In this document: positions 1 to 64,000 of the stretch, piece by piece | Layout: each line of letters starts with the position of its first letter | How positions within the stretch are numbered: the stretch's first letter is position 1 | Source of the DNA: an uncultured Selenomonadaceae bacterium | GTDB lineage: Bacteria > Bacillota > Negativicutes > Selenomonadales > Selenomonadaceae | DNA length: 64,000 nt | Direction of reading: 5' to 3' | Assembly: GCA_905234395.1 (NCBI GenBank) | Contig: CAJOHG010000013.1 | Location: 5,253-69,252, forward strand | Made by a program: the position numbers and the translations under genes | Notes under the pieces: model-generated | What the model was told of the DNA's origin: nothing | Seen by the model: only the letters and a program-made list of their open reading frames with translations | Databases searched by the model: none

Positions 1-714
1 GCGATTGAACGGCGGCCACGGAAAATTATTGTAAACGACATCAGCTGAATAACGATAATCATCCCGAATTCGCCCGCAAACTGCACGCATCCACGTCATA
101 TGCGGAAAGCTCGTTAAAACTCCGAAGTGCCACAACTTTGCGCCGGGTATCATCAAATTTGCGTCGCCGCAGATAATTTCGCTCGAAACATAATCCATTG
201 GCACATAGAAACGATTTTTCGAGGAGTGTCGCGGCACCAAAAGATAATCCGTTGTCGGCTGTCGACGTTCGGCAAAAAGCCACGGCGTTTCCGCTCTTTT
301 ACGAGTAAGTGCCTTCTTACTTGACAATCGAAAATCTCTGACGGCTTGCACGCGTTGATAAACCGGCGGCATTTTGCGCAATTCATTTGGCGGACAATCT
401 TCGAGCCATAAGCAATAGCGCAGAATATTTTGAATAAATTCCCGCGAGCCGACAAATTTGCGAATCCATTTCTGCGCGGCAGGATTTTCAGCAACGAGTT
501 CATCACGCTCATCGGACGTCAAAAGTAAATTGCCGCCGTCAACAGGCATACTGCCTAAAGTCATATCGGGCACGGTGTAGAAAGGCTCGTTGAAGTCTCG
601 CAGATAAGTTTTCTTGCCGGTGCGTGCGAAGTAGCAAGGAAAGTCGTTGCAATAAAAATCCTTTACCTCAACTTCGATATAACCGTTGCCGCTCGTGTCG
701 AAAAGTTTAACCAT
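1..714 (-). CDS. Stand-alone MmeI-family (type IIL/IIG R-M) target-recognition plus C-terminal region; the 3' end runs off the left edge
   Basis: My own translation from ATG 714..712 has no stop through position 1, checked triplet by triplet. It is missing from the ORF track because there is no stop in the window. MVKLFDTSGNGY...GSMPVDGGNLLLTSDERDEL...RYCLWLEDCPPNELRKMP...HFGVLTSFPHMTWMRAVCGRIRDDYRYSADVVYNNFPW is collinear with GNKPSDGGNLILSPAERKEIL...RYCLWLVNATPKELRKS...HFGILTSSIHMAWMRTVCGYLGTSYRYSSNVVYNNFPW of the ORF at 38184..40298. The start overlaps the upstream stop (ATGGTTAA). Confidence 0.75.
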   Translation of the reverse strand, partial: MVKLFDTSGNGYIEVEVKDFYCNDFPCYFARTGKKTYLRDFNEPFYTVPDMTLGSMPVDGGNLLLTSDERDELVAENPAAQKWIRKFVGSREFIQNILRYCLWLEDCPPNELRKMPPVYQRVQAVRDFRLSSKKALTRKRAETPWLFAERRQPTTDYLLVPRHSSKNRFYVPMDYVSSEIICGDANLMIPGAKLWHFGVLTSFPHMTWMRAVCGRIRDDYRYSADVVYNNFPWPPFNR

Positions 715-1423
715 TGTCGCTCTCCAAGCAGTCGGAAAGTTTTGCCGCGAGTTTGTCGAACAGAGAAATATATTTCTGCGCGACGTGCCGATAAATTTCC
801 GCAGCAGTCTCCGCGTCGTAGGTGTGGCTTGAAAGGTTGCGTTTCTCCAGCATATCTAACCACGTTGCGGCGTCGTCAATCAGCTCCGTTTGAAAAGCTT
901 GACGGATTGCAGAACGCGGGCTGTTGACTTCGAGACCTTCATATTCCAGAAAGGCGCGCATAAGTTTCCACGACAACTCAAAGCAAAATTCAAAACGTTT
1001 AATCGTCGCGTCAAGGTAAAGTTCGTCCGCCGCGATGTCTTTTTCCAATGCCGCATGAAGTTTTGCCAGAGCGTGTGAAAAATCTTCGTGCTTGAGTTTG
1101 ACACGTTCGAGCGTCATTAAAATTTTACCTCCGTCCGCCGCGAATAAAAGTTTGCCGTCGCGTTCGATGTTGAGCAAAAGTTTTTCGCCCGCCGTCTGCA
1201 AATTTACAATGTCAATCGCGTAAGGAAAGGTGCCGCCTTCCAAAGCCGCCGCCAGTTGTGAATGAATCGGTTGCGAAAATTTTATCGCCAAGTCCACATC
1301 GGAATTTTTTCTGTAGTCGCCGCGTGCCCGTGAGCCGAACAATTTCACTTGCGACAAGCCGTCTTTGTGCGCGAAAAAAATTTTCAGCAGAGCTTTTAAT
1401 TGGTCGCTCGATAAACCGTACAT
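707..1423 (-). CDS. Fused minimal nucleotidyltransferase (MNT) - HEPN (HI0074/HepT-like) protein
   Basis: 238 aa. N-terminal LFGSRARG...SDVDLA matches the Pol-beta NTase GS/DxD motifs. C-terminal FEFCFELSWKLM...EKRNLSSHTYD matches a HEPN domain with Rx4H. A TAATG overlap links it to the Hsp70-like gene. Confidence 0.85.
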   Translation of the reverse strand: MYGLSSDQLKALLKIFFAHKDGLSQVKLFGSRARGDYRKNSDVDLAIKFSQPIHSQLAAALEGGTFPYAIDIVNLQTAGEKLLLNIERDGKLLFAADGGKILMTLERVKLKHEDFSHALAKLHAALEKDIAADELYLDATIKRFEFCFELSWKLMRAFLEYEGLEVNSPRSAIRQAFQTELIDDAATWLDMLEKRNLSSHTYDAETAAEIYRHVAQKYISLFDKLAAKLSDCLESDNG

Positions 1424-3042
1424 TAGTCGGCGGAAATGCGGAGCTGATGAACTGCACTGCGCTCAACGTCAATATCGGATTCGGTGCGCAGGAAAGTTTC
1501 AAAAGTCTCATCGGTCTTCGTGTTGACTGCTTCGACATGCACGCCGGACGCGTCAACTTTGAACGTGACTTTAATCGGAGTGTCGCGGCTTGTATTCGGC
1601 GGCAGATTAACGACGAGTTCGCCCAAAAGTTTGACGTTGTGCGCAGGATCGGTAGCTTGCGGGTTGCCGTCCTCGTCGACGCAGGGAATTAACGTGTCGA
1701 ATGCACGGAGCAAAACGCGTTCCTGATTGTCTTCAAGCGGATAGTAAGTCTTGGAAAAAATCGCGGGCATTTTCTCGCCAATCTTGATGAAATTTTCCAA
1801 AACGTATTTATGCTTTGCTCCCGTTGTATCGACGACACCGGGACCGAATGAGCGCGGCGTTTGATCCTCGACTGTGAATTTGCTCGTGAGCTGTTCGGCG
1901 TGCGGAATAGTTTTGCCGGAGCCGTCGGAATTTTCAGTGCCGTCCGCAGAAAGTGAATCGACTTCTTCAACCAACATGCTCGCATAAATCGCCGCACCTT
2001 TCGCGACAGCTTGATCGGGATCGTGTTGCTGAACTTTGCCGGGAAATTTCGCTTCAACCGCGTTGATAATCATCGGCATATACGTTGAGCCGCCGACTAA
2101 CAGCACAGTATCAATCGCTTCGGCGGGAACTTTTTCCAACGTGGCGTCGACAAAATTCATCGTCTTTGCGACAATGTCGGAAGTCATTTGCTCAAAGTCC
2201 GAACGTTTGATTGTAATTTCGGTGCGCGAGCCGTTCACGTCAATGCGAACTTTGGCGGATTGTTTCTTGCTGAGTTTACGTTTAGCCTCCTCGACTTTGG
2301 AGCGAATGTCCTGCCGAGTTTCAGCTTCGACTTCTTCGGGCGTCAAGCCGTTTTCGTCGCAGCAGGCGTGCAAAATGTGGTTGTAAAGTCTGTCGTCCCA
2401 ATCTTTGCCGCCGAGTCTGTCATCGCCGCCGGTAGCAAGCACCGTGATTTTCTGAACGTCGCGTCCCGAATCGTTTTGCGCCATTGACATTTTGACAACG
2501 GTCACGTCGAATGTGCCGCCGCCGAGGTCGTAAACGAGAATCGTCCTGTCTTCCTGGAATTGACGTGCGCAATAACTCAACGCCGCCGCAGTCGGTTCGT
2601 TAATCAAGCTCAAGACGTTTAGCCCGGCAAGTTCGCCTGCCTGTTTGGTCGCGGAACGTTCTTCAAGTCCGAAGTAAGCGGGAACGGTGATGACCACGTC
2701 TTGAATGGTGCCGCCTTGATCTTCGACGAGATTTTTCAGCCGCGTCAAAATCAGTGCGCTAATCTCAACGGGCGTATAAGTTTTGCCGTCGAATTCGTAG
2801 GTGCGAGTGTCGCGTTTGCCGATTTCGCGTTTGACGAATTGCACGACGCGTTCGCCGTCCGTCTCAACGTTTTCTTTAGCCGCCTGTCCGACGACGACAT
2901 TATTTTCATTCTCAAAAAAAACTACGCTTGCCACGGTGTTCGAGTCGTCTTCGTTGTTGCGAATGACTTCGGGATTGCCGTTCGAGTCCAAGCGCGCAAT
3001 GCAAGAGTAAGTTGTTCCCAAATCTATGCCGTAAGTGCTCAT
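1423..3042 (-). CDS. Non-canonical Hsp70-family ATPase lacking the helical lid
   Basis: 539 aa. IDLGTTYSCIA, VITVPAYF, NEPTAAAL, DLGGGTFDV and LVGGSTYMP are Hsp70 NBD motifs. A beta-sandwich SBD follows (PIKVTFKVDASGVHVEAV), and the ORF ends about where the DnaK lid would begin. An RBS GAAGGAGA precedes the ATG. Confidence 0.85.
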   Translation of the reverse strand: MSTYGIDLGTTYSCIARLDSNGNPEVIRNNEDDSNTVASVVFFENENNVVVGQAAKENVETDGERVVQFVKREIGKRDTRTYEFDGKTYTPVEISALILTRLKNLVEDQGGTIQDVVITVPAYFGLEERSATKQAGELAGLNVLSLINEPTAAALSYCARQFQEDRTILVYDLGGGTFDVTVVKMSMAQNDSGRDVQKITVLATGGDDRLGGKDWDDRLYNHILHACCDENGLTPEEVEAETRQDIRSKVEEAKRKLSKKQSAKVRIDVNGSRTEITIKRSDFEQMTSDIVAKTMNFVDATLEKVPAEAIDTVLLVGGSTYMPMIINAVEAKFPGKVQQHDPDQAVAKGAAIYASMLVEEVDSLSADGTENSDGSGKTIPHAEQLTSKFTVEDQTPRSFGPGVVDTTGAKHKYVLENFIKIGEKMPAIFSKTYYPLEDNQERVLLRAFDTLIPCVDEDGNPQATDPAHNVKLLGELVVNLPPNTSRDTPIKVTFKVDASGVHVEAVNTKTDETFETFLRTESDIDVERSAVHQLRISAD

Positions 3043-3285
3043 GTGATTGTTGTCTCCTTCGATTGATTTTTTAGGATCTACTTTTTTTTTGCTGATGAAC
3101 TTCCTTTCTTTGCTTGCCCAAAGAAAGGAAGCGAAAGAAAGGGCACCTCGCAGGGGCGTTCAGTCGTTCGTTGACGCAACGTTAAAACTTTCATCAGCCG
3201 TTAGTGTCGGCAAACTTCGCGTCACGCTCAGTGTGCCGACGACCGCGCGTCCATGCGCGGTCTTTGTTACGTCAATTTGAATATT

Positions 3286-3864
3286 TTATTCCGTGCGAAC
3301 CGATTCAGATTTTCTGACGGTTGTAATTGCCGAGGCGTCGTAAACATAAACGTCAACGAATTCGCGATAGAGCGGGCGACCATTTCTCATGACGCCGGGA
3401 CGACGACTGCGGGCAATGGTGTTGTGCAAATTTTTATCGGCAGTCTTAACGGTGTCGACGATTTTTGTCAGCAGCGGACGACGTTGCTCGCCGACCCGTG
3501 ACGTGAAAATTTCTGCATCGTATTCCGCCAAAATATCTTCCAGCTCGTCGAACATCAAATTGAGTGTCCGACGCATTCGCCGCGAAATTGATTCGTCCGC
3601 CAAAAGTTTTCTATACTCCACGCACACTGTCGCGACTGATTTCAATATCGGCGTGAATTCTTCGCCGCGCTGCTGCTCACGAAAGGCATCCAGTTCTTTC
3701 TGCATTCCGATTCGCACTTGGTTTTGAAAGTTCACGTTCTCGCGCAGTACTTGAGTCAGTTGCCGCGAATTTTTTTCTTGCAAGTCCAAAATTTTTTCTA
3801 CTGTCGCCGCGAATTGATTTTGCTCCGAAATTTCTTCCGCGACGATTTCCGATTGCGTCTCCAA
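3286..3864 (-). CDS. Divergent GrpE-like nucleotide-exchange factor
   Basis: 192 aa with a TTG start after AAAGGAGG. A coiled-coil N-terminal half is followed by a C-terminal AEIFTSRVGEQRRPLLTKIV...RPGVMRNGRPLYREFVDVYVY. This follows the GrpE pattern G.E.I...G..FDP..H.A...GY...gR.lRpA.V.V. Confidence 0.55.
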   Translation of the reverse strand: METQSEIVAEEISEQNQFAATVEKILDLQEKNSRQLTQVLRENVNFQNQVRIGMQKELDAFREQQRGEEFTPILKSVATVCVEYRKLLADESISRRMRRTLNLMFDELEDILAEYDAEIFTSRVGEQRRPLLTKIVDTVKTADKNLHNTIARSRRPGVMRNGRPLYREFVDVYVYDASAITTVRKSESVRTE

Positions 3865-3993
3865 TTTACCGACCTCCTTTCATCGGCAAGATATTATCAG
3901 AAATTCTTCAGATAAACAAGACGCAAGCCTCAACTTCTACGCAAAAAAGCGCAACCCTTCAAAGAGTCACGCTTTTAATTTTACGGTCAATGA

Positions 3994-4695
3994 TTAGCGG
4001 GCAGAAAATTTTTTCCACGCCGCGACGAGTTCACGAGCCGCAAGCTTTGGATTGTCTGCACCGGCTACAGCTGACACGACGAAAAATCCTTGAACTTTTG
4101 TGGCGGCAAGATCGGGAATGTCCGCGAGTTTGACGCCGCCGCCGACAACTACGGGTATCGGGCTAATTTTGGCGAGTTCGGCAAATTCGTCAAAGTCGTG
4201 CGTGATAATTCGTCCGTCCGCAGTTTTGCCGCAATCGGGCTTCGTCAAAGTTTTATGCAACGGCCCGGCACCGAAATAATCAATCTGCGAAACGTCCGCG
4301 CCTTTAACGTAGTCGATAAGCTCTTCCGTCCGCGCACTAAGTCCGACGATTGAATCTTCGCCCAAAAATTTTCGGCACACGTCAACGGGAATGTCGCTCT
4401 GTCCGACGTGAATGCCGTCAACTTTAATGCCGACTTCTCGCGCCGCCAATACAACGTCAAGCCTGTCGTCGACAAGTAGCGCAACCGAATCACTTTTGCC
4501 GAGTTCACGAATCGCCCGCGCAGATTTTTCCAACGTCGCAATTAATTCACGGGCAGTGGCGACTTTCGAGCGAATTTGCACGCAAGTAAAGCCTTCACTG
4601 ACCGCCGCCGCAACGACTTCCTCAACGGGACGCGACGTGTTCTCTTGACCGATAACCAGATACGCGGAAATGTCCAAACGTTCACGAATGCTCAT
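3994..4695 (-). CDS. thiE: Thiamine-phosphate synthase
   Basis: 233 aa. Contains CVQIRSK, GIHVGQSD and VVVGGGV, a TMP-synthase TIM-barrel pattern. It sits in an operon with thiM. Confidence 0.9.
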   Translation of the reverse strand: MSIRERLDISAYLVIGQENTSRPVEEVVAAAVSEGFTCVQIRSKVATARELIATLEKSARAIRELGKSDSVALLVDDRLDVVLAAREVGIKVDGIHVGQSDIPVDVCRKFLGEDSIVGLSARTEELIDYVKGADVSQIDYFGAGPLHKTLTKPDCGKTADGRIITHDFDEFAELAKISPIPVVVGGGVKLADIPDLAATKVQGFFVVSAVAGADNPKLAARELVAAWKKFSAR

Positions 4696-5057
4696 CGCAC
4701 GACCTCCAAACGTCTTGCTTTTGCTTTGGTGACAAGGTGCGGAGTTTCTTCAGCGTCGAGTGCTTGAGCGAGCCGAGCCAATTTTCCGTCCATCATGCCG
4801 ACAAATCCGGGGCGAATGTCCGCTTTCAAAACGACTTCCGTGCGAATTCCCTTTTCCGCCAAAACAAACGTCGCGCGCTTGACGACCGCCATAACTTCAT
4901 CCCAATCGCCTTCAATCTCAGTGAACATCGAGTAAGTTCTGTTCGGCAAGCCCGATTCGCGAATGACTTTGACGACCTCGGCAACGTCACTGCTAAGTTC
5001 GGAGCCGACACCGACGGGCGAAATTGCCACTGCAACCAACGTATTCAAATCAATCAC
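4692..5057 (-). CDS. MTH1187/YkoF-family thiamine-binding protein (DUF77)
   Basis: 121 aa. VAVAISPVGVG...VAEVVKVIRESGL...TEIEGDWDEVMAVVK matches the family pattern. It overlaps thiM and thiE by 4 nt each. Confidence 0.7.
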   Translation of the reverse strand: MIDLNTLVAVAISPVGVGSELSSDVAEVVKVIRESGLPNRTYSMFTEIEGDWDEVMAVVKRATFVLAEKGIRTEVVLKADIRPGFVGMMDGKLARLAQALDAEETPHLVTKAKARRLEVVR

Positions 5058-5941
5058 CCCAAAATATTTTTGAGTTCTTGAGACTGCAACGCGAATTCAA
5101 AAATTTCGCCCATTGAACCGACGACACGGAAATTATCCGCGACTTCCTCGCCCGTCAATTCGTAAAGGTTATCCAGAAACGCAACTTTGAAACTCGCGGG
5201 AGCATTTGCTTGAGCCGCCGCTTTTGTGCCTGCCAAATTGAAAATTGTCGTGCCTGCCAATGCCGCAATGAAAGGCGTCGTGACTGCCAAATAAATCGCC
5301 ATGATGCCGCCGAGTGCACAACCGCTGCCCGTAATTTTTGTTGAGAGTATCGAGCCGCCCGCGCATTGAATCGACTCTTTGCCGTCGGTGACCAAATCTT
5401 CTTCGCCGGAAACCGCAACAGCTCCGCCGGTAAATTTTGCAATGGCAACGGCAGACGTTTTGGCAGCGGAAACTTTTTCGGTCGTGTCGACGCCGCGAAC
5501 TTGTCCGCCTTGCGATGCGTCAATCAGTCCCCAAAGTTTTGCGAGCGAAATTATTTCGGAAGCATTGCCGCGAACGATTGACGGTTTGTAAATTTTCAGC
5601 TGACTTAAAATCTGCGTGCGCAAGTCCGAAAGTCCGATGCCGACCGGATCGAGCACCCAAGGCTTTTGATTCGCGAAAAGTGCCCGCGCAGTTCTCGGCA
5701 AAGTCTCCGCGTAAAACGGCATTGCCGTGCCCATGTTGATGTAAAATGCCGGTGCGATTTTGGCGATTGATTCACACTCGTCCGCCAGATAGAGCATTGC
5801 CGCAGAGCCGCCGATTGCCAGTTGCGCGTTGGCGACAAAGTCTTGAGTGACGGTGTTTGTTATTGACGGTGCCAACGGATTTTTTTCGCGCACATCGTTG
5901 ACTGCCTTTGCCAATGCCGCACGAATTTGTTGTTCTCTCAT
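5054..5941 (-). CDS. thiM: Hydroxyethylthiazole kinase
   Basis: 295 aa. Contains SITNTVTQDFVANAQLAIGGSAAM, INMGT, VLDPVG and VRGNASEI. Confidence 0.9.
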   Translation of the reverse strand: MREQQIRAALAKAVNDVREKNPLAPSITNTVTQDFVANAQLAIGGSAAMLYLADECESIAKIAPAFYINMGTAMPFYAETLPRTARALFANQKPWVLDPVGIGLSDLRTQILSQLKIYKPSIVRGNASEIISLAKLWGLIDASQGGQVRGVDTTEKVSAAKTSAVAIAKFTGGAVAVSGEEDLVTDGKESIQCAGGSILSTKITGSGCALGGIMAIYLAVTTPFIAALAGTTIFNLAGTKAAAQANAPASFKVAFLDNLYELTGEEVADNFRVVGSMGEIFEFALQSQELKNILG

Positions 5942-6004
5942 AAATATCCTCCTTTATAACGCGAAAGGACGTTGCCGCACGCAACGCCCTTGTTATTTTC
6001 GTTA

Positions 6005-6079
6005 TGGTGACGCCTAAGGGATTCGAACCCTTGAACCCGCCGTGAGAGGGCGGTGTCTTAACCACTTGACGAAGGCGCC
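6005..6079 (-). tRNA. tRNA-Glu (anticodon CUC)
   Basis: The reverse complement is GGCGCCTTCGTCAAGTGGTTAAGACACCGCCCTCTCACGGCGGGTTCAAGGGTTCGAATCCCTTAGGCGTCACCA. It folds as a cloverleaf with anticodon loop CT-CTC-AC, T-loop GGTTCGAATCC and an encoded CCA. Confidence 0.9.
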
Positions 6080-6170
6080 GAATCACTGCGCCGAATCATA
6101 ACATGCACTAAACTTTTCGTCAAGCAAAACTTTTTTCGCGCACGGAATTGGACGGGCGTAGAAATGTCCT

Positions 6171-7745
6171 TCAAATATTTTTTGGCGCGACGTAAAACAT
6201 TTCGGGCGTAAAAAACATTTCTTCCGCGTGAAGCATTGCCTCCGTCAAGAAAATCAACTTCGCGTCGTCGGTGATTTTCTGATTGAATCTGATGTTGTTG
6301 TCCTGCAAAAATTTCCGCTTGAAAATTTTTGTGGCAAGAGGCGCAACATTATCTGATAAAATTTTTAGAATCGTCGGCTTGTCGAGTTCCGCGCGAAGAT
6401 TCTCTTTCAAGTCTCCAAAAGCCGCGTCAAATTCCACGAAAAATTTTCTGCCGTCAACGTCGATGTCACCGTCAGCGTCTTCGCGGAACCAAACGACAGA
6501 ATTGACGATGTTCAGCAAAGCGCGATTATTTATGGGATAAATTAAAGTCAAAGCGTTGTCCACGAGGCGATCCTTGCCGTTTAGGAACATTACAAAGTCA
6601 CCTTGCGCCAAATTTAAAGCCATGTTATAAGCGGCACCCGGCGTGATTTTTTCGTAGAGACCCATGAACGTGACCTTATCATTCGTTTTGGCGACCTGCC
6701 TGCAAATGTCGTCGCTGCCGTCGATCGAGGCGTTGTCGATAATGATGACTTCGTAATATTTGTAATCCTGCGACAAAACCGTGCTCAACGTCTCTTGAAT
6801 AGTTGCGGCGTCATCATCAACTGCGAGCAACAGCGAAAAGTACGGTTTTTGATCAATGTTCGGCTCCTTTGCGGCATCGATTGGAACATCGAGCCATGAA
6901 GCACCTTGCGGCAGAGCGATTTTATTTTCCGCCGCCATATCGAGAAATTGTTGAGCTGTTTCGGGCGGAGACGCCACGGAATGAAAAATTTTTTTGTCGG
7001 GATTTGCATTCAACGATGAGGCGCACATGCTGAATGTGCTGTGCGGAATTATATCGTGCTTGCAAAGGCTCATCAAAATGAATTCCTCGTCGTCCGTCGC
7101 ACAACCTTCGACAAATTCCACGGGAATATCCAAACGCAGATTCTTCTTGACCCAGCGTAAATTGTCCGAAAAGACAAACGCCGTCAAATTGCCGTAACAG
7201 TGTCTCAAAATCTTCAGACAGATGTAATAATATTCGAGCGGCGGAATGACAGACCAGGGATAGGCAGCGCGGTTATTAAAATATTCGGGAATATAAGCAT
7301 AATCACCGTGACGGAAATGCAAACATACAGAACATTCGGCGGCAAGAATTTTTTCTTTCCAACGTTGAGCCGTCGCGCTCAAAGGATTCTTCAACGTGAA
7401 TTCTTTGCGAATGATGTCGATAATATCGACAAAGCAACATTCGTCGTGCATCCAATTCCCTTGAATGTAGATATCGCGCTGAAAGTTTTCAAGATTCGGC
7501 AACGGCGGCGGAATTATCCCGTTTGCTTTGACGCGGGCAATTTCTTCGGGCGCAGCGATATTTTCTTGAATGTTGAAAGCACCCAATCTGTATCGTCCAA
7601 TCCATTCATCACCGGGTCTGACAGAATCACTGAAATAGCTCAAATCCAATTTGAGTTCCGTGTTCAGTTTGTGCGCAAGACACCTTGCAAGAGCGTACTG
7701 ATAAAATTGGTTGCCAAGTCCTGCTCGAATTTCAACGATAACCAC
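6171..7745 (-). CDS. Bifunctional glycosyltransferase: GT11 alpha-1,2-fucosyltransferase domain fused to a GT2 domain
   Basis: 524 aa. The N-terminus has GLGNQFYQYALARCLA and HFRHGDY, which are GT11 motifs. The C-terminus has FSLLLAVDDDAATIQETLSTVLSQDYKYYEVIIIDNASIDGS, a GT2 pattern. Confidence 0.8.
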   Translation of the reverse strand: MVIVEIRAGLGNQFYQYALARCLAHKLNTELKLDLSYFSDSVRPGDEWIGRYRLGAFNIQENIAAPEEIARVKANGIIPPPLPNLENFQRDIYIQGNWMHDECCFVDIIDIIRKEFTLKNPLSATAQRWKEKILAAECSVCLHFRHGDYAYIPEYFNNRAAYPWSVIPPLEYYYICLKILRHCYGNLTAFVFSDNLRWVKKNLRLDIPVEFVEGCATDDEEFILMSLCKHDIIPHSTFSMCASSLNANPDKKIFHSVASPPETAQQFLDMAAENKIALPQGASWLDVPIDAAKEPNIDQKPYFSLLLAVDDDAATIQETLSTVLSQDYKYYEVIIIDNASIDGSDDICRQVAKTNDKVTFMGLYEKITPGAAYNMALNLAQGDFVMFLNGKDRLVDNALTLIYPINNRALLNIVNSVVWFREDADGDIDVDGRKFFVEFDAAFGDLKENLRAELDKPTILKILSDNVAPLATKIFKRKFLQDNNIRFNQKITDDAKLIFLTEAMLHAEEMFFTPEMFYVAPKNI

Positions 7746-9044
7746 TCAATTCATCTCCTGCCAAATAATTTTGTCGTCAATTGTAATGTCGCACCCGAAT
7801 TGGACTTCGATAATTTTCAGCGGCTCGTCGGCAATGACGGTGTGTTTGCTGCCAATCGGAAGTTGAATCACGTCACCTGCGCGGACGATTTTTTCCAAGC
7901 CGTCAACGATAATTCTGCCTGTGCCCGCAATAAAATTCCAAACCTCCGAGCGGCGTTCGTGACTGTGATATCTCATGCGGCTGCCGCGATTCAAAGTCAC
8001 TTTGACGGTCAAACTTTCGCTTTCCACGTCGATAATCTTGAAACTGCCCCACGATTTCTCCGCGAAACGAATTTGCTTGTCCAAACGTTCTACGAAAGGT
8101 TTAATGTAACTGGACGCAACTTTATCGGAAACAAGAATGCCTTCGGGCCCGGCGGCAACAACGGCGTCGCGCAAGCCCATGCAAATTATCGGCACGTCGG
8201 AATTGTTTATCACGTGAAGATTCGCGCAGGTCGCATCCGATTGCACTTGACCGATTGAATTCGACGCGAGGACTTCCGTCAGCGTGTTCCATGTGCCGAT
8301 GTCTTTCCATTCGTCCGAATATCGAACGACCGAAATTTTTTTCTCGTGCTCAACAACAGCATAGTCAAAGCTGATATTCGGAAGGTCAGCATAAATTTTT
8401 TTCAACGTGTCGTGCGCGGACGTGCCCAAAAGTTTTTCTGCTTTATCAAGAACGTAACCGAGCTTGAACGCAAAAATTCCGCCGTTCCACAGCGCACCGG
8501 CAGCGATAAATTTTTTCGCATCGGCAAGATTCGGCTTCTCTTTGAACGTGACAACGCGGCTAATATTATCGGCAGTTTGCGGGATTATGTAGCCGTATTT
8601 TTCAGATGGATAAGTCGGCGCAATTCCCATCAGTACAAGAGGCGTATCGGCAACCTGCGCGGCGAGCGTGGTGAATAACGCAAAAAAATTATCGTCAACG
8701 TAAGGATCGACGGGACAAACGATAATCGATTCGTTCAAGTCAATGCGTTTAACTTCGTGCAGATAAGCCGCCGCCAAAGCTATTGACGGAAAAGTATTTC
8801 GTCGACAAGGTTCGGGCGACAAGTCGAATTCATCGCCGAGAAATTTTTTTATGAGCGGCACTTGTTTGTCTGCCGTCGCGATCGTGATTGACGCGTTTGA
8901 ATTTGTGCGGCGAATTTGTTTGACGACTCGTTGCAACATGCATTCTCCGTTGTCGAAAATTTTCAGGAATTGTTTTGAGCGCACGTCGTTTGACAGTGGC
9001 CACAATCTTTGCCCGGAGCCGCCCGACAATAAAATTATCTGCAT
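7746..9044 (-). CDS. manC: Mannose-1-phosphate guanylyltransferase with C-terminal cupin (ManC-like)
   Basis: 432 aa. The N-terminus is LLSGGSGQRLWPLS. The C-terminal cupin contains RMRYHSHERRSEVW. Confidence 0.85.
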   Translation of the reverse strand: MQIILLSGGSGQRLWPLSNDVRSKQFLKIFDNGECMLQRVVKQIRRTNSNASITIATADKQVPLIKKFLGDEFDLSPEPCRRNTFPSIALAAAYLHEVKRIDLNESIIVCPVDPYVDDNFFALFTTLAAQVADTPLVLMGIAPTYPSEKYGYIIPQTADNISRVVTFKEKPNLADAKKFIAAGALWNGGIFAFKLGYVLDKAEKLLGTSAHDTLKKIYADLPNISFDYAVVEHEKKISVVRYSDEWKDIGTWNTLTEVLASNSIGQVQSDATCANLHVINNSDVPIICMGLRDAVVAAGPEGILVSDKVASSYIKPFVERLDKQIRFAEKSWGSFKIIDVESESLTVKVTLNRGSRMRYHSHERRSEVWNFIAGTGRIIVDGLEKIVRAGDVIQLPIGSKHTVIADEPLKIIEVQFGCDITIDDKIIWQEMN

Positions 9045-9063
9045 GAGTTCTCCTTTCGTAAGT

Positions 9064-9666
9064 TTATTTCGTTGCGACCACGTTTAAGCTCATCAATCGC
9101 CCGTGTTCAAAGTCCATGTGCGGAAGATAAGACCTGCTGTAGTCGTCATAATCCTGCGGTAAAAATTCCCGCCAATCATAGCGTTTAACGTCCGAGAATC
9201 CTGCATCCGTCAGCAAATCGGACAATCTCTTGAAGTCGTAGGTTTGATAGTGGAAGTCCAATTCGTATTTACTTCCGCCGTGAAGAAACGACTGCAACTT
9301 GTCAAGATTTTTTGATGACAAATATTCCTCAACGACAGCTTCAAAATCGGGCACGGCAATTCTCAAGATGCCTCCGGGTTTTAAAATCCTGTACCATTCG
9401 CAAAGAACAGAGATTTCATTAATCCCCCCGTCTACTTTGACGGAGAGCAGGTTAACAATACCGCCGTCCACAGAGGCATTTCGTATCCTTGAGCGCGGCA
9501 TATGCTCAATCAAATGACAAGCGTAAATTTCCGCGACAGAATTGTCCGCGAACATATCCAGCTTATCAAGTTTATTTGTGACGTAGTCGACGTGAAGAAA
9601 TTTTCGGGCGTCAAGATGTTTCCAGCCCGGCAAAAATTTTTCGCCGCAACCAATATGCAGTTTCAT
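9064..9666 (-). CDS. Class I SAM-dependent methyltransferase
   Basis: I prefer the internal start MKLHIGCGEKFLPGWKHLD (ATG 9666). It has an ATGA overlap with the upstream reading frame. LKPGGILRIAVPD is also present. Confidence 0.7.
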   Translation of the reverse strand: MKLHIGCGEKFLPGWKHLDARKFLHVDYVTNKLDKLDMFADNSVAEIYACHLIEHMPRSRIRNASVDGGIVNLLSVKVDGGINEISVLCEWYRILKPGGILRIAVPDFEAVVEEYLSSKNLDKLQSFLHGGSKYELDFHYQTYDFKRLSDLLTDAGFSDVKRYDWREFLPQDYDDYSRSYLPHMDFEHGRLMSLNVVATK

Positions 9667-10817
9667 TTCAATTTCCGCTCCTTCAAGAAGTCGTGAATAC
9701 AACGAACAATCTTGCTCAAATGTTCCTTGTTTAAGCCGTGATGGCAACCGACATAAAAGCCGCAATGATTAATCCATTCGGCGACGGGATAATTTTTCTC
9801 CAGGTCACCGAAAAATTTTTTGTACAGCGGCTGATTCAAAAGAGGCATCATCGAGCATGTCTCAATGTTGTTTTTCTCCAATCGCGTCGTCAAATCTCGG
9901 CGGGTGAAGGGCGAATTTTTCTTTATGACAATCGGATACATCATAAAAGAATGCGTGACATAATCGGGATACTGCGGCAAATGAAGATAGTCTTGAACGT
10001 CCTGCAAATTTTCCGTGAGATATTTCGCATTTTCTTTGCGCGTGTTCATGATAAAATCCTTATTCTCGATCTGATCCGGATCAATCGCGCCCTCGAATTC
10101 GCCGATTCGATAACTTTAGCCAAGCCGTAAAAATGTGAAACGTCTGTCCATTTCAGTTTGCGTGCGAAGCGGAGCAAGCAATGAACGGCAAATTTCCATG
10201 AGTTCGCTATCATTTGTCGTGACGACGCCGCCGACGCCCGTGGTTATCGTGTGCGCAAAGTAGGTGCTGAATCCCGCAACTTCGCCGAAATTTCCAATCG
10301 TTTTTCCTTTGTACGTGGCAAAGTGTGCCTCTGCGCAGTCTTCAATGATTTTGAGATTGTATTTCTTCGCAAGCGCAACTATCGGCTCCGTCTCGCAGGG
10401 CTGTCCGAAAAGATGAACAGGCATTATCGCGACGGTGTCCGCGTCAATTTTCTCTTCAACGCGATTCGGATCAATGTTTTAAGTTTTCGGATCAACATCG
10501 ACGAAAACCGGCTCAAGTCCCGTGTGCAAACAGGCATTCGACGTGGCAATAAACGTCACGGCGGGAACAAGCACTTTCAAATTTCTGTCGGCGGTCTTCC
10601 AATCGAATTTCTCTTTCATCGCCTCAAGTCCGACGTGCAAAGCTGAAGTCCCGCTGTTGAGTGCGATACCGTATCTTTGCTCATGCAGATGAGCGAATTC
10701 TTTTTCAAATTTGCGGACAAACGTACCTTGCGACAGGCGATTTGCGTCAAGCATTTCATTGACAAGACGTTTGCCCGTTTCGTTTACAAAAGCTCAGCCG
10801 ATACCGATTTTGTCCAT
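9663..10817 (-). pseudogene. DegT/ColD-type PLP enzyme (GDP-4-keto-6-deoxymannose 3-dehydratase-like) interrupted by three in-frame stops
   Basis: One reading frame runs from ATG 10817 through track ORFs 10479..10754, 10116..10424 and 9663..10049. The stops are TGA 10794-10796, TAA 10479-10481 and TAA 10116-10118, with no frameshift. The active-site segment FSTYFAHTITTGVGG has His where aminotransferases have Lys. Confidence 0.75.
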
Positions 10818-11755
10818 TATTTTTCCTCCGCGAAATGTTTTAAAAAATCTTCGTAAGCGAGCTTGATGCCGTCTTGCAATTCAGTCTTGTAAGTCCAGCC
10901 CAGAGCCGCCGACTTAGACACGTCCAAAACTTTTCGCGGAGTGCCGTTGGGTTTGGAAGGATCCCAAAGAATTTCGCCGTTGTAGCCGATAATTTCTGCG
11001 ACAAGGTTTGCAAAATCTTTTATGGTAATTTCTTTGCCGGTGCCCACGTTGATAATCTCGTTGCTGTCGTAATTGTCCATTGCAAAGACGCAGAACTCCG
11101 CCATATCGTCGACGTAGAGAAATTCACGCATGGGAGTGCCGTCGCCCCAGCAGGTCACGCTCGGCAGATTTTTTTCTTTGGCTTCGTGAAAGCGTCTAAT
11201 CATTGCCGGAAGAACATGCCCGTTTATCGGGTGATAATTATCATTCGGACCGTAAAGATTGGGCGGCATAATCGAAATAAAATTCGTGCCGTATTGCTCA
11301 TTCAGATAACGGCAGTATTTTATACCGATAATTTTTGCCAGCGCGTAACCTTCGTTCGTCGATTCGGGCGCGGCACTTAAAAGAGCATCTTCTTTAATCG
11401 GTTGAGGCGCAAATTTGGGATAAATGCACGACGAGCCGAGAAATAACAATTTTTTGCAACCGTGTATCCACGCCTCATGAATTACGTTCATTTCAATCAT
11501 TGTATTGCAATAAGTTGAGTCAGCGGGATAATCTCTGTTGCCGATAATGCCGCCGACCTTTGCCGCCGCAAGGAAGACGTATTCGGGCTGTTCCTCGGCG
11601 AAAAATTTTTCAACGTCCGCTTGCCGAATCAAATCAAGTTCAGCGTGAGTCCGCGTGATAATGTTGTCGTAACCTTGCCGCACAAGTTCACGAACGATGG
11701 CCGAACCGACCATTCCGCGATGTCCCGCGACAAAAATTTTAGCGTTCTTCTCCAT
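10817..11755 (-). CDS. fcl: GDP-L-fucose synthase (could alternatively be a ColC-type GDP-colitose synthase)
   Basis: 312 aa. Contains FVAGHRGMVGSAI, LGSSCIYP and YALAKI (SDR YxxxK). It neighbours gmd, manC and a fucosyltransferase. Confidence 0.8.
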   Translation of the reverse strand: MEKNAKIFVAGHRGMVGSAIVRELVRQGYDNIITRTHAELDLIRQADVEKFFAEEQPEYVFLAAAKVGGIIGNRDYPADSTYCNTMIEMNVIHEAWIHGCKKLLFLGSSCIYPKFAPQPIKEDALLSAAPESTNEGYALAKIIGIKYCRYLNEQYGTNFISIMPPNLYGPNDNYHPINGHVLPAMIRRFHEAKEKNLPSVTCWGDGTPMREFLYVDDMAEFCVFAMDNYDSNEIINVGTGKEITIKDFANLVAEIIGYNGEILWDPSKPNGTPRKVLDVSKSAALGWTYKTELQDGIKLAYEDFLKHFAEEK

Positions 11756-11769
11756 AAAAAAAATTCCTT

Positions 11770-12768
11770 TCAGTCTCGTAAGAGTTCACGATATTTTTCC
11801 GCGTACCAAGAATACATTTCCGGCAGAGCTTCTGCAAGAGTGATTCGCGCCTTGAAACCTGTCAATGAAAATAATTTCTGCGTGTCGGGACAACGGCGAG
11901 CAACGGAGCCGATTGGTGCGGGATGAATTTCAACGGCGGGATGAAAATTCGCCACATCGAACACCAACGCCAACAAGTCAAGAATTTTTATTTCCTGCGC
12001 GCTGTTGCCGATGTGAATCAATTCGCCGTTGCATTTGTCGCAAAGCATGACGGCTTCCGTCGCGTGAACGGCATCTTCAACTGCGCAAAAAGCCCGCGTC
12101 TCTTGTCCGCCGAAAATCGGAAACGGATCAACTTTGTCGTGAACGCGCTTGAAAAATTCCGGCAGAACGTGATCAAAGCCCATGCGCACTCCGTAAACGT
12201 TATGATAGCGAATAATTTTGAACGGCACGTTACGAGTTCGGCAATAGTTTATCGTCAAAAGTTCGCCCGCAATTTTGCTGCCGCCGTATGACCAGCGCGG
12301 ATTGAAAACGTCATCGACAGTCAACGGAATATCTTCGCGGCTTGGAATGAACTGCGCGGCATTGGAAAATCGATTGACGGTTCCCGCATAAGCTTCCGAC
12401 GAGGACGAAAATAGAAACGCGCCGCAATTCTCCGACGTGCACCACTCCAGCATATTCATCAACGACAGCATATTGACGCGCAAAACTTCATAGGGACGCT
12501 CGTAAAAATTTTTCGTGCCGTTAATCGCCGCAAGGTGATAAATTTCGTCGTAGCGACCGGAAAGTTTGGCGCAGAAATTTTTTTGCGTCATGTCCTCGTT
12601 GAGAGCGATAACGTTTTCACGCGCAGAAAGTTTCGCAAACATTTCGTCAGCCGCGCCGCGCGAGTGATTGTCAATAATCGTTATCTGCGTGTCTGCTTGC
12701 CGCGAAAGATATTCCGCCAAATGACAGCCGATGAATCCGCCGCCGCCCGTAACAATTATTCTGCGCAT
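11770..12768 (-). CDS. NAD-dependent sugar epimerase/dehydratase (extended SDR)
   Basis: 332 aa. Contains VTGGGGFIGCHL and YGGSKIAGE. Confidence 0.75.
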   Translation of the reverse strand: MRRIIVTGGGGFIGCHLAEYLSRQADTQITIIDNHSRGAADEMFAKLSARENVIALNEDMTQKNFCAKLSGRYDEIYHLAAINGTKNFYERPYEVLRVNMLSLMNMLEWCTSENCGAFLFSSSSEAYAGTVNRFSNAAQFIPSREDIPLTVDDVFNPRWSYGGSKIAGELLTINYCRTRNVPFKIIRYHNVYGVRMGFDHVLPEFFKRVHDKVDPFPIFGGQETRAFCAVEDAVHATEAVMLCDKCNGELIHIGNSAQEIKILDLLALVFDVANFHPAVEIHPAPIGSVARRCPDTQKLFSLTGFKARITLAEALPEMYSWYAEKYRELLRD

Positions 12769-14063
12769 GTGTCAGCCTCCTCAAGCAGAAAATTTCCCAA
12801 CGTGAAGACTTTGATTGAATCACTCGCGAAGATTTTTTTGCAGACGTGCCACGCATCAAACACGACGAAATTTTTCAGCGCGGGCAGTTGAAATTCTTCG
12901 TAGCGTTCATGATTGTTGAGCACCAGCAATGCCGCCGAATCTTCGCAAGCCGCCGATAAATCCGTGACGACCGCTCCGAGTTGCAATGTCTCCAAATCTT
13001 CGACAGGCGCAACAATATCATGCAACCGCAGTGAATAACCCGCCGCGTGTAATTTTCGGGCGATGTTCACCGACGACGAGCCGCGCAAATCCGACGTTGC
13101 GGGACGACCTTTGAAAGCCATGCCCGACAAGACGACCGCCTTTGATTTGTCAACGTGACGTTTGATCCAATCGACGATGAAATCTTCAAGAGATTCGTTT
13201 ATCTTGCGTGCAGAGAGAATAAAATTTTTGCTCGCGCAATCGGGCAAGTTGTCCGTCAAAATGTAAGCGTCCTTTTCAAGGCAAGGACCCGCGACAAAGC
13301 CCGGCAAAGAAATTTTCGCACGTGAATAGCCTTCATTGGCAAGACGAATCACATTTGCGCCGTCCACGCCGAATTTTTGCGCCGCAAGACAAAACGCATT
13401 GCCGACGGAAAAATTTATGTCACGATAGGTGTTGCAGTAAAGTTTGGCAAGTTCAGCCTCTTCCAAAGTGTTCGCCGTGATTATCTGCGGAGAAATTTTT
13501 TCAAAGACTCGCCGCGCCATTTGCAGTGCCGATGAATTGTTTCCGCTGATGATTTGCGGCAACGTCGTCAATTCGCGCAGAGCTTTACCTTCGACGGTGC
13601 GTTCAGGACACATGCTCACGAAAAGTTCTTCCGCAGGTTTGCCGCTCAACTTTGCCAGCAACGGCAGGACAACTTTGCGCGTGGTGCCGACCGAAACTGT
13701 CGAACGAATTATCACGAGTTGCTTGCCGTCGTAAACGGTGCGCAGTGATTCAATCGCGGTGCTTATCGCCTCGAAGTTCGGTTGCGTTGAATTCGGATAG
13801 AGCGGCGTGCCGACTGTGATTATAAACGCGTCAAATAATTCAATGGGGGGGTTATTGAATGTGTCGACGCAGTGAAAATTTTTGCGATTGTGTTTGGCAA
13901 TGAGTTCGTCAAGTCCCGGCTCAAAAAAATTGGCGCGATCTTTTTGCAGGCAAGCTTTGATCTTCGGATTGAGCTCCGTGCCGAAAATTTCTGCGCCGCG
14001 TGATGCCGCCGCAATCGCCAAAGTCAGCCCGACGTAGCCGAGTCCGACAATTCCTATTCTCAA
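12756..14063 (-). CDS. Nucleotide-sugar dehydrogenase (UDP-glucose/GDP-mannose dehydrogenase family)
   Basis: 435 aa. Has an N-terminal Rossmann segment IGIVGLGYVGL, a central GPCLEKD catalytic-Cys motif and a C-terminal GMAFKG. Confidence 0.8.
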   Translation of the reverse strand: MRIGIVGLGYVGLTLAIAAASRGAEIFGTELNPKIKACLQKDRANFFEPGLDELIAKHNRKNFHCVDTFNNPPIELFDAFIITVGTPLYPNSTQPNFEAISTAIESLRTVYDGKQLVIIRSTVSVGTTRKVVLPLLAKLSGKPAEELFVSMCPERTVEGKALRELTTLPQIISGNNSSALQMARRVFEKISPQIITANTLEEAELAKLYCNTYRDINFSVGNAFCLAAQKFGVDGANVIRLANEGYSRAKISLPGFVAGPCLEKDAYILTDNLPDCASKNFILSARKINESLEDFIVDWIKRHVDKSKAVVLSGMAFKGRPATSDLRGSSSVNIARKLHAAGYSLRLHDIVAPVEDLETLQLGAVVTDLSAACEDSAALLVLNNHERYEEFQLPALKNFVVFDAWHVCKKIFASDSIKVFTLGNFLLEEADTCAE

Positions 14064-15061
14064 ATTGAATCGCCTCCAAAAATTTTCAAATCGGCTTGCA
14101 CCATCATTTTGACCAGTTCGCGGAATGAAACTTTTCTTTGCCAGCCGAGCAGACGTTGAGCTTTTGACGGATCGCCCAAAAACAAATCGGCTTCGGCGGG
14201 ACGGAAATATTTAGGATCGACTTCAACCAAAAGCTTTCCCGTCTTAGTGCAATAAGCCTTCTCGTCCAAGCCCGTGCCGTGCCATTCGATTTGTATGCCA
14301 ATTTCTTCAAATGCCAACGCGACGAATTCTCTAAGTGTATGTGTCTCGCCGGTTGCCAAAACAAAATCGTCGGGCTTGTCGTGTTGAAGAATCAGCCACA
14401 TTCCCTCGACGTAATCACCGGCAAATCCCCAATCGCGTTTGGAATCCAGATCGCCCAAAGCCAATTTGTCCTGCAAGCCCACGCAGATTTTTGCGACAGC
14501 GATTGAAATTTTCCGCGTGACGAATTCAATGCCACGCCTCGGCGACTCGTGATTAAATGCAATGCCGTTGCAAGCAAACATTTTGTAAGCCTCGCGATAG
14601 TTGATTGTAGTGAAGTAAGCGTATAATTTTGCCATCGCGTAGGGATTTTTGGGATGAAGTGGAGATTTTTCGGATTGCGGAGCCGTGCCCGGAGAGCCGT
14701 CAAAAAGTTGTGATGTGGCGGCTTGATAAAATTTTGCGTCAGATTTATTTTGACGAATCGCCTCCAAAATTTTTAACGCGCCGAGTCCGTTTACCTGTGC
14801 AGTGTATTCGGGCATTTTGAAAGAAAGTCCCGTGGAAGACTGTGCCGCCAAATTGTAAACTTCATCGGGCTGAACGTCGCGAATTAAATTCATCATACGC
14901 AATGAGTCCGTCACGTCGCCATAGTGCAGAAAAAAATTCGCGTCGTCAATGTGGTCAATGCGTTCAGTGCAAGGTGTGCTGTTGTAGCGAATCAGCCCGT
15001 GAACCTCATAACCTTTCGACAGCAACAGTTCTGCCAAATACGAGCCGTCTTGCCCGGTCAC
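14060..15061 (-). CDS. gmd: GDP-mannose 4,6-dehydratase
   Basis: Contains TGQDGSYLAELLLSKGYEVHG, YAMAKLYA and NHESPRRG. The track start (GTG 15061) removes the first Rossmann strand. An in-frame ATT at 15085 would give MKSAIITGVTGQDG (see findings). Confidence 0.9.
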   Translation of the reverse strand: MTGQDGSYLAELLLSKGYEVHGLIRYNSTPCTERIDHIDDANFFLHYGDVTDSLRMMNLIRDVQPDEVYNLAAQSSTGLSFKMPEYTAQVNGLGALKILEAIRQNKSDAKFYQAATSQLFDGSPGTAPQSEKSPLHPKNPYAMAKLYAYFTTINYREAYKMFACNGIAFNHESPRRGIEFVTRKISIAVAKICVGLQDKLALGDLDSKRDWGFAGDYVEGMWLILQHDKPDDFVLATGETHTLREFVALAFEEIGIQIEWHGTGLDEKAYCTKTGKLLVEVDPKYFRPAEADLFLGDPSKAQRLLGWQRKVSFRELVKMMVQADLKIFGGDSI

Positions 15062-15185
15062 GCCCGTTATTATCGCGCTCTTAATAAAAAATTTTCACCT
15101 CACGTTGATTTTGTGTATTCTATTTGACGCCCCGCGCAAAGTCAATTAAAATTCAAGAAACAAATCAAAATTCGGGAGAGATTCA

Positions 15186-17564
15186 ATGATTAGAGACGCT
15201 TTCAAAACTTTGGAGTTCGATAAAATTTTGGCGCGACTGCGTGACTGCGCGACGAGTAATTTCGGAAAAGAGCTTGCCGAAAAATTAAAGCCCGACGACG
15301 ACTTCGACATCGTCCGCGAAAATTTATCGTTGACGACCGAAGCCGTTAAAATTTTTGCCGTGAGTTCGCCGCCGCTCGGAGGATTCAGAGACGTTCGCGA
15401 GACGTTCAAGAAAATTCGCCTAGGTTCCGTTGCCGACGCCGAAGAATTATTAAACGTGCTGTCGACGATGTACACCATGCGCCAAGTCAAAAAATTTTTC
15501 AAAGAGAGCGAAATCGACGCGCCGCAATTAAAATCGCGTGCCACCGAACTTGAAATTCTCGGCAACCTGGAACGTCAACTTGAAAACGCAATCGACGACC
15601 ACGGAGCCGTTCGCGACACCGCAAGCGTCGAACTGCAAAAGATTCGTCGTGAACTGCGCAACGCTCAAAGCCGAATCAAGAGCGAAATTTTTAACATTCT
15701 TCACGACAGCGGCAAGCAAAAATTTTTTCAGGATGCACTCGTCACCATGCGCGGCGACCGTTACGTTCTGCCCGTCAAACTCGAATACAAGGCGCAATTT
15801 CCCGGCATTGTTCACGATCAATCGGCGACCGGCGCGACAGTTTTTATTGAGCCGTTGAGCGTCGTCAATCTTAACAACAGCGTCAAACAGCTTGAGGCGG
15901 AAGAACGCCACGAGGTCATGAGAATTCTGCGCAACTTGAGCGACGCCGTCAGAAAAAATCTCGACTCGCTTACAAACAACGTGAAAATTTTGGCGGACAT
16001 CGATTTGCTTTTCGCGAAGGCAAAACTTGCACGAGATTTGAACGCGACGGAACCGATGCTTGAAAATTTCACGGACTTAAAATCTGCGCGGCACCCGCTG
16101 ATTGATTCGGCAAGCGTCGTTCCGATTGACATTCAGCTCGGCGAAAAATTTTCAATGCTGCTCGTAACCGGGCCGAACACCGGCGGAAAAACCGTTTCCA
16201 TGAAAACTCTCGGACTGCTCGCTTTGATGACACAATGCGGGCTTTACATTCCTGCGGCAAGCGGCTCACGTATTGCGGTCTTCACGAACATTTTCGCGGA
16301 CATCGGCGACGAACAATCAATCGAACAGAGCTTGTCGACTTTCTCGGCGCACATGAAAAAAATCGTGGCGATTCTTGATGACGTGACCTCAAGCGATTTG
16401 GTTTTGCTCGACGAAATTGGCGCAGGAACCGATCCCGATGAAGGCGCGGCTTTGGCGATGGCGATCCTTGAACGACTGCTGCAAATCGGAGCGGCGACAA
16501 TCGCGACAACTCATTATTCCGAACTGAAAACTTTTGCATATTCGACGGACGGAATTGAAAATGCTTGCGTGGAATTCGACGCCGAAACTTTGCGACCGAC
16601 TTATCGGCTGTTGATTGGCATTCCCGGCGCGAGCAACGCTTTTGCAATCAGTCAACGTCTCGGCTTGCCAAAAAGTTTGATTCTTCGCGCGAAGCAACTA
16701 ATCACCGCCGACCACGCGAATTTTGAACAAGTCATCAGCGAACTTGAGAACCAACGCATGATTTTTGAGCAACGTAACGCAGAAATTTTTGAACGTCAAC
16801 AGCAGGCGATTCGTCACGAGAAAAAAATTGCCGAGATGCGCGACGAAATTGCCAAGACCAAGGGCGACATCATTCGCAAGGCTCGTGAAAAATCTGCGGC
16901 AATGGTGCGCGAGACCAAACGCGAGGCTGAAGAAATTATCGCGGCACTTAAAGAGCAATTCGACGACGCGGGCATTAAACGCCGGCAACAAGTCATTCAA
17001 CAATCGCGCGACAAAATTCGTGAGGCTGAAATCGATTCGGCAACGGGAATCATCGCGGATAAACACGTTGGCACACGAATTGACAAGAAAAAAATTTTCA
17101 TCGGCGACACGGTTTATATCAAGCCGCTTGACCAGAAAGGCGCGGTGCTGTCAATCGAAAAGGACGGCGACGAATTGAGCGTACAAATCGGAGCAATGCG
17201 CACGACCGTTAAAACTTCTTCGTGCCGATTCGTCAGTCGCGGACAACAAGAAAATTTTCCGCCGTCAACTTCCACGAATCAAAATCGCGGCTCGCTCGGA
17301 CTTTTGCAGAAAATGGAAACGGTTAAACGGAGCATTGACATTCGCGGAATGACGGTTGACGAGGCAGAACAAATTTGCGGCAAATTCATCGACGACGCGC
17401 AACTTTCCGGGCTCAAGCAGATTTTGATAATTCACGGCAAAGGGACGGGCGCACTTCGGCAAGGCGTGCATGAATTTTTGCGCGGGAACAAATCGGTTGC
17501 GAGTTTCCAATTCGCCGACCAAGACGAAGGCGGCTCCGGCGCGACACTCGTCACGATAAAATAA
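15186..17564 (+). CDS. mutS2: Endonuclease MutS2
   Basis: 792 aa. Has a MutS ATPase domain (VTGPNTGGKT, LLDEIGAGTDP) and a C-terminal Smr domain (IDIRGMTVDEA...IIHGKGTGALR). Confidence 0.92.
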   Translation: MIRDAFKTLEFDKILARLRDCATSNFGKELAEKLKPDDDFDIVRENLSLTTEAVKIFAVSSPPLGGFRDVRETFKKIRLGSVADAEELLNVLSTMYTMRQVKKFFKESEIDAPQLKSRATELEILGNLERQLENAIDDHGAVRDTASVELQKIRRELRNAQSRIKSEIFNILHDSGKQKFFQDALVTMRGDRYVLPVKLEYKAQFPGIVHDQSATGATVFIEPLSVVNLNNSVKQLEAEERHEVMRILRNLSDAVRKNLDSLTNNVKILADIDLLFAKAKLARDLNATEPMLENFTDLKSARHPLIDSASVVPIDIQLGEKFSMLLVTGPNTGGKTVSMKTLGLLALMTQCGLYIPAASGSRIAVFTNIFADIGDEQSIEQSLSTFSAHMKKIVAILDDVTSSDLVLLDEIGAGTDPDEGAALAMAILERLLQIGAATIATTHYSELKTFAYSTDGIENACVEFDAETLRPTYRLLIGIPGASNAFAISQRLGLPKSLILRAKQLITADHANFEQVISELENQRMIFEQRNAEIFERQQQAIRHEKKIAEMRDEIAKTKGDIIRKAREKSAAMVRETKREAEEIIAALKEQFDDAGIKRRQQVIQQSRDKIREAEIDSATGIIADKHVGTRIDKKKIFIGDTVYIKPLDQKGAVLSIEKDGDELSVQIGAMRTTVKTSSCRFVSRGQQENFPPSTSTNQNRGSLGLLQKMETVKRSIDIRGMTVDEAEQICGKFIDDAQLSGLKQILIIHGKGTGALRQGVHEFLRGNKSVASFQFADQDEGGSGATLVTIK

Positions 17565-17576
17565 CGACGCGTTCAT

Positions 17577-17616
17577 AAAAAAAAATTCCTCGTGAAATCT
17601 TCGCGAGGATTTTTTG
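17577..17616. terminator. Bidirectional rho-independent terminator between mutS2 and the LCP gene
   Basis: The stem TCCTCG/CGAGGA is flanked by an A-run on the left and a T-run on the right. Confidence 0.7.
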
Positions 17617-17626
17617 TGCAAAGGTC

Positions 17627-18718
17627 TCAAAGTTTATTTTCGGACAAATCAAGCTTGCGGCGGTCAAGAGAATCCATAACGCTCAAATCTTTTTCGGGAT
17701 TGGGATTCACGTCGTAATACTCATATTCGGTACCGGGCGTATATTCCATGGCGAGCTTTTCAAAATGTTTCTTGTCCGCCTTGAAGTCGAGATTTTTGCG
17801 CATGACTTTGCCGAGACGAACGGCATCGGGAATAAGGTAACTGCCGCCGTTAATGTATTGAATCCAGCCGGGCACGACGCCGGTTTTGATTTTGCCGGAA
17901 GACTCCGCACTTTTGAGAGAGCCTGCCGCTTCCAACATTTCTTTCGAGCTTAAATCGGTGTCAATCGCCTTGACTGCAACGCTCAACAAATCGGGAATTT
18001 TAATCAGCATTGAAGGTTCGCTCAATCTGTCGACGCAGGCACGCAAGAAAGCTTGTTGACGACGCACGCGCCCGATGTCGCCTTCTTCAGAATCACGATA
18101 GCGCACGTATTCAATCGCACTCTGCCCGTCGAGATGTTGAATGCCCTGCTTGAAGTCGATGACAAGTCCGCCGTTGTCGTCCCAGGGATCTTCGTAGTGC
18201 ATGTCGCGTTCGACGTAAATATCAATGCCGCCGAGTGCGTCAATCACGTCGACGAATCGCGCCTTGTTAATCGTGACGTAGTGATTGATTTCAATGCCGA
18301 GAAATTCTTCAACGGTCTTGCGTGACAATTTCTCGCCGCCGTAAGCATAAGCCGCGTTGATTTTTTCGTAGCCGTGCTTTTCAATGTAAACCATGGTGTC
18401 GCGCGGGATTGTTAAAAGTGACGCAGAATCTTTGGACAGCCGCAAAATCATCAGCGTATCGGAGCGACCAACGTCATCTTTGCGTTCGTCGACGCCCATC
18501 AAAATTATCGTCGTCGGTTTGCGGAATGTCGGCAAAACATTTTCGGGCGCGATTTTTGATTTCAAGTCCTCTTTGATTCGCGTGAAGTCCGAATTAAATC
18601 CCATGTGAGCAAGTGAGCCGACGATTATCAACGCGCAAATTATCAGCGACCAAAAAATTCTGCGGTTGCGCATTTTCCGTTCCAAATCGCCGCGTTTTTT
18701 CTCAAGACGTTCGCGCAT
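17627..18718 (-). CDS. LytR-CpsA-Psr (LCP) family protein
   Basis: 363 aa. Has an N-terminal TM segment, then ILMGVDERKDDVGRSDTLMILRL and TIPRDT. Confidence 0.85.
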   Translation of the reverse strand: MRERLEKKRGDLERKMRNRRIFWSLIICALIIVGSLAHMGFNSDFTRIKEDLKSKIAPENVLPTFRKPTTIILMGVDERKDDVGRSDTLMILRLSKDSASLLTIPRDTMVYIEKHGYEKINAAYAYGGEKLSRKTVEEFLGIEINHYVTINKARFVDVIDALGGIDIYVERDMHYEDPWDDNGGLVIDFKQGIQHLDGQSAIEYVRYRDSEEGDIGRVRRQQAFLRACVDRLSEPSMLIKIPDLLSVAVKAIDTDLSSKEMLEAAGSLKSAESSGKIKTGVVPGWIQYINGGSYLIPDAVRLGKVMRKNLDFKADKKHFEKLAMEYTPGTEYEYYDVNPNPEKDLSVMDSLDRRKLDLSENKL

Positions 18719-18743
18719 TGAGTCACCACCGTTCTAACAATTA

Positions 18744-18771
18744 GGAATGAGGAATTAGGAATGTGGAATTA
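18744..18771. repeat. Heptamer tandem repeat (GGAATGA)(GGAATTA)(GGAATGT)(GGAATTA)
   Basis: GGAAT starts at 18744, 18751, 18758 and 18765. Related copies lie at 34338-34349, 49404-49430 and 57943-57954. Confidence 0.8.
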
Positions 18772-18785
18772 AAAATTTTTACACG

Positions 18786-19322
18786 TCAAAATCTAATGGA
18801 CGCTTTGAACTTTGTCAAGTCAATGCTCGTTTGAATTTCGGGATGTTTGCGCAGGAAATGTTGTTCGACTTCGGGCGCGGCGACGAAATTTTTTAGGCGA
18901 CCTACCTTCACGAAACATTTGCGCACAGCTTTATCAACGTTCGGATCGTTAATCGTTAGACAAGCTTTTGAAACGACAGGCTCCTTGCCGCGATTGGCGA
19001 TAAAATTTACGTGCAGTTCGACTTGCGGTTCATCCTCGCCGCTTGAATAGTAGACGCCCAAACTTTTGTCGGCATAAGGATTGAGCACGTTGAACAAAAT
19101 ATCCATGAGCATTGACAAATCCATTTTTTTTGGATTGAATTCGATTTCGATGCCCGTGACGTTTTCAAGCGTCTGCAATTCGGGATTAACATAGCTGTGA
19201 ACGTTACGCGCGGAAATTTTTCCAATCAATACATTCACGACGCCGGGCAAGTCACTAAAAATTTCTTGCAGCTCGTGAACATTCTCGCCGCTGAAATAAA
19301 TTTTCTTCGTGTACAAAATCAT
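18786..19322 (-). CDS. MsrA-fold protein lacking the catalytic Cys motif
   Basis: I prefer the start MILYTKKIYFSGENV (ATG 19322 after AAAGGAG). It is collinear with MsrA (GV.NV..G, IEIEFNPKKMDLSMLMDILF, FVAAPEVEQHFLRKHPE), but GCFWG is replaced by SGENVH. The 86 codons upstream in the track ORF are low-complexity. Confidence 0.6.
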   Translation of the reverse strand: MILYTKKIYFSGENVHELQEIFSDLPGVVNVLIGKISARNVHSYVNPELQTLENVTGIEIEFNPKKMDLSMLMDILFNVLNPYADKSLGVYYSSGEDEPQVELHVNFIANRGKEPVVSKACLTINDPNVDKAVRKCFVKVGRLKNFVAAPEVEQHFLRKHPEIQTSIDLTKFKASIRF

Positions 19323-19413
19323 CGCTCCTTTCGATAAAAAATTTTCGTGTCCGCCAATGAAATTCCTGCCGAAAGTATTTATAATTGACTTCTCAAACAG
19401 GAGGTGCGTTGAA

Positions 19414-19554
19414 ATGGTTTTGCTGGTGACTTTGATTGTTATTGTGGCATTTGTTATCGCGTGGGTGTATTTTCGCGGCGGCGGTTCAGATGGCGGCAAC
19501 GGCATTGACTTTGACGACGACAACGACAGCGACGGCGGAGACGGCGGAGATTGA
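19414..19554 (+). CDS. Small membrane peptide with an acidic Asp/Gly tail (46 aa)
   Basis: AGGAGG lies 8 nt before the ATG. The peptide is MVLLVTLIVIVAFVIAWVYFRGGGSDGGNGIDFDDDNDSDGGDGGD. An upstream ATGAAA-N17-TATAAT could be a promoter. Confidence 0.5.
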   Translation: MVLLVTLIVIVAFVIAWVYFRGGGSDGGNGIDFDDDNDSDGGDGGD

Positions 19555-19584
19555 AAAATTTTTCTGCACGGGAGATGCATTGCG

Positions 19585-19695
19585 ATGAATTTGTTTTTGA
19601 TTTTGATGGCAATGGTCGCTGTAGCATGGATTTGTTTTCACGACGACGATGACGACGACGATGATTGCGGCGGAGACGATGACGGCGGCTATTAA
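19585..19695 (+). CDS. Small membrane peptide with a poly-Asp tail (36 aa)
   Basis: A GGGAG-type RBS precedes the ATG. The peptide is MNLFLILMAMVAVAWICFHDDDDDDDDCGGDDDGGY. It has the same architecture as the preceding ORF. Confidence 0.45.
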   Translation: MNLFLILMAMVAVAWICFHDDDDDDDDCGGDDDGGY

Positions 19696-19765
19696 AAAAA
19701 ATTTTACAAAATATTTCCGCGCGAGTATAATCATTGCGTTTTGAACCGGAAGGAGGAATTTTAAT

Positions 19766-21225
19766 TTGACAAACGACGTAATGATTATCAATGCTTTCGT
19801 GCTGTATATCGGCGTGATGATGGGCATCGGCGTCTATTACTATCGGCAGACCAAAAACATGAGCGATTATTTTCTCGGCAACCGCAAACTCGGCGCGTGG
19901 GTAACGTCGCTGAGTGCTGAAGCGTCCGACATGAGCGGCTGGATGTTGATGGGCGTACCGGGCTTTGCTTATCTTGCAGGACTTAACGCAGGATGGATCG
20001 CTGTCGGCATTGCTATCGGCACGTGGGCGAATTGGCACTTCGTGGCGGCGCGACTCCGTCAATACACCGAACTTGCCGGAAACGCGTTGACACTGCCCGA
20101 ATTTTTGCAGAATCGCTATAAAGACACGAGCAACTTGCTCCGAATCGTGCCCGCAATTTTTATTCTGATATTCTTCATTCTGTACACGTCAAGCGGTTTC
20201 GTTGCGGCAGGAAAACTTTTTGAAACTGTCTTCGGTATGCCGTTCCAATACGCGATATTTCTCGGCGCAGGCTCCGTCGTCTTCTACACGTTGATTGGCG
20301 GTTTTCTCGCGGTCAGTCGCACAGATTTTATTCAAGGCGTGATGATGTTCTTTGCAATTTTAATCGTTCCAATCTGCGCGGCGATGAGTTTGGGCGGCTT
20401 CGGCGAAACGGTCTTGAAAATAATCGAATACAAAGAAACACTGTTTGAGCCTTTCCTTAAACCGGACGGCACGACGCTCGGCACGATCGAATTAATCTCG
20501 TTATTGGCTTGGGGCATCGGCTATTTCGGACAACCGCACATTTTGGTCAGGTTTATGGCTATCAAATCGACAAGTGAATTGCCGCAAGCAACACGAATCG
20601 CAATGACTTGGGTAACATTGAGCTTAGCAGCGGCAGTTTCTATCGGAATGGTCGGCACAGTTTACGTTACGACTCTGAAACGGTCTTCCTGGTGATGACG
20701 AATCAGCTTTTCCCGCCGATTGTCGCAGGTTTGGTTTTGAGCGCGGTTTTGGCGGCGATAATGTCCACGGCGTCAAGTCAACTGCTCGTCGCGGCGTCGG
20801 CATTCGCCCAAGACTTTTACAAAACGCTGATTCGCAAGGACGCCAATCAAACGGAACTCGTGTGGATTTCGCGGGCATCGGTGCTGATTATCGCATCAAT
20901 CGCCGTATTTTTAGGCTTCAATCCCGACAGCTTTATCCTTGACATGGTCGCCTATGCATGGGCAGGATTCGGCGCGGCGTTCGGCCCGGTTGTGCTGATG
21001 AGTTTGTTTTGGCGCAGAACTACTCGTCGCGGCGTCATTGCGGGAATAATCGTCGGCGGCGTCACGGTCATTGCATGGAAACAACTTGCGCTCTTCGGGC
21101 TGTATGAAATTGTTCCGGGATTTTTATTCGCGCTGATTGCAATTTACATTGTCAGCAAATTCGACGCTGAACCCGAAAAAGAAATTTTGGAGACGTTCGA
21201 CAAAGTCGGCGAGAGCAAAATCTGA
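19766..21225 (+). pseudogene. putP: Sodium/proline symporter disrupted by a 5-bp tandem duplication
   Basis: Track ORFs 19766..20695 and 20608..21225 are the two halves of an SSS-family PutP (GWMLMGVPG..., ILSAVLAAIMSTASSQLL). TTACGTTACG lies at 20662-20671. Removing one TTACG joins ...GTVY to DSETVFLVMTNQLF in frame. Confidence 0.85.
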
Positions 21226-21226
21226 A

Positions 21227-21270
21227 CAAAAAAAATTTCCCGCGACTAAGTGTCGTGGGATTTTTTTTTT
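21227..21270. terminator. Bidirectional terminator between putP and brnA
   Basis: The stem TCCCGCGAC/GTCGTGGGA sits between an A-run and a T10 run. Confidence 0.7.
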
Positions 21271-21470
21271 CAATCTTCAATCAATGTAAGTCTGTAACGT
21301 CTCCAAATATCTCTTGCAGGTTTCATTCTGGCGAGTTCTTCATCTGTCAGCGGCGGTATATCGCTGTAATCGATGTCTTCATCGCTCATCTCTGCCAATT
21401 TTGCAAGTTCTGCCTTCTGTTCAGGCGTCAATTCCGGTTTTTGTCCCTTAATCAGGAAGAAACTGCCCAT
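21270..21470 (-). CDS. brnA: BrnA-type antitoxin (DUF4415-like)
   Basis: The peptide is MGSFFLIKGQKPELTPEQKAELAKLAEMSDEDIDYSDIPPLTDEELARMKPA. The DIDxSDIPxLTDEE signature is present. It overlaps the 3' end of brnT. The start was chosen by AAGGA spacing; the track start is 21500. Confidence 0.7.
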   Translation of the reverse strand: MGSFFLIKGQKPELTPEQKAELAKLAEMSDEDIDYSDIPPLTDEELARMKPARDIWRRYRLTLIED

Positions 21471-21750
21471 AATAATCATTCCTTTCTTTTTTATTCGCAC
21501 GTCTAGCCGATATTATCCTTAATTTCTCTTTTCGTTCAGTATAAATCACAACTAAAACCTCGTCAACTTTACCGATAACTTTTATCCTGTCTTCGTCGTC
21601 ACTATGCTTATAATCATAATCCTCAAAAAGAAATTCATCAAAAAATACAAGCATAGCAACTTCAAACCTTACTCCGTGTTTTTTAAGATTAATTTTCGCC
21701 TTTTCGTCGTCCCACTCGAATTCAATACCTCTAAGTTCAACTTCTCCCAT
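21448..21750 (-). CDS. brnT: BrnT-family toxin (DUF497)
   Basis: The start MGEVELRGIEFEWDDEKAKINLKKHGVRFEVA follows GGAGG. RIISARRANKKERNDY lies at the C-terminus. Confidence 0.8.
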   Translation of the reverse strand: MGEVELRGIEFEWDDEKAKINLKKHGVRFEVAMLVFFDEFLFEDYDYKHSDDEDRIKVIGKVDEVLVVIYTERKEKLRIISARRANKKERNDYYGQFLPD

Positions 21751-21881
21751 GAAAAATCGCCTCCGAGCGAAGATTATCACAAACATTTTCCGCCGTCAAA
21801 ATCGCCGAAAAATTTTTAGTCGCGACGAGTTTTAGCCGAAATATTTACGGGAAAAAATTTTTCGATAACGGAGGTGCCGCG

Positions 21882-22694
21882 ATGAAAAAAATTTTGCTTA
21901 CCGTGACGATTTTACTTTGCATAACCTGCGCGGGCTGTTTGGAAGGCGAATCGAATCTGATTATCACCGACGACGGCGAAGTTTATATGCGCAACCGATT
22001 AACCGGCGTGCCGTTAATCGCTGAACACGTCGAATCCTTCCGCAAAAGCTACGAAAACAATCCAAACGCCGAAATTTCTCCTGTCGCCGAAAACAACATG
22101 AGCGGCTACGAAATTCGCGTGCACTATCCGAGCATTGAAACTTTCGCGGCGGAAAGCAACGAACTTTACACGACGCACGACAAATGCAAGGGCATTCAAC
22201 GGCGCAAAAGCTGGTTCTTCGACGCGTACAACTTCGATTTGATGATGACGGGCGACAAAAAATTTTCTCCGAGTGAAGCCGCCGCCGTTCAAAGCATGTT
22301 GTCGCAGGTCTCGTTTAATCTCGTGATTGAGCTGCCTTACGCCGCCGATAAGCACAACGCCGACAAATTCGACGCCGAAAACAAAATCTTGACGTGGCAA
22401 CTTGCGCCCGTTATTATCGGCAGTACCGCTGATAAACACATGCGCGCGCAATTCAAAATCTGGCACCGTGACAAAATCGCGCTGACAATTTTCGTCGGCG
22501 TGCTGTTGATTGCGGCGACAATTTTTTTCCACGTCAAAGCCCGTGCCGAAGAATCGGAGAGCGTCGCAAAGGATTTGAATTTTAAACGCAACGTCTTCGC
22601 GGGAATTTTTATCGCGCTGATGTTTATCGCGGCTTATCTGCTCTTCGCGAACGTAAATTTCACGGACGCCGACATAATTTCAGTTAGGAGCTAA
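21882..22694 (+). CDS. Putative lipoprotein / membrane protein
   Basis: 270 aa. Has a signal peptide with a CAGC lipobox-like site and two C-terminal TM helices. I recognise no family. Confidence 0.6.
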   Translation: MKKILLTVTILLCITCAGCLEGESNLIITDDGEVYMRNRLTGVPLIAEHVESFRKSYENNPNAEISPVAENNMSGYEIRVHYPSIETFAAESNELYTTHDKCKGIQRRKSWFFDAYNFDLMMTGDKKFSPSEAAAVQSMLSQVSFNLVIELPYAADKHNADKFDAENKILTWQLAPVIIGSTADKHMRAQFKIWHRDKIALTIFVGVLLIAATIFFHVKARAEESESVAKDLNFKRNVFAGIFIALMFIAAYLLFANVNFTDADIISVRS

Positions 22695-22697
22695 AAT

Positions 22698-24899
22698 TTG
22701 ATGCTAATCGCCAAAGTTTGCGTGAACGTTACGAGCAACGCTGTCGACAAAAATTATACATACCGCGTGCCCGACGACTTGAAGTTTTTAACGGCAGGTT
22801 GGCGCGTAATAATTCCGTTTGGAAGGCAAAAAACCGATGGATTTGTGATAAGCGTTCACGAAATCGACGACTCGACGACATTTGAATTCACGCTGAAAGA
22901 TATTGCAGGAGTTTTTGACGATGAACCGTGGTTTACGCCCACAATGATGAATTCAGCGCGATGGCTGTCGGAATTTTACATGTGTCCGTTGTCGCAGACG
23001 ATGAGTTTGTTTATGCCGGGTCAGCACGTGAAAAAAATTTCCGCACGCTTTGAACGCGTCTTTAAACTCGCGGGCACCTTCGACGAAAAAAAATTCTCCA
23101 ACAAACGCTCACAGCTGAAACTTTTGCGACTGCTTGAAGAGCGCGGCGAATTGTCTTCCGCTGAACTCAAGGAGCACAAAATTTTAACGTCGACGGCGAA
23201 AATTTTAATCGATGCGGGCTTAATCACGGTTGAACAGCGAAGAATTTTGCGCGACAGCTATTCACAGATAAAGTCGTTGCCGAGAGAATTCGATTTGACG
23301 GCAGAACAAGCCGCCGCGATTCAAGCGATCGAAAAATTTTTGTCCGCGCAGAAATTTCAAGGCGTCCTGCTTAACGGCGTGACAGGTTCCGGCAAAACTC
23401 AAGTTTACGTCGAGCTGACAAAAATAACCCGGCAACTTGGTCGGCGAGTGATAATTCTCGTGCCGGAGATCGCGTTGACGGGTCAAGCAGTTGCAAATTT
23501 CAAAGCACATTTCGCGGACGTGGCGGTAATTCACAGCAGATTGAGCATTGCCGAACGAAACGACACTTTTTACAGGATTCGTAGCGGTGAAATTGGAATT
23601 GTCATTGGTGCACGCTCCGCATTGTTCACGCCGATTGAAAATGTCGGCTTGATTGTCGTTGATGAAGAACAGGACACGTCTTATAAGCAGGACAAAAATC
23701 CGCCGCGCTATCACGCACGCATTGTCGCCGAAGAATTTGCCAAATTTCACGACGCGGTTATAGTTTTCGGTTCAGCGACGCCGAGCCTGGAAAATTTTTA
23801 TCGCGCACTTAACGGCGAGCTGATTCTATTAAAAATGCCGCATCGTGTGCTGGATAATCCGTTGCCCGAAGTAAAATGCGTCGACATGCGCGGAGAACTC
23901 AAAGCCGGCAACAAATCGGTCTTGAGTCGTGAATTGACGGAGCTGCTTAGAAAAACGGTTGCAGAAAATCAGCAGGCGATTTTGCTTTTGAATCGGCGCG
24001 GCTGGTCAACGGTTGTGATGTGTCGTTCATGCGGCGCGGTGTCCACTTGTCCCGATTGCGGCTTGCCAATGACTTATCACGCGGACGGGAAATTGCGTTG
24101 TCACCGTTGCGAAGTCGAATCAATTCCGCCGACGATTTGTCCGACTTGCGGCAGTAAGCACATAAAATTTTTGGGCACGGGAACGGAGAAACTTGAACGC
24201 GCGTTGAAAACTTCGTTGCCCGAAGCAAGAGTTTTGCGCATGGACAGAGATTCGACCGGCGGAAAATTCGGGCACCAAAAAATTCTGGACGCTTTTGCCG
24301 CTCACGAATACGATATTCTTTTCGGAACGCAGATGGTTGCAAAAGGTCACGACATCAGCGGCGTTACGACGGTCGGCATTTTGAGTGCGGACGCGGCGTT
24401 GAGCTTTTCAAACTTTCGGGCGGCGGAAACGTGTTTTGAACTGATAACTCAAGCGGCGGGTCGTGCGGGACGTGCTGATTTGCCGGGCAAAGTCATCGTG
24501 CAAGCTTACAACGTCGACGCGGCGGCTATCAGATTCGGTTGCGAGCAGGACTACGAAAAATTTTGCGCGAGTGAATTGCCGCAACGTGAAGAAGTTTTTT
24601 TTCCGCCGTTTTGCAGATTGGTCAAGCTTATTTTCACGGGCAAGGATGAACTTAAAACTAAAACTCGTGCCAAAGAAATTGCCAAAGCTTTCCGCGCCGA
24701 AGTCGTTCAAAATTCCCGCAAGCGTCAAGAAATTTTCGGTCCGATACCCGCCGCAATCGCTCACTTGCGCGAAAATTTCAGATTCGTTGTGCTGATTAAG
24801 TCGGAAGATTTATCGAGCGTCAGAAATTTTTTGCGTGCTCACGATTTGCACAGGCGCGACGACGTTCAGCTTGACATTGACCCGACGACTACCGATTGA
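22698..24899 (+). CDS. priA: Primosomal protein N' (replication restart helicase)
   Basis: 733 aa. Contains LLNGVTGSGKT, VVDEEQD and Cys4 zinc-binding CRSCG...CPDCG...CHRC...CPTCG. Confidence 0.92.
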   Translation: MMLIAKVCVNVTSNAVDKNYTYRVPDDLKFLTAGWRVIIPFGRQKTDGFVISVHEIDDSTTFEFTLKDIAGVFDDEPWFTPTMMNSARWLSEFYMCPLSQTMSLFMPGQHVKKISARFERVFKLAGTFDEKKFSNKRSQLKLLRLLEERGELSSAELKEHKILTSTAKILIDAGLITVEQRRILRDSYSQIKSLPREFDLTAEQAAAIQAIEKFLSAQKFQGVLLNGVTGSGKTQVYVELTKITRQLGRRVIILVPEIALTGQAVANFKAHFADVAVIHSRLSIAERNDTFYRIRSGEIGIVIGARSALFTPIENVGLIVVDEEQDTSYKQDKNPPRYHARIVAEEFAKFHDAVIVFGSATPSLENFYRALNGELILLKMPHRVLDNPLPEVKCVDMRGELKAGNKSVLSRELTELLRKTVAENQQAILLLNRRGWSTVVMCRSCGAVSTCPDCGLPMTYHADGKLRCHRCEVESIPPTICPTCGSKHIKFLGTGTEKLERALKTSLPEARVLRMDRDSTGGKFGHQKILDAFAAHEYDILFGTQMVAKGHDISGVTTVGILSADAALSFSNFRAAETCFELITQAAGRAGRADLPGKVIVQAYNVDAAAIRFGCEQDYEKFCASELPQREEVFFPPFCRLVKLIFTGKDELKTKTRAKEIAKAFRAEVVQNSRKRQEIFGPIPAAIAHLRENFRFVVLIKSEDLSSVRNFLRAHDLHRRDDVQLDIDPTTTD

Positions 24900-24939
24900 A
24901 CACTTGAAAAATTTTTCGTGCCGTGATATTATTCGCGCA

Positions 24940-25047
24940 GTCAATGAGACAAAACGAAAGGCAGGGCGTCGGATTTATCGCGTCGACTCCCTCCCGATTG
25001 ATAGAACTACGTTAATCCGTTAGAAGCCGCCCGCTAGCGGCTTTTTT
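24940..25047 (+). ncRNA. Candidate antisense/antitoxin sRNA convergent with the small ORF at 25054..25134
   Basis: A promoter TTGAAA (24904-24909)-N17-TATTAT (24927-24932) lies upstream, and no ORF follows. It ends at the shared hairpin 25023-25047. It contains the CU-rich CTCCCTCCC (24987-24995). Confidence 0.35.
25023..25047. terminator. Bidirectional terminator
   Basis: The stem AGCCGC/GCGGCT is followed by T6 on the + strand and preceded by an A-rich run. Confidence 0.7.
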
Positions 25048-25053
25048 CGTACC

Positions 25054-25134
25054 TTATTTATCCAGATACATGAGCAATGCCACGATGGTCTGAATCAAGT
25101 TGAGCACAAGCATCAACCAATCGAATTTATCCAT
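25054..25134 (-). CDS. 26-aa hydrophobic peptide, type I toxin-like (Hol-Tox-like)
   Basis: GGGGGTGA lies 4 nt before the ATG. The peptide is MDKFDWLMLVLNLIQTIVALLMYLDK. The 5' UTR hairpin CCTCTC-GAAAA-GAGAGG abuts the SD. A promoter CTGAAA (25225-25220)-N17-TATTAT (25202-25197) lies upstream. Confidence 0.5.
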   Translation of the reverse strand: MDKFDWLMLVLNLIQTIVALLMYLDK

Positions 25135-25264
25135 GACATCACCCCCCTCTCTTTTCGAGAGGAAGCCGAGCTACCTAGCCCTGTCTTTCGCACCGAATAA
25201 TATCACGTGTCAAAAATTTTTTCAGGATAATTTTCAGCCAGCGTCACTGTCGAGCGGCAGTGAT

Positions 25265-26176
25265 TTATTTTTTTTCAACGCCGTCAATGAACGCGAACAC
25301 TTTATCGAAATAAGCGGCGGGATTCGTGCTTTTGGCGTCAGCGTGACCGGCACCGGCAACGATAAATTTTTCCTTTGGAGCCGCGCAGACGTCGAACAAT
25401 CTGCTCATCATCGCGAAAGGAACAAGTCCGTCAGCGTCGCCGTGAATGAACAGCACGGGCACTTTGATTTTGTCGACAACTTCAATCGGTGCAGCGTCAG
25501 AAATTTTTATGCCGGTCTTGAGCTTGCAAACCAAATTCGCGCAAGGCATAACGGGATATTCAGGCAAACTAAAAATTTTTTCGAGTTGCGCGGTGAACAT
25601 CTCGTAAGCGGAAGTGTAGCCGCAATCTTCGACGACGGCAATCAAATTGGACGGTTCAAGCGCGGCAGTCAACATCACAGTTGCGGCACCCATTGACACG
25701 CCATGCAAGATAATTTCAGCGTCGGGATGAGCGTCGGAAATTTTTTTTGCCCAATCGAAAACATCACGACTTTCCAACGCACCCATCGTGATAAATTCGC
25801 CGTCACTCTTGCCGCTCGCACGCAGATCGGGAACTACGACATTCCAGCCGCGTTTGAGATATTCTTCAGCGTAATCGAAGGCAAAAGTTCCGTCGCGCCC
25901 GTAGCCGTGCACGAGAATCGCCCAACGATTTGACGGCTCGGCAGGTGAAAAATTCCACGCGTGAAGTTTGAGACCGTCGAAACTTTCAAGCGTCCATTCA
26001 TCGGCAGGATAATTCGGTGCGGGCGGAGCTTTCAAATTCGGGTCGGCAATGTTCGCGCAAGCTTTCGGCGGCGACAAATCCTCGCCACGGTGCAACGCGA
26101 AATCTACGAAATAATTTCCGACACCATAGCCCGCGCAGATTAGCAGAACAATCACCGCGATAAAAAATTTTTTCAT
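25265..26176 (-). CDS. Alpha/beta hydrolase with an N-terminal membrane anchor
   Basis: 303 aa. Contains HGYG, the nucleophile elbow GVSMGA, and IHGDAD. Confidence 0.8.
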   Translation of the reverse strand: MKKFFIAVIVLLICAGYGVGNYFVDFALHRGEDLSPPKACANIADPNLKAPPAPNYPADEWTLESFDGLKLHAWNFSPAEPSNRWAILVHGYGRDGTFAFDYAEEYLKRGWNVVVPDLRASGKSDGEFITMGALESRDVFDWAKKISDAHPDAEIILHGVSMGAATVMLTAALEPSNLIAVVEDCGYTSAYEMFTAQLEKIFSLPEYPVMPCANLVCKLKTGIKISDAAPIEVVDKIKVPVLFIHGDADGLVPFAMMSRLFDVCAAPKEKFIVAGAGHADAKSTNPAAYFDKVFAFIDGVEKK

Positions 26177-26307
26177 GACAACACCTTCTCAATATCGTTT
26201 TGTTCAACGATTGTCGTTTCAATATCGCCGTCGATTTTATCAACGTCAACTACGTAAGCCGTCTCGCCCGTCTTCAATAAAACTTTGTCGAATTCTTTTA
26301 TTTCCAA
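26173..26307 (-). CDS. Possible 44-aa protein (SH3-like/DUF4926-like pattern)
   Basis: A TTG start follows GAGG. The peptide is EIKEFDKVLLKTGETAYVVDVDKIDGDIETTIVEQNDIEKVLS. Its stop overlaps the hydrolase ATG (TCATGA). This is a weak call. Confidence 0.3.
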   Translation of the reverse strand: MEIKEFDKVLLKTGETAYVVDVDKIDGDIETTIVEQNDIEKVLS

Positions 26308-26417
26308 AGCGCAACCTCATAAAAATTTTTTTCATAATGACTCCTTGAATCAAATACGTAAGTTCAATACAACGCGAAAGGCGGAAGCTTTGAGCCTCCG
26401 CCTGAAAATGTCAGTGT

Positions 26418-26494
26418 TGGTCGGGATGACAGGACTTGAACCTGCGACCTCATCGTCCCGAACGATGCGCGCTACCAAACTGTGCTACATCCCG
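26418..26494 (-). tRNA. tRNA-Pro (anticodon CGG)
   Basis: The reverse complement is CGGGATGTAGCACAGTTTGGTAGCGCGCATCGTTCGGGACGATGAGGTCGCAGGTTCAAGTCCTGTCATCCCGACCA. An upstream TTGCAA-N17-TAAAAT and a downstream hairpin GGCGGAAGC/GCCTCCGCC are present. Confidence 0.9.
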
Positions 26495-26554
26495 AAAACG
26501 TTTGCAATTTTAGCAGATTGACTTTCAAATTGCAAGCGTTTTTTTATAGCAAAA

Positions 26555-27499
26555 TTATTTTGCGGCTTTGGTGGTTGTCAAATCTTTGACGGGCTTTGCT
26601 TTGAGAACGTTCTTCGGGATGTCGAATTTCTTTTTGGCGGCGGGATCGGCAGGATAAGTCGTGTAAGCGCGAATCTCGCTGTAATAGGCGACGGTTTCAA
26701 GCATGTTGCTGATTTCGTCGGGCCATTGCTGATTCGGATCGTTAAGTGCGGCGCGTGCAAGTTCCTGGATGATGCCGGAGAAATTGTATTGCATTTGAAC
26801 GGTGTGCCAATCGCGTTTGTCAATCGTCCACATGTACCAGACGTCCGCTTTGCGCAGAGCCGTATCCATATATTTTAAGAACGTTTCTTGCATTGCGCTG
26901 TCCTCGGCGGTGCCTTTGTCGGCAGGATTTTCAGCGGAAAGTTTCTTGAGCGAATTGGCAACATAATCTCCGTTGAGCGTGACGAGCATTGTGCGGCGAT
27001 AACGATTGTCTTGCAGGATTGTAACTTCTTTTGTGCCCGCGATAATTTCTTCAATCTCGGCGTCGGTCGGCGTGGCAACAATATCGGTGATGGCGGCGGC
27101 AATGCTCGGCGTGGTGAATTTTTGCCACTGCTTATCGGGCTTGAAATAAATCGTCATGTCTTTTTCGTTTTGCACAAGGTAATAAGGGATAATCGTCTCT
27201 TCCTCGGAGCCGTCGTCTTTGTAAAACCAAATCGACAAATCGCCGGTCGAACGGAATTCTGTGCCATTGACAATGCCGTAAATGTCAAGCTCACTCATGA
27301 TGAACGGAGACGCGAAGAAAATGTCCTGTCGGAAAATTCTGTCCGCCGCGTCCGAATCTTTCGTCAACGCTTGACGGAAAGCCTGTATACCCTCCGATTC
27401 GGGATTGTCCGCCGCGAATGACTTTGCGGGAAAGATCACTGCGCCGAGCACCAGCAATGCTACGCTCAAGCGCGCGACCAGGTTAAAAAATTTTTTCAC
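26555..27499 (-). CDS. Exported hypothetical protein
   Basis: 314 aa with signal peptide ...PAKSFA/ADN. I recognise no family. Confidence 0.6.
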   Translation of the reverse strand: MKKFFNLVARLSVALLVLGAVIFPAKSFAADNPESEGIQAFRQALTKDSDAADRIFRQDIFFASPFIMSELDIYGIVNGTEFRSTGDLSIWFYKDDGSEEETIIPYYLVQNEKDMTIYFKPDKQWQKFTTPSIAAAITDIVATPTDAEIEEIIAGTKEVTILQDNRYRRTMLVTLNGDYVANSLKKLSAENPADKGTAEDSAMQETFLKYMDTALRKADVWYMWTIDKRDWHTVQMQYNFSGIIQELARAALNDPNQQWPDEISNMLETVAYYSEIRAYTTYPADPAAKKKFDIPKNVLKAKPVKDLTTTKAAK

Positions 27500-27518
27500 A
27501 AAAATTCCTCCTTACATA

Positions 27519-28220
27519 TCATCTGATTTTTTTGCCGACGTCTTCAAAGAACGAATGAGCAATTCTGCCGAGCATTCCCTTTTGTGCTTGATAATCTTCG
27601 CGGTCACGAACATCTTTACGGGCGAAAACGAGATCGCCGTTTCTTGCCTCGTGAAGTTCAAGCGTCATCTGAATGGAAGTCACATCAACGCGGCGCGGCG
27701 GATAATTCACGGGCACTTGGATGTAACGAGTTTCTTCGCGGCGATTGCCATATCTGTCGCGATAAGTGCGGGTATCACGTCTGGACTCCCAAACAGTGTG
27801 CGCGGGTTGAACGTAGTAAGTGTTCTCCATGTTGTCGACGTTGCCGATAATCCAAGCGTCGGCGATCGTGTAGGCGTTTTGCATGATGATTCGTCGCGCC
27901 TCCAATGGATTGGAATAGGCAAGCGAATCAAGATTCATGCCGATTCGATAGCCGATTTCACGACGAGCTTGAGCTTCTGTTATGACGTTGCATTTGAGTT
28001 TGCCGGAATCTTGCATGAAACTGTCTTGCAGGTTGCGCATCTCAATCGAATAATCGTAGCCCAAATCTTGGCTGAACGTTGCGTCGAAAACGATAATGCT
28101 TCTGATGTTGCGAAAGTTAAAGCCTCTGTCGTACCAGTCGGTTTTTTCGGCGCAGACTGTTTGCGGCAAAATTAAAATCGCCGTCAAAAGCATCACGCCG
28201 AAAAATTTTTTGATAAGCAT
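27519..28220 (-). CDS. Exported hypothetical protein
   Basis: I prefer the start MLIKKFFGVMLLTAILILPQTVCA (ATG 28220 after GGAGGTGA). The upstream part of the 328-aa track ORF overlaps the nitroreductase gene. Confidence 0.6.
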   Translation of the reverse strand: MLIKKFFGVMLLTAILILPQTVCAEKTDWYDRGFNFRNIRSIIVFDATFSQDLGYDYSIEMRNLQDSFMQDSGKLKCNVITEAQARREIGYRIGMNLDSLAYSNPLEARRIIMQNAYTIADAWIIGNVDNMENTYYVQPAHTVWESRRDTRTYRDRYGNRREETRYIQVPVNYPPRRVDVTSIQMTLELHEARNGDLVFARKDVRDREDYQAQKGMLGRIAHSFFEDVGKKIR

Positions 28221-28239
28221 AAATTCACCTCCGATAATT

Positions 28240-28896
28240 TTAATTGACAAAGCCGACACTCTGCGCGAGAAGAATATTTTTCGCGTCAGAGATTTTGGCG
28301 ACCTTTGCGAATTTGGCGCGATTGATTGAGCCGCGCACGCAGTTGCCGAGACCTTCAGTTTGTGCGGCAAGAGCAACACTTTGCACCATTGCACCGACTG
28401 AAATGTTCGCAAACGAGACTTGAGCCTCACGCGGCGGAGTTTGTTTGGCATTTGACCAAACGTCCGGCGTTTCAACATAAACCAGATTGACAGCAGCCTT
28501 TGCAACGAAACTTTGACCTGTCGTCGTCAATGCGCGGAAATCGCCTTCGGCAACGAGATTGAGCTTGTGATTCGCGGCGTCGTAAAGGTAAATTCCTTCG
28601 CGGGTGACGGCGTAGACTTCTACGGAATAGACGCCCAGAGCCGCAGGATTGACGCGCTTTTGAGTGTCGTAGCGATTGACGCCGTTCGCCGCCCAAAGAA
28701 TTTTCGAGAGCTGTTCGGACGTTAAATCTTTGTCGACGAAATTTCTGTTGCTTGCACGCTGATTGAGAGCCGCCATAACAGAGAGTTCGCTGTTCAAATT
28801 GAGTGCAGGCAAATTTATTTCGCTCTGCGCGGCAAAGGAAGTCGTCGGCAGGAAAAATGTCGTCGCCATAATCGTCGCGGTTAGAAATTTTTTCAT
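28240..28896 (-). CDS. Nitroreductase-family protein with a Sec-type signal peptide
   Basis: 218 aa. The N-terminus is MKKFLTATIMATTFFLPTTSFA/AQ. It then has RASNRNF, LSKILWAANGVNR and GLGNCVRG. Confidence 0.75.
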   Translation of the reverse strand: MKKFLTATIMATTFFLPTTSFAAQSEINLPALNLNSELSVMAALNQRASNRNFVDKDLTSEQLSKILWAANGVNRYDTQKRVNPAALGVYSVEVYAVTREGIYLYDAANHKLNLVAEGDFRALTTTGQSFVAKAAVNLVYVETPDVWSNAKQTPPREAQVSFANISVGAMVQSVALAAQTEGLGNCVRGSINRAKFAKVAKISDAKNILLAQSVGFVN

Positions 28897-28899
28897 GGC

Positions 28900-29874
28900 T
28901 TATCTCCCCAACGTGTAATAGCCGCCTGCGTCAAGAAATCTGCAGTATTCTTCAACGGCGATAACAAAATTCGTGAAACCGCCCTTATATCCTGCCGCCG
29001 TCAAATTTTTCATGTCGGCTTCGGTGAAACTCTGATACTTGCCGCGCAGTTCGTCGGGAAAGTCGCAATAAGTCGTTCGCATTTTTGAATGCATGGACTC
29101 AATCATTGCTTTAGCCGCGGCGTTGAAAGTGTGCGCGTGACCGGTGCCGCAGTTGTAAATTCCGTTGGCAACGTCGCTTTCGAGACACCACAGATTGATT
29201 TTCGCAACGTCCTTGACGTAAATAAAATCGCGTTTCTGTTCGCCGTCGCCGTAGCCGTCAGTGCCTTTGAAAAGTCGCGGGCCTCCGCCGAGTTTCATGC
29301 GCTTGTAAATTTGATAGAAAATCGACGCCATTTTACCTTTGTGACTTTCCTGCGGACCAAAGACGTTGAAATATCTCAAGCCGATAATTTTGCTCTTTGC
29401 CGCGTTGAAAAATTGTCGTGCATAACGATCGAACATCAGCTTTGAAAACGCGTAGGGATTGAGCGGCATTTCGCAAGCCTCGTCCTCGCGAAAACCTTTC
29501 TTGCCCATGCCGTAAACCGACGCACTCGACGCATAAATCAGCGGAATTTGTTTGCGAATGCAGAATCGGAGCAATTCCTTTGAGTAGTCGTAATTCGTCC
29601 GCATCATTAAGTTCACGTCGTATTCCATCGTATCAGAACACGCGCCTTGATGAAAAATTGCCTCGACGTTTGAGCCGAAAGCAGCGTTGCCGGTCACGAG
29701 CTTTAGGAAGTCGTCTTTGTGCTGATAATCCATGAAACGCAGTCCGACGAGATTTTTGTATTTGTCGCCGCCGTTCAAATCGTCAACAATCATGATGTCG
29801 GTACGACTGCGTTCGTTGAGTGCGCGGACGATATTTGAGCCGATAAATCCTGCGCCGCCGGTCACGATAATCAT
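28900..29874 (-). CDS. hldD: ADP-L-glycero-D-manno-heptose 6-epimerase
   Basis: 324 aa. Contains IIVTGGAGFIGSN, HQGACSDT, YAFSKLMFD and RYFNVFGP. Confidence 0.9.
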   Translation of the reverse strand: MIIVTGGAGFIGSNIVRALNERSRTDIMIVDDLNGGDKYKNLVGLRFMDYQHKDDFLKLVTGNAAFGSNVEAIFHQGACSDTMEYDVNLMMRTNYDYSKELLRFCIRKQIPLIYASSASVYGMGKKGFREDEACEMPLNPYAFSKLMFDRYARQFFNAAKSKIIGLRYFNVFGPQESHKGKMASIFYQIYKRMKLGGGPRLFKGTDGYGDGEQKRDFIYVKDVAKINLWCLESDVANGIYNCGTGHAHTFNAAAKAMIESMHSKMRTTYCDFPDELRGKYQSFTEADMKNLTAAGYKGGFTNFVIAVEEYCRFLDAGGYYTLGR

Positions 29875-29889
29875 AAAGCTTTGCCTCCT

Positions 29890-30690
29890 TTAATCAACGT
29901 CTTCTTTGACGTATTGAATATATTTTTCGCCTATACGTTCTTTGCACGCCGCGACAATCGGTTCCAAAATTTTCAAAGCCTCGTCGTGATTTTTAGCCGC
30001 CGCCGTCACGCGAACAATGCAACCGTCTTCCTTGGCATATGTGGCGACAGTCGGATTGACGCCGTCCAAAAGTTCGTTCAATCTGTCGGCAACGGGCGAC
30101 TCTCCGACAATGGAAATCGGCGCGTCGAATTTGCTCACGCACTTAATTATAATCGACACGAAAATTTTATCGCGCTTGCCGTTGAGATAAAGCTCGCAAC
30201 ATTCCTCAAACATGGGTTGCATTTCTTTCGGCGGGCCGGGCAACAGAATACAAATTTTTTCGTCGCGTTCCATTACGCAACCGGGCGCGGTGCCGTGATG
30301 ATTGTACAGAATCAGCGAATCGGCGGGAACAATCGCTTGCTTTTTCATGCCGTCGGAAAGTTTTTCAAAGCCTCTTGCACGCGCACGTTCTTCTAAAAAA
30401 TTCAAAACTTGCTCATCAACAACGGGACGCTTGCCGAAATATTCCATGAGCATTTCTTTTGTCAAGTCGTCTTTCGTAGGACCAAGACCGCCGGTCATTA
30501 TGACGGCATCAGCCCGCGAATATGCAACATCAAGCGCAGATTTGATACGCGCGGGATTGTCGCCGACGACTGTTTGAAAGTGGCAGTCGAATCCGAGATG
30601 AGCAAGACGTTTCGCCAAATATTGAGCATTCGTGTTGATGATGTTGCCCATCAAAATTTCCGTGCCGACGCTGATAATTTCCACGATCAT
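29890..30690 (-). CDS. cinA: CinA-like MoCF-domain protein without the C-terminal PncC deamidase domain
   Basis: Contains MIVEIISVGTEILMGNIINTNAQYLAKRL and TGGLGPTKDDLT. It ends at about 266 aa, versus about 410 aa for full CinA. The start is taken at M4, after GGTGA. Confidence 0.8.
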   Translation of the reverse strand: MIVEIISVGTEILMGNIINTNAQYLAKRLAHLGFDCHFQTVVGDNPARIKSALDVAYSRADAVIMTGGLGPTKDDLTKEMLMEYFGKRPVVDEQVLNFLEERARARGFEKLSDGMKKQAIVPADSLILYNHHGTAPGCVMERDEKICILLPGPPKEMQPMFEECCELYLNGKRDKIFVSIIIKCVSKFDAPISIVGESPVADRLNELLDGVNPTVATYAKEDGCIVRVTAAAKNHDEALKILEPIVAACKERIGEKYIQYVKEDVD

Positions 30691-30744
30691 TTGAATCACC
30701 GCCGAAAAATTTTATTGCCGCCAAGCGTTTGAAAATGTCAGTTC

Positions 30745-30872
30745 AATCCGAGATGAGCAAGACGTTTCGCCCAAAAAATTGAGCGTTCGTGTTGACGATG
30801 TTGCCCATCAAAATTTCCGTGCCGACGCTGATAATTTCTACGACCATTTAAATCACCGCCGAAAAATTTTTT
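30745..30872 (-). pseudogene. Duplicated, frameshifted copy of the cinA 5' end plus its RBS
   Basis: Near-identical to 30590-30713, with a few substitutions and an indel (CCAAATATT vs CCCAAAAAATT). It would encode MVVEIISVGTEILMGNIVNTNAQFFGRNVLLISD followed by a stop. Confidence 0.7.
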
Positions 30873-31071
30873 TATCATGTGCGAACGAGTTTAACCGAAA
30901 GGCTACATTTTTTCAAGCGTTTTTTGCCCGCGCGCAACAGCACTCAAGAATTGCTGATTGACATTTCGGGCGATAATAGATATATTCGCCTATGAATTAA
31001 TATTGCGTTAGAAATTTTCTTGCGCACAAAAGCTTGCGACGTTTGGAAAGGAGAGTGTCAGCAAAAAACTG

Positions 31072-32955
31072 ATGGCTCGAAAAATGGCAGAGCATAGAAA
31101 AATCTTACGTTCCGAAATGGAGTTGAAAGACTTGCAAAGATTGTTCATGAAATTATTTTTAATTATCTTGACCGCAATTTTAATCGCACCGTGCACGGCT
31201 CTTGCCATGCCGGAAATTTTTCCTTTCGATCGGTTGCAAAACGGAATGACCGGCAAAGCTTATACCGTCGTCGACAGCTCCGGCAAGATTGAAAATTTTG
31301 ACGTGCAAATTGTCGGTTTTACGAACGAAAGTAAAGGCACGAAACGATATATCTTGGCGAAAGCTTCGGGCGAAGTCGTGAAACGCACGGGCGGCATTTT
31401 GCAGGGAATGAGCGGCAGTCCGTTTTACATTGACGGCAAACTCGTCGGTGCACTTGCCGCCACGCTCAAAGACATGGACACTTACACCGTTTTAATCACG
31501 CCGATTGAAGATATGCTTGAGCTTTGGAATTTGCCCGACCCGAAAGCGCAGGTCAATTTCCCTCGAAGAATTTCAGTCGATTCGGAAAAAGCTGACGAAA
31601 ATAAACCCGCCGAGGACGCGTCCGCAAATGACGACTCCGCCGATAAAAGCGCGACTCTTACCGACAAATTGACTGTGCCCGAAGTCGAAAAGCTCAACGC
31701 ATTTTATTTGAGCGGCTTCGACGTGAACGGCGCACAATTTTTGCAACAAGAACTTAAACCGTTCGGCTTGAATAATTTGCAAACGTCGTCCAAAAACATC
31801 GAACACGGTTTGGATTTCAACGCCACGCTTGAACCCGGTTCTGCGCTGGGTGTTGCCATTGTCTACGGCGATTTTTCGCTCGGTGCGACAGGCACGGTCA
31901 CTGCCGTTGACGACAAAAAAATTCTTGCCTTTGGACATTCGTTTATGCATTCGGGCAACGTCAACTATTTCATGACGGATGCCTCCGTTATCGGCTCTAT
32001 CAGCGGGCTCACCGGCAACGGTGTTAAAGTCGCGGATGTCAAGCACATTATCGGGCGCGTCAATCAAGATCGCGATTCGGGCATAGCGGGCACTTTGGGA
32101 ACATTCCCTGCCGTCGTGCCGGTCACCGTCAACGTTAAAAACAACGAATCCAACAAGCAAGAAAGTTTCAACGTGGTTATCGCCTACAACGAAAATCTCA
32201 TTCCAAAACTCGGCGCGACTGTTGCCTATGGTGCGCTCAGCAGAATGGCTGATTCGTTGGCAGAGAGCACCGTTGATTTTGAATTCTGCATAAAGACAAA
32301 CGTCGTTGAAGGCGGCAAATTTGTGCGCAAAAATGTTTTCTACAATGGCTCGGACGTCGGGCAAGTCGCTGTAGTTGAACTCATGCAGGCGTTGAATCTT
32401 ATCTGCTCAAACACCAAGGAAGAGTCGAATATTTTTGGCGTGGACGTGAACATCGCTTTTGATACGGAGCGTCGCACTGCCTCAATCATCGACATCACGC
32501 CCGAAAAAAAGAATGTCAAACCCGGCGAGACGGTCAATTTGGTCGTCGAACTGCAACCCTATCGCAAACCCGTTGAAAAAGTCATTGTGCCCTACACCGT
32601 GCCTTTGACGGTCGGTCCCGGACTTCATTCTCTTGAAATTCACGGCGGCGGACTTGTACCAGTAAATCAATCGGCGTCTTCGGGAACAATCAGCGCGGAC
32701 TCCAATCAAAGCTACGAAGACAAGATCAAAAAAATTCTCAACGCCGGCAGAAACAATCAGCTCGTCGTGGAAGTCGTTTCGTCGGGCACAAAGAGAACCG
32801 ATAAGGAAATTCGCAAGGGCATTGCTCAAGCAAAACGCTTGCAGGAACGTTTGAAGAAAGAAGGCAAAACTTTCAAGAAATCCGACAGCAAGGTTGACAC
32901 GAACTATATAATCGACAACGTCATGCGCACGACTTTCAATGTGGAAAAAGTTTAG
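31072..32955 (+). CDS. SpoIVB-type peptidase S55 domain protein, exported
   Basis: [21 protein letters not shown] matches the S55 Ser motif. A signal peptide [20 protein letters not shown] begins at the internal ATG 31147, so the start is uncertain. Confidence 0.75.
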
Positions 32956-33002
32956 GTTGTTGGTGCCAATTTCCCGATAACCTGACAAGGAGGTTTGAAA
33001 TT

Positions 33003-34268
33003 TTGGAGAGACTTGTCATAAAGGGCGGCAACAGATTGAGCGGCACCGTTAAAATCAGCGGCGCGAAAAATGCTGTCCTGCCCGTCATTGCGGCAACGCT
33101 CCTCGGTCAAGACAAAGAAACTTGCTTGGACGAGGTGCCAAACCTTGATGACGTTCGCACAATCAGTGAAGTTCTTCGGACGCTCGGCGTGACTGTTCGC
33201 CACGAGCCCGCTAAAGGTCAACTCTTCGTCGACGCCTCGACGATTGAAAATATAACCGCGCCTTATGATCTCGTTCGCAAAATGCGTGCATCGTTTTTGA
33301 TTATGGGCCCGTTGCTCGCACGACTCGGCAGAGCAAAAATTTCATTGCCCGGCGGTTGCGCGATTGGCACTCGTCCGATTGATTTGCACTTGAAAGGTTT
33401 TGAGGCTCTCGGCGCAAAAATTTCTATCGGGCACGGCTACATCGAGGCTGTTGCTCCCGACGGCTTGAAAGGTGCTCAAATTTATCTTGACTTCCCGTCC
33501 GTCGGCGCGACGGAAAATATTTTGATGGCTGCGTCAATGGCACAAGGTCAAACCGTCATCGAAAATCCCGCGCAGGAGCCGGAGATTGTCGACCTTGCAA
33601 ATTATCTTAATCTTATGGGCGCAAAAATTCGCGGAGCAGGCACCAACGTCATCAAAGTCGAAGGCGCGAAAAAATTAATTGCCCGCGACTACACGATAAT
33701 TCCCGACCGAATTGAAGCAGGAACTTACATGATAGCCGCCGCAATGACGCAGGGCGACGTTTACATTGCCAACGCCATCAGCGAACATCTAAAGCCCGTT
33801 ATCGCCAAACTCAAGGAAGCAGGCGTCAAAGTCATTGAAGACGTTGACGGAATTCGCGTCATCTGCGACAAACGCCCGCGTGCCGTCGACATCAAGACGT
33901 TGCCTTATCCCGGCTTTCCGACCGATATGCAGGCGCAGTTCATGGCAATGTTGACAATCTCCGAAGGTACAAGCGTCGTCACGGAAACTGTCTTCGAGAA
34001 TCGTTTTATGCACGTCGACGAACTGAGACGCATGGGCGCGAAAATCAAAATTGACGGGCGCAGTGCCGTTGTCCACGGTCAAGACAAGTTGACGGGCTGC
34101 CAAGTCAAAGCGACTGATTTGCGTGCAGGTGCGGCGATTGTTTTGGCGGCACTCATCGCGGAAGGCGAAACTCAAGTAGGTTACATTCATCACATCGATC
34201 GCGGCTACGATAATCTCGTTCAAAAGCTGGTCAAGCTCGGCGCGGACATCAAACGCGTTGACAACTGA
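33003..34268 (+). CDS. murA: UDP-N-acetylglucosamine 1-carboxyvinyltransferase
   Basis: 421 aa with a TTG start after AAGGAGG. Contains [27 protein letters not shown] and HHIDRGY. Confidence 0.95.
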
Positions 34269-34287
34269 AAAATTTTTTGCAAACTAA

Positions 34288-34324
34288 AAGCCCGGCTGTC
34301 ATCAAAGACGGTCGAGCTTTTTTA
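34288..34324 (+). terminator. murA terminator
   Basis: A 13-bp stem AAGCCCGGCTGTC/GACGGTCGAGCTT (one mismatch, two G-U pairs) is followed by a T-run. Confidence 0.6.
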
Positions 34325-34362
34325 GTTTGGAGTTTTAATTTCTAATTCCTCATTTGATTGCG

Positions 34363-35256
34363 TTAAACTTTCTTGTTGCCGAATTTGCGAAGCTCAAGCC
34401 ACAGCGGTCCGGCAATGAAGATTGATGAGTAACAACCGCTCATGAAACCGACAATCAGCGCGAACGCAAAATCTTTTGTCGTCTCGCCGCCGAAGAAAAA
34501 CAGTGCAAACGTCGTAAACAGGCACGTGAAGACCGTGTACAGCGAACGAGTCAGCGTCTGATAAATGGAGCGGTTGACCAATTCGACGACGTTGCCGCCG
34601 CGTCTGAAGTGCAGTTTCAAATTCTCGCGTATCCTGTCAAAGATAACAATCGTGTCGTTGATTGAGTAGCCGACGACCGTCAACAATGCCGCGACGAACG
34701 ACGAATCGACTTGCCGTTGCGTGAATGAGAAAAATGCCAGAACGATTAAAATGTCGTGAACGAGAGCCAATACCGCCGCCACGCCGAATCGCCATTCAAA
34801 ACGATAAGCGATGTACAAAATTATCAGTGCCCACGAAATGACGAGCGCAAGTACCGCGTTCATGATGAGTTCGCCGCCGATAACCGCACCGACTTTTTCC
34901 TCGCGCAGAACTTCGTAGCCGCCGACTTTCTCGCGAATTGCCGCCATAACTTCTTTGCGCTGAACTTCTTCCAAATCAACCGTGCGAATCATTACGTCCG
35001 TTGAAGTTTCAACGTCGGAAGTCTCGCCGGAAAGTTGAATCGTCGCTCCGTCAAGTCCAAACGGTTTCAAACTTTCGCGGACTTGAGCAATCGCGACGGG
35101 CTGTTCAAATTTCAAATCGATAATCGTGCCGCCCGTGAAGTCAATCCCGAAGTTGAAGCCGCGCGTCAACATTGAAATGAGACCCGGAACAATTACGAGC
35201 AGCGAAATGATAAACCACATCTTGCCGCGCCCGGCAATGTCAAATTTCGGCATCAC
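34363..35256 (-). CDS. secF: Protein translocase subunit SecF
   Basis: 297 aa. Contains GIDFTGGT and a SecD/F transmembrane core. It overlaps secD by 4 nt. Confidence 0.92.
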   Translation of the reverse strand: MMPKFDIAGRGKMWFIISLLVIVPGLISMLTRGFNFGIDFTGGTIIDLKFEQPVAIAQVRESLKPFGLDGATIQLSGETSDVETSTDVMIRTVDLEEVQRKEVMAAIREKVGGYEVLREEKVGAVIGGELIMNAVLALVISWALIILYIAYRFEWRFGVAAVLALVHDILIVLAFFSFTQRQVDSSFVAALLTVVGYSINDTIVIFDRIRENLKLHFRRGGNVVELVNRSIYQTLTRSLYTVFTCLFTTFALFFFGGETTKDFAFALIVGFMSGCYSSIFIAGPLWLELRKFGNKKV

Positions 35257-36503
35257 GACTTCACCTCCTTGGCAACGTCAAACAAAACGAAACCGTCCGC
35301 GCCGTATATCGACGGACTTTCCACGACCTTTGAATTGACCAAAAGTTTCAGCAAGAATTGCGTTAAAGTTATCGCCGTGAACATTGAGAGCAAAACTCCG
35401 AGTCCCAACGTTATTGCGAAGCCGCGAATCGTGCCCGTGCCGAACATGAACAGAACTCCCGCCGCGATAATCGTCGTGATGTTCGAGTCGAAAATTGTCG
35501 TGAAGGCGCGCTTAAATCCTGCGTCCATTGCCAGACGAATCGATTTGCCCATGCGGAATTCTTCCTTGAAATGTTCAAAGATGAGCACGTTCGCATCGAC
35601 AGCCATACCGATTGACAAAATTATTCCCGCAACGCCCGGCAATGTCAACGTCGCGTCGAGACCCTTCAGCGTGCCCAAAAGCATTAACGTATACGCCATC
35701 AAGCTGATGTCCGCGATAAAGCCCGGCAGTCGATAGAAAAGAATCATGAAGATTAAAACCGCCGCGATGCCGACAACGAACGCGAATTCCGATTTGTCTT
35801 TTGAATCTTGACCGAGCGACGGGCCGACGGTGCGCGTTTCGATGATGTTGACTTTCACGGGCAATGCGCCGCTCCTCAAAAGCACTGCGAGACGTTGAGC
35901 CTCTTCAAGGTCGCGTTGACCGGAAATTTCAGCTTTGCCGCCGAGAATCGGTTCACGCACAACGGGATTGGTTAAAATTTCTCCGTCGAGCAGGATTGCG
36001 ATTGTTCTGCCGACATTATCAAGCGTGGCGTCCGCAAATTTTTGAGCACCTTCGTCGCTGAATTCGAGATTGACAACGCATTGACCGTTCTGTTGATTCA
36101 TGGCGGCTTGCGCGTCTTTAAGGTCGGTGCCCGTCAAAAGCGTGTTGCCGGCGTCGTCTTTGAACTCCAACATTGCGGTCTTGCCAATCGTCTCAATCGC
36201 CTTGTCCGGGTCTTTAATGCCGGGCAATTCGATAATCACACGACGTTCGCCTTCGCGCTGAATAATCGGTTCCGTTAAGCCCAACTCGTTTATGCGCCGC
36301 TCCATGATTGAAACGACGCGTTGCATTGCGTCTTCGTCGACTTTGGCAATTTCGGTGTCCTCGGCTTGAAGTACGACATGCGTGCCGCCCTGCAAGTCAA
36401 GTCCTTGTCGAATCGAATTGGCGAGCGGGCGAATAAAAATCACAAACACTGCCACGATTGCCACCAGACAAATCAGCAGCTTGATTAAACTGTTCGTCCT
36501 CAC
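35253..36503 (-). CDS. secD: Protein translocase subunit SecD
   Basis: 416 aa with a GTG start after GAAGGGAGA. Contains LGLDLQGGTH. An upstream TTGCCT-N17-TATATT is present. Confidence 0.92.
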   Translation of the reverse strand: MRTNSLIKLLICLVAIVAVFVIFIRPLANSIRQGLDLQGGTHVVLQAEDTEIAKVDEDAMQRVVSIMERRINELGLTEPIIQREGERRVIIELPGIKDPDKAIETIGKTAMLEFKDDAGNTLLTGTDLKDAQAAMNQQNGQCVVNLEFSDEGAQKFADATLDNVGRTIAILLDGEILTNPVVREPILGGKAEISGQRDLEEAQRLAVLLRSGALPVKVNIIETRTVGPSLGQDSKDKSEFAFVVGIAAVLIFMILFYRLPGFIADISLMAYTLMLLGTLKGLDATLTLPGVAGIILSIGMAVDANVLIFEHFKEEFRMGKSIRLAMDAGFKRAFTTIFDSNITTIIAAGVLFMFGTGTIRGFAITLGLGVLLSMFTAITLTQFLLKLLVNSKVVESPSIYGADGFVLFDVAKEVKS

Positions 36504-36647
36504 AAAAAATGTTCTCCCTTCAAATTTTCATGTTCGCACGTCAATATACTGCAAAGCCGTTTGAAAGGCAAGCCGCCCGTAATTTTCGACAAGAAAAATT
36601 TTCCGAAGTTCAACGAATTGTCCGCTCAATCGCTTGTCAATTCCACG

Positions 36648-36676
36648 TTGTACAGTTGAAAATTCTCTGTTATAAT
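36648..36676 (+). promoter_or_regulatory. Unit 1 toxin promoter
   Basis: TTGTAC (36648-36653)-N17-TATAAT (36671-36676), with TGT immediately upstream of the -10. Confidence 0.6.
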
Positions 36677-36733
36677 CGCGCCGATGCTACGACTCTCGTC
36701 AGGCAGAACAACTTGCGAGAGGAGGTGAGCATT

Positions 36734-36844
36734 ATGTTCAGTATCGTGACGATGCTGGCAGTAGGTGTGGTCTCGACCGCCGTCGGAACCGTTATCGGAA
36801 CCGTCGTTGGCGTCTACATCTGCAACCGCTGGCTCAAGAAGTAG
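36734..36844 (+). CDS. Type I toxin-like peptide, unit 1 (36 aa)
   Basis: GAGAGGAGGTGA precedes the ATG. The peptide is MFSIVTMLAVGVVSTAVGTVIGTVVGVYICNRWLKK, one TM helix plus a basic tail. Confidence 0.7.
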   Translation: MFSIVTMLAVGVVSTAVGTVIGTVVGVYICNRWLKK

Positions 36845-36895
36845 CAGGCGTATCCACTCCTGCGCCATTTGACTGAGTAGCGTTCAGTTATGGCA

Positions 36896-36992
36896 AACGA
36901 AAACTCCCTGGACGATGTAGCGTTTCGTTTCAGGGAGTTTTTCGTTTGGTGAAACATCATGTTCAGTATCTCGTGTGAATTTCTTAAGTAGC
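36896..36992 (-). ncRNA. Predicted antisense antitoxin RNA, unit 1
   Basis: Runs from the minus-strand promoter to the shared hairpin. It is transcribed across 36948-36970 (GGTGAaacatcATGTTCAGTATC), a same-strand copy of the unit 1 SD/start region (GGTGAgcattATGTTCAGTATC, 36724-36745). The ends are approximate. Confidence 0.5.
36900..36946. terminator. Shared bidirectional terminator, unit 1
   Basis: AAAACTCCCTG...CAGGGAGTTTTT, with A-rich and T-rich flanks on both sides. Confidence 0.65.
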
Positions 36993-36998
36993 GTTGAC

Positions 36999-37063
36999 AA
37001 TTTATCACAGAATCAATCGCTTGTCAATTCCGCGTTGCCCGGCTGAAAATTTCCTGCTATAAT
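36999..37063. promoter_or_regulatory. Back-to-back promoters: antisense RNA of unit 1 (-) and toxin of unit 2 (+)
   Basis: Minus strand: TTGACA (37027-37022)-N17-TAAATT (37004-36999). Plus strand: TTGCCC (37035-37040)-N17-TATAAT (37058-37063). Confidence 0.6.
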
Positions 37064-37122
37064 CGCGCCAATGCCGCACCTCACAAGCGGTAAGTTCACG
37101 CTTGAGGAGGGAGGTGAGATTT

Positions 37123-37215
37123 ATGCTGGAGAGCCTTTCGCAATTCGGCTGGGACGTTCTGGCGATCGTGGTCGGAGGTATGATCCTCGACTACATTATC
37201 AACAGACGTCGCTAA
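37123..37215 (+). CDS. Type I toxin-like peptide, unit 2 (30 aa, different family)
   Basis: GAGGAGGGAGGTGA precedes the ATG. The peptide is MLESLSQFGWDVLAIVVGGMILDYIINRRR, which looks Fst/Ldr-like. Confidence 0.65.
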   Translation: MLESLSQFGWDVLAIVVGGMILDYIINRRR

Positions 37216-37277
37216 GCGGCAGCAAACTCTAACCAGTTGCCCAAGATAATCGCATCACCCTGCGGTTAGGCAAAACG

Positions 37278-37380
37278 AAGCCCCCGTGCAGTTCACCCTT
37301 CTGCGCGGGGGTTTTTCGTTCGGTGATACTCATGCCGGAACTGCGAGCCTTTCATTTCACAGTTGTTGCCTTTTGTCAAC
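37278..37380 (-). ncRNA. Predicted antisense antitoxin RNA, unit 2
   Basis: Transcribed across 37322-37353 (GGTGAtactcATGCcGGAactgcGAGCCTTTC). The unit 2 mRNA reads GGTGAgatttATGCtGGAGAGCCTTTC. The ends are approximate. Confidence 0.45.
37281..37318. terminator. Shared bidirectional terminator, unit 2
   Basis: CCCCCGTGCAG...CTGCGCGGGGGTTTTT. Confidence 0.65.
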
Positions 37381-37386
37381 GCTGTA

Positions 37387-37451
37387 AATTTATCACAGAA
37401 TCAATCGCTTGTCAATTCCACGTTGTACAGTTGAAAATTCTCTGTTATAAT
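37387..37451. promoter_or_regulatory. Back-to-back promoters: antisense RNA of unit 2 (-) and toxin of unit 3 (+)
   Basis: Minus strand: TTGACA (37415-37410)-N17-TAAATT (37392-37387). Plus strand: TTGTAC (37423-37428)-N17-TATAAT (37446-37451). Confidence 0.6.
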
Positions 37452-37510
37452 CGCGCCGATGCTACGACTCTCGGTCAGGCATGAATCCACGACGAGAGGA
37501 GGTGTCAATT

Positions 37511-37621
37511 ATGCTTAGCATTTGCACGATGCTGGCAGTAGGTGTGGTCTCGACCGCTATCGGTACCGCCATTGGAACCGTAATAGGCGTCTACATCTGC
37601 AACCGCTGGCTCAAGAAGTAG
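37511..37621 (+). CDS. Type I toxin-like peptide, unit 3 (36 aa)
   Basis: GAGAGGAGGTG precedes the ATG. The peptide is MLSICTMLAVGVVSTAIGTAIGTVIGVYICNRWLKK. Confidence 0.7.
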   Translation: MLSICTMLAVGVVSTAIGTAIGTVIGVYICNRWLKK

Positions 37622-37675
37622 CAGGCATATCGTCTCCTGCGCCCTCTAACTGAAGTCGCGTTTGGTTATGGCAAA

Positions 37676-37768
37676 CGAAAACTCCCTTGACGGCGTCGCG
37701 TTCCGTTTCAGGGAGTTTTTCGTTTGGTGTCAACATGCTTAGCATTTCATGTGTATTTCTTAAGTAGC
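37676..37768 (-). ncRNA. Predicted antisense antitoxin RNA, unit 3
   Basis: Transcribed across 37726-37747 (GGTGTCAAcATGCTTAGCATTT). The unit 3 mRNA reads GGTGTCAAttATGCTTAGCATTT. The ends are approximate. Confidence 0.5.
37677..37725. terminator. Shared bidirectional terminator, unit 3
   Basis: AAAACTCCCTTG...CAGGGAGTTTTT. Confidence 0.65.
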
Positions 37769-37774
37769 GTTGAC

Positions 37775-37839
37775 AATTTATCACAGAATCAATCGCTTGT
37801 CAATTCCACGTTGCCCGGCTGAAAATTTCCTGTTATAAT
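37775..37839. promoter_or_regulatory. Back-to-back promoters: antisense RNA of unit 3 (-) and toxin of unit 4 (+)
   Basis: Minus strand: TTGACA (37803-37798)-N17-TAAATT (37780-37775). Plus strand: TTGCCC (37811-37816)-N17-TATAAT (37834-37839). Confidence 0.6.
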
Positions 37840-37901
37840 CGCGCCGATGCTACGACTCCTCGAACACTTCAGCAGAACTTCTTCGAGAGGAGGTGAGCAC
37901 A

Positions 37902-38012
37902 ATGATCAGTATTCTGGTCACGCTGGCAGTGGGTGTGGTCTCGACCGCTATCGGTACCGCCATTGGAACCGTAATCGGCGTCTACATCTGCAATCGTCGA
38001 CAAAAGAAGTAG
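37902..38012 (+). CDS. Type I toxin-like peptide, unit 4 (36 aa)
   Basis: GAGAGGAGGTGA precedes the ATG. The peptide is MISILVTLAVGVVSTAIGTAIGTVIGVYICNRRQKK. The track ORF 37847..38044 is in another frame and is rejected. Confidence 0.7.
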   Translation: MISILVTLAVGVVSTAIGTAIGTVIGVYICNRRQKK

Positions 38013-38064
38013 CAGGCGTATCCACTCTTTCGCCCTCTAACTGAAGTCACGTTTGGTTATGGCA

Positions 38065-38163
38065 AACGAAAACTCCCTTGACGGCGTCACGTTCCGTTTC
38101 AGGGAGTTTTTCGTTTGTGAGCCAATGATCAGCATTCTCACGAATATCTTCTAAATTCTGGTC
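38065..38163 (-). ncRNA. Predicted antisense antitoxin RNA, unit 4
   Basis: Transcribed across 38118-38138 (TGAGCcAATGATCAGcATTCT). The unit 4 mRNA reads TGAGCacAATGATCAGtATTCT. The ends are approximate. Confidence 0.5.
38066..38115. terminator. Shared bidirectional terminator, unit 4
   Basis: AAAACTCCCTTG...CAGGGAGTTTTT. Confidence 0.65.
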
Positions 38164-38169
38164 GCGGCT

Positions 38170-38198
38170 AATCTATCACACAATCAATCGCTTGTCAA
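38170..38198 (-). promoter_or_regulatory. Antisense RNA promoter of unit 4; its -35 lies inside the last codons of the R-M gene
   Basis: TTGACA (38198-38193, codons L-T of ...VELTSD*)-N17-TAGATT (38175-38170). Confidence 0.55.
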
Positions 38199-40990
38199 TT
38201 CCACGTAGCGATTCATCAGCTCGCCGACAATTTTTGCCTCGTCGTCCAAAATGTTTTCAAAGCCGTAAGCCAAAGCAACTGCCTTGTCATTTTCGCGATG
38301 AGCTTTTCTCAAATCGGCGGGCATTGTCAATTCGTCGTACAAATCGGCAAGCGTAGAGTCGGGATAATTTTTTCGCGCGTCCAAAATTTTTTGCGCAGTC
38401 GTTTCAATCGCTCGACGCCGGTTATCTGTCGGCTCGCACCACGGAAAATTATTATAAACCACGTTGCTTGAATAGCGATAACTCGTTCCAAGGTAGCCGC
38501 AGACCGTTCGCATCCAAGCCATATGAATTGACGACGTTAAAATTCCAAAGTGATACAGCGTCGCGTTCGGGATAATCAAATTTGCATTGCTCGCGATAAT
38601 ATCAGGTGATACAAATCCCATTGGAATATATTTTCGTCCGCCCGATGAATGACACGGAATTAAAATGTATTCAGTTGTCGGTTGTGATATGAAGAAAAAT
38701 TTATGCGGCGTCTCTGCAGTCTTTCTAGTTGCAGCTGAAGTGCTAGCCTCGCGCATTTTTCTGACGGCATCAACTCGCCGATAAAGTTCTTTGCTTTTGC
38801 GAAGTTCCTTAGGCGTCGCGTTGACAAGCCATAAGCAATAACGTTCGATGTTGTTGATGAATTCGTTGCCGCCGACGTAACGGAAGATAAATTTTTCAAG
38901 TGCAGGCTCGCGTTGAAGAATCTCTTTGCGTTCGGCAGGCGACAGAATCAAATTTCCGCCGTCACTCGGTTTGTTGCCTAAAATAATTCGCGGCACGAAG
39001 TCTTGAAGATGTTTTGCACGGCTCTCGATAAAAATTGTCGGCGCGTCGCACAGGTAAGGATTGATATTTTTCGCGCTGATGATTTCGTCGCCGTCAAAGA
39101 TTTTCTTTTCGACGGGCAAAGACTTATCGGCAATGCAGATAACGACGCAATGAACGCTTGCCTTGTCGAGAGATTCGCTGTCCCATTTGAAAGTTCGGCG
39201 TGCGAAAATGATTTGCATGTTGTATTCGTCGAAAACCTTTTTCCAAAGCGGAGCGAGCTGTTCGCCCTGCGTGATAGAGTTCGTGCTTACAAAGGCGGCT
39301 TTGATGTTGGTGCCGGTCATGAATTTTGCGGCGAGATGATACCACGCGCCAACGTAGTCGACGCTGTTAGAGAGTTTGACTTTGCCGAAAATCTTGACGG
39401 CTTCGGCTTTCTGCGCGGCGTTCATCATGCTTGCACCGACGAAAGGCGGATTTCCGATGATGTAATTCGGTTGCGGACAAATTTTTTGCCAGTCGATTTT
39501 CAAAGCGTTGCCTTCGTGAATGTTTGAATAACTTTTCAGCGGCAGAAAGTCTAAGTCGCGGTGAATAATCTCTCGCGTGTCCTGCATCATTTGCAATTCA
39601 GCGATCCACAATGCAGTTTGCGCGACGGCTACAGCAAAGTCGTTGATTTCGATGCCGTAAAATTGTCCGATTGAAACTTTTATCGGGTTGACGAGTTCGC
39701 CGAGCTGAATTTGACTGCCGAGCAATTCCTTGAGCAATTCGTTTTCAAGTCGACGCAACGACAGATAACTTTCCGTCAAAAAATTCCCGGAGCCGCACGC
39801 AGGATCGAAAATTTTCAACGACGCAAGCTTATCTTGGAACGCGAGCAAATTTTTCTTGCGGTTACGTGACGGAATTTTGGCGATGTCAAATTCGGCTTTA
39901 AGTTCGTCCAAAAATAACGGGTCGATGACTTTGTGGATGTTTTCAATCGCCGTGTAGTGCATGCCGCCGGCGCGTCGAGTTTCGGGATTCAACGTCGATT
40001 CAAACACTGCGCCGAATATCGTCGGACTGATTCCGCTCCAGTTGAAACCGCTTGACGCTTCTTCAAACAACAGCTCGCGAATTTTGGGCGTGAAGTTCGG
40101 AATTTCGATTGAGCCGCTGAAAAGTCCGCCGTTGACGTAAGGAAATTTTTTCAACGTGTCGTCAAGATACGGGTCGCGCTCATCAATCGGAGTGTTCAGC
40201 ACGTCAAACAGATGAATCAAATCCCAACGAATATTTCTTGCCAGTCGCGGAAAATTTTGTGCTTGCCGAAAATGCCCGATGACTCGGCGTAAAGACAAAA
40301 GACCAATCGGACGCAGAGCTTGTTGAGACTGGCTTGACTTTCCGCAGAATTCGGATTGACGTATTGCGCGAGCAAAGCGTTGTAAAGTTTGCCGACGATT
40401 TCGCCCGCCTTCAAGCTCAATTCCAACTCAATGCGAATCTTGTTGCGTTCCTTGTCAATCAGAAAATCCAGCGCGTGAAATTTTTCGGGCAACTCTTCGA
40501 GCAAAATTTTAATCGGCGGCTTCAAAGTTTCCATGTCGTAAATCAGAAACTCTTTGAAATTGCACGTGATGATTTTTTTCGGGTGCATTGAGACCGGCAA
40601 GCCGATAACATACCGCCGCGCCTGTTCGTAAGGTGTGAGCTTCGTTCCGTCCGATTGCGTGATTTCCTTTTCCAAATCGACGCCGCAAGCTTTCTGCTCA
40701 ATCAAAACGTTTGTGTCGGGAAAATAGCCGTCGATAAAACTTTTGTGCGCGAGCTGAACTGGCACTTCAAAGTTTATAAAATTTTCGGGCTTGTCGATGT
40801 CGAAAACGTCACGAATCAGCGTGAGCCAAAATTTTTGATAATCAGCACGTTCATTGGCGACAACGTTTGAGCGCGGCTTATCGGTTGAAATTTTTTGAAA
40901 CTCCGTCGCGTCCGCTGTTCCGTCGCTTTTAAAGCGACCACGTTCGCCGTTGACTTCGCGCCACTGCTTGACAAAATTTTTTACGTTCAA
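38184..40990 (-). pseudogene. MmeI-family type IIL/IIG restriction-modification fusion enzyme, split by one frameshift
   Basis: Track ORFs 40217..40990 and 38184..40298 overlap by 82 nt in different frames. The first carries the nuclease FIDGYFPDTNVLIEQK and the helical LVFCLYAESSGIF. The second carries LFDVLNTP, FPYVNGGLF, FDPACGSGNFL, GNPPFVG, the TRD and HMAWMRTVCG...YNNFPW. Together they total about 940 aa, similar to MmeI. The start is TTG after GGAAGGAGG. Confidence 0.85.
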
Positions 40991-41124
40991 GCTAAAACCT
41001 CCTTCCGCACCGATTATATCACATTTAAACGTTTCGTCGATTCAAAGATTTTATTCCGACAAACAACTTGCAAGTGAGATGATTAAATGCTAAAATCAGC
41101 CAAAATTTATTGGGAGGAATTTCT

Positions 41125-41529
41125 ATGTTGGAAGGATTTGTGGAGATACCGATTTTGCAAGGGAGTTCGTTCCTTTCTGTGACAGACAACGGCTTGAATT
41201 TCAACAAAAACGTTGTGAAACACATGCGACGGGCGGAGAGCATTAAAATCTTTTGCAATTCGTCCAAGAAACAACTTGCCATTCAAAAATGCGACAAGAA
41301 CGCCGAAAATTCCATTCCGTTTTACCGTGACGAGAAAAATTTGACAAACGGCGTAAGATTCAACAATCGCGAAGTTCAACAGATGATTGCAACGTTGATG
41401 GATTGGAATTTAAGCGAATACAATTACAGAGCAGACGGCTTTCTTGCTGACGACGGTGAAACTATGATATTCAATTTAAATTGTGTCAGGAAATTCTCTA
41501 AAAAGAACAAGACTGTAACAAATACTTAA
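41125..41529 (+). CDS. Hypothetical protein, first gene of the AT-rich cassette (possibly a small DNA-binding fold)
   Basis: 134 aa from the ATG after GGGAGGA: MLEGFVEIPILQGSSFLSVTDNGLNFNKNVVKHM.... An upstream TTGCAA-N17-TAAAAT lies at about 41067-41095. I recognise no confident family. Confidence 0.55.
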   Translation: MLEGFVEIPILQGSSFLSVTDNGLNFNKNVVKHMRRAESIKIFCNSSKKQLAIQKCDKNAENSIPFYRDEKNLTNGVRFNNREVQQMIATLMDWNLSEYNYRADGFLADDGETMIFNLNCVRKFSKKNKTVTNT

Positions 41530-41753
41530 CAAAAGACGATTTGACGTTTAAGCTTAAGCTCGTAAAGGAGTGATGCGATTGCTTGAGTGTAAATTCGTCT
41601 CGACAAAGTAAAAAAATTACGCCGACAAAGTGGATTGTCAACGCTAATTGCAAAATATATAAGTTCAAAAACATTTTAACACATTTATAAAAAATAGCAA
41701 TGGCTTTTGGCAATTCCTCTTTTGGCGTGGAAATTTCAAAGGAGGAATTAATC

Positions 41754-42473
41754 ATGGCTAACGAAAAGAAAATTAGTGCTGATTGCAAAGACGTTTGGAA
41801 CGCATTCATGGTGAGAAGTGCAGATTTTCCGCAGAATGGTATTGGCATTCCGTTTTGCCCGACGACCGCGAAAGAAATTCCGTGCGAACTCATCTCCTAC
41901 ACCGAAGCGAGAGCTACTTACAATCGGCAGATGAAGCGCGACAACAAAAATTTTTTCGTGAACTCTTTTGTTCACTTCTATCAACATGATCGCAAATTCG
42001 ACGGTAAACGTTGCGGGATATGGTTTCAACCTCGGAGAGCCGCAGAAATTTTTCGGCACTTCGCGGGCATCATTACTCCCGACTTCTCGACCAATCTCGA
42101 TTTCCCGTTCCCGTGGAAAATTTTCAACACCTATCGAATGCGGGCGTTCGGCTATTGGTACGGCACACTCGGCGGCGCGGTCATTAACAATGTTCGTTGG
42201 GGCGAAGAGGATACTTTCAGCTGGTGCTTTGAGGGTATAGCGCACAACAGTATCGTTTCAATCGGAACGGTTGCGAGCGGACTTCGTGATTTTGAAAATC
42301 GTAAACTTTTTGAGACCGGCTTTTTCAAGATGATTGAAGTGTTGCGCCCGCATACAATAATTGTTTACGGCTCGGACAAATATTCATGCATTGAAAGCGT
42401 GCGTCAGCAAATCAAAATTGTACAATTCGACAGCGAACGCGCCCTTGCCTTTGCGGAGAAAAATCATGTCTAA
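41754..42473 (+). CDS. DUF4417-family protein
   Basis: The start MANEKK follows AAAGGAGGA. FVHFYQHDRKFD...GIITPDFSTNLDFPFPWKIFNTYRMRAFGYWY...VINNVRWGEEDTFSWCFEGIAHNSIVSIG matches the DUF4417 pattern as I recall it (HFF.DD.FE...PDFS...N.YR...VIP...W...S...CF.G). Confidence 0.65.
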   Translation: MANEKKISADCKDVWNAFMVRSADFPQNGIGIPFCPTTAKEIPCELISYTEARATYNRQMKRDNKNFFVNSFVHFYQHDRKFDGKRCGIWFQPRRAAEIFRHFAGIITPDFSTNLDFPFPWKIFNTYRMRAFGYWYGTLGGAVINNVRWGEEDTFSWCFEGIAHNSIVSIGTVASGLRDFENRKLFETGFFKMIEVLRPHTIIVYGSDKYSCIESVRQQIKIVQFDSERALAFAEKNHV

Positions 42474-42903
42474 GCCGGACAGCGGACATTTTCATGGCGC
42501 GAACGGCAAAGGCGGCGGCTCAACTTCTCCGCTCTTCAACAACGGACATGTGACTTATGAAAGCATTGAGGCGCACCGCGAAGAATTCATGGGCAAAACT
42601 GTCGAACAAATCGCTGAACTGCTCAGTCAAAACGGTTATAAGTTTAATATTCGCCCGTCAAAAAATCGTGAGAAAACCGGCTCGACAGCTCAAATAATCG
42701 AAATAACCAATGCATCAAAAGATCGCAATATTAAGCAAGTCCAAGTTTCGCCTGACGGGAGCAGTCGACACGGCAATGTTCCTTATGTAAAAATCAGCAC
42801 GTCAAACGAGAGTAAAATTAAAGTTATCGACGGAACACCAGAAAAATATATACCTGGCGATAACGAAAAAGCGCGTTTAATTTTCTGGAGGGATAGCGAA
42901 TGA
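42466..42903 (+). CDS. Hypothetical 145-aa protein (orphan toxin-domain-like)
   Basis: The ATG overlaps the DUF4417 stop (ATGTCTAA). The peptide is MSKPDSGHFHGANGKGGG...GKTVEQIAELLSQNGYKF...SSRHGNVPYVKISTSNESKIKV. It has no signal peptide or trafficking domain. Confidence 0.5.
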   Translation: MSKPDSGHFHGANGKGGGSTSPLFNNGHVTYESIEAHREEFMGKTVEQIAELLSQNGYKFNIRPSKNREKTGSTAQIIEITNASKDRNIKQVQVSPDGSSRHGNVPYVKISTSNESKIKVIDGTPEKYIPGDNEKARLIFWRDSE

Positions 42904-43367
42904 TTGATTTAACCACGCCGATTATTCCTTACGTTGGCACGGGAATTTTTAAGCTTGATTCTTCTTATAATGAAATCAAATCTCTTCTTGCAGAGCACAA
43001 CATTTCGTATAAAGAGGAAATTTGGGAAGCAACTGACGTTGATCCGCCGTGGCATATCATCGGTATATCTAGAGTCGGCGAAGAATACGATGCATTAAGC
43101 CTTACTTTTGCCAAGAACAGACTCTTCAGGATTTGTCTTTACGAGGATTTCTACGGGAAATTGCCGAATGGGATTCATACTAACATGACGATTGAAGAAG
43201 CTTTGATTATTGATAAAAACTTGTACTATAATGATGACAATGATGAACTTTATGAATCACCTGACGGCTATTGGCTCGATTATCACAGAGGTACAAGAAA
43301 AATTTTGACAATCATTATTTTCATTCCGGCACTTGAGAGCGACGATTTCTTCGATTACAACTGGTAA
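42900..43367 (+). CDS. Hypothetical acidic 155-aa protein (immunity-protein-like)
   Basis: ATGA start/stop overlap with the previous ORF. It is Asp/Glu/Tyr-rich (LYYNDDNDELYESPDGYWLDY...ESDDFFDYNW). Confidence 0.5.
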   Translation: MIDLTTPIIPYVGTGIFKLDSSYNEIKSLLAEHNISYKEEIWEATDVDPPWHIIGISRVGEEYDALSLTFAKNRLFRICLYEDFYGKLPNGIHTNMTIEEALIIDKNLYYNDDNDELYESPDGYWLDYHRGTRKILTIIIFIPALESDDFFDYNW

Positions 43368-43374
43368 GCGACTT

Positions 43375-43419
43375 TACAAAAAAATTTTTCCCCGCCAAAT
43401 TTCTGACGGGGATTTTTTT
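43375..43419. terminator. Bidirectional terminator between the cassette and the MmeI remnant
   Basis: A-run, then CCCCG...CGGGG, then a T-run. Confidence 0.65.
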
Positions 43420-44589
43420 ATTTGCTCGCGTGTTGTTCGTAGAGTTTGAGCAACTTTACGGCTAAAGTCGGCTCGTCGTCCAAAAATTTTTCCCAACCGT
43501 AAGCTTTTGCCACTGCCAAATCGTTTTCGCGATGAGCTTTTCTCAATTCATACGGCATGGAAACTTCATCATACAAAGCGGCAAGCGTCGACTTCGGATA
43601 ATTTTTTCGTGCATCCAAAATATTCTGCGCGAACTGCTCGACAGCAAGGCGTTGCGTTTCTGTCGGCTCAATCCACACAAAATTATTGTACACCACGTCT
43701 TTTGAGTAGAGATAATCACTTTTCAAACGACCGCCGACCGTTCTAAGCCACGCCATGTGTATTGAACTCGTCAAAATTTTAAAATGATACAATGTAAAGT
43801 TGGGAATTTCAATCTTTCCGCTGAAAAGTCCGCCGTTGACGTATGGAAATTTTTTCAACGTGTCGTCAAGATACGGGTCGCGCTCATCAATCGGAGTGTT
43901 CAGCACGTCAAACAGATGAATCAAATCCCAACGAATATTTCTTGTGCTTGCCGAAAAAGATGCCCGAAGACTCGGCGTAAAGACAAAAGACCAATCGGAC
44001 GCAGAGCTTGTTGAGACTGGCTTGACTTTCCGCAGAATTCGGATTGACGTATTGGGCGAGCAAGGCGTTGTAAAGTTTGCCGACGATTTCGCCTGCTTTA
44101 AGCGAAAGTTCAACTTCAATGCGGAGCTTGTTGCGTTCCTTGTCAATCAGAAAATCCAGCGCGTGAAATTTTTCCGGGCAACTCTTCGAGCAAAATTTTC
44201 GTCGGTGCCGCGAGCGTTTCCATATCGTAAATCAGAAACTCTTTGAAATTGCACGTGACGATTTTTTTCGGGTGCATGGAGACCGGCAAGCCGATAACAT
44301 ATCGTCGCGCCTGTTCATAAGGTGTGAGCTTCGAGCCGTCGGACTGCGTGATTTCCTTTTCCAAATCGACACCGCAAGCTTTCTGCTCAATCAAAACGTT
44401 TGTGTCGGGAAAATAGCCGTCGATAAAACTTTTGTGCGCGAGCTGAACGGGCACTTCAAAGTTTATAAAATTTTCGGGCTTGTCGATGTCGAACACGTCG
44501 CGAATCAACGTGAGCCAAAATTTTTGATAGTTTGCGCGTTCGCCGCTGACGTGTGCCCATTGCTTGACAAAATTTTTTATGTCGCTCAT
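43418..44589 (-). pseudogene. Degenerate second copy of the MmeI-family gene (nuclease domain plus extreme C-terminus; methyltransferase and TRD deleted)
   Basis: The N-terminal ~150 codons are near-identical to copy 1 but carry a 1-nt insertion (TTTTTCCGGGC vs TTTTTCGGGC) and a 19-nt deletion relative to copy 1. IEIPNFT is joined directly to LYHFKILTSSIHMAWLRTVGG at about 43792/43793. Confidence 0.85.
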
Positions 44590-44598
44590 TTCACTGCC

Positions 44599-45759
44599 TC
44601 ACGTCTCGAACAAATCAACTTTTTTCTGCGCGGCACGTTTAATGTCGAAGAGCTTCACGAGTTCGGCAACGGCTTGCGTCGGCGAAATGACACCGTTCAA
44701 AACGGCTTCTTTGATTTCGGGCATACGACCTGTAACCATCGCGTCGCCGAAAAATAAATTGTGCAAATGCTCATCAATCATCGCGTGCATCCAATCGAGC
44801 AGTTGCGAATCTCTGCGCCGTTGAAATACGCCGCTTTCAGTCGTCGTCTTCTTGAAAATTTGAATGACCTGCCACAATTCGGGCAAGCCAAGCTTCGTGA
44901 CGGCACTGGCAAGGTAAGCGTGAGTATTCCAACCTTCAGTCGCGGGACGTATAAATTCCGTCATGCGCTCATATTCGCCGCGAGTGACTTTCGCGCGAAC
45001 AAGGTTATCACCGTCAGCTTTATTGACGACAATCGCATCGGCAAGCTCCATGATTCCTTTCTTAATGCCCTGCAATTCGTCACCTGCGCCGGTCAAGACG
45101 ACGAGCATAAAAAAATCCACCATCGAACGAACGGTAGTTTCAGATTGTCCGACGCCGACAGTCTCAATCAAAATCACGTCGTAACCTGCCGCTTCGCACA
45201 TCAACATCGTTTCGCGACTTTTACGGGCAACACCGCCCAAAGTTCCGCCTGCGGGACTTGGTCTGATAAAAGCTTCGGGACGACGGCTTAAAGTTCCCAT
45301 GCGAGTTTTGTCGCCGAGAATTGAGCCTTTCGTTATGGAGCTTGTAGGATCGATTGACAGCACCGCGACTTTGTGACCTTCATCGCAGAGCATGTTGCCG
45401 AACGCTTCGATTATCGTTGATTTGCCCGCACCGGGAACGCCCGTTATTCCGATTCGCAAAGCATTGCCTGTTCGCGGCAGGAGTCGTTGCAAAACTCTTT
45501 GCGCCTTCGCGAAATGTTTTGGGCTGTTGCTTTCAATCAGAGTTATTGCCCGCGAGAGAATCATTCTGTCGGAGCGTGTCACACCGTCAACGAGTTCATC
45601 TTCCGTCAATGTCATGCGACGTTTCGGCTTGAACGCGCCCGACGTAAACGCAGGATTGATGTTGCCGACCGTGGTATCTTTTATGCCTTCAATGCCGCTC
45701 ATCACCGCCGATTGATTTGAGACCGCCCAATCGGGTGTCGTCGTCGTATAATTTGCCAT
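44599..45759 (-). CDS. meaB: Methylmalonyl-CoA mutase-associated GTPase MeaB/ArgK
   Basis: Contains GITGVPGAGKST, VLSIDPTS, ETVGVGQSE and NKAD. The start MANYTT follows AGAGGAG; the track start is 45783. Confidence 0.88.
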   Translation of the reverse strand: MANYTTTTPDWAVSNQSAVMSGIEGIKDTTVGNINPAFTSGAFKPKRRMTLTEDELVDGVTRSDRMILSRAITLIESNSPKHFAKAQRVLQRLLPRTGNALRIGITGVPGAGKSTIIEAFGNMLCDEGHKVAVLSIDPTSSITKGSILGDKTRMGTLSRRPEAFIRPSPAGGTLGGVARKSRETMLMCEAAGYDVILIETVGVGQSETTVRSMVDFFMLVVLTGAGDELQGIKKGIMELADAIVVNKADGDNLVRAKVTRGEYERMTEFIRPATEGWNTHAYLASAVTKLGLPELWQVIQIFKKTTTESGVFQRRRDSQLLDWMHAMIDEHLHNLFFGDAMVTGRMPEIKEAVLNGVISPTQAVAELVKLFDIKRAAQKKVDLFET

Positions 45760-45850
45760 GCGCTCAACTCCTCTGCTTATCATTTTGCCGATAAGTATAA
45801 GTTACGACGCGGTTAATTGCAACTTGAAAGGTTTATGGAAAAATTTTTGC

Positions 45851-45879
45851 TTGAAAAAAATTTTCGACTGTGTTATATT
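45851..45879 (+). promoter_or_regulatory. Promoter of the porin transcript
   Basis: TTGAAA-N17-TATATT, with TGT immediately upstream of the -10. Confidence 0.6.
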
Positions 45880-45883
45880 CTGC

Positions 45884-46121
45884 GCGGTTTGAAGTTGCGG
45901 CAACAGGAGCCGGACATTTTGAGGAAACACGGCCACTCAAGTTTGAAAGTCTCCTAAGCCGAAATCAAAAGCCACAAAAGCATTCATCAATTAATTTTAT
46001 CGGCGGTTTGAAGTTGCGGCGACAGGAGCCCGACATTTTGAGGAAACACGGCCACTCAAGCTTGAAAGTCTCCTGCACCAATGCCAAAAACCACCAAGGC
46101 ATTTATCGGTTAATTTATCGG
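45884..46121 (+). repeat. Two tandem 119-bp copies forming the 5' leader of the SLH-porin gene
   Basis: CGGTTTGAAGTTGCGGC[A/G]ACAGGAGCC[G/C]GACATTTTGAGGAAACACGGCCACTCAAG[T/C]TTGAAAGTCTCCT... begins at 45884 and again at 46003. The second copy ends in the real RBS GGAGG. Confidence 0.85.
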
Positions 46122-46132
46122 AGGTTTTCAAA

Positions 46133-47482
46133 ATGAAAAAGTCAGTAGTAGCAGCTCTTGCGGCGGCAGTTGTCGTCGGAGCAAGTTCAACCACATTCGC
46201 AGCGACAAATCCTTTCAGCGAAGTCCCGGCAGGGCACTGGGCTTATCAAGCAGTCACGTCTCTTTCACAGAGCGGTATCGTTGAAGGTTACGGCGACGGC
46301 ACCTATCGCGGCGAACGTCAAATCACCCGCTATGAAATGGCGCAGATGATCGCCAAAGCTCTTGCCAGAACCGATGAAATGTTCGACAGAGAAGCAAGAC
46401 AGTATGAGAATCGCGGCACCGGCGGCTCCAAAGTTGCAAAAAACTATCACGCAACCAAAGCCGATTTGGCAGAACTTCAACGTCTCGTGGAAGAATTCCG
46501 TCCCGAACTTGAAAGACTCGGCGTTCTCGAAGAGAGAGTCGACGAGATGTGGAAGTATCACGACAAAGTCACGTGGACAGGCGAACTTCGTTACCGCTAT
46601 TACAACGACAAAGAAGATCGCAAAGGCACCAGCGACAAGAAGAGAACCAATAACCAACTTCAACTCCGTCTCTTCCCCACGGCTGAAGTCAATAAGCACT
46701 TGAAAATTAAAGCCCGTTTGACGGCAAGCAACAACATGAAAACCAACACGTCGGGCGACTTCAAACTTACTTATGCTTTCGCTGAAGGCAAATTCGGCAA
46801 ACTGCAAGTCAACGTCGGTAAAATGCCGTTCTACACCAACGTCGACGACGGTCTCGTAATGGATGACTTCTTCAGCGGCGTGGCGGCGGTTTACGGCGAC
46901 AAATTCAAAGTTGCGTTGATGGCAGGTCGTTGGGATTTGGACAGTGCAAACCTCAATCTGCCCGCAGATGCAACTCTTAGCGATAATGCCGCAAGCTATC
47001 AAGGTGCCGAAATTTCTTACGACAACGACAAACTTTATCTCGGCGCAGGTTATCATCATTTCCGCAGCGACGACTTCCGCAACCTGCCCGGCTACAAGAA
47101 TAATAAGAATGCCAATGTCTGGACTGTCGGCGCACGTTACAACTTCAGCGATTTCGGTATCGGCGGTGCATATGCTCAAAACACCAAAGCTGATGATTTC
47201 AAGCGTTCGTGGTGGGCAGGTCTCTCCTACAAAGGCGCAAATCGCAAAGAAGCCGGCACGTGGGGCATCAGTGCCGCTTATCGCTACGTCGGTCAAAACG
47301 TCAGCTTGGCTCCCACTTATGACACCTTCTCTTTGAGAACCAATAAAAAAGGTGTCGACATTGGTGTTGACTGGTCGCCGTGGACGAACACCTACGCGCA
47401 ACTCGGTTATTTCTGGGGCAAGACGCTCGACACTCATCAAGACGACAGGACTTTCTTCGGACGTTTCAGCTGGTTCTTCTAA
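46133..47482 (+). CDS. SLH-domain outer-membrane porin (Mep45/OmpM-like)
   Basis: 449 aa. Has a signal peptide ...TTFA/A and an SLH motif FSEVPAGHWAYQAVTSLSQSGIVEGYGDGTYRG...TRYEMAQMIAKAL. A coiled-coil and a beta-barrel follow, ending ...FFGRFSWFF. Confidence 0.88.
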   Translation: MKKSVVAALAAAVVVGASSTTFAATNPFSEVPAGHWAYQAVTSLSQSGIVEGYGDGTYRGERQITRYEMAQMIAKALARTDEMFDREARQYENRGTGGSKVAKNYHATKADLAELQRLVEEFRPELERLGVLEERVDEMWKYHDKVTWTGELRYRYYNDKEDRKGTSDKKRTNNQLQLRLFPTAEVNKHLKIKARLTASNNMKTNTSGDFKLTYAFAEGKFGKLQVNVGKMPFYTNVDDGLVMDDFFSGVAAVYGDKFKVALMAGRWDLDSANLNLPADATLSDNAASYQGAEISYDNDKLYLGAGYHHFRSDDFRNLPGYKNNKNANVWTVGARYNFSDFGIGGAYAQNTKADDFKRSWWAGLSYKGANRKEAGTWGISAAYRYVGQNVSLAPTYDTFSLRTNKKGVDIGVDWSPWTNTYAQLGYFWGKTLDTHQDDRTFFGRFSWFF

Positions 47483-47517
47483 GAAATTCTCATCGGTCAC
47501 ACGACAGATATAAAAGG

Positions 47518-47547
47518 CTCCTCTGCTTATCGGCAGGGGAGTTTTTC
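47518..47547 (+). terminator. Porin gene terminator
   Basis: CTCCTCTGC-ttatcg-GCAGGGGAG followed by TTTTT. Confidence 0.75.
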
Positions 47548-47734
47548 GTTGCGCATGGTATCTTCGCCGACTTTGCTTGCAAAATTTAACTTTTATGTTA
47601 AACTGTATTCGGCAACAGCCACGATAAAAAATAACACGGAAATGTGGGTGTATGTGCAAGAAGTGACAAATAAAACTACTGAAAACACAAAAAGCCCTCC
47701 TTGTGGAGGGTAAATTTTTAGGGAGGGCAGTTTT

Positions 47735-48502
47735 ATGGTTCATATAGTCGGAGCGGGACCGGGCGATCCCGAACTCATCACAATCAAAGGGCAAAGACTT
47801 TTGAGCGAGGCGGACGTCGTAATTTTCGCCGGCTCACTCGTCAACGAAGAGATTCTGAAATTCTGCAAGCCCGAAGCAGAAATTTACAACTCCGCGCAAA
47901 TGATGTTCAACGAAATTATTCACCTCATCACTTTGGCGGAAAAGGCGGGTAAAACGACCGTGCGACTGCATACGGGCGACCCGTCACTTTACGGCGCAAT
48001 TCAAGAGCAAATGGACGCAATGACCGAACGCGGCATCGAATTCGACGTGACACCGGGCGTAAGTTCATTCTTGGCGGCGGCGGCGGCTCTCAAGCAGGAA
48101 TACACATTGCCGGGCATTTCGCAGACGGTCATCATCACGCGGCGCGGCGGACGTACACCTGTTCCCGACAGCGAATCGCTCAAAAAATTGGCGCAACATC
48201 AAACGACGCTTTGTATATTCCTGTCCGTGAATTTGTTGGCGGAAGTCAAGCAAGACTTACTTTCAGCGGGATTCAAATCGTCAACGCCGGTCGCAGTGGT
48301 TTATAAAGCGTCGTGGCCCGGTGAAGAGAAAATCATTCGCGGACGGCTCGATACAATCGTTAATCAAGTCAAGGAAGCGAATATCGAACGCACGGCAATG
48401 ATCGTCGTCGGGCACTGCTTGAATTCAAAGAAAGAGCCCTATCAAATGTCAAACCTTTATTCATCAAAATTCAGTCATATTTTCAGGCAGGCGAGATTTT
48501 AA
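47735..48502 (+). CDS. cbiF: Precorrin-4 / cobalt-precorrin-4 C11-methyltransferase
   Basis: 255 aa. Contains VHIVGAGPGDPELITIKG and LHTGDPSLYGA. Confidence 0.9.
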   Translation: MVHIVGAGPGDPELITIKGQRLLSEADVVIFAGSLVNEEILKFCKPEAEIYNSAQMMFNEIIHLITLAEKAGKTTVRLHTGDPSLYGAIQEQMDAMTERGIEFDVTPGVSSFLAAAAALKQEYTLPGISQTVIITRRGGRTPVPDSESLKKLAQHQTTLCIFLSVNLLAEVKQDLLSAGFKSSTPVAVVYKASWPGEEKIIRGRLDTIVNQVKEANIERTAMIVVGHCLNSKKEPYQMSNLYSSKFSHIFRQARF

Positions 48503-48503
48503 A

Positions 48504-49394
48504 TTGAGAACAGCAATTATTTCATTGACGGCGAACGGAGCACGCATCGCCACAAAAATTTCCGAGAAAGTCGGCGGGCAAATGTTCGCCAAAGGAAAAG
48601 AATTCACTAACCTTGCCGAAATTGTCGCCGAGATTTTTGGCAAGTTTGACGGACTGATTTTTGTTTGCGCGGCGGGAATTGTCGTGCGAATGATCGCGCC
48701 GCATATCGTCAGCAAATTGAGTGACCCGGCAGTTTTGGTCGTCGACGAACGCGGGCAAAACGTCATCAGCCTTTTGAGCGGACACATCGGACGCGCGAAC
48801 GAGCTCACCGTTGAAATTGCCAAAGCGTTGGAAGCAAATCCGGTCATCACGACGGCGACGGATGTTTTGGGAAAATTTTCAATCGACGGCATCGCGTCAA
48901 GGCTCGGACTCGTTCCCGAACCTAAAGAGGCGATTAAAGCGATTAACTCTGCGATTCTGCGCGGCGAAGATGTTTTCGTGACGGCGGGCGACGTGCGCTT
49001 GAATTTGATTCCGCAAAACCTAATCGCGGGCATCGGTTGTCGGCGCGGAACATCATCGCTGAAAATTTTCGAGGCACTGCAACGGGCTTGCGCAATGATT
49101 CATCAGCCGATAGAACGCGTGAAACTTTTGGCAAGCGTCGACGCAAAGAGCGAAGAGCACGGACTTATCGCGTTGGCGGAAGTGATGGGACTTGAGCTGA
49201 AATTTTTCTCCGTTGCCGAACTGAAAAAGAAAATCGACGAGTACAAACTTGCCGAATCAAAATTTGTCATGCGTTCAATCGGTGTCAGCAACGTCTGCGA
49301 AGCGGCGGCATTATGTTGCGTGGACAATGCACGATTCGCCCTGCCAAAGACTTCCTTCCAAGGCGTGACGGTCGCATTGCTCTGGGAACGGTAA
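48504..49394 (+). CDS. cbiG: Cobalt-precorrin-5A hydrolase
   Basis: 296 aa. Has the CbiG N-terminal and middle regions, and a C-terminal GIGCRRGT...SVDAKSEE. Confidence 0.85.
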   Translation: MRTAIISLTANGARIATKISEKVGGQMFAKGKEFTNLAEIVAEIFGKFDGLIFVCAAGIVVRMIAPHIVSKLSDPAVLVVDERGQNVISLLSGHIGRANELTVEIAKALEANPVITTATDVLGKFSIDGIASRLGLVPEPKEAIKAINSAILRGEDVFVTAGDVRLNLIPQNLIAGIGCRRGTSSLKIFEALQRACAMIHQPIERVKLLASVDAKSEEHGLIALAEVMGLELKFFSVAELKKKIDEYKLAESKFVMRSIGVSNVCEAAALCCVDNARFALPKTSFQGVTVALLWER

Positions 49395-49403
49395 ATTCAA
49401 TTA

Positions 49404-49430
49404 GGAATGAGGAATGAGCAATTAGGAATG
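49404..49430. repeat. Heptamer repeat (GGAATGA)(GGAATGA)(gcaatta)(GGAATGA)
   Basis: Same family as 18744-18771. It overlaps the first codons of the track ORF 49407..50105. Confidence 0.75.
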
Positions 49431-50105
49431 AACAATCTTGCTCCCAAACTTGAACGCGAAATTATTTTTCAGGCGCGACGTTGCGGCGTGAAGAAATTGA
49501 TTTTATTCGGCTCACGGGCACGCGGAACGAATCACGAACGCAGCGACATTGACCTTGCGGCGTCGGGCGGAGACATTGCGGAATTCGCGGAAGCTCTTGA
49601 AGAACTCGACACCTTGCTTAGATTTGACGTGATTAATCTTGACGCAAAACTTGACGCAGATTTTCAAGCGGAGATTGACCGCGACGGAATTATTTTATAT
49701 TTGGAGGTGCCCGCCGCCGTGAAAAAGTTTGACGCCTTTGCAAAATGTTTGAAAGTTTTACTCGACGCCGACAGAACTCGAACGGACGAAATTTATCATA
49801 TGGGAATCATCAGACAGTTTCATTTGACGTTTGAACTTGCGTGGAAGGCGTTGCGGGAAGTTCTTTTGATTCACGGCGTCAACGAGGCTAAGACCGGCTC
49901 ACCGCGCGAAATTCTCAAGGCGGGCTACAAATTTTATTTCATTTCCGACGAAGAGCTTTGGCTCGAAATGCTCAAGCGACGCAACGAGGCAATTCACATT
50001 TACGACGCGAACATTGCGGCGGAGCTCGTCAACTTGATTTTCGATAAATATATGGCGGCATTCATCAAACTGCGCGACGAATTGAACAGACGGCTTAACG
50101 TTTGA
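49428..50105 (+). CDS. Second fused MNT-HEPN protein
   Basis: Contains LFGSRARG...SDIDLA (the NTase), then FHLTFELAWKAL...KRRNEAIHIYD (HEPN Rx4H). The start is taken at MNNLAPK; the track start 49407 lies in the heptamer repeat. Confidence 0.8.
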   Translation: MNNLAPKLEREIIFQARRCGVKKLILFGSRARGTNHERSDIDLAASGGDIAEFAEALEELDTLLRFDVINLDAKLDADFQAEIDRDGIILYLEVPAAVKKFDAFAKCLKVLLDADRTRTDEIYHMGIIRQFHLTFELAWKALREVLLIHGVNEAKTGSPREILKAGYKFYFISDEELWLEMLKRRNEAIHIYDANIAAELVNLIFDKYMAAFIKLRDELNRRLNV

Positions 50106-50988
50106 TAATCGACGGCGCGACGATAGCCAACATAACCAAAATTATTCCGATTGATTCAACGGCTCCGAATGCTGTCCCGAAAATTAGCCAACTGATTATC
50201 ACGGACGCGGCAGGTTCAGTCGTGGCGGTTATCGACGCTTCTTCCGGCGTCAAAAATTTCAAGCCCGCGTTGAAACATTGAAAGGCGGCGACTGTCCCGA
50301 AAAGAATTATCCAGCTCACGTCGAAGAGCACGTCCGAATTCAGAAACGGCAACCAATTTGAATCGTCAATCACCGCGAACGTCGACAGCCCGCCGATAAA
50401 CATTCCTGTGCCCGTCAAAAAGTACGGGTCTATTTTTTTTGCGAACAAATGTTTCGGGAAAATCGCGCTGAATGCAAATGCCGCACCGCTTAGCAAACTC
50501 CAGACGACGCAACCGATTGGCACGAGCAATTTTGTCGGGTTGCCGCCGGTCACCAATAAAAAGACGCCGCTCATTGCCAAAATCACCGCGATAACTTCGC
50601 CGCGCTTGGGAAGTCGTCGGTTATAAAAACTTTCCCAAATCACGACCATTGCCGGGCAAGCGTAGCAGATGACGGTTGTTGCCGCCGCGCCGCCGATTGA
50701 GATTGCTTGAAAATACGTGAACTGCATGAACACGACGCCGATAACGCCGTAGATTATCAAGTCGAGCCAAAGTCGCGGTTGATTGTTCAGCAATCGGAAT
50801 GACAGCCGAAAATTTTTCCGCCGCAACGAAATCAGAATCAGTATTGCGCCCGCCGTGCACATGCGGATATTTGTCAGCTCCATTGCCGATTTTGTCGAGT
50901 GCGCAAAAAAATCTTGTACTGCGACGCCCGAACTTGCCCAAAAAATTCCCGCGAGTCCGACGACGATTAATGCCAACGTTTTGCTCAA
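50095..50988 (-). CDS. EamA/DMT-family transporter
   Basis: 297 aa with about 10 TM segments and two EamA repeats. The start is TTG after AGGTG. Confidence 0.8.
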   Translation of the reverse strand: MSKTLALIVVGLAGIFWASSGVAVQDFFAHSTKSAMELTNIRMCTAGAILILISLRRKNFRLSFRLLNNQPRLWLDLIIYGVIGVVFMQFTYFQAISIGGAAATTVICYACPAMVVIWESFYNRRLPKRGEVIAVILAMSGVFLLVTGGNPTKLLVPIGCVVWSLLSGAAFAFSAIFPKHLFAKKIDPYFLTGTGMFIGGLSTFAVIDDSNWLPFLNSDVLFDVSWIILFGTVAAFQCFNAGLKFLTPEEASITATTEPAASVIISWLIFGTAFGAVESIGIILVMLAIVAPSIIKR

Positions 50989-51004
50989 AATTTACACCTG
51001 CTTT

Positions 51005-51060
51005 GGAGCTTTAAGCTTTAAGGAAAAATCGTCAATCCTTACAGCTCAAAGCTTAAAGCT
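51005..51060. repeat. Imperfect hairpin built from AAGCT-containing 9-10-mers
   Basis: GGAGCTTTAAGCTTTAAGG - 13-nt loop - CCTTACAGCTCAAAGCTTAAAGCT. Related to 53951-54032. Confidence 0.75.
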
Positions 51061-51865
51061 ACTTTATGAATCGCGGCTTTAAAATCAGCGTCACGAAATA
51101 AATTGTCGCCGCACAAACTACAATCGTTGCGCCCGCCGCCGAATTCAATTCATAAGCCGCAAGCAAGCCGACCAGTCCCGAAATCAGCGCGATTAAAACG
51201 CTCAAAACGTGATAACTTTTCACGGAATTTGTGACGTTACGAGCCGCAGCCGCCGGTAAAACCAACAGCGCATTGATTATCAGGATGCCGACCCATTGAA
51301 TGCTTAACGCAACGACGATTGCCAACAGCACCGCGAAGATTGATTCGACTGCTTGAGTTTTTATTCCGCGAGAGCGTGCCAGAGTTTGATTCACCGACAA
51401 AATCAGCAGACGGTTGAATAAAATTGCCCAACTTGTCACGACGATTAAAAACACTGCCGCCAACGAGAACAAATCGTCGCGAGTGATGCTTAAAAGGTCT
51501 CCGATTAGGAAGCGCGAAAATTTGTTGAACTGCCCGCCTGCCGACATCAACATTAAGCCGAGAGCAATCGCCGTCGAACTGAACACGCCGATAACCGTAT
51601 CCGCGCCCGCGTGCGATTTATTTTTTATCAACGTTATCAGCAACGCGAAGATTATCGAAAATCCCAGCAGCCCGAAAATTTCAGAGCCGACGCCGAGCAA
51701 TGCGCCGAGTGCTATTCCCGTGAATGCTCCGTGACCGAGCGAGTCCGAGAAAAATGCCATGCGATTTGACACGACCATTGTCGACAGCAGACCGAAAAGC
51801 GGCGTCACCATTAGCACGGCGATTAAAGCGTTGCGCATGAATTCATATTCAAACAAAGTCATCAA
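51059..51865 (-). CDS. ABC-3 (ZnuB/MntB-type) metal transporter permease
   Basis: 268 aa. Contains FEYEFMRNALIAVLMV and FFSDSLGHGAFTGIALG. No cognate ATPase or binding protein is adjacent. Confidence 0.8.
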   Translation of the reverse strand: MMTLFEYEFMRNALIAVLMVTPLFGLLSTMVVSNRMAFFSDSLGHGAFTGIALGALLGVGSEIFGLLGFSIIFALLITLIKNKSHAGADTVIGVFSSTAIALGLMLMSAGGQFNKFSRFLIGDLLSITRDDLFSLAAVFLIVVTSWAILFNRLLILSVNQTLARSRGIKTQAVESIFAVLLAIVVALSIQWVGILIINALLVLPAAAARNVTNSVKSYHVLSVLIALISGLVGLLAAYELNSAAGATIVVCAATIYFVTLILKPRFIK

Positions 51866-52040
51866 CCCGATTAAAAATTTTTAACGCGCAGATTTTAGCA
51901 ACCAACGGCGAAGTTGTAAAGAATCGGCGGCTTGAGCGGCTACGGTATCTTCAAGGTAAGTAAGTGCCCGAAAAGTGCGTACTTGTTTTTTTGCGCCGTT
52001 CCGATACAATGACAGAAAAATTTTACGGAGTGTGATTCAC

Positions 52041-52553
52041 ATGCTGAACGAAATTAATTGGACGCAAGAATATTTGCCGGGCACAACCGACAACTTCGCC
52101 TCGAACGAAATTATCATCAAGGGCATCACCGCCGCTGAAGTCTTCGCCAATCTGATTGACACGTCGATTTGGCAGACTTACTACGATAACGTCGCGGACA
52201 TTCATTTTTATTCAGACGGTGCGCCGATTCTCAAAGCCGATACGCGTTTCAGATTCTCGACGTTTGGTTTTCCGATTGAAGCGCAAGTCGTTGAGTTTGA
52301 GCCGCCGCACGACGATAAGCCCGGACGTTTATCTTGGCACGGTTGGGCTGAAGGTGATGCCGATCATCGCCTTGACGTGATTCATGCGTGGCTGATTGAG
52401 GATTTGCCTTTCGAGCGCGTGCGAATTTTGACGCAGGAGTCGCAGAAAGGTAAGCCCGCAAAAGATTTGTTCAACACCAAGCCCGACATCATGAATCAAG
52501 GTCATCAAGACTGGATTAAAGGTCTGGCGCGCACTGTCCTTGCAAAAAAATGA
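52041..52553 (+). CDS. SRPBCC-superfamily protein
   Basis: The start MLNEINW follows GGAGTG. About 170 aa with an alpha/beta pattern. This is a weak family call. Confidence 0.5.
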   Translation: MLNEINWTQEYLPGTTDNFASNEIIIKGITAAEVFANLIDTSIWQTYYDNVADIHFYSDGAPILKADTRFRFSTFGFPIEAQVVEFEPPHDDKPGRLSWHGWAEGDADHRLDVIHAWLIEDLPFERVRILTQESQKGKPAKDLFNTKPDIMNQGHQDWIKGLARTVLAKK

Positions 52554-52873
52554 CGGCGGAAAAAAATTTTGATTGTCCGATCGACGCGGCGTTGAAATTC
52601 ATCGGCGGCAAATACAAACCGATTATTCTGTATCATCTCTTGCACCGCACCTTGAGATTCAGTCAGTTGCAAAAATTAATTCCGCGAGCCACGCAAAAAG
52701 TTTTGACGCAACAGCTTAGAGAATTGGAACGCGACGGAATCATTCACCGCGAAGTTTATCCTGTCGTGCCGCCGAAAACCGAATACTCAATCACGGAATT
52801 TGGCAAGACGCTCCGACCGATTATCGCCGCAATGTCCGAGTTCGGCAAACAATTTCTTCGTGAGAAAGGTTGA
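52550..52873 (+). CDS. HxlR-family transcriptional regulator
   Basis: 107 aa. Contains CPIDAALKFIGGKYKPIILYHL...RFSQLQKLIP.ATQKVLTQQLRELERDGIIHR. Confidence 0.88.
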   Translation: MTAEKNFDCPIDAALKFIGGKYKPIILYHLLHRTLRFSQLQKLIPRATQKVLTQQLRELERDGIIHREVYPVVPPKTEYSITEFGKTLRPIIAAMSEFGKQFLREKG

Positions 52874-52879
52874 ATTGCA

Positions 52880-53350
52880 ATGGCAAACGTTGGAAAAGAT
52901 TTGGCTCTCATCAGTGCCGGCACTTCCGAAAATTTCAACGCCATGACGATAATGTATGGCGCAGTCGGCATGCTTTGGAGCAAAGACGTTTATTTTGCCT
53001 TCGTGAAGCCCGAACGTTACACTTTCGACTTCATCAAGGCGAACGAATATTTCACGGTCTCTTATTTCCCGAAAGAGTTCAACAAGATTCACAAAGTCTT
53101 CGGCTTTAAGTCGGGCAGAGACACGGATAAAATCGCCGCGACGGGTATCACGCCCGAATTCTTCGATAACGCCGTCACTTTCAAAGAGGCTAATGAAATT
53201 TTCATCTGCAAAAAGATTTACTTCAAGCAGATGGACAAAAATTTTGAGCCTGCAGACGTTGTAGCAAAATATTCCGACCCGAAAGATATAATCTACGGCG
53301 AATCGCATTACGCGCTTATCGGCGAGATTGAAAAGCACATCGTCAGATGA
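52880..53350 (+). CDS. Flavin reductase-like domain protein
   Basis: 156 aa. Contains NAMTIMYGAVGMLW...FTVSYF...GFKSGRDTDKIAATG. Confidence 0.6.
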   Translation: MANVGKDLALISAGTSENFNAMTIMYGAVGMLWSKDVYFAFVKPERYTFDFIKANEYFTVSYFPKEFNKIHKVFGFKSGRDTDKIAATGITPEFFDNAVTFKEANEIFICKKIYFKQMDKNFEPADVVAKYSDPKDIIYGESHYALIGEIEKHIVR

Positions 53351-53387
53351 TTCACGAAAAATTTTTCGGACTTTGAACTGTCAACGG

Positions 53388-53420
53388 TCTCCTGTGATAA
53401 AATTGCGGGAGATTTTTTTT
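53388..53420 (+). terminator. Rho-independent terminator
   Basis: TCTCCTG...CGGGAGA followed by T8. Confidence 0.7.
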
Positions 53421-53468
53421 ATGTCGAAGTTGCGTTGAAAATTTTTAGTCGAAAGGAAATCAAACGTT

Positions 53469-53906
53469 ATGAAAAAAATTTTGCTCATCGTCGCCGCAAC
53501 AATGGCACTGTTCACGTTGACGAGTTCGCCGAAAATTTTTGTCGGCACGGAGAATTTAACAGTCGCAGTCGTCGACGCACGAGAAAATTTGCCGTTCACG
53601 ATAGAATTTATGCATTCGGTGCAGAAGACGCCCGTCATTGAGGAATTGACGTTTCACGCGGACGAATTTATTTTGCGTCGCACGAAATACAAATCGCAAG
53701 GCGTCGGACTGCCCTTTGACGCGTCGGACGGAAATTTTCATCGCGAAGGCGAATGGTTCATCATGGACGACATGAATCGCCCGATAAAAAATCTTGAGTT
53801 GCGCACGGGCAAAGGCACGCGTTTGAAAATCACGTTGGACGGTCGCGAATTCAAGCTCTACGAAAAATTTCCGCTCGGCACAAAAATTTTCGTCAGAACT
53901 TTTTGA
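53469..53906 (+). CDS. DUF1850-domain protein
   Basis: 145 aa with a signal/anchor segment. Contains FTIEFMHSVQKTPVIEELTF and KSQGVGLPFD. Confidence 0.6.
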   Translation: MKKILLIVAATMALFTLTSSPKIFVGTENLTVAVVDARENLPFTIEFMHSVQKTPVIEELTFHADEFILRRTKYKSQGVGLPFDASDGNFHREGEWFIMDDMNRPIKNLELRTGKGTRLKITLDGREFKLYEKFPLGTKIFVRTF

Positions 53907-53950
53907 CAGCGTTAAGAATTGCAATTTCGCCGCCGCTGTTATATCATGTT

Positions 53951-54032
53951 AAAGCTTTAAGCTGTAAGCTGTAAGCTTTAAGGAAAAAACCTAAAAGCTC
54001 AAAGCTCCAAGCTCAAAGCTCAAAGCTCAAGG
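53951..54032. repeat. Long imperfect hairpin of AAGCT-containing repeats
   Basis: AAAGCTTTAAGCTGTAAGCTGTAAGCTTTAAGG - AAAAAA - CCTAAAAGCTCAAAGCTCCAAGCTCAAAGCTCAAAGCTCAAGG. Confidence 0.75.
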
Positions 54033-54049
54033 TTGCGGAGTGATTTTCT

Positions 54050-54814
54050 TTGGTGTACCTTTTGAAATTCGGAGCGAGTTGGATTTTGCCGCCGGGAATT
54101 TTCATTTTGCTGATGCTTGCGCTGTGTGTCAAGCTCTTGAAATTCAGCAAGAAACTTTCGATAACGGTGCTCGTCGTCACGCTGATTTTCTATCTGCTGT
54201 GCACAAGTCTCGTTGCGGAAAGATTTATGGGTTGGCTTGAAGAAATGCATTCGCCGCCCGCGCAGGTCGAAACGTCCGGTGCCGATGTGATCGTCTTGCT
54301 CGGCGGCGGAGCAATAAGTCAAGTTCCCGACGTTGACGGCGTGGGAGCATTGTGTGCAAGTCCCGCGAATCGATTGTTGACGGCGGTCAGACTGCAAAAA
54401 CTTTTGAACGTGCCGATAATCGTAAGCGGCGGACAAGTTTACAGCGATTCGGGTGCGGAGGCAGAAATTTCCGCGAGAATTTTAAAAACGCTCGGCGTGC
54501 CCGAAGACAAAATCCTAACCGAAACGAAAAGCGTCAACACGTCGCAGAACGCCCGCTACACCGCCGCATTGATGCGCGAAAAAAATTTTAAGAAGCCGCT
54601 GCTCGTGACGAGTGCCTTTCACATGAACCGCGCCATGCTAAATTTCAGCCTGCACCGATTCAAGCCGATAGCCTACCCGACCGATTTCACCGTGGCGCAC
54701 AATTCGACTTTCCACTACACGAAACTGCGCCCGCAAGCCGAAGCTCTCTTGCTCAACGTGACGGTCATGCAGGAACTTTTGCGCACTTGTGTCACGGAAA
54801 TTTTCGGCGTATGA
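54050..54814 (+). CDS. YdcF/ElyC (DUF218) family protein
   Basis: 254 aa. Has N-terminal TM segments, then VIVLLGGG, SQNARYT and LVTSAFHMNRA. Confidence 0.75.
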   Translation: MVYLLKFGASWILPPGIFILLMLALCVKLLKFSKKLSITVLVVTLIFYLLCTSLVAERFMGWLEEMHSPPAQVETSGADVIVLLGGGAISQVPDVDGVGALCASPANRLLTAVRLQKLLNVPIIVSGGQVYSDSGAEAEISARILKTLGVPEDKILTETKSVNTSQNARYTAALMREKNFKKPLLVTSAFHMNRAMLNFSLHRFKPIAYPTDFTVAHNSTFHYTKLRPQAEALLLNVTVMQELLRTCVTEIFGV

Positions 54815-54823
54815 GGTGACAAC

Positions 54824-55195
54824 ATGAAAAAATTTTTGCTGATATTGTCGACGATAATTTTGTTGAGCAGTTCAATCTGCGCAGCTGAAGATTTGAGATT
54901 CATCGACGCGCTTGACGACACCGGCTATTACTACGACGCCGAAAGCGTTCAAACTGAAAGTGACGGCGTTATCAAAGTACAAATGGCGGTCATCAAAGCG
55001 AGTCTCAATCGCATGTACACCTACGACGTGCGAATCACTCATACGGAAAAAACTTACGAGATTTTGTCGTCGAAGATTCTTTCCTACGACACGCGCGCCG
55101 TGATTGAAATTAACGATAATCGACGTTCACCGCGAGGATATTCCGACCGTTCAGAGATGGGACAAATGGTCAGTCTGATTCTTTACGGCAGATGA
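54824..55195 (+). CDS. Exported hypothetical protein
   Basis: 123 aa with signal peptide ...SSSICA/AED. Confidence 0.55.
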   Translation: MKKFLLILSTIILLSSSICAAEDLRFIDALDDTGYYYDAESVQTESDGVIKVQMAVIKASLNRMYTYDVRITHTEKTYEILSSKILSYDTRAVIEINDNRRSPRGYSDRSEMGQMVSLILYGR

Positions 55196-55204
55196 TTGAA
55201 TCTT

Positions 55205-55234
55205 GTTGACAAAAAATTTCCCGCGTGTTAAACT
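55205..55234 (+). promoter_or_regulatory. ssrA promoter
   Basis: TTGACA-N18-TAAACT, about 20 nt upstream of the mature 5' end. Confidence 0.6.
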
Positions 55235-55253
55235 GCGTCAACTTGTATGCAAA

Positions 55254-55602
55254 GGGGATGTAATGGTTTCGACGGGAATGGATGAAGTTTGATAAGCGAG
55301 TGCCGGGCTCCTCGAACCGGCTCAACAAGGGGAAACTCAAACAATAACTGCGGATAACGATTTCGCACTGGCGGCTTAAACGCCACGTCGCCTGATTGAT
55401 TCTTCCCGTCAGATCAGAGTCGACGCCAATAACGGGATACCGCACTTGAGAGCACTGCAGAGTTGCGGGAACTTCCAAAGTGCTTGACGTTGCAAAGGTT
55501 GTCATTGAACTTTGCGCCGTTGAAATTGATCAATGACTGCACTCGGAGAAAATCTTGCGGCATCATTTTCGGACAGGAGTTCGATTCTCCTCATCTCCAT
55601 CA
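55254..55602 (+). ncRNA. ssrA: tmRNA (SsrA)
   Basis: The 5' end is GGGGATGTAATGGTTTCGACGGG and the 3' end is GGACAGGAGTTCGATTCTCCTCATCTCCA. The acceptor stem GGGGATG/CATCTCC contains a G3-U pair. The tag ORF GCG GAT AAC GAT TTC GCA CTG GCG GCT TAA (55350-55379) encodes ADNDFALAA. Confidence 0.93.
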
Positions 55603-55606
55603 ATAA

Positions 55607-55640
55607 AACAGCCCGTCGGCTTAAGCCTTCGGGTTGTTTT
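55607..55640 (+). terminator. ssrA terminator
   Basis: AACAGCCCG...CGGGTTGTT followed by a T-run. Confidence 0.7.
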
Positions 55641-55669
55641 GATTTCTGACGCAATAATTTTGATTTTAT

Positions 55670-56299
55670 TCATTGTGACATTTGATAGCTTAATGCGCTC
55701 AAGCCGATTGATAAGTCCTCGTTAAAAAGCGATACTTCGGGCGGCACGGAAAGTTTTATCGGCGCGAAATTCCAAATGCCTTTGACGCCCGCCGCCACAA
55801 GCAAATCAGCCACATCTTGAGCTTCACCGGCCGGCACGGTAATGACACCAATATCAACAGCCGCTTCCGCAATAACCGCGTTCATTTCAATTACATTGTT
55901 GACTTTGATGCCGTTAATCGCGCTGCCAATGACCGAACTGTTCTTGTCGAAGAGAGCCACGACTGAAAAGCCCAGCGACGAAAAGTTTGTATAGTTGGCA
56001 AGTGCGCCGCCCAAATGACCTACGCCGACGATAGCCAGCCGCCAATGATTCTGCAGACCCAAGATATTGCCGATTTGTTCTTTTAACTCGTGCACGTCGT
56101 AACCTATGCCCTTCTTGCCGAATTGTCCGAACGTCGCCAAATCCTTGCGTATTTGTTCGGGCGTGATGTCGAGTTTGCGTCCCAGTTCGTCCGAAGAAAT
56201 GATCTTATTTTCCTCGCTCTCCATAAGACGCAGTGTTCGGAAATACAGCGGCAATCGGTCAATCGTTGCTTGCGAAATTGTTTTCTTCAAATGTGTCAC
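55670..56299 (-). CDS. rex: Redox-sensing transcriptional repressor Rex
   Basis: 209 aa. Contains IDRLPLYFRTL..., SSDELG, IRKDLATFGQFGKKGIGY and the Rossmann segment VGVGHLGGAL. Confidence 0.9.
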   Translation of the reverse strand: MTHLKKTISQATIDRLPLYFRTLRLMESEENKIISSDELGRKLDITPEQIRKDLATFGQFGKKGIGYDVHELKEQIGNILGLQNHWRLAIVGVGHLGGALANYTNFSSLGFSVVALFDKNSSVIGSAINGIKVNNVIEMNAVIAEAAVDIGVITVPAGEAQDVADLLVAAGVKGIWNFAPIKLSVPPEVSLFNEDLSIGLSALSYQMSQ

Positions 56300-57936
56300 C
56301 TCCCGGTCTCAATCGTCGCGCTCAATGCGCCCAGTTGCCACATAAGCATTGAACTGGGAATGTTGAACAGCAAATCGTCCGTGAAGCCGTTTAAAGCCAT
56401 CGACAGAAATGCAAGCCCAATTCCCAATCTGAAGCCTTCCAAAAATTTTTTATCGTCGAGTTTCGTCACGTCGCTGAAGTCAACAATAGGTTTGTCAACG
56501 TCCGAATTATCTGCCGTGTCGAGAGGCGTGTCAAGCTTGACGATTTTGGCGGAAATTTTTTCGCCGCCTACAGAAATTTTTTCAACCGAGGCAATGTTTT
56601 CGTCGTCCGAATTTGATTGATGACTTCTGCCGCGTCGACTGCTCAATTTCAATTCGTCGTGGTGAACAAGCTCAACGTCCGAACGGCGAACTTTCTTGAC
56701 TTTGACGGGCGGCGAATTTTTTTTGCTGAAAAGATTTATGACCGCGTCGGAAAAGGCGGCAAGTTTGTCGTTAATCACCTGCGCAAGTTCAGATAAGTAT
56801 TGCAGGAAAGAATTGCTCTCGAAAATTTTTTTAACGCGCACCGTGAAAGAATCGTCGCCTTCCGAGCTGAAACTCACGCCGAACGACATAAACATTGTCC
56901 CGAAAAAATACCAGAAAAATGCCAGCGCACCGACAATGCCGATTTCTGCCGCGTAGTTGAGATAAATGTTGTGCGCGTGATAGATGATGATGTTCGGGTC
57001 GGCGACGTAGTAATTGTATTGCGGATAGACGAATTGATAAGCACCCCAACCGATTCCGGCGAACGGATGATCGCTTATCATTGCGACTGTGCTGACCCAA
57101 ATTCCTACGCGCACGCCCTCGGAAGTGTCGCCCATCGTGAATGCCGATAAAATTCTGTCGATAAAAGTTGCGTCGTTGTAAGCGATTAATCCCGTGACCG
57201 CCGCGAACAAAATCAGCACGTGCCAATCTTTCAGCACGCCGAAAATCGCAAAGACAATCGCTATCGACAGGAACGCGCCGCGCGAATAAGTCATTGCCAA
57301 ACATGCCGCGAACATCACAATCGCGCCGATTAGAACAATTCTTTGCGAGCGACGTTCGACTTTTGCGAGCAGACCTAACGCCAGGCAGATGAACACGTCC
57401 AAATATCCCGCGAGCACGTTTGGATTTTCCAGCGTCGAGAAAATTCTTTTGCGCAATTCGGGAAAGGCATCGGGATCTGTCCATTTCACGTCCGCCGCGT
57501 CCACGCCGAAGATAAATTGGAAAAATCCCCACAGCACGACTAAAATTGCCGACGCGCCGAGAGCTTGAGCGACTTGCCGAATCTGCGCGGGCGTGTGAAT
57601 CGTTTGACCGACGATTAGATACGTTAAGCCGTAAACTCCGACGAGTGAGCAATAATTGTAAATCAGCTCAAGACTTCGCGCGGACGACAGAAAGACGCTT
57701 GCCGCACCGATTAGCAGGAAAATCGCGACGGGCACATCAAACGGCAGGCTCCGCATTTTGTATTTGTTGTCGATTCGACTGCGAAGGAACCACGTCATCA
57801 CGCCGAAGACGACCGCTGCAGCAGCGATTGTCGGACTGAGCGCGAGAAAAAATGCCTCCGTCAAAATGGCGTAGAGTGTCCATTGCTCAAGATTTTTGAT
57901 ACGCTGTCTTCGGGCGAAAACGCTGATCCTGTCCAC
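56296..57936 (-). CDS. O-antigen ligase (Wzy_C) family membrane protein with a C-terminal extension
   Basis: 546 aa, polytopic. Contains YSRGAFLSIAI and HAHNIYLNYAAEIG. Confidence 0.8.
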   Translation of the reverse strand: MDRISVFARRQRIKNLEQWTLYAILTEAFFLALSPTIAAAAVVFGVMTWFLRSRIDNKYKMRSLPFDVPVAIFLLIGAASVFLSSARSLELIYNYCSLVGVYGLTYLIVGQTIHTPAQIRQVAQALGASAILVVLWGFFQFIFGVDAADVKWTDPDAFPELRKRIFSTLENPNVLAGYLDVFICLALGLLAKVERRSQRIVLIGAIVMFAACLAMTYSRGAFLSIAIVFAIFGVLKDWHVLILFAAVTGLIAYNDATFIDRILSAFTMGDTSEGVRVGIWVSTVAMISDHPFAGIGWGAYQFVYPQYNYYVADPNIIIYHAHNIYLNYAAEIGIVGALAFFWYFFGTMFMSFGVSFSSEGDDSFTVRVKKIFESNSFLQYLSELAQVINDKLAAFSDAVINLFSKKNSPPVKVKKVRRSDVELVHHDELKLSSRRGRSHQSNSDDENIASVEKISVGGEKISAKIVKLDTPLDTADNSDVDKPIVDFSDVTKLDDKKFLEGFRLGIGLAFLSMALNGFTDDLLFNIPSSMLMWQLGALSATIETGR

Positions 57937-57969
57937 TTAACAATTCCTCATTCCAAATTTTCGCGTGTC

Positions 57970-59664
57970 TTAATCCGGGATAATTATTTCCGCGCCGTCT
58001 TGCGAATCTGTTCTGTCGATAAGAGATTGCTCCGAATCTTTCGGGAAACGTGCGCGGAATTTGGCGATCTCCTCGCGGAATTGCGGAATGTATTTACCGA
58101 TTCGCGCCGCCGCCTCCTTAGTCAATTCGGGCAAACGTGCAAGCAATTCGCGATACCAATCCAATCGCTCCTCGTAATGCTGACTCATCAGCCTTTCAAA
58201 GCGCACGTAGTCATAAGCTTTTTCCGCAACCATGCGCCGCAAATTTTTATTCTTAATCAGCAGATTGAGCTTGTTTGTAAATTCGCGCTCGTCCCGGTAA
58301 ATGAAACCGGTTTTGCCCTCGTCGATTGAGTTTGCATAGACGACCGGCGACGCTAAAACAACCGTACCATTGCCAGCGCATTCGATGAACTTCAAGTCGG
58401 ATTTTGAGCGATTGAATTCATTATCGCGCAACGGCAAAATCGCAATGTCCGAATCGCGAATTGCCGCCTCGTATTCGTCGTAGGAAACGAATTGCCCTTC
58501 GTATTTGCGCATGTCGCCGATAAAAGTTTTGTTGTCTGATTCGAGCGCGTCGAAAAGATTTTTGCGCGACAAAATTTTGAACGCGAGCTTGTTGCCGTAT
58601 TGCTTGGCGAGTTTGTTGAGCATCGGCAAAATTTCTATAAAGTCACCGTCACGATTGAGCGCGCCGAAAAAAATCGTCGTAGTCTTTTTCTTTTTGAATT
58701 CGGCATCAAAATCGCGCGGAGGCGGCAGTCGTCGCAACTGATTGGCAAAAACTGTCACGTGCGGATTGAATTGGCTGAGGAAGTCCGCAAGATAAGGCGT
58801 CGACGTTTGAATGGCGTGCACTGCCCGGAAATTTATCCACGCGGTTTTTTCGTATTCGCTTTCCCACAGCACGGGATGATCGTCCATTTCCGAAATAAAA
58901 AGTATTTCTTTTTCGCGCAGCACGTTGAAAAAATCCAAGCCGACTGCAAACGACGGGAAACACATTCGCTGATTGATGAAGATTCGCTGATCGAATTGCT
59001 CCTGCTCAAAAAGTTTGTATGGCTTGCCGACGGGCGACGACACGATAAAAACATTTTGCTCCGTCATGAAGAAGGAATTCGGTATGTGCACACGAGTCGG
59101 TGCGCAAACTGTTCCTTCGCCGATTAGCGTTTGAATCAGAGTTTTTTTTGGCGGAACGTTTTTGCACGCAGTGAAGATGTACACGAAGACAGCCATATCC
59201 GTTTGCAAAAGGTCAGCGAGTTGACGTTTGACTTTGACGCCGCGACCGGCATTGAGTGAGCGCAAAACGTTCAAGCCTGCCTCTTCAATCGCCTCTTGCA
59301 ATTCATCGCGCGTGATTGTGACTCTGAATTTCGGCGGCTTGCCTTCCATCAATGCTGCGATGTTATCCGCGTGACCGATGTTGTCGAGCGTGAAAATCAG
59401 CGTGCCGTTGTCTTTTATGTGTTTGGCGACTTTCTTTAGGAGCGGAACGAGTTTTTTTTGTGACAGCGTGCCGACGAACGGACTTTGAATCAAAATCGCG
59501 TCGAAAGTGCCCGTGACCTTGTTCAAGTCTTCGGCGACGGTGTAAGAGCATTCGGGCTGTATCTCTAAAAATTTTTCTTCCGTCGTTTCAAAATCCGGCG
59601 GCGCGTCTCCGATTAGTTCAAGGACAAATTTCGCCCGCGCAGGAATAAAAGTTTCAAAAGTCAT
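57970..59664 (-). CDS. Two-domain protein: N-terminal methyltransferase-like domain plus C-terminal GT1-fold glycosyltransferase
   Basis: 564 aa. Contains FDAILIQSP...IKDNGTLIFTLDN, then FIECAGNGTVVLASPVVYANSIDEGKTGFIY. Confidence 0.6.
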   Translation of the reverse strand: MTFETFIPARAKFVLELIGDAPPDFETTEEKFLEIQPECSYTVAEDLNKVTGTFDAILIQSPFVGTLSQKKLVPLLKKVAKHIKDNGTLIFTLDNIGHADNIAALMEGKPPKFRVTITRDELQEAIEEAGLNVLRSLNAGRGVKVKRQLADLLQTDMAVFVYIFTACKNVPPKKTLIQTLIGEGTVCAPTRVHIPNSFFMTEQNVFIVSSPVGKPYKLFEQEQFDQRIFINQRMCFPSFAVGLDFFNVLREKEILFISEMDDHPVLWESEYEKTAWINFRAVHAIQTSTPYLADFLSQFNPHVTVFANQLRRLPPPRDFDAEFKKKKTTTIFFGALNRDGDFIEILPMLNKLAKQYGNKLAFKILSRKNLFDALESDNKTFIGDMRKYEGQFVSYDEYEAAIRDSDIAILPLRDNEFNRSKSDLKFIECAGNGTVVLASPVVYANSIDEGKTGFIYRDEREFTNKLNLLIKNKNLRRMVAEKAYDYVRFERLMSQHYEERLDWYRELLARLPELTKEAAARIGKYIPQFREEIAKFRARFPKDSEQSLIDRTDSQDGAEIIIPD

Positions 59665-59679
59665 CGCGGTGACCTCGCT

Positions 59680-60915
59680 TTAACGAACCATGCGGTACAT
59701 CAAATCTTCTTGCGCCTTCATGCATTTCATCAGCTCAAATCGTTCCAAAATCGTTTCGCGAGCCGCCGCGCCGAGTTTCCGTGCACGTTCGGGATCGTCG
59801 AGTTGCTCTTCAATCTTTCGCGCAATGTGATAAGGTGAGCGGAACTCTGCAAGCAAACCGTTGACGCCGTCTTCCATGACTTCTTGCACAGGCGGAGTTT
59901 TTGAGCCGACCATCGGACAAGCAAAACTCATTGCCTCAAGACACGACCAACTTAAAACGAATGGACGCGTCAAATAAACGTGACAGCTTGACGCACGCAA
60001 AATTTTCTGATAGTCGCCGCGATTTCTCAAGCCGACGAAATGCACACGGTCTGTTGGGTAGCCGCCCTTCTTCTCTTCTTCCTTAAGATAAGTCGTGTCC
60101 TTGAGTTGCGCGCCGTAACAGATTCTGTCCTTGCCGACAACAACAACATGAGTATTCGGGCGACGAGCCAACACGTGGCGAATCGCGTCCATGAAATACG
60201 GGAAGCCGCGATAAATTTCAAAGCCGCGAGCAACGTAAGTGATAATTTCTGTGCCTTCGGGCAGGTTAAGTTGAACGTCGTCAAGCACAAGTCCGGGACG
60301 TTTGCCGCTGGGATCGGGCGAACAAAATCTCGTGTCGATGCCCTCGTGAATGATGTTGAGCTTAGGCTTGTACTCTTCCGGGAATTGCGAATACTGCCAC
60401 TTAGTCGGACAAATTCCGGCGTCACACAGCTGCAAATTCATCAAGTGATGAGCGTTGCGCGTGCGAATGGAAATGCGGTTGCCGACTTGCGGAATTTCAT
60501 CGGGCCACCAATAACAATCGCTGTCCTCAACGAGATAATACCACTCGAAATAGCCGATAATCGGAACGTTCGGATACATGTCCTTACAATAGAGCGTCGA
60601 TCCCCAACCTGTGTGACCGATAATCACGTCGGGCTTGACGTTCTTTTCTTTGGCGAGCCAATCCATTGCGCGAAGAACAGATTGCCCTTCAACGACAGCC
60701 TCTGCCGCCGGACGCAACGGGCCGCAAGTTTTAATCCACTCGTCGGATTTTTCATTCGGCTTTGGATAAAGTGCAAGCGTCACGCCTTTGAGTTGCGCGT
60801 TGATAGAATTTTCCTTCGACAGGAAGTAAACGTTGTTTTCGGGATTGCTTGCCAGATACGGCGCGATATTGAGATACTGCGCGGGAAACGACGGGTGCAG
60901 AATAAAAATATTCAC
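59680..60915 (-). CDS. GT4-family (GT1-fold) glycosyltransferase
   Basis: 411 aa. Contains SWSCLEAMSFACPMVGSKTPPVQEVMEDGVNGLL. The GTG start overlaps the res stop (GTGA). Confidence 0.8.
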   Translation of the reverse strand: MNIFILHPSFPAQYLNIAPYLASNPENNVYFLSKENSINAQLKGVTLALYPKPNEKSDEWIKTCGPLRPAAEAVVEGQSVLRAMDWLAKEKNVKPDVIIGHTGWGSTLYCKDMYPNVPIIGYFEWYYLVEDSDCYWWPDEIPQVGNRISIRTRNAHHLMNLQLCDAGICPTKWQYSQFPEEYKPKLNIIHEGIDTRFCSPDPSGKRPGLVLDDVQLNLPEGTEIITYVARGFEIYRGFPYFMDAIRHVLARRPNTHVVVVGKDRICYGAQLKDTTYLKEEEKKGGYPTDRVHFVGLRNRGDYQKILRASSCHVYLTRPFVLSWSCLEAMSFACPMVGSKTPPVQEVMEDGVNGLLAEFRSPYHIARKIEEQLDDPERARKLGAAARETILERFELMKCMKAQEDLMYRMVR

Positions 60916-63590
60916 GATAGATTCTCTCCTTTTGCAAACTCATTAAAAATATTGTCCAACTCATTGTTACTTGCGGCGCGAATCACTCTGTCACGAATCG
61001 CGCTCTTTGACATATCCAGCCGCGTGAAAATTTTTTGTCCGAGTATATTTTTTTCGCGAATCAGTTGCAACCTTCCGACTTTGGAATTTTCTTCGGCGTA
61101 AACGGCGAGAGCTTTTGCCTTGCCGATATTGTCTCTGAAGTTTGAATCATGCGGCTCCAAAATATCAACGACGTAAGCATTTTCATTGCGGCGCACGATT
61201 AAAAAATCCGGGTAAAAAAGTTTTGTATTGCCGTGCTCGTCTTGATAGGGAATGCTCAATGACCACGGCGCGCGTTGACAATTTCTTAACCAACAGACAA
61301 AATCCTTGCAACGTTGCTCTTCATGCAGGATACTTTCTTCCCAACCGTTGAGCTTAATCGTTGCCGTGCCCGTCGCCGCATCAACGAACAAATGATCCGA
61401 ATAACTTTTGCCGTCAACATCATGCGTCATTGAAATTGTCATCGGCAGTTCAAAATTGTGCGTGCTGACTTCGTCGCCATTTGAAACAATTTTATCATAT
61501 TCATTTTTCGTTGCGGACGGCAAGCCGATAATTTCGCGTCGGAATTTGTCGCACAGCGCATGAAATTTTTCTTTGGCGAAACGTTCAAGCTTGATAAGAT
61601 TGTCGGCGTCCTTCACAAAAAGAATCACGTCAATCTTGCCGTCGTCAAGGTTATCGGGCGGAAAAAAATTCGTCAAATATCTGTTGGCAACGCCCGCACT
61701 TTTCAACGTCTTCTCTGCCTGTCGAAATTGCCGCTCAATGTCAGTGTCGGTCGTCACGAAAAGATTTTGACTCACAGCTTGATTAACTCCTTCACCGAAC
61801 GCGTCAAAAATCTGCGCGGACAATTTGAACTCTCTGGCTTGACGATTGAGCGCGTCATATTTGCCCGCAGACTTCAGCTCGTCAATGTACTGTCGAATGA
61901 ACGCGGCAACGTCATCAAGCGCGGTATCGAATGCCTCGCGGAATAAATTGCTCCACATGAGAAAATGCGCCATGTTTAAAAAAGATTGCAAAGCGTCGTT
62001 GATTTGCGCACGATTTATTTTGTAAGTCGACAATCCCAACGCGTTGACGGCTTTGACAATTTCCTCGCGGTCGAAAGAAATTTGCGCGTTAAAATTTTTT
62101 GCGACATCCTGAACGCCTTCCGAAGCCAACGTAAAATTTTCAAGCGGCGTCGAATTGACGGCAGAAAAATTTTCAACGGGCGTCCGCGCAGATATTTTTG
62201 CAACGCCTTTGACTGTCAACGGAACGATTTTTTTCGCACCGAGACTTTCGCCGACAATCTCCGCAGGAATTTCTCCGTTCTCCGATTTGTGAAGCTTGTC
62301 GACAATTTCTTGAACGGTGCTCTCGTCGAAATGCGGCAAATACAATCGGACTTCGTTCAAAGTGTCGTCCTCATCAATGCGGCGTTGCAACGGCGTGCGA
62401 ATCATTCTGCCCAAAAGTTGAGCGATATACGTTGCGTCGACTGCGCGGCGGAAAGACATCATCGTTTCGGCTTTCGGACAGTCCCAGCCCGTTGAAAGAT
62501 TTTCTTTAAAGAACACCACGCGAATATTGTCCCTGCCCGAAATTTTTGACGGCTCAACATGATTGACGCGCAGACCGTTTATCGTCAAGTCAGCTGTCTC
62601 TCCGAACGTGTGAACGACTTCGCCAAGTTTAAATTCAATGCCCGTGCGCTGTGAAATTTTCTTCAAGCAGTCGTCCAAATCGGTATCGGAAATTTTTTTC
62701 GCGGAACTGTTCTCGACTTGCACGACAAAAATCGGATTGAAACTCTTATCGCCGAGATATTGCCGCCAATGTTCGCATTTGCTCTTCCAATCGTCAGCCG
62801 CCGCCTCAAGAATCGCCATATCCTTTGCAACGGAAATGCTCGTTCGCTCGTCGGGATAAATGACGACAATTCGCTCCTTGAGCAAGCCGGACGCTTTGAC
62901 TTCGGCATTGGTCACGATAACGCGTTGAATCGTCGCAGAACTTTTCGCAACCAAATTGTTGAATCGTTCAATCGTCGCGCTCATGCCAATCACTACGGGC
63001 ACGGGCTTAAAGTTGTCGTCAACGCTGCCCTTGATGAATTTTTGCATGATGGTCGTCGCACGTCCTGCCGCAACGCCTTTCATGCCGCGATGTGCCTCGT
63101 CAATGATGAAATAAATTTTGTCAGTCTTGGCTTTGATTGTGTTGCTCAACGTCTCCCAAATCGTGTACTGTCGAAAATCGGAGTGGCGCGTCAAATTGCT
63201 GCCCTTACCGAGTTTTTGCGTGTTCAGAAAATAAATCTTGCCGTCGTCCAAAGTTTGCGCGTCAAAAGTTTCATCTTCAATCATCACAAGTTGCGAATGA
63301 TTTATACCGTCGGCATTGAAATAAAATTTGTCAAGCGACTGCCGATTGAGTTCGGGCGAATCACTCAACCAAACAAAAATCGCGTCGGGCTGTGCAAGAT
63401 AATTTTCGTCGCCGCAATAAACTCTTTCAACCAATGACGCCAACATTATCGTTTTGCCCGCGCCCGTCGGTGCTGTGAATGAAATTGCCTGCGGAATTTT
63501 TCTGCGCAAATACAATTCCTGCGCGTCGTACAGATAATCCCGCAATTCCCGCACGGCGTTCATTTGGAAAGGGAGCAGTTCAATTTTCAT
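60912..63590 (-). CDS. res: Type III restriction enzyme Res-like helicase/endonuclease subunit
   Basis: 892 aa. Contains FTAPTGAGKT (motif I), IIDEAHRG (DEAH) and SATIE. The C-terminal FYPDFLIVRRNENAYVVDILEP looks like a possible nuclease core. Confidence 0.8.
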   Translation of the reverse strand: MKIELLPFQMNAVRELRDYLYDAQELYLRRKIPQAISFTAPTGAGKTIMLASLVERVYCGDENYLAQPDAIFVWLSDSPELNRQSLDKFYFNADGINHSQLVMIEDETFDAQTLDDGKIYFLNTQKLGKGSNLTRHSDFRQYTIWETLSNTIKAKTDKIYFIIDEAHRGMKGVAAGRATTIMQKFIKGSVDDNFKPVPVVIGMSATIERFNNLVAKSSATIQRVIVTNAEVKASGLLKERIVVIYPDERTSISVAKDMAILEAAADDWKSKCEHWRQYLGDKSFNPIFVVQVENSSAKKISDTDLDDCLKKISQRTGIEFKLGEVVHTFGETADLTINGLRVNHVEPSKISGRDNIRVVFFKENLSTGWDCPKAETMMSFRRAVDATYIAQLLGRMIRTPLQRRIDEDDTLNEVRLYLPHFDESTVQEIVDKLHKSENGEIPAEIVGESLGAKKIVPLTVKGVAKISARTPVENFSAVNSTPLENFTLASEGVQDVAKNFNAQISFDREEIVKAVNALGLSTYKINRAQINDALQSFLNMAHFLMWSNLFREAFDTALDDVAAFIRQYIDELKSAGKYDALNRQAREFKLSAQIFDAFGEGVNQAVSQNLFVTTDTDIERQFRQAEKTLKSAGVANRYLTNFFPPDNLDDGKIDVILFVKDADNLIKLERFAKEKFHALCDKFRREIIGLPSATKNEYDKIVSNGDEVSTHNFELPMTISMTHDVDGKSYSDHLFVDAATGTATIKLNGWEESILHEEQRCKDFVCWLRNCQRAPWSLSIPYQDEHGNTKLFYPDFLIVRRNENAYVVDILEPHDSNFRDNIGKAKALAVYAEENSKVGRLQLIREKNILGQKIFTRLDMSKSAIRDRVIRAASNNELDNIFNEFAKGENLS

Positions 63591-63594
63591 TTCG

Positions 63595-64000
63595 TCACCC
63601 GCTGATTCTGAAATTTTCCAAGTAGTCGCGATAAAGTTGGTAAGTCGTCTTGTCGCCGAAATTTTTTATCATGGCGCGATAACCGTACTCCGAATCCGTG
63701 ATTATAAAAATCGTGTCAATGCCCGGCTGATTGAGAACCTCGCGTTCAAAGTCGGCAAAAAATTTTTCGTCAATCAACACGGCAAAATTATTCGCGGGCA
63801 AAATCATCATCGGCGGCAAATTTTCATCGACAGTCGGACACTTGCCGCGACAACCGGCTTTGAACCACAGCACCGGCAAAAGTTCCTTAAACTGCCTGCC
63901 GAGCGCAACAAAATCTTTGTCGAGGAAACCGAGCTTGAAAAATGCAACGTTGGCTTTGAAACCGTCAGCCATCGCAAAATCCGTGCCGAGATAATTTCCT
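63595..64000 (-). CDS. C-terminal ~135 codons of a larger protein, probably the cognate Mod methyltransferase; the 5' end lies beyond the right edge
   Basis: The frame stays open upstream of the track Met (…GNYLGTDFAMADGF…). No catalytic motif is visible. The assignment rests on its position 4 nt upstream of res. Confidence 0.4.
   Translation of the reverse strand, partial: GNYLGTDFAMADGFKANVAFFKLGFLDKDFVALGRQFKELLPVLWFKAGCRGKCPTVDENLPPMMILPANNFAVLIDEKFFADFEREVLNQPGIDTIFIITDSEYGYRAMIKNFGDKTTYQLYRDYLENFRISG

Follow-up and report, generated by a model that had tools for sequence, protein, structure and literature searches.

The restriction-modification gene and the repeat at its 3′ end

The window is a 64,000-nucleotide stretch of a contig from an uncultured Selenomonadaceae bacterium, and it carries an MmeI-family restriction-modification (R-M) gene on the minus strand at 38184–40990. 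The MmeI family comprises the Type IIL R-M enzymes (PMC2582602, PMC2731913, PMC4833311), and the gene follows their domain order, with the MmeI_N, helical spacer, gamma-class MTase, TRD and C domains all present in Pfam and spread over two open reading frames (40217–40990 and 38184–40298). Its reading frame is not intact: a shift at around 40241–40331, judged against an intact 928-aa homologue and possibly an assembly error, lies between the two parts. The longer, 704-aa ORF (38184–40298, minus strand) contains the MmeI_Mtase, MmeI_TRD and MmeI_C domains, aligns with MmeI itself (PDB 5HR4; E=1.2e-173) and matches the MmeI_C profile up to position 80 of 83. In the alignment of the tails, ...LFETYQKMT of MmeI (5HR4) stands opposite ...LMNRYVELT of the R-M gene, and the final L-T pair sits in a Y-x-x-L/M-T motif that is native to the MmeI family. 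Apart from the frameshift, the gene differs from MmeI in that its tail is cut to two residues after L-T and overlaps a predicted promoter.

Behind this gene lie four tandem units of approximately 388 bp each, delimited by a 23-mer, TCAATCGCTTGTCAATTCCACGT, of which we found five copies, all on the plus strand, starting at 36626, 37013, 37401, 37789 and 38184. Four copies are exact and the one at 37013 has a single mismatch (A to G); 100 shuffles gave 0 matches, and no further copy was present in the rest of the 2.83-Mb genome. The first-pass annotation had taken this cassette-delimiting repeat for the 3′ end of the MmeI-family gene, a claim that these counts (five copies, one of them with a mismatch, against 0 expected) bear out. 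Indeed, the copy at 38184–38206, read in reverse complement, encodes ...Y V E L T S D stop, the end of the ORF at 38184–40298 (minus strand). The homology past the stop codon that had been described (ATCACA[G/C]AA) was seen as well and extends to a −10 element (TAAATT or TAGATT). Likewise, the TTGACA of the antisense promoters, which the annotation had identified with the L-T codons, is found as a minus-strand −35 inside copies 2–5 of the 23-mer.

Read on the R-M strand, the junction consists of the −35 of a predicted antitoxin promoter (TTGACA) and the first 9 bases of its spacer, and it stands back to back with the toxin promoter of the following unit, whose −35 it adjoins. Copy 2 (37013–37035, with the mismatch) thereby belongs to the predicted antitoxin 1 promoter (−35 at 37027–37022, −10 at 37004–36999), copy 3 (37401–37423) to that of antitoxin 2 (−35 at 37415–37410, −10 at 37392–37387) and copy 4 (37789–37811) to that of antitoxin 3 (−35 at 37803–37798, −10 at 37780–37775). 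In copy 5, taken together with its −10 (38170–38206, minus strand), the last seven codons (Y V E L T S D) and the stop lie over the predicted antitoxin 4 promoter, such that the −35 (38198–38193) consists of the L-T codons, the stop codon falls inside the promoter spacer and the −10 (TAGATT, 38175–38170) follows the stop. Copy 1 (36626–36648), which adjoins the toxin 1 promoter, is a truncated distal junction that keeps TTGACA and a fossil stop, the −10 being absent beyond. Thirteen nucleotides of the 23-mer (TCAATCGCTTGTC) also form the upstream/−35 part of a stand-alone toxin promoter on contig C10 of the same genome and, with one mismatch, of a stand-alone toxin promoter on contig C108, and part of the 23-mer is therefore a generic junction sequence. 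Eight gene-specific bases, ACGTGGAA, are missing from cassettes of the same family that are located away from MmeI genes.

Architecture of the predicted toxin-antitoxin cassettes

A scan with a sigma-70-like consensus returned 14 promoter-like sites against 2.1 expected, with eight strong matches falling where promoters were predicted. The four predicted minus-strand antitoxin promoters (TTGACA-N17-TA[A/G]ATT) and the four predicted plus-strand toxin promoters convergent with them all have a TG extension and 10/12 consensus matches each. In unit 1, a type A toxin promoter (36648–36676, plus strand; TTGTAC-N17-TATAAT with the TG extension) precedes a 36-aa putative toxin ORF of family X (MFSIVTMLAVGVVSTAVGTVIGTVVGVYICNRWLKK; 36734–36844, plus strand), the 5′ UTR hairpin of which covers part of the Shine-Dalgarno (SD) sequence. 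The two-way terminator of the unit (36890–36955), followed by U-runs, has folding energies of −29.8 and −25.9 kcal/mol on the two strands, and antitoxin RNA 1 (predicted ends 36895–36992, minus strand), complementary in its 5′ portion to toxin 1 from the SD to codon 8, pairs with its own toxin at −40.6 kcal/mol. Unit 2 combines a type B promoter (37035–37063, plus strand; TTGCCC-N17-TATAAT) with a 30-aa ORF of family Y (MLESLSQFGWDVLAIVVGGMILDYIINRRR; 37123–37215, plus strand), a two-way terminator (37262–37330) and antitoxin RNA 2 (predicted ends 37270–37380, minus strand; −43.3 kcal/mol with its own toxin). Unit 3 is again of type A (promoter 37423–37451, plus strand) with a 36-aa family X ORF (37511–37621, plus strand), a two-way terminator (37664–37732) and antitoxin RNA 3 (predicted ends 37672–37768, minus strand; −37.0 kcal/mol with its own toxin). 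In unit 4, a type B promoter (37811–37839, plus strand) is joined to a 36-aa toxin ORF of family X (37902–38012, plus strand), followed by a two-way terminator (38052–38120; match from 66 nt past the R-M stop codon) and antitoxin RNA 4 (predicted ends 38060–38163, minus strand; −42.0 kcal/mol with its own toxin).

The pairing is cognate: in a 4×4 duplex matrix, each antitoxin with its cognate toxin gave −37 to −43 kcal/mol, and the non-cognate combinations gave −17 to −31 kcal/mol. The paired region spans the SD to about codon 8, and the post-terminator segment covaries with the SD/start-codon region of its own unit in all four units and in relatives. The terminators form stem-loops with U-runs on either strand (−25 to −34 kcal/mol), in a conserved module that shows stem covariation (CTCCCTG/CAGGGAG versus CCCCCG/CGGGGG), and the toxin mRNA would form a 5′ stem-loop reaching into the SD (CUCUCG...CGAGAG in units 1, 3 and 4; CCUCA...UGAGG in unit 2). 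ORFs with a strong SD, a hydrophobic helix and a basic tail are kept across species. By this architecture, as read from the sequence, the four units are type I toxin-antitoxin (TA) cassettes of the par/Fst type, with putative toxicity, and we infer that they are transcribed and that their peptides are toxic. As the genome is a MAG, the copy number of the repeat could be an assembly artefact.

In the par locus (Fst/RNA II) of Enterococcus faecalis plasmid pAD1, the promoters are convergent, the toxin mRNA and the antitoxin RNA end at one two-way intrinsic terminator, and a direct repeat gives the 5′ end of the antitoxin its complementarity to the region where toxin translation starts; the toxin is small and hydrophobic and carries a charged tail, and a 5′ stem-loop lies over the SD (PMC7472228). 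The cassettes share with par/Fst-Ldr the convergent promoters, here predicted, the two-way terminator, the direct-repeat pairing, the SD stem-loop and the small, hydrophobic putative toxin with its charged tail. They depart from it in that no Fst/Ldr or other curated model recognises the toxins: eight toxins searched against Pfam and NCBIfam gave nothing above noise, the best sub-noise match being CD_typeI_toxin (E=0.11) for one relative's toxin only. They also differ from par in forming arrays with back-to-back promoter junctions and in having an antitoxin promoter in the last codons of an R-M gene. An Rfam scan of 30–46 kb found no antitoxin family, with only two sub-threshold matches elsewhere in the region. 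Tandem toxin/antisense units in which each antisense RNA is toxin-specific are known from the ldr/rdl, ibs/sib and zor/orz loci of E. coli, and the cassettes resemble these in both respects; however, the layout of those loci differs from the convergent, common-terminator par design observed here, and we know of no fusion to a neighbouring gene's coding end among them.

In Clostridioides difficile, type I TA modules are adjacent to CRISPR arrays and a role in keeping neighbouring DNA has been proposed for them (PMC5961336; PMC7699646). As in our case, type I pairs are tied to a defence locus and several paralogous copies occur per genome, but the tie in C. difficile is one of proximity, inside prophages or beside CRISPR arrays, whereas here the predicted promoter and the final codons of the defence gene overlap, the terminator is common to both, and the partner is a Type IIL R-M gene. 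Another parallel is found in the 3′-UTR-embedded sRNAs, such as MicL in cutC and DapZ in dapB, which have their promoter in the end of the upstream ORF and the mRNA's terminator in common, so that the read-through mRNA carries the sRNA, and which act in trans on unrelated targets. The predicted antitoxin 4 has the same layout, with its −35 in L-T, its −10 after the stop and the terminator in common, which, judged from sequence features, is that of a 3′ UTR sRNA with a promoter embedded in the coding sequence. Unlike MicL and DapZ, the RNA here would serve a convergent toxin gene as its antitoxin, and the module occurs in tandem copies. The R-M gene lacks its own terminator, and the first one 3′ of it is the two-way terminator of unit 4; any R-M transcript would therefore end with the antitoxin 4 sequence, which would constitute its 3′ UTR. 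Through such read-through, and through addiction, gene and array may be functionally coupled.

Recurrence in the genus and recombination among units

We fully counted 12 genomes of the rumen Selenomonadaceae (Quinella-like) genus, scoring as full-length those MmeI genes with an MmeI_C match in an open frame of at least 600 aa. An array was located directly at the 3′ end of 23 of the 35 full-length genes. Overall, 28 of 62 arrays, holding 63 of the 111 units, adjoined an MmeI_C end, where by our own estimate about 0.03 would lie by chance; the other 34 of the 62 were away from MmeI genes, which indicates that the cassettes work without them. Across the genus, the terminator model R1 matched 52 of 76 genomes, and in 18 of the best 30 loci (one per genome) an MmeI C-terminus was directly upstream on the same strand. 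Among 19 distinct cassette-bearing MmeI ends, the L-T codons read TTGAC(A/G), followed by ...GTG(A/G)TA(A/G)ATT, in 15, and the first terminator match came 41–94 nt past the stop in 16. The fusion was thus seen again in other species and in other MmeI paralogues. When cassette presence is placed on a tree built from 38 MmeI C-terminal bodies, no fewer than 8 changes are needed, and well-supported branches force 6 of these. True model matches with a named source came only from Selenomonadaceae, Selenomonadales and Quinella MAGs and one Eubacteriales-labelled MAG; a pattern scan of genome contigs yielded mostly chance 17-mers, and none of six pattern matches in viral contigs was a true cassette according to the model.

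These data support a real link between gene end and cassette, neither a coincidence nor a local accident. The first-pass annotation had named, as the sign of a coincidental match, the same array with the same 23-mer but no MmeI-family gene in related genomes. No such arrangement was found among the relatives: the 23-mer was absent from 100 of them, allowing up to 3 mismatches, and the cassettes away from MmeI genes do not contain the gene-specific bases. A search of JGI metagenomes for exact matches only (with one R position) returned none either. In 29 same-genus genomes compared for the secD–meaB interval, the 1.5 kb upstream of secD contained neither a cassette nor an MmeI gene, and homology to the secD regions of these genomes ends near 36590, which leaves no orthologous array for comparison among them.

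Within the array, windowed identity showed that units 1 and 3 are 100% identical over columns 1–60, units 2 and 4 are 93–96% identical over the same columns, and units 3 and 4 are 100% identical inside the ORF and the 3′ UTR. The alternation of promoter types (A-B-A-B) against toxin families (X-Y-X-X), from which recombination among units had been deduced in the first-pass annotation, is upheld by this analysis, and so is the deduction, given that the four-unit alignment contains mosaic units and unit 4 is a recombinant. A unit in another genome (locus L020) has cargo homologous to the Y-type cargo of unit 2, with a near-identical toxin and a different junction. Furthermore, junctions are homogenized within loci. 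The internal junctions repeat A-C plus two codons of the adjacent gene, so that the present array carries its own gene's Y-V-E codons (ACGTGGAA) and the arrays at loci L055 and L013 carry the Y-E-S codons of theirs (ACGAATCA). An insertion event is also on record: at locus L017, a 363-nt cassette was inserted exactly at the L-T codons of a site that is empty in the orthologous locus L021, the flanks being 88–95% identical. There, a new K-N-stop tail came from the cassette and the old N-L-D-stop tail was displaced, its relic (TTGACTAATCTTGACTGA) lying distal to the cassette. Loci L025 and L060, in turn, are 67% identical in the gene body and 97% over the last 60 nt. The distal boundary of the arrays varies by locus: it can be a complete promoter copy, a truncated one or no copy at all. 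Of the two routes offered in the first-pass annotation, unequal recombination and capture of gene ends, both occur, as seen in the homogenization within loci and in the L017 insertion.

Origin of the junction and its implications

We consider it probable that the 23-mer is the junction module of a four-unit par/Fst-type tandem array, spread by recombination, whose cassettes travel as addiction-type hitchhikers. The copy nearest the R-M gene would double as the last seven codons and stop of that gene. Homologous recombination between junction copies, including the one in the gene, would build the arrays and keep them uniform through unequal crossing-over and gene conversion, and recombination at the L-T/TTGACA site and within the conserved 3′ coding sequence would carry cassettes to further MmeI genes. 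A deletion of the R-M 3′ end would take the adjacent antitoxin promoter and spare the toxin gene, which might anchor the R-M gene and be of selective benefit; the argument assumes that loss of a single-polypeptide R-M gene is not lethal in itself. With the R-M gene frameshifted, the array preserves no intact gene at this locus. More tentatively, and with considerable doubt, the cassettes could be a specialised type I TA lineage that lives on MmeI-family genes. With the antitoxin promoter made from the conserved Leu-Thr tail and the terminator of the gene provided by the cassette, deletion of the R-M 3′ end would be lethal, antitoxin supply would be tied to R-M transcription, and the gene tail would serve as a homologous landing pad among MmeI paralogues. 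This would provide addiction to Type IIL enzymes, single-chain proteins that, as we assume here, have no post-segregational addiction of their own.

Alternatively, the cassette might own the junction, at least from TTGACA on, in which case the array recombined in and overwrote the native R-M C-terminus, leaving cassette-derived last codons. Stand-alone cassettes in this and other genomes indeed have antitoxin promoters (TTGACAAAnnnnTGAGCGTGTGATAAATT) with an in-frame TGA although no gene lies upstream, and the occurrence of the 13-nt segment in the C10 and, with its mismatch, C108 toxin promoters points the same way. Moreover, cassette-bearing MmeI genes end in stereotyped L-T-K/S/N-x-stop tails while those of cassette-free genes are diverse and often longer, and at L017 the cassette brought the new tail with it. 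However, L-T is exactly in register with the family-wide Y-x-x-L/M-T motif, meaning that at least TTGACA matches native codons, and the eight bases upstream (ACGTGGAA here, ACGAATCA at other loci) match the gene of their own locus and are missing from stand-alone cassettes. We regard a cassette-owned junction as unlikely; it overlaps the junction-module explanation and does not exclude it.

Two further readings are far less probable. That the cassettes are integron- or IMEX-like mobile units, moved by a site-specific recombinase with a 23-bp attachment site in the MmeI gene end, would fit the n+1 repeats for n units in the array and the direct repeats around single cassettes (ACGAATCATTGACAAAA on both sides at L013, AAGCGATTGAC on both sides at C10), for which truncated (n+1)th junctions are nevertheless a simpler account. 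Against it, repeat length and sequence vary between loci, there is no attC-like inverted repeat, and the viral contigs held no true cassette. Site-specific integration was rejected as the principal mechanism, given that the arrays end distally at different junction points from locus to locus and that no recombinase domain was detected in the ORFs of at least 139 aa between secD and a second MmeI remnant; as an explanation of the array it is highly improbable. We give equally little credence to the notion that the repeats are a terminator/promoter element with chance small ORFs, the gene-end match being a by-product of duplication. It would account for the lack of a curated toxin or Rfam family match, yet it leaves unexplained the covariation of the post-terminator segment with each unit's own start region in the four units and in relatives, the cross-species conservation of the ORF features, and the presence of every architectural feature of par (PMC7472228).

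We found no description of a direct structural fusion of type I TA and R-M systems in the searchable literature. Both types of system are regarded as selfish or defensive modules, and here the conserved final codons of a restriction gene harbour the predicted promoter of an antisense RNA. This would be a natural example of dual coding, with joint selection acting on a protein tail and a −35 box. The work contributes at least 2 new putative families of type I toxins, together with a covariance model able to detect them. It also offers a concrete recombination route by which small toxin cargo may be shuffled, with either the conserved tail of the gene or a junction module that stems from it serving as portable homology, and, on the assumption that their loss is not lethal, a testable model of how single-polypeptide R-M genes may be kept in defence islands.

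The junction repeat and the end of the restriction gene

Four toxin-antitoxin (TA) cassettes of about 388 bp each (units 1–4) lie in tandem between secD and the MmeI-family restriction-modification (R-M) gene, bounded by the 23-mer TCAATCGCTTGTCAATTCCACGT, which occurs in five plus-strand copies at 36626, 37013 (one mismatch), 37401, 37789 and 38184. No match arose in shuffled sequence, and the 2.83-Mb genome held no copies besides these five. As the first-pass annotation had claimed, the copy at 38184 is the reverse complement of the final codons Y V E L T S D stop of the R-M gene (38184–40298, minus strand), and homology continues past the stop, where gene end and internal junctions share ATCACA[G/C]AA, followed by the -10 element. 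The antitoxin -35, TTGACA, is likewise R-M coding sequence, namely the Leu-Thr (L-T) codon pair of the gene's Y-x-x-L/M-T. Since MmeI itself reads ...LFETYQKMT where the window's gene reads ...LMNRYVELT, this motif is native to the MmeI family. In cassette-free MmeI paralogues the L-T codons vary (TTAACA, CTTACT, TTGACG or, as Phe-Thr, TTTACA) and the tails are similarly diverse; cassette-bearing paralogues almost always have TTGACA at this pair.

The ORF at 38184–40298 (E=1e-173 against the MmeI crystal-structure sequence 5HR4) and the upstream ORF at 40217–40990 together carry the complete MmeI domain set, with a frame shift between about 40241 and 40331 relative to an intact 928-aa homologue; the gene is broken as assembled. 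A second MmeI remnant (43418–44146, minus strand) ends in ...LLKLYEQHASK and a stop, has its own terminator-like hairpin, and carries neither the L-T/TTGACA tail nor a cassette.

A comparison of the secD side in 29 same-genus genomes yielded no orthologous array from which unit number could be compared, the first 1.5 kb upstream of secD carrying neither a cassette nor an MmeI gene in any of the 29. Similarity to relatives stops near 36590, just past the conserved secD promoter, and the island appears specific to the window's genome among species representatives. That promoter (36543–36571, minus strand; TTGCCT-N17-TATATT) is conserved across the genus; all sequence upstream of it (36572–36625) differs between species, the mark of a hot spot of insertion or recombination. 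Short heptamer tandem runs (TAATTCC, CTAGGGA, TAGTGGT and similar) lie at cassette or island boundaries in several species of the genus, and are also found in the hypervariable stretch upstream of secD (sampled loci L068, L069, L078, L079 and L084), about 370–400 nt past the MmeI stop at L013, and at about 36750 of contig C35 of the window's own genome. The match to the gene end would be coincidental if the 23-mer occurred outside the R-M context; no such case was seen, the repeat being absent from 100 relatives (≤3 mismatches) and, as an exact copy, from JGI metagenomes. Viral contigs yielded no true cassette.

Unit architecture and known relatives

Each unit comprises a TG-extended plus-strand toxin promoter (TTGTAC or TTGCCC, N17, TATAAT), a leader hairpin over the ribosome-binding (SD) sequence, a toxin ORF of 30 or 36 codons whose product is hydrophobic and ends in a basic tail, a terminator stem-loop that can form on either strand and has U-runs after it, and a minus-strand antitoxin promoter (TTGACA-N17-TA[A/G]ATT) whose -35 lies inside the next 23-mer. 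The segment from antitoxin promoter to terminator is a copy of the unit's own SD/start-codon region, and both vary together across units. Predicted antitoxin-toxin pairing spans the SD to about codon 8, and a 4×4 duplex matrix shows each antitoxin predicted to pair preferentially with its own toxin (-37 to -43 kcal/mol, versus -17 to -31 with the others). Windowed identity bore out the proposed recombination among units, which are mosaic: junction and promoter are identical in units 1 and 3 (100%) and similar in units 2 and 4 (93–96%), ORF and 3' UTR are identical in units 3 and 4 (100%), and the unit 2 toxin is unrelated to the others.

The peptides matched no curated toxin family and the unit RNAs no Rfam family. 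Published par (Fst/RNA II) has convergent promoters, translation-start direct repeats, a two-way terminator and a 5' stem-loop (PMC7472228), and the units follow the same design in all these features. We class them as par-like type I TA modules with putatively new toxin families, organised into arrays by a junction module that is joined to a restriction gene's 3' end. The closest precedent in the literature comes from C. difficile, where type I TA modules adjoin CRISPR arrays (PMC5961336); there the tie is proximity, whereas in the window it is overlap with the R-M gene. Full-text searches found no literature link of MmeI-type or other R-M genes to type I TA promoters in coding ends.

Recurrence across the genus

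MmeI paralogues are numerous in the genus, with up to 13 matching stretches per genome. Searched with a covariance model for the cassette terminator, 52 of 76 genus genomes gave matches, up to 14 each. An MmeI C-terminus immediately precedes the cassette on the antitoxin strand in 18 of the 30 best-scoring loci, one per genome, and a nineteenth (L043) retains a short relic of one. A complete census of 12 genomes shows the arrangement to recur, as judged from sequence: 28 of 62 arrays, which account for 63 of the 111 units, begin directly after an MmeI_C end (about 0.03 expected by chance, by our estimate), and more than half of the arrays lie away from MmeI genes. Of the 35 MmeI_C matches whose open frame reaches 600 aa or more, 23 carry an array, and cassette-bearing genes are mostly intact ORFs of about 890–940 aa. 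Among 19 distinct MmeI ends with a cassette, the L-T codons supply the -35 in 15, where the stop falls within the spacer and the -10 lies beyond it; in 16 of the 19 the first terminator match begins 41–94 nt past the stop. These ends show a predicted antitoxin promoter that overlaps the R-M tail and a predicted terminator position common to gene and cassette. With 38 MmeI C-terminal bodies in the tree, cassette presence must change at least eight times.

MmeI_C matches in open frames below 600 aa (28 of 63 in 12 relatives) are mostly about 320 aa long; five of the 28, resembling fragments of full-length genes, bear cassettes. The short MmeI_C regions of the window's own genome, at about 1–708 of the window (C13:5049–5960) and on contigs C16, C35 and C38, resemble MmeI in its TRD+C part only.

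Two further loci vary the design. At L029 (G038:C2), a different small-peptide module, MCMRKIDWINLVISTAGLIASVIGLFN, lies convergent within 0–330 nt past the MmeI stop, and N17-TATAAT comes after L-T codons spelled TTGACT; more than one cassette family may thus use the promoter-in-tail design. At L047 (G110) the spacer stop is lost, and the MmeI ORF crosses the antitoxin promoter (...LTKSYGCDRF) to terminate at a TAG after the -10.

History of the junction and its possible role

Growth of the array by recombination and capture of gene ends, both proposed in the first-pass annotation, each gained support. For growth, junctions copy the codons of their own gene: internal junctions of the window repeat ACGTGGAA, the end of the Tyr codon plus Val-Glu, and arrays at L055 and L013 have ACGAATCA instead, from the Tyr-Glu-Ser codons of their own genes. 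Because the breakpoint is the same and six bases differ between loci, these comparisons show junction copies and gene end evidently evolving in concert, homogenised within each locus. The L020 unit combines cargo (the TA part) homologous to unit 2 with the junction TTGACAAGGCGGCGGGCG..., which lacks gene codons; the junction belongs to the locus, not the cargo. For capture, L017 shows one insertion event: a single 363-nt cassette is placed precisely at the L-T codons, the orthologous L021 site is empty, the flanks are 88–95% identical, and the old gene tail (TTGACTAATCTTGACTGA) remains distal to the cassette. Also for capture, gene body and last 60 nt are 67% and 97% identical, respectively, between L025 and L060.

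Ends of arrays distal to the gene differ by locus (full promoter copy, truncated junction or none); the window's is a truncated junction, cut after TGA. A site-specific recombinase fits these variable ends less well than truncated (n+1)th junctions do. At L008 (G049:C150), 25–43 nt past the MmeI stop, the relic TGACAAGCGATTGAGTGG matches the window's distal junction TTGACAAGCGATTGAGCGG at 17/18 bases, behind a close MmeI homologue whose tail now differs, which suggests past replacement of that gene end.

Six other loci of the window's own genome, all outside the window and with no MmeI gene nearby, carry the cassette family (C1:13910–13971, C1:38938–39003, C10:19017–19080, C14:8550–8761, C27:788–847, C31:30693–30886, C108:4451–4512). 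On C14 and C31 an antitoxin-only first unit, an orphan promoter plus terminator, precedes a complete unit, and on C27 the toxin 5' part and SD seem deleted and the antitoxin kept. Because promoters at the six loci keep TTGACA, often with an in-frame TGA, and TCAATCGCTTGTC is found again in toxin promoters there, exactly on C10 and with one mismatch on C108, the segment from TTGACA onward may have moved either from gene to cassette or from cassette to gene.

R-M transcripts would end in antitoxin 4 sequence, the cassette peptides are predicted to be toxic, deletion of the R-M 3' end would release the adjacent toxin, and the conserved MmeI gene tail may act as a landing pad for cassettes. Any strong claim is opposed by the frameshifted gene in the window and by the majority of arrays being located elsewhere. 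In MmeI-family enzymes, cleavage and methylation are carried out by a single polypeptide (PMC2582602, PMC2731913). Since loss of such a single-polypeptide gene is assumed not to be lethal in itself, a TA anchor could matter for MmeI-family genes.

Follow-up and report, generated by a model that had tools for sequence, protein, structure and literature searches.

The window, a 64,000-nucleotide stretch from the genome of an uncultured Selenomonadaceae bacterium, contains a cassette of four co-directional open reading frames (g1 to g4), the last three of which form a conserved unit. This unit comprises a DUF4417 gene (g2), a predicted toxin gene (g3) and a predicted immunity gene (g4), and its gene order is conserved in roughly 40 of 59 genomes, each representing a species of gut or rumen bacteria. 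On balance we slightly favour a three-gene operon in which DUF4417 partners a leader-tagged toxin and its immunity protein, and which would follow a delivered-effector logic derived from phages.

Layout of the cassette and its MmeI-family neighbours

The cassette lies on the + strand between two MmeI-family genes on the − strand, the opposite orientation reported in the initial annotation, and its four reading frames (134, 239, 145 and 155 amino acids) are located where that annotation had placed them. It is carried, along with the two decayed MmeI genes, by an island of 8 kb that separates secDF from meaB. The island was found to have no integrase or transfer genes, and an Rfam search across it returned no match above threshold. 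The segment had been described as more AT-rich than its surroundings. The computed GC content is in fact patchy: g1 (0.39), the g1–g2 spacer (0.34) and g4 (0.38) are AT-rich against the MmeI genes (0.46) and the whole window (0.479), but g2 (0.464) and g3 (0.443) are not.

A promoter-like TTGCAA-N17-TAAAAT sequence with a TG before the −10 element is present upstream of g1 (41068 to 41096, + strand). Its proposed role as the cassette's own promoter is less secure, as a consensus scan gave nine matches out of twelve and the AT-rich stretch around 41068 yields many such sites (11, against 5.1 ± 2.2 in shuffled sequences). The sequence GGGAGGAA sits 6 nt upstream of g1 (41125 to 41529, + strand). 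The spacer that follows (41530 to 41753) contains a hairpin at 41619 to 41644 and a 24-nt sequence (41634 to 41657) that matches, in inverted orientation, sites within the 388-bp repeats upstream. The true start of g2 (41754 to 42473, + strand) is the ATG at 41754 behind AAAGGAGG, and the resulting 239 residues equal the length of called homologues. The translational coupling claimed for genes 2 to 4 can be read directly: g2 and g3 (42466 to 42903, + strand) overlap by 8 nt in ATGTCTAA at 42466, while g3 and g4 (42900 to 43367, + strand) overlap in ATGA at 42900. Between g4 and the convergent MmeI remnant is a G+C-rich hairpin (43389 to 43412) with a 10-bp stem containing six G–C pairs. Because an A-run lies upstream of it and a T-run downstream, it can terminate in both directions, as had been suggested.

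Both flanking genes belong to the MmeI family by Pfam and match the PADLOC profile REase_MTase_IIG. To speak of two R-M gene copies is nevertheless an overstatement: neither gene encodes a complete single MmeI polypeptide (MmeI_N, helicase-spacer, methyltransferase, TRD and C domains). Copy A, of type IIG (38184 to 40990, − strand), retains all MmeI domains but is split near 40240 by a 10-bp frameshifting deletion relative to the intact genes of 938/939 residues in 99%-identical contigs (L014, L015); L009 and L012 also carry intact versions. Copy B (43418 to 44589, − strand) is a remnant in which the N-terminal and spacer parts are joined to the tail of the TRD and the C domain, the methyltransferase and most of the TRD having been deleted; these parts are 90% and 73% identical to the matching parts of copy A. 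Positions 41564 to 43756, which span g2, g3, g4, the terminator and the 3′ end of copy B, align colinearly with another element from Selenomonadaceae (79% identity), and the trio with the copy B region is colinear with the trio and MmeI units of L009 and L025. The trio and the right-hand MmeI gene were therefore inherited as one unit, copy B being the trio's original convergent neighbour. To call the cassette inserted between the two copies is thus not the most apt description.

A predicted toxin and its immunity protein

The 145-residue g3 protein begins with a disordered leader of some 25 residues, rich in Gly and Ser (MSKPDSGHFHGANGKGGG...), followed by a globular domain with the core motif RHGNVPYVKIS. 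The AF2 model has a pLDDT of 85, with residues 5 to 18 below 50. No Pfam domain was detected, and the leader is all that precedes the globular domain: there is no N-terminal secretion, trafficking or repeat domain, in agreement with the initial annotation. Searching 1.8 billion proteins with a g3 profile yielded 309 matches. In many of these the domain (profile positions about 24 to 145) forms the extreme C-terminus of proteins of 200 to 1113 residues, whose N-terminal parts include PT-TG, Fil_haemagg_2, PG_binding_1, Transglut_core and PBECR3. RHS and HINT signatures were read by eye in others, and the domain also ends polyvalent proteins. The suspicion that g3 resembles an orphan toxin C-terminal domain is thus strengthened by predicted toxins of the RHS, HINT, PT-TG and haemagglutinin-repeat types that end in the same domain. 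When the g3 model was compared with the PDB by Foldseek, the best match had an E value of 0.19 and TM stayed below 0.3. A reading of its conserved residues as those of an H-Y-E ADP-ribosyltransferase or a BECR RNase lacked fold support and was dropped.

The 155-residue g4 protein is indeed very acidic (pI 4.37, 28 Asp and Glu against 12 Lys and Arg). A g4 homologue lies directly downstream of the large g3-domain toxin in all three loci checked (L079, L080 and L081; E values of 2.5e-29, 8.5e-25 and 4.8e-7, the last for a 42-residue fragment), which supports its earlier designation as a cognate immunity protein. Since the g3 domain ends large toxins and a g4 homologue comes next in each of these three loci, g3 and g4 are, on this sequence evidence, a polymorphic-toxin domain family and its cognate immunity family, both uncatalogued in Pfam and the PDB. 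In about 10 loci g4 is full length although g3 is truncated or missing; the converse was never seen except at contig ends. Pfam scans of 40 members of the g4 family gave scattered chance matches only, and g4 itself had no match in Pfam or the PDB.

The 59 species-representative genomes that carry the g3 family belong to Selenomonadaceae, Oscillospiraceae, Lachnospiraceae, Erysipelotrichaceae, Acholeplasmatales and a few Bacteroidales. DUF4417 is directly upstream of g3 in the roughly 40 genomes mentioned above, and g4 is downstream in nearly all. In 22 of the 27 loci that allowed the g3 start to be located, g2 stops no more than 20 nt away from it, the two genes overlapping or adjoining; the remaining five vary between an overlap of 65 nt and a gap of 310 nt. 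The initial annotation had staked its proposal on co-localisation of these genes elsewhere, and for g2-g3-g4 this is strongly borne out. The trio is intact in the window and identical or nearly so in three other contigs. Compared with relatives diverged by 17–21%, dN/dS is 0.22–0.25 for g2, 0.15–0.16 for g3 and 0.07–0.15 for g4, so all three are under purifying selection.

The proposed four-gene unit does not stand, as g1 homologues are confined to a few Selenomonadaceae loci, where they lie upstream of DUF4417 in L001/L023, L017–19 and L022 only. The 134-residue, basic g1 protein (pI 9.0) had no match in Pfam, NCBIfam, PHROG or the PDB. Outside Selenomonadaceae its position is occupied by an XRE repressor and an ImmA/IrrE peptidase; an XRE HTH protein and an M78 peptidase are encoded upstream of the module in about 23 loci. 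The bacterial module would thus usually be under an XRE/ImmA-IrrE stress switch, for which g1 may substitute, in a regulatory role, in Selenomonadaceae.

DUF4417 and its leader-tagged partners

The DUF4417 call for g2 is secure: Pfam PF14386 is matched with an E value of 4.7e-36 and 124.4 bits, against a cut-off of 28.9, over model positions 29 to 182 of 183. The protein also matches phrog_8680 and phrog_940. Its AF2 model (pLDDT 91, pTM 0.88) consists of alternating beta/alpha units, with the invariant Asp and Pro-Asp-x-Ser motifs placed after predicted strands 2 and 3. Foldseek searches with the DUF4417 model gave only weak matches to TIM-barrel proteins and one TIR domain (E ≥ 0.035), and only unnamed viral DUF4417 proteins in BFVD. 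The profile and structure comparisons that the initial annotation had proposed therefore yielded no significant structural neighbour for either DUF4417 or g3, and for this reason we assign neither an activity. A GH25-type endolysin reading of DUF4417, to which a holin-like neighbour in a single phage lineage had pointed, found no structural support. Searches of PDB sequences with g1 to g4 as single queries and with g2, g3 and g4 alignment profiles gave nothing significant. The cassette proteins match no toxin-antitoxin or defence family in Pfam, NCBIfam or PADLOC. In PADLOC-DB 2.0, g3 and g4 have no match, and the weak matches of g1 to Cas11a (E 0.004) and of g2 to HEC-01B (E 0.024) are unsupported and were treated as chance. 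Four papers mention DUF4417, none of them in a functional context, in keeping with the earlier statement that no described system contains it. A metagenome scan with the L017 DUF4417 protein as query returned two loci. DUF4417 is often truncated where g3 and g4 are intact (L001, L003, L006, L033), so the pair can evidently persist without it.

What follows DUF4417 in bacteria is variable. One locus (L029) carries two toxin–immunity pairs after a single DUF4417 gene, the toxins being unrelated past a shared start, MSKSDSGLF(Q/V)GT(L/A)G. Other DUF4417 genes are followed by an Ntox50 protein (44.6 bits), a weak, sub-threshold PBECR1 match, or proteins of 124 and 139 residues. All of this alternative cargo opens with a short Gly/Ser-rich leader, with starts such as MGSGSSS, MGRYKDSG, MGSRGSF and MGSTYKGG.

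In phages, a reading frame starting MGGRG[GS] adjoins DUF4417 in 67 of 80 IMG/VR viral loci, a pairing that covers 10 of the 15 DUF4417 clusters defined at 90% identity. Among 2532 reading frames in all, 76 bear the motif and 70 of these are no more than 700 bp from DUF4417. They fall into 15 unrelated cargo families, with matches to ADPrib_exo_Tox (28.8 bits) and Gln_amidase/Tox-PL1 (59 bits). Where annotation is available, the phage block adjoins head or packaging genes: it lies directly before terS-terL(-portal) in four loci and inside the head-neck module in another phage lineage. The window's cassette has no terS, terL or portal neighbours of this kind. All five cultured phages sampled pair DUF4417 with a leader protein: EvilGenius (gp2/gp3, an ADP-ribosyltransferase starting MGKRGGSG), Gordonia phage Waits, whose ADP-ribosyltransferase frame reads through from MGGRGSGGGG upstream of the annotated start, CicholasNage (gp107/108, start MGRGRHSG), MM1 (ORF28/29) and Javan88 (0032/0033). 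Of the 490 DUF4417 records in the phage collection, 384 are from Mycobacterium phages, and in those inspected the gene is at the left end of the genome; DUF4417 is also found in pneumococcal and other streptococcal prophages. Neither g2, g3 and g4 nor the ten phage leader proteins scanned contain a MuF domain. The leader in the window (MSKPDSG...) and the phage MGGRG leader are alike in position and composition only; homology through intermediates such as MGAGRYGGFGHTKG and MGRYKDSG is plausible.

These observations suggest the following picture. The g3 protein would combine a Gly/Ser leader with a compact, enzymatic-looking domain shared with large secreted or injected polymorphic toxins, and g4 would bind and neutralise it inside the cassette-carrying cell. 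DUF4417 would be the constant, translationally coupled partner of swappable leader-tagged proteins, and may recognise, process or load them through the leader. Phage loci combine it with between one and three effectors that bear the MGGRG leader, among them an ADP-ribosyltransferase, a glutamine deamidase and a JAB-like protein. As the arrangement is shared with temperate phages, in which it lies among head and neck genes or before the terminase, a delivered-effector logic appears most likely: the effector would exit its producer inside or alongside a particle or transferred DNA, and immunity would be kept for self-protection. Searches of the IMG/VR viral contigs and the PLSDB plasmids revealed no g3 homologues. 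Around the bacterial cassettes there are no recurrent capsid, terminase or secretion genes, and the delivery vehicle for the cassette of the window is therefore missing. ABC transporters recurring in the neighbourhoods were rejected as a linked exporter, being generic ATPases grouped by single linkage.

A bolder extension, offered tentatively and with low confidence, is that DUF4417 is a dedicated loader, tether or processing enzyme for an unrecognised class of polymorphic effectors marked by a short, Gly-rich leader (MGGRG[GS]..., MSK.DSG.F.GT.G). With its help, phages that infect Firmicutes and Actinobacteria would deliver cargo such as ADP-ribosyltransferases, deamidases and nucleases to cells along with their DNA. 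The cassettes of bacteria and mobile elements would then be an antibacterial version kept with immunity, possibly hitch-hiking on phage particles or DNA transfer.

Other explanations and relation to known systems

The same operon could instead act within the cell as a toxin-antitoxin or abortive-infection module, in which g4 restrains g3 until stress or phage frees it and DUF4417 is a sensor or second effector, the whole stabilising or defending the island. Tight coupling of the operon fits such a role, as do the XRE and ImmA/IrrE, AAA_21 (AbiEii-like) or Fic genes upstream at many loci, the presence of the module on a mobilisable element (relaxase, primase, resolvase) and adjoining R-M and PIN genes, the lack of nearby secretion or virion genes, and the survival of g3-g4 where DUF4417 has decayed; polymorphic-toxin domains are also known in toxin-antitoxin systems (PMC3482391). 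The database searches described above, however, match no such family. A conserved leader on unrelated toxins, two pairs behind one DUF4417 gene in L029 and the packaging or head placement in phages with host-modifying cargo such as ADP-ribosyltransferases are left unexplained, and orphan immunity genes that outlive their toxins are typical of inter-cellular toxin systems. We consider this explanation rather unlikely.

It is also conceivable that the cassette is a decaying prophage or mobile-element remnant, functionless here and retained since g4 is needed while g3 is present. Both MmeI neighbours are defective, DUF4417 or g3 is truncated at many related loci, and the island has neither integrase nor transfer genes. 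Set against this, g2 to g4 are intact in the window and almost unchanged in three other contigs, the dN/dS values show purifying selection, and neither the terminator nor the overlaps between stop and start codons have been lost; the idea seems improbable. Even less can be said for an MmeI accessory, for example a controller or back-up killer that enforces the R-M gene post-segregationally. Such an association is suggested by the trio and convergent MmeI gene inherited together in several Selenomonadaceae loci (L009–L016 and L025), with MmeI in another arrangement in L027 and a weak fragment in L055, and by a g4–MmeI junction conserved at 78–79% DNA identity. The trio nevertheless occurs without an MmeI gene in more than 50 other loci of several phyla, so the R-M embedding once taken as the defining signature is specific to the Selenomonadaceae lineage. 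Phage DUF4417 genes sit in packaging modules, and in the window an intact trio stands between two broken MmeI genes. We regard an accessory role as very improbable: it is rejected on distribution and largely refuted.

The favoured reading, a DUF4417 partner with a leader-tagged toxin and its immunity protein, resembles several known systems in part. As in the polymorphic toxin-immunity systems described by Zhang, de Souza, Anantharaman, Iyer and Aravind in 2012 (PMC3482391), the g3 domain forms a C-terminal module that has been joined by recombination to RHS, HINT, PT-TG, haemagglutinin-repeat and other N-terminal parts, the immunity gene is directly downstream, orphan immunity genes and tandem cassettes occur, and catalogued Ntox50 is among the alternatives at the toxin position. 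The constant part here differs, being a leader of about 15–25 residues with no trafficking, repeat or processing domain; a separate, coupled DUF4417 gene is the constant partner and no secretion system is encoded nearby. The MuF-fused polymorphic toxins of temperate phages (Jamet et al. 2017, PMC5576092) share the repertoire (nucleases including Ntox50, ADP-ribosyltransferases, metallopeptidase-like proteins and Tox-PL1), lie within the phage DNA-packaging module and have related cassettes in bacterial chromosomes. Our phage loci have the short leader and DUF4417 partner in place of a MuF domain or virion-protein fusion, and the block precedes the terminase instead of following the portal; packaging into the virion is for these loci a proposal. 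A small toxin with a neutralising protein, an XRE/M78 pair upstream and carriage on mobile elements recall type II toxin-antitoxin systems with XRE and COG2856 (ImmA-IrrE). Here, however, the toxin gene precedes the neutraliser, the toxins are polymorphic and leader-tagged, DUF4417 is additional, no known family is matched, and g1 replaces the XRE/ImmA pair in the window. The internal proteins and Alt of phage T4 carry an N-terminal capsid-targeting sequence, and use the prohead scaffold and the gp21 protease. By analogy, a short N-terminal peptide may mark unrelated proteins, including an ADP-ribosyltransferase, for delivery with DNA; the likeness is one of logic only, with no sequence similarity and no DUF4417-type partner in T4.

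The pairing with leader-tagged, hypervariable effectors is the first functional lead for DUF4417, and the proposed link to the leader is testable in tractable systems, namely mycobacteriophages and phage MM1. The leader itself can be used to find unannotated effectors of phages and mobile elements and to correct gene starts, as for the ADP-ribosyltransferase of Waits. The predicted toxin domain and immunity families are new, and are widespread among rumen and gut anaerobes. If delivery holds true, DUF4417 and the leader would add to the MuF fusions a second way for temperate phages to carry polymorphic toxins.

Gene content and setting of the cassette

The four ORFs between the two – strand MmeI-family genes are all on the + strand and co-directional: g1 (41125-41529; 134 aa, pI 9.0), g2 (41754-42473; 239 aa), g3 (42466-42903; 145 aa) and g4 (42900-43367; 155 aa, pI 4.37). 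The ATG start of g2 is preceded by AAAGGAGG and gives a product equal in length to its called homologues. The g2/g3 overlap is 8 nt (ATGTCTAA) and that of g3/g4 is 4 nt (ATGA). The g2 product matches Pfam DUF4417 (E 4.7e-36), while g1, g3 and g4 gave no match in Pfam, NCBIfam, PHROGs or PADLOC. Between g4 and the MmeI remnant that converges on it stands a G+C-rich hairpin (43389-43412) with an A-run and a T-run on its sides. The ORFs, overlaps, DUF4417 call and terminator proposed in the initial annotation are thus borne out. The segment had also been described as AT-rich; G+C is indeed low in g1 (0.39), the g1-g2 spacer (0.34) and g4 (0.378), but g2 (0.464) and g3 (0.443) lie near the MmeI genes (0.46; window 0.479), so that the compositional break is patchy.

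MmeI copy A (38184-40990, – strand), coding for a type IIG enzyme, retains all MmeI domains but is interrupted near 40240 by a 10-bp deletion: GCGCCTTCGA is missing relative to the intact 938/939-aa genes of two 99%-identical contigs (L014 and L015). The enzyme is thereby divided into an N-terminal endonuclease fragment of 257 aa and a methyltransferase-TRD fragment of 704 aa; the deletion may be an inactivation at strain level or else an on/off variant. All that remains of copy B (43418-44589, – strand) is the N-terminal and spacer part (90% identity with copy A) and the TRD tail with C-domain (73%). The island lies among housekeeping genes, with secDF on one side and meaB on the other. A homologous locus, L009, is colinear with window 41564-43756 at 79% identity, through g4, the terminator and the MmeI 3′ end, and a further locus (L025) shows the same colinearity; the trio (g2-g3-g4) and the right-hand MmeI gene are therefore a single inherited unit. 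In L009 this unit is part of a 29-kb element whose other genes include those for a primase, a resolvase, a NikA-like protein and a relaxase.

Several features of the surrounding DNA were also recorded. Four tandem repeats of ~388 bp (36605-38206) sit immediately downstream of the copy A 3′ end. All four contain a TTGTCA...TATAAT promoter-like site and three an ORF for a hydrophobic peptide of ~36 aa (e.g. MLSICTMLAVGVVSTAIGTAIGTVIGVYICNRWLKK); they look like type I toxin-like genes and have no match in Rfam. The spacer between g1 and g2 contains a 24-nt sequence, ATTGTCAACGCTAATTGCAAAATA (41634-41657), that is an inverted repeat (83%) of sites 36979-37001 and 37754-37777 in these repeats and may be a shared operator. 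What looks like a second defence-type cluster occupies 1-3042 (– strand): a third MmeI-family gene that continues beyond the window start (TRD at 1-714), then a gene joining a nucleotidyltransferase to an NTase substrate-binding domain (707-1423), and next to it one for an Hsp70-like ATPase (1423-3042). At 60912-63590 (– strand) an 892-aa ResIII / SWI2-SNF2-type helicase gene adjoins glycosyltransferase and O-antigen ligase genes.

A conserved trio with toxin and immunity families

The closest relatives of g3 and g4 are encoded at adjacent locus tags in Selenomonadaceae MAGs, and both families are unnamed. Scanning one genome per species located 59 loci with the g3 family, in Selenomonadaceae, Oscillospiraceae, Lachnospiraceae, Erysipelotrichaceae, Acholeplasmatales and a few Bacteroidales. 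Profile HMMs run on the locus ORFs placed DUF4417 immediately 5′ of g3 in some 40 loci and g4 immediately 3′ in nearly all; the co-localisation on which the initial annotation depended is thus found elsewhere for g2-g3-g4. Of the 27 loci that allowed the g3 start to be placed, 22 have the g2 stop no more than 20 nt from it, overlapping or abutting, and the other five run from 65 nt of overlap to a gap of 310 nt. As judged from dN/dS values of 0.07-0.25 against relatives diverged by 17-21%, g2, g3 and g4 are all under purifying selection. Homologues of g1 occur in four Selenomonadaceae contexts only; in ~23 other loci the upstream position is held by an XRE-type HTH and a Peptidase_M78 (ImmA/IrrE) protein, sometimes fused, and more rarely by an AAA_21 ATPase or a Fic protein. 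MmeI genes beside the trio are likewise restricted to Selenomonadaceae. The claim of a four-gene, R-M-embedded defence module therefore gives way to a trio.

A g3 profile built from 40 sequences gave 309 matches among 1.8 billion representative proteins. In many of these the match (profile positions ~24-145) lies at the very C-terminal end of a protein of 200-1113 aa; such proteins carry PT-TG, haemagglutinin repeats, Cu_amine_oxidN1 with PG_binding_1, a transglutaminase core or PBECR3; two more have RHS-core and HINT sequence signatures. The three large-toxin loci for which DNA was retrievable all have a g4 homologue as the next gene: 143 aa in L080 (hmmsearch against the g4 profile, E 2.5e-29), 145 aa in L081 (E 8.5e-25) and a 42-aa fragment at the contig end in L079 (E 4.8e-7). 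In about ten species a full-length g4 adjoins a truncated or missing g3; the reverse, an intact g3 with g4 truncated or missing, was never seen except at contig ends. The guess that g3 and g4 are toxin and immunity protein, and their assignment from sequence as a polymorphic-toxin domain and its immunity protein, are well supported.

The predicted g3 structure (pLDDT 85, pTM 0.77) is confident apart from residues 5-18 and has no structural neighbour in the PDB. Since polar residues including Glu39, Lys44, His102, Lys109, Glu134 and Arg142 are invariant in the family alignment, we suggest that g3 is a putative enzyme. We note that one g3 homologue (P0106; L006, 8001-8447) has the leader MGAGRYGGFGHTKGSMFIPLDLQFFATK, which contains LDLQFFA. 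This resembles the motif at which the Prp protease cleaves ribosomal protein L27 and the capsid and scaffold proteins of phage 80alpha, a likeness which hints that the leader might be a cleavable propeptide.

Exchangeable cargo behind DUF4417

One bacterial locus, L029, has two toxin-immunity pairs downstream of a single DUF4417 gene. The first toxin (8870-9430; 186 aa) has the N-terminus MSKSDSGLFQGTLGS and an HSHPH...SxSD motif; the second, a g3 homologue, begins MSKSDSGLFVGTAGA, and past the leader the two are unrelated. Divergent DUF4417 genes elsewhere are followed by a different small protein and then, each time, by a small partner gene. These proteins include an Ntox50 (44.6 bits; N-terminus MGSGSSS) in L030, a protein weakly matching PBECR1 (E 2.4e-4; 22 bits, under the cut-off of 27.6; MGRYKDSG) in L027, a conserved 124-aa protein (MGSRGSF) in L017-19 and L163, and a 139-aa protein (MGSTYKGG) in L074. 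The new pair in L017-19 is followed by an orphan g4 and by a protein that matches DUF6258 only weakly, below the threshold. L017-L019 (8001-8864, 9057-14125) represent a related Selenomonadaceae island near meaB, in whose vicinity a GmrSD type IV restriction gene is flanked by two CofH-like radical-SAM genes. Judged from these sequences, the cargo exchange linked to DUF4417 is the recombination pattern of polymorphic toxins. In contrast to those toxins, the constant part of the cassette is only a leader of 15-25 residues and the separate DUF4417 protein.

DUF4417 relatives (30-38% identity) were found in 537 IMG/VR stretches, from which 80 loci were retained. In 67 of these 80 an ORF starting MGGRG[GS] abuts DUF4417, the two usually overlapping by 4 or 11 nt, and the pairing occurs in 10 of 15 DUF4417 clusters (90% identity). 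Among 2532 ORFs of at least 80 aa, 76 bear the motif, 70 of them no more than 700 bp from DUF4417. Past the leader the phage cargo comprises 15 unrelated families (83-284 aa); two proteins exceed the toxin-family threshold, as ADPrib_exo_Tox and as the papain-fold glutamine deamidase Tox-PL1, and one more has a HEIGH motif. In four phage loci DUF4417 is followed by one to three leader proteins, then by the small and the large terminase and, if the sequence extends that far, by the portal; another lineage places the DUF4417 pair between head-tail adaptor and tail-completion genes. In one phage lineage (L091) the head-neck module includes a holin-like gene (phrog_1129; 5160-5426) at the second position upstream of DUF4417, where a lysis gene would not usually be expected.

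By tblastn, DUF4417 is present in 490 phage-collection records, 384 of them Mycobacterium phages, and all five cultured phages sampled show the pairing with an adjacent protein. In Mycobacterium phage EvilGenius gp2 (labelled "nuclease") is DUF4417 and the overlapping gp3 is an ADP-ribosyltransferase starting MGKRGGSGGGG. Gordonia phage Waits (L166) has DUF4417 as gp1 and a VIP2-like ADP-ribosyltransferase at ~1100-1985; the annotated start of the latter (MFDSFF...) is probably wrong, its frame being open 5′ to MGGRGSGGGG, which overlaps the DUF4417 gene end. DUF4417 is gp107 in Mycobacterium phage CicholasNage, followed by gp108 (MGRGRHSG), and 0032 in Streptococcus phage Javan88, followed by 0033 (MSKKGKPYG), by eye like the 124-aa toxin of L017. 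In Streptococcus phage MM1 (L164) ORF28 is DUF4417, ORF29 begins GGGRGANF... and has a JAB-like HNHP...SxxD motif, and packaging genes come next. A JAB/MPN-like motif is shared by MM1 ORF29 (3473-4219; H-x-H-P...S-x-x-D) and the first L029 toxin (H-x-H-P...S-x-S-D), neither of which matches a Pfam family.

The DUF4417 model (pLDDT 91, pTM 0.88) has 7-8 alternating beta/alpha units. Its matches in the PDB are weak (TIM-barrel enzymes and one TIR domain, E >=0.035), and in BFVD they are unnamed viral DUF4417 proteins only. An Asp after strand 2 and Pro-Asp-x-Ser after strand 3 are invariant even in very divergent members, as would fit an enzyme or a conserved surface for binding. [quoted passage not shown]

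Delivery or intracellular action

The best supported reading is that the cassette is a DUF4417-linked, leader-tagged toxin-immunity unit akin to the phage system in packaging and head modules, in which DUF4417 would act on, or via, the leader. Cargo types are shared with MuF-fused phage toxins (PMC5576092, PMC3482391); taken with the orphan-immunity pattern, this overlap favours delivery to other cells as the more economical explanation. An intracellular toxin-antitoxin or abortive-infection role appears rather unlikely to us, but stays a serious rival because no vehicle genes were found near the bacterial cassettes in the neighbourhoods examined and g3 was not found in the viral contigs or plasmids searched; the same two observations are the main weakness of the delivery reading. 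Simple decay of the cassette is contradicted by the purifying selection on all three genes, and a role as accessory to the R-M enzyme is excluded by the narrow distribution of the MmeI linkage.

The initial annotation was largely correct in what it observed, and its toxin/immunity guess is well supported; its framing should be replaced by that of a three-gene unit of DUF4417, leader-toxin and immunity protein with a phage counterpart. g3 and g4 are two new families in a known kind of system, and the short leader with a DUF4417 partner is a new architectural variant, which gives the first functional lead for DUF4417.
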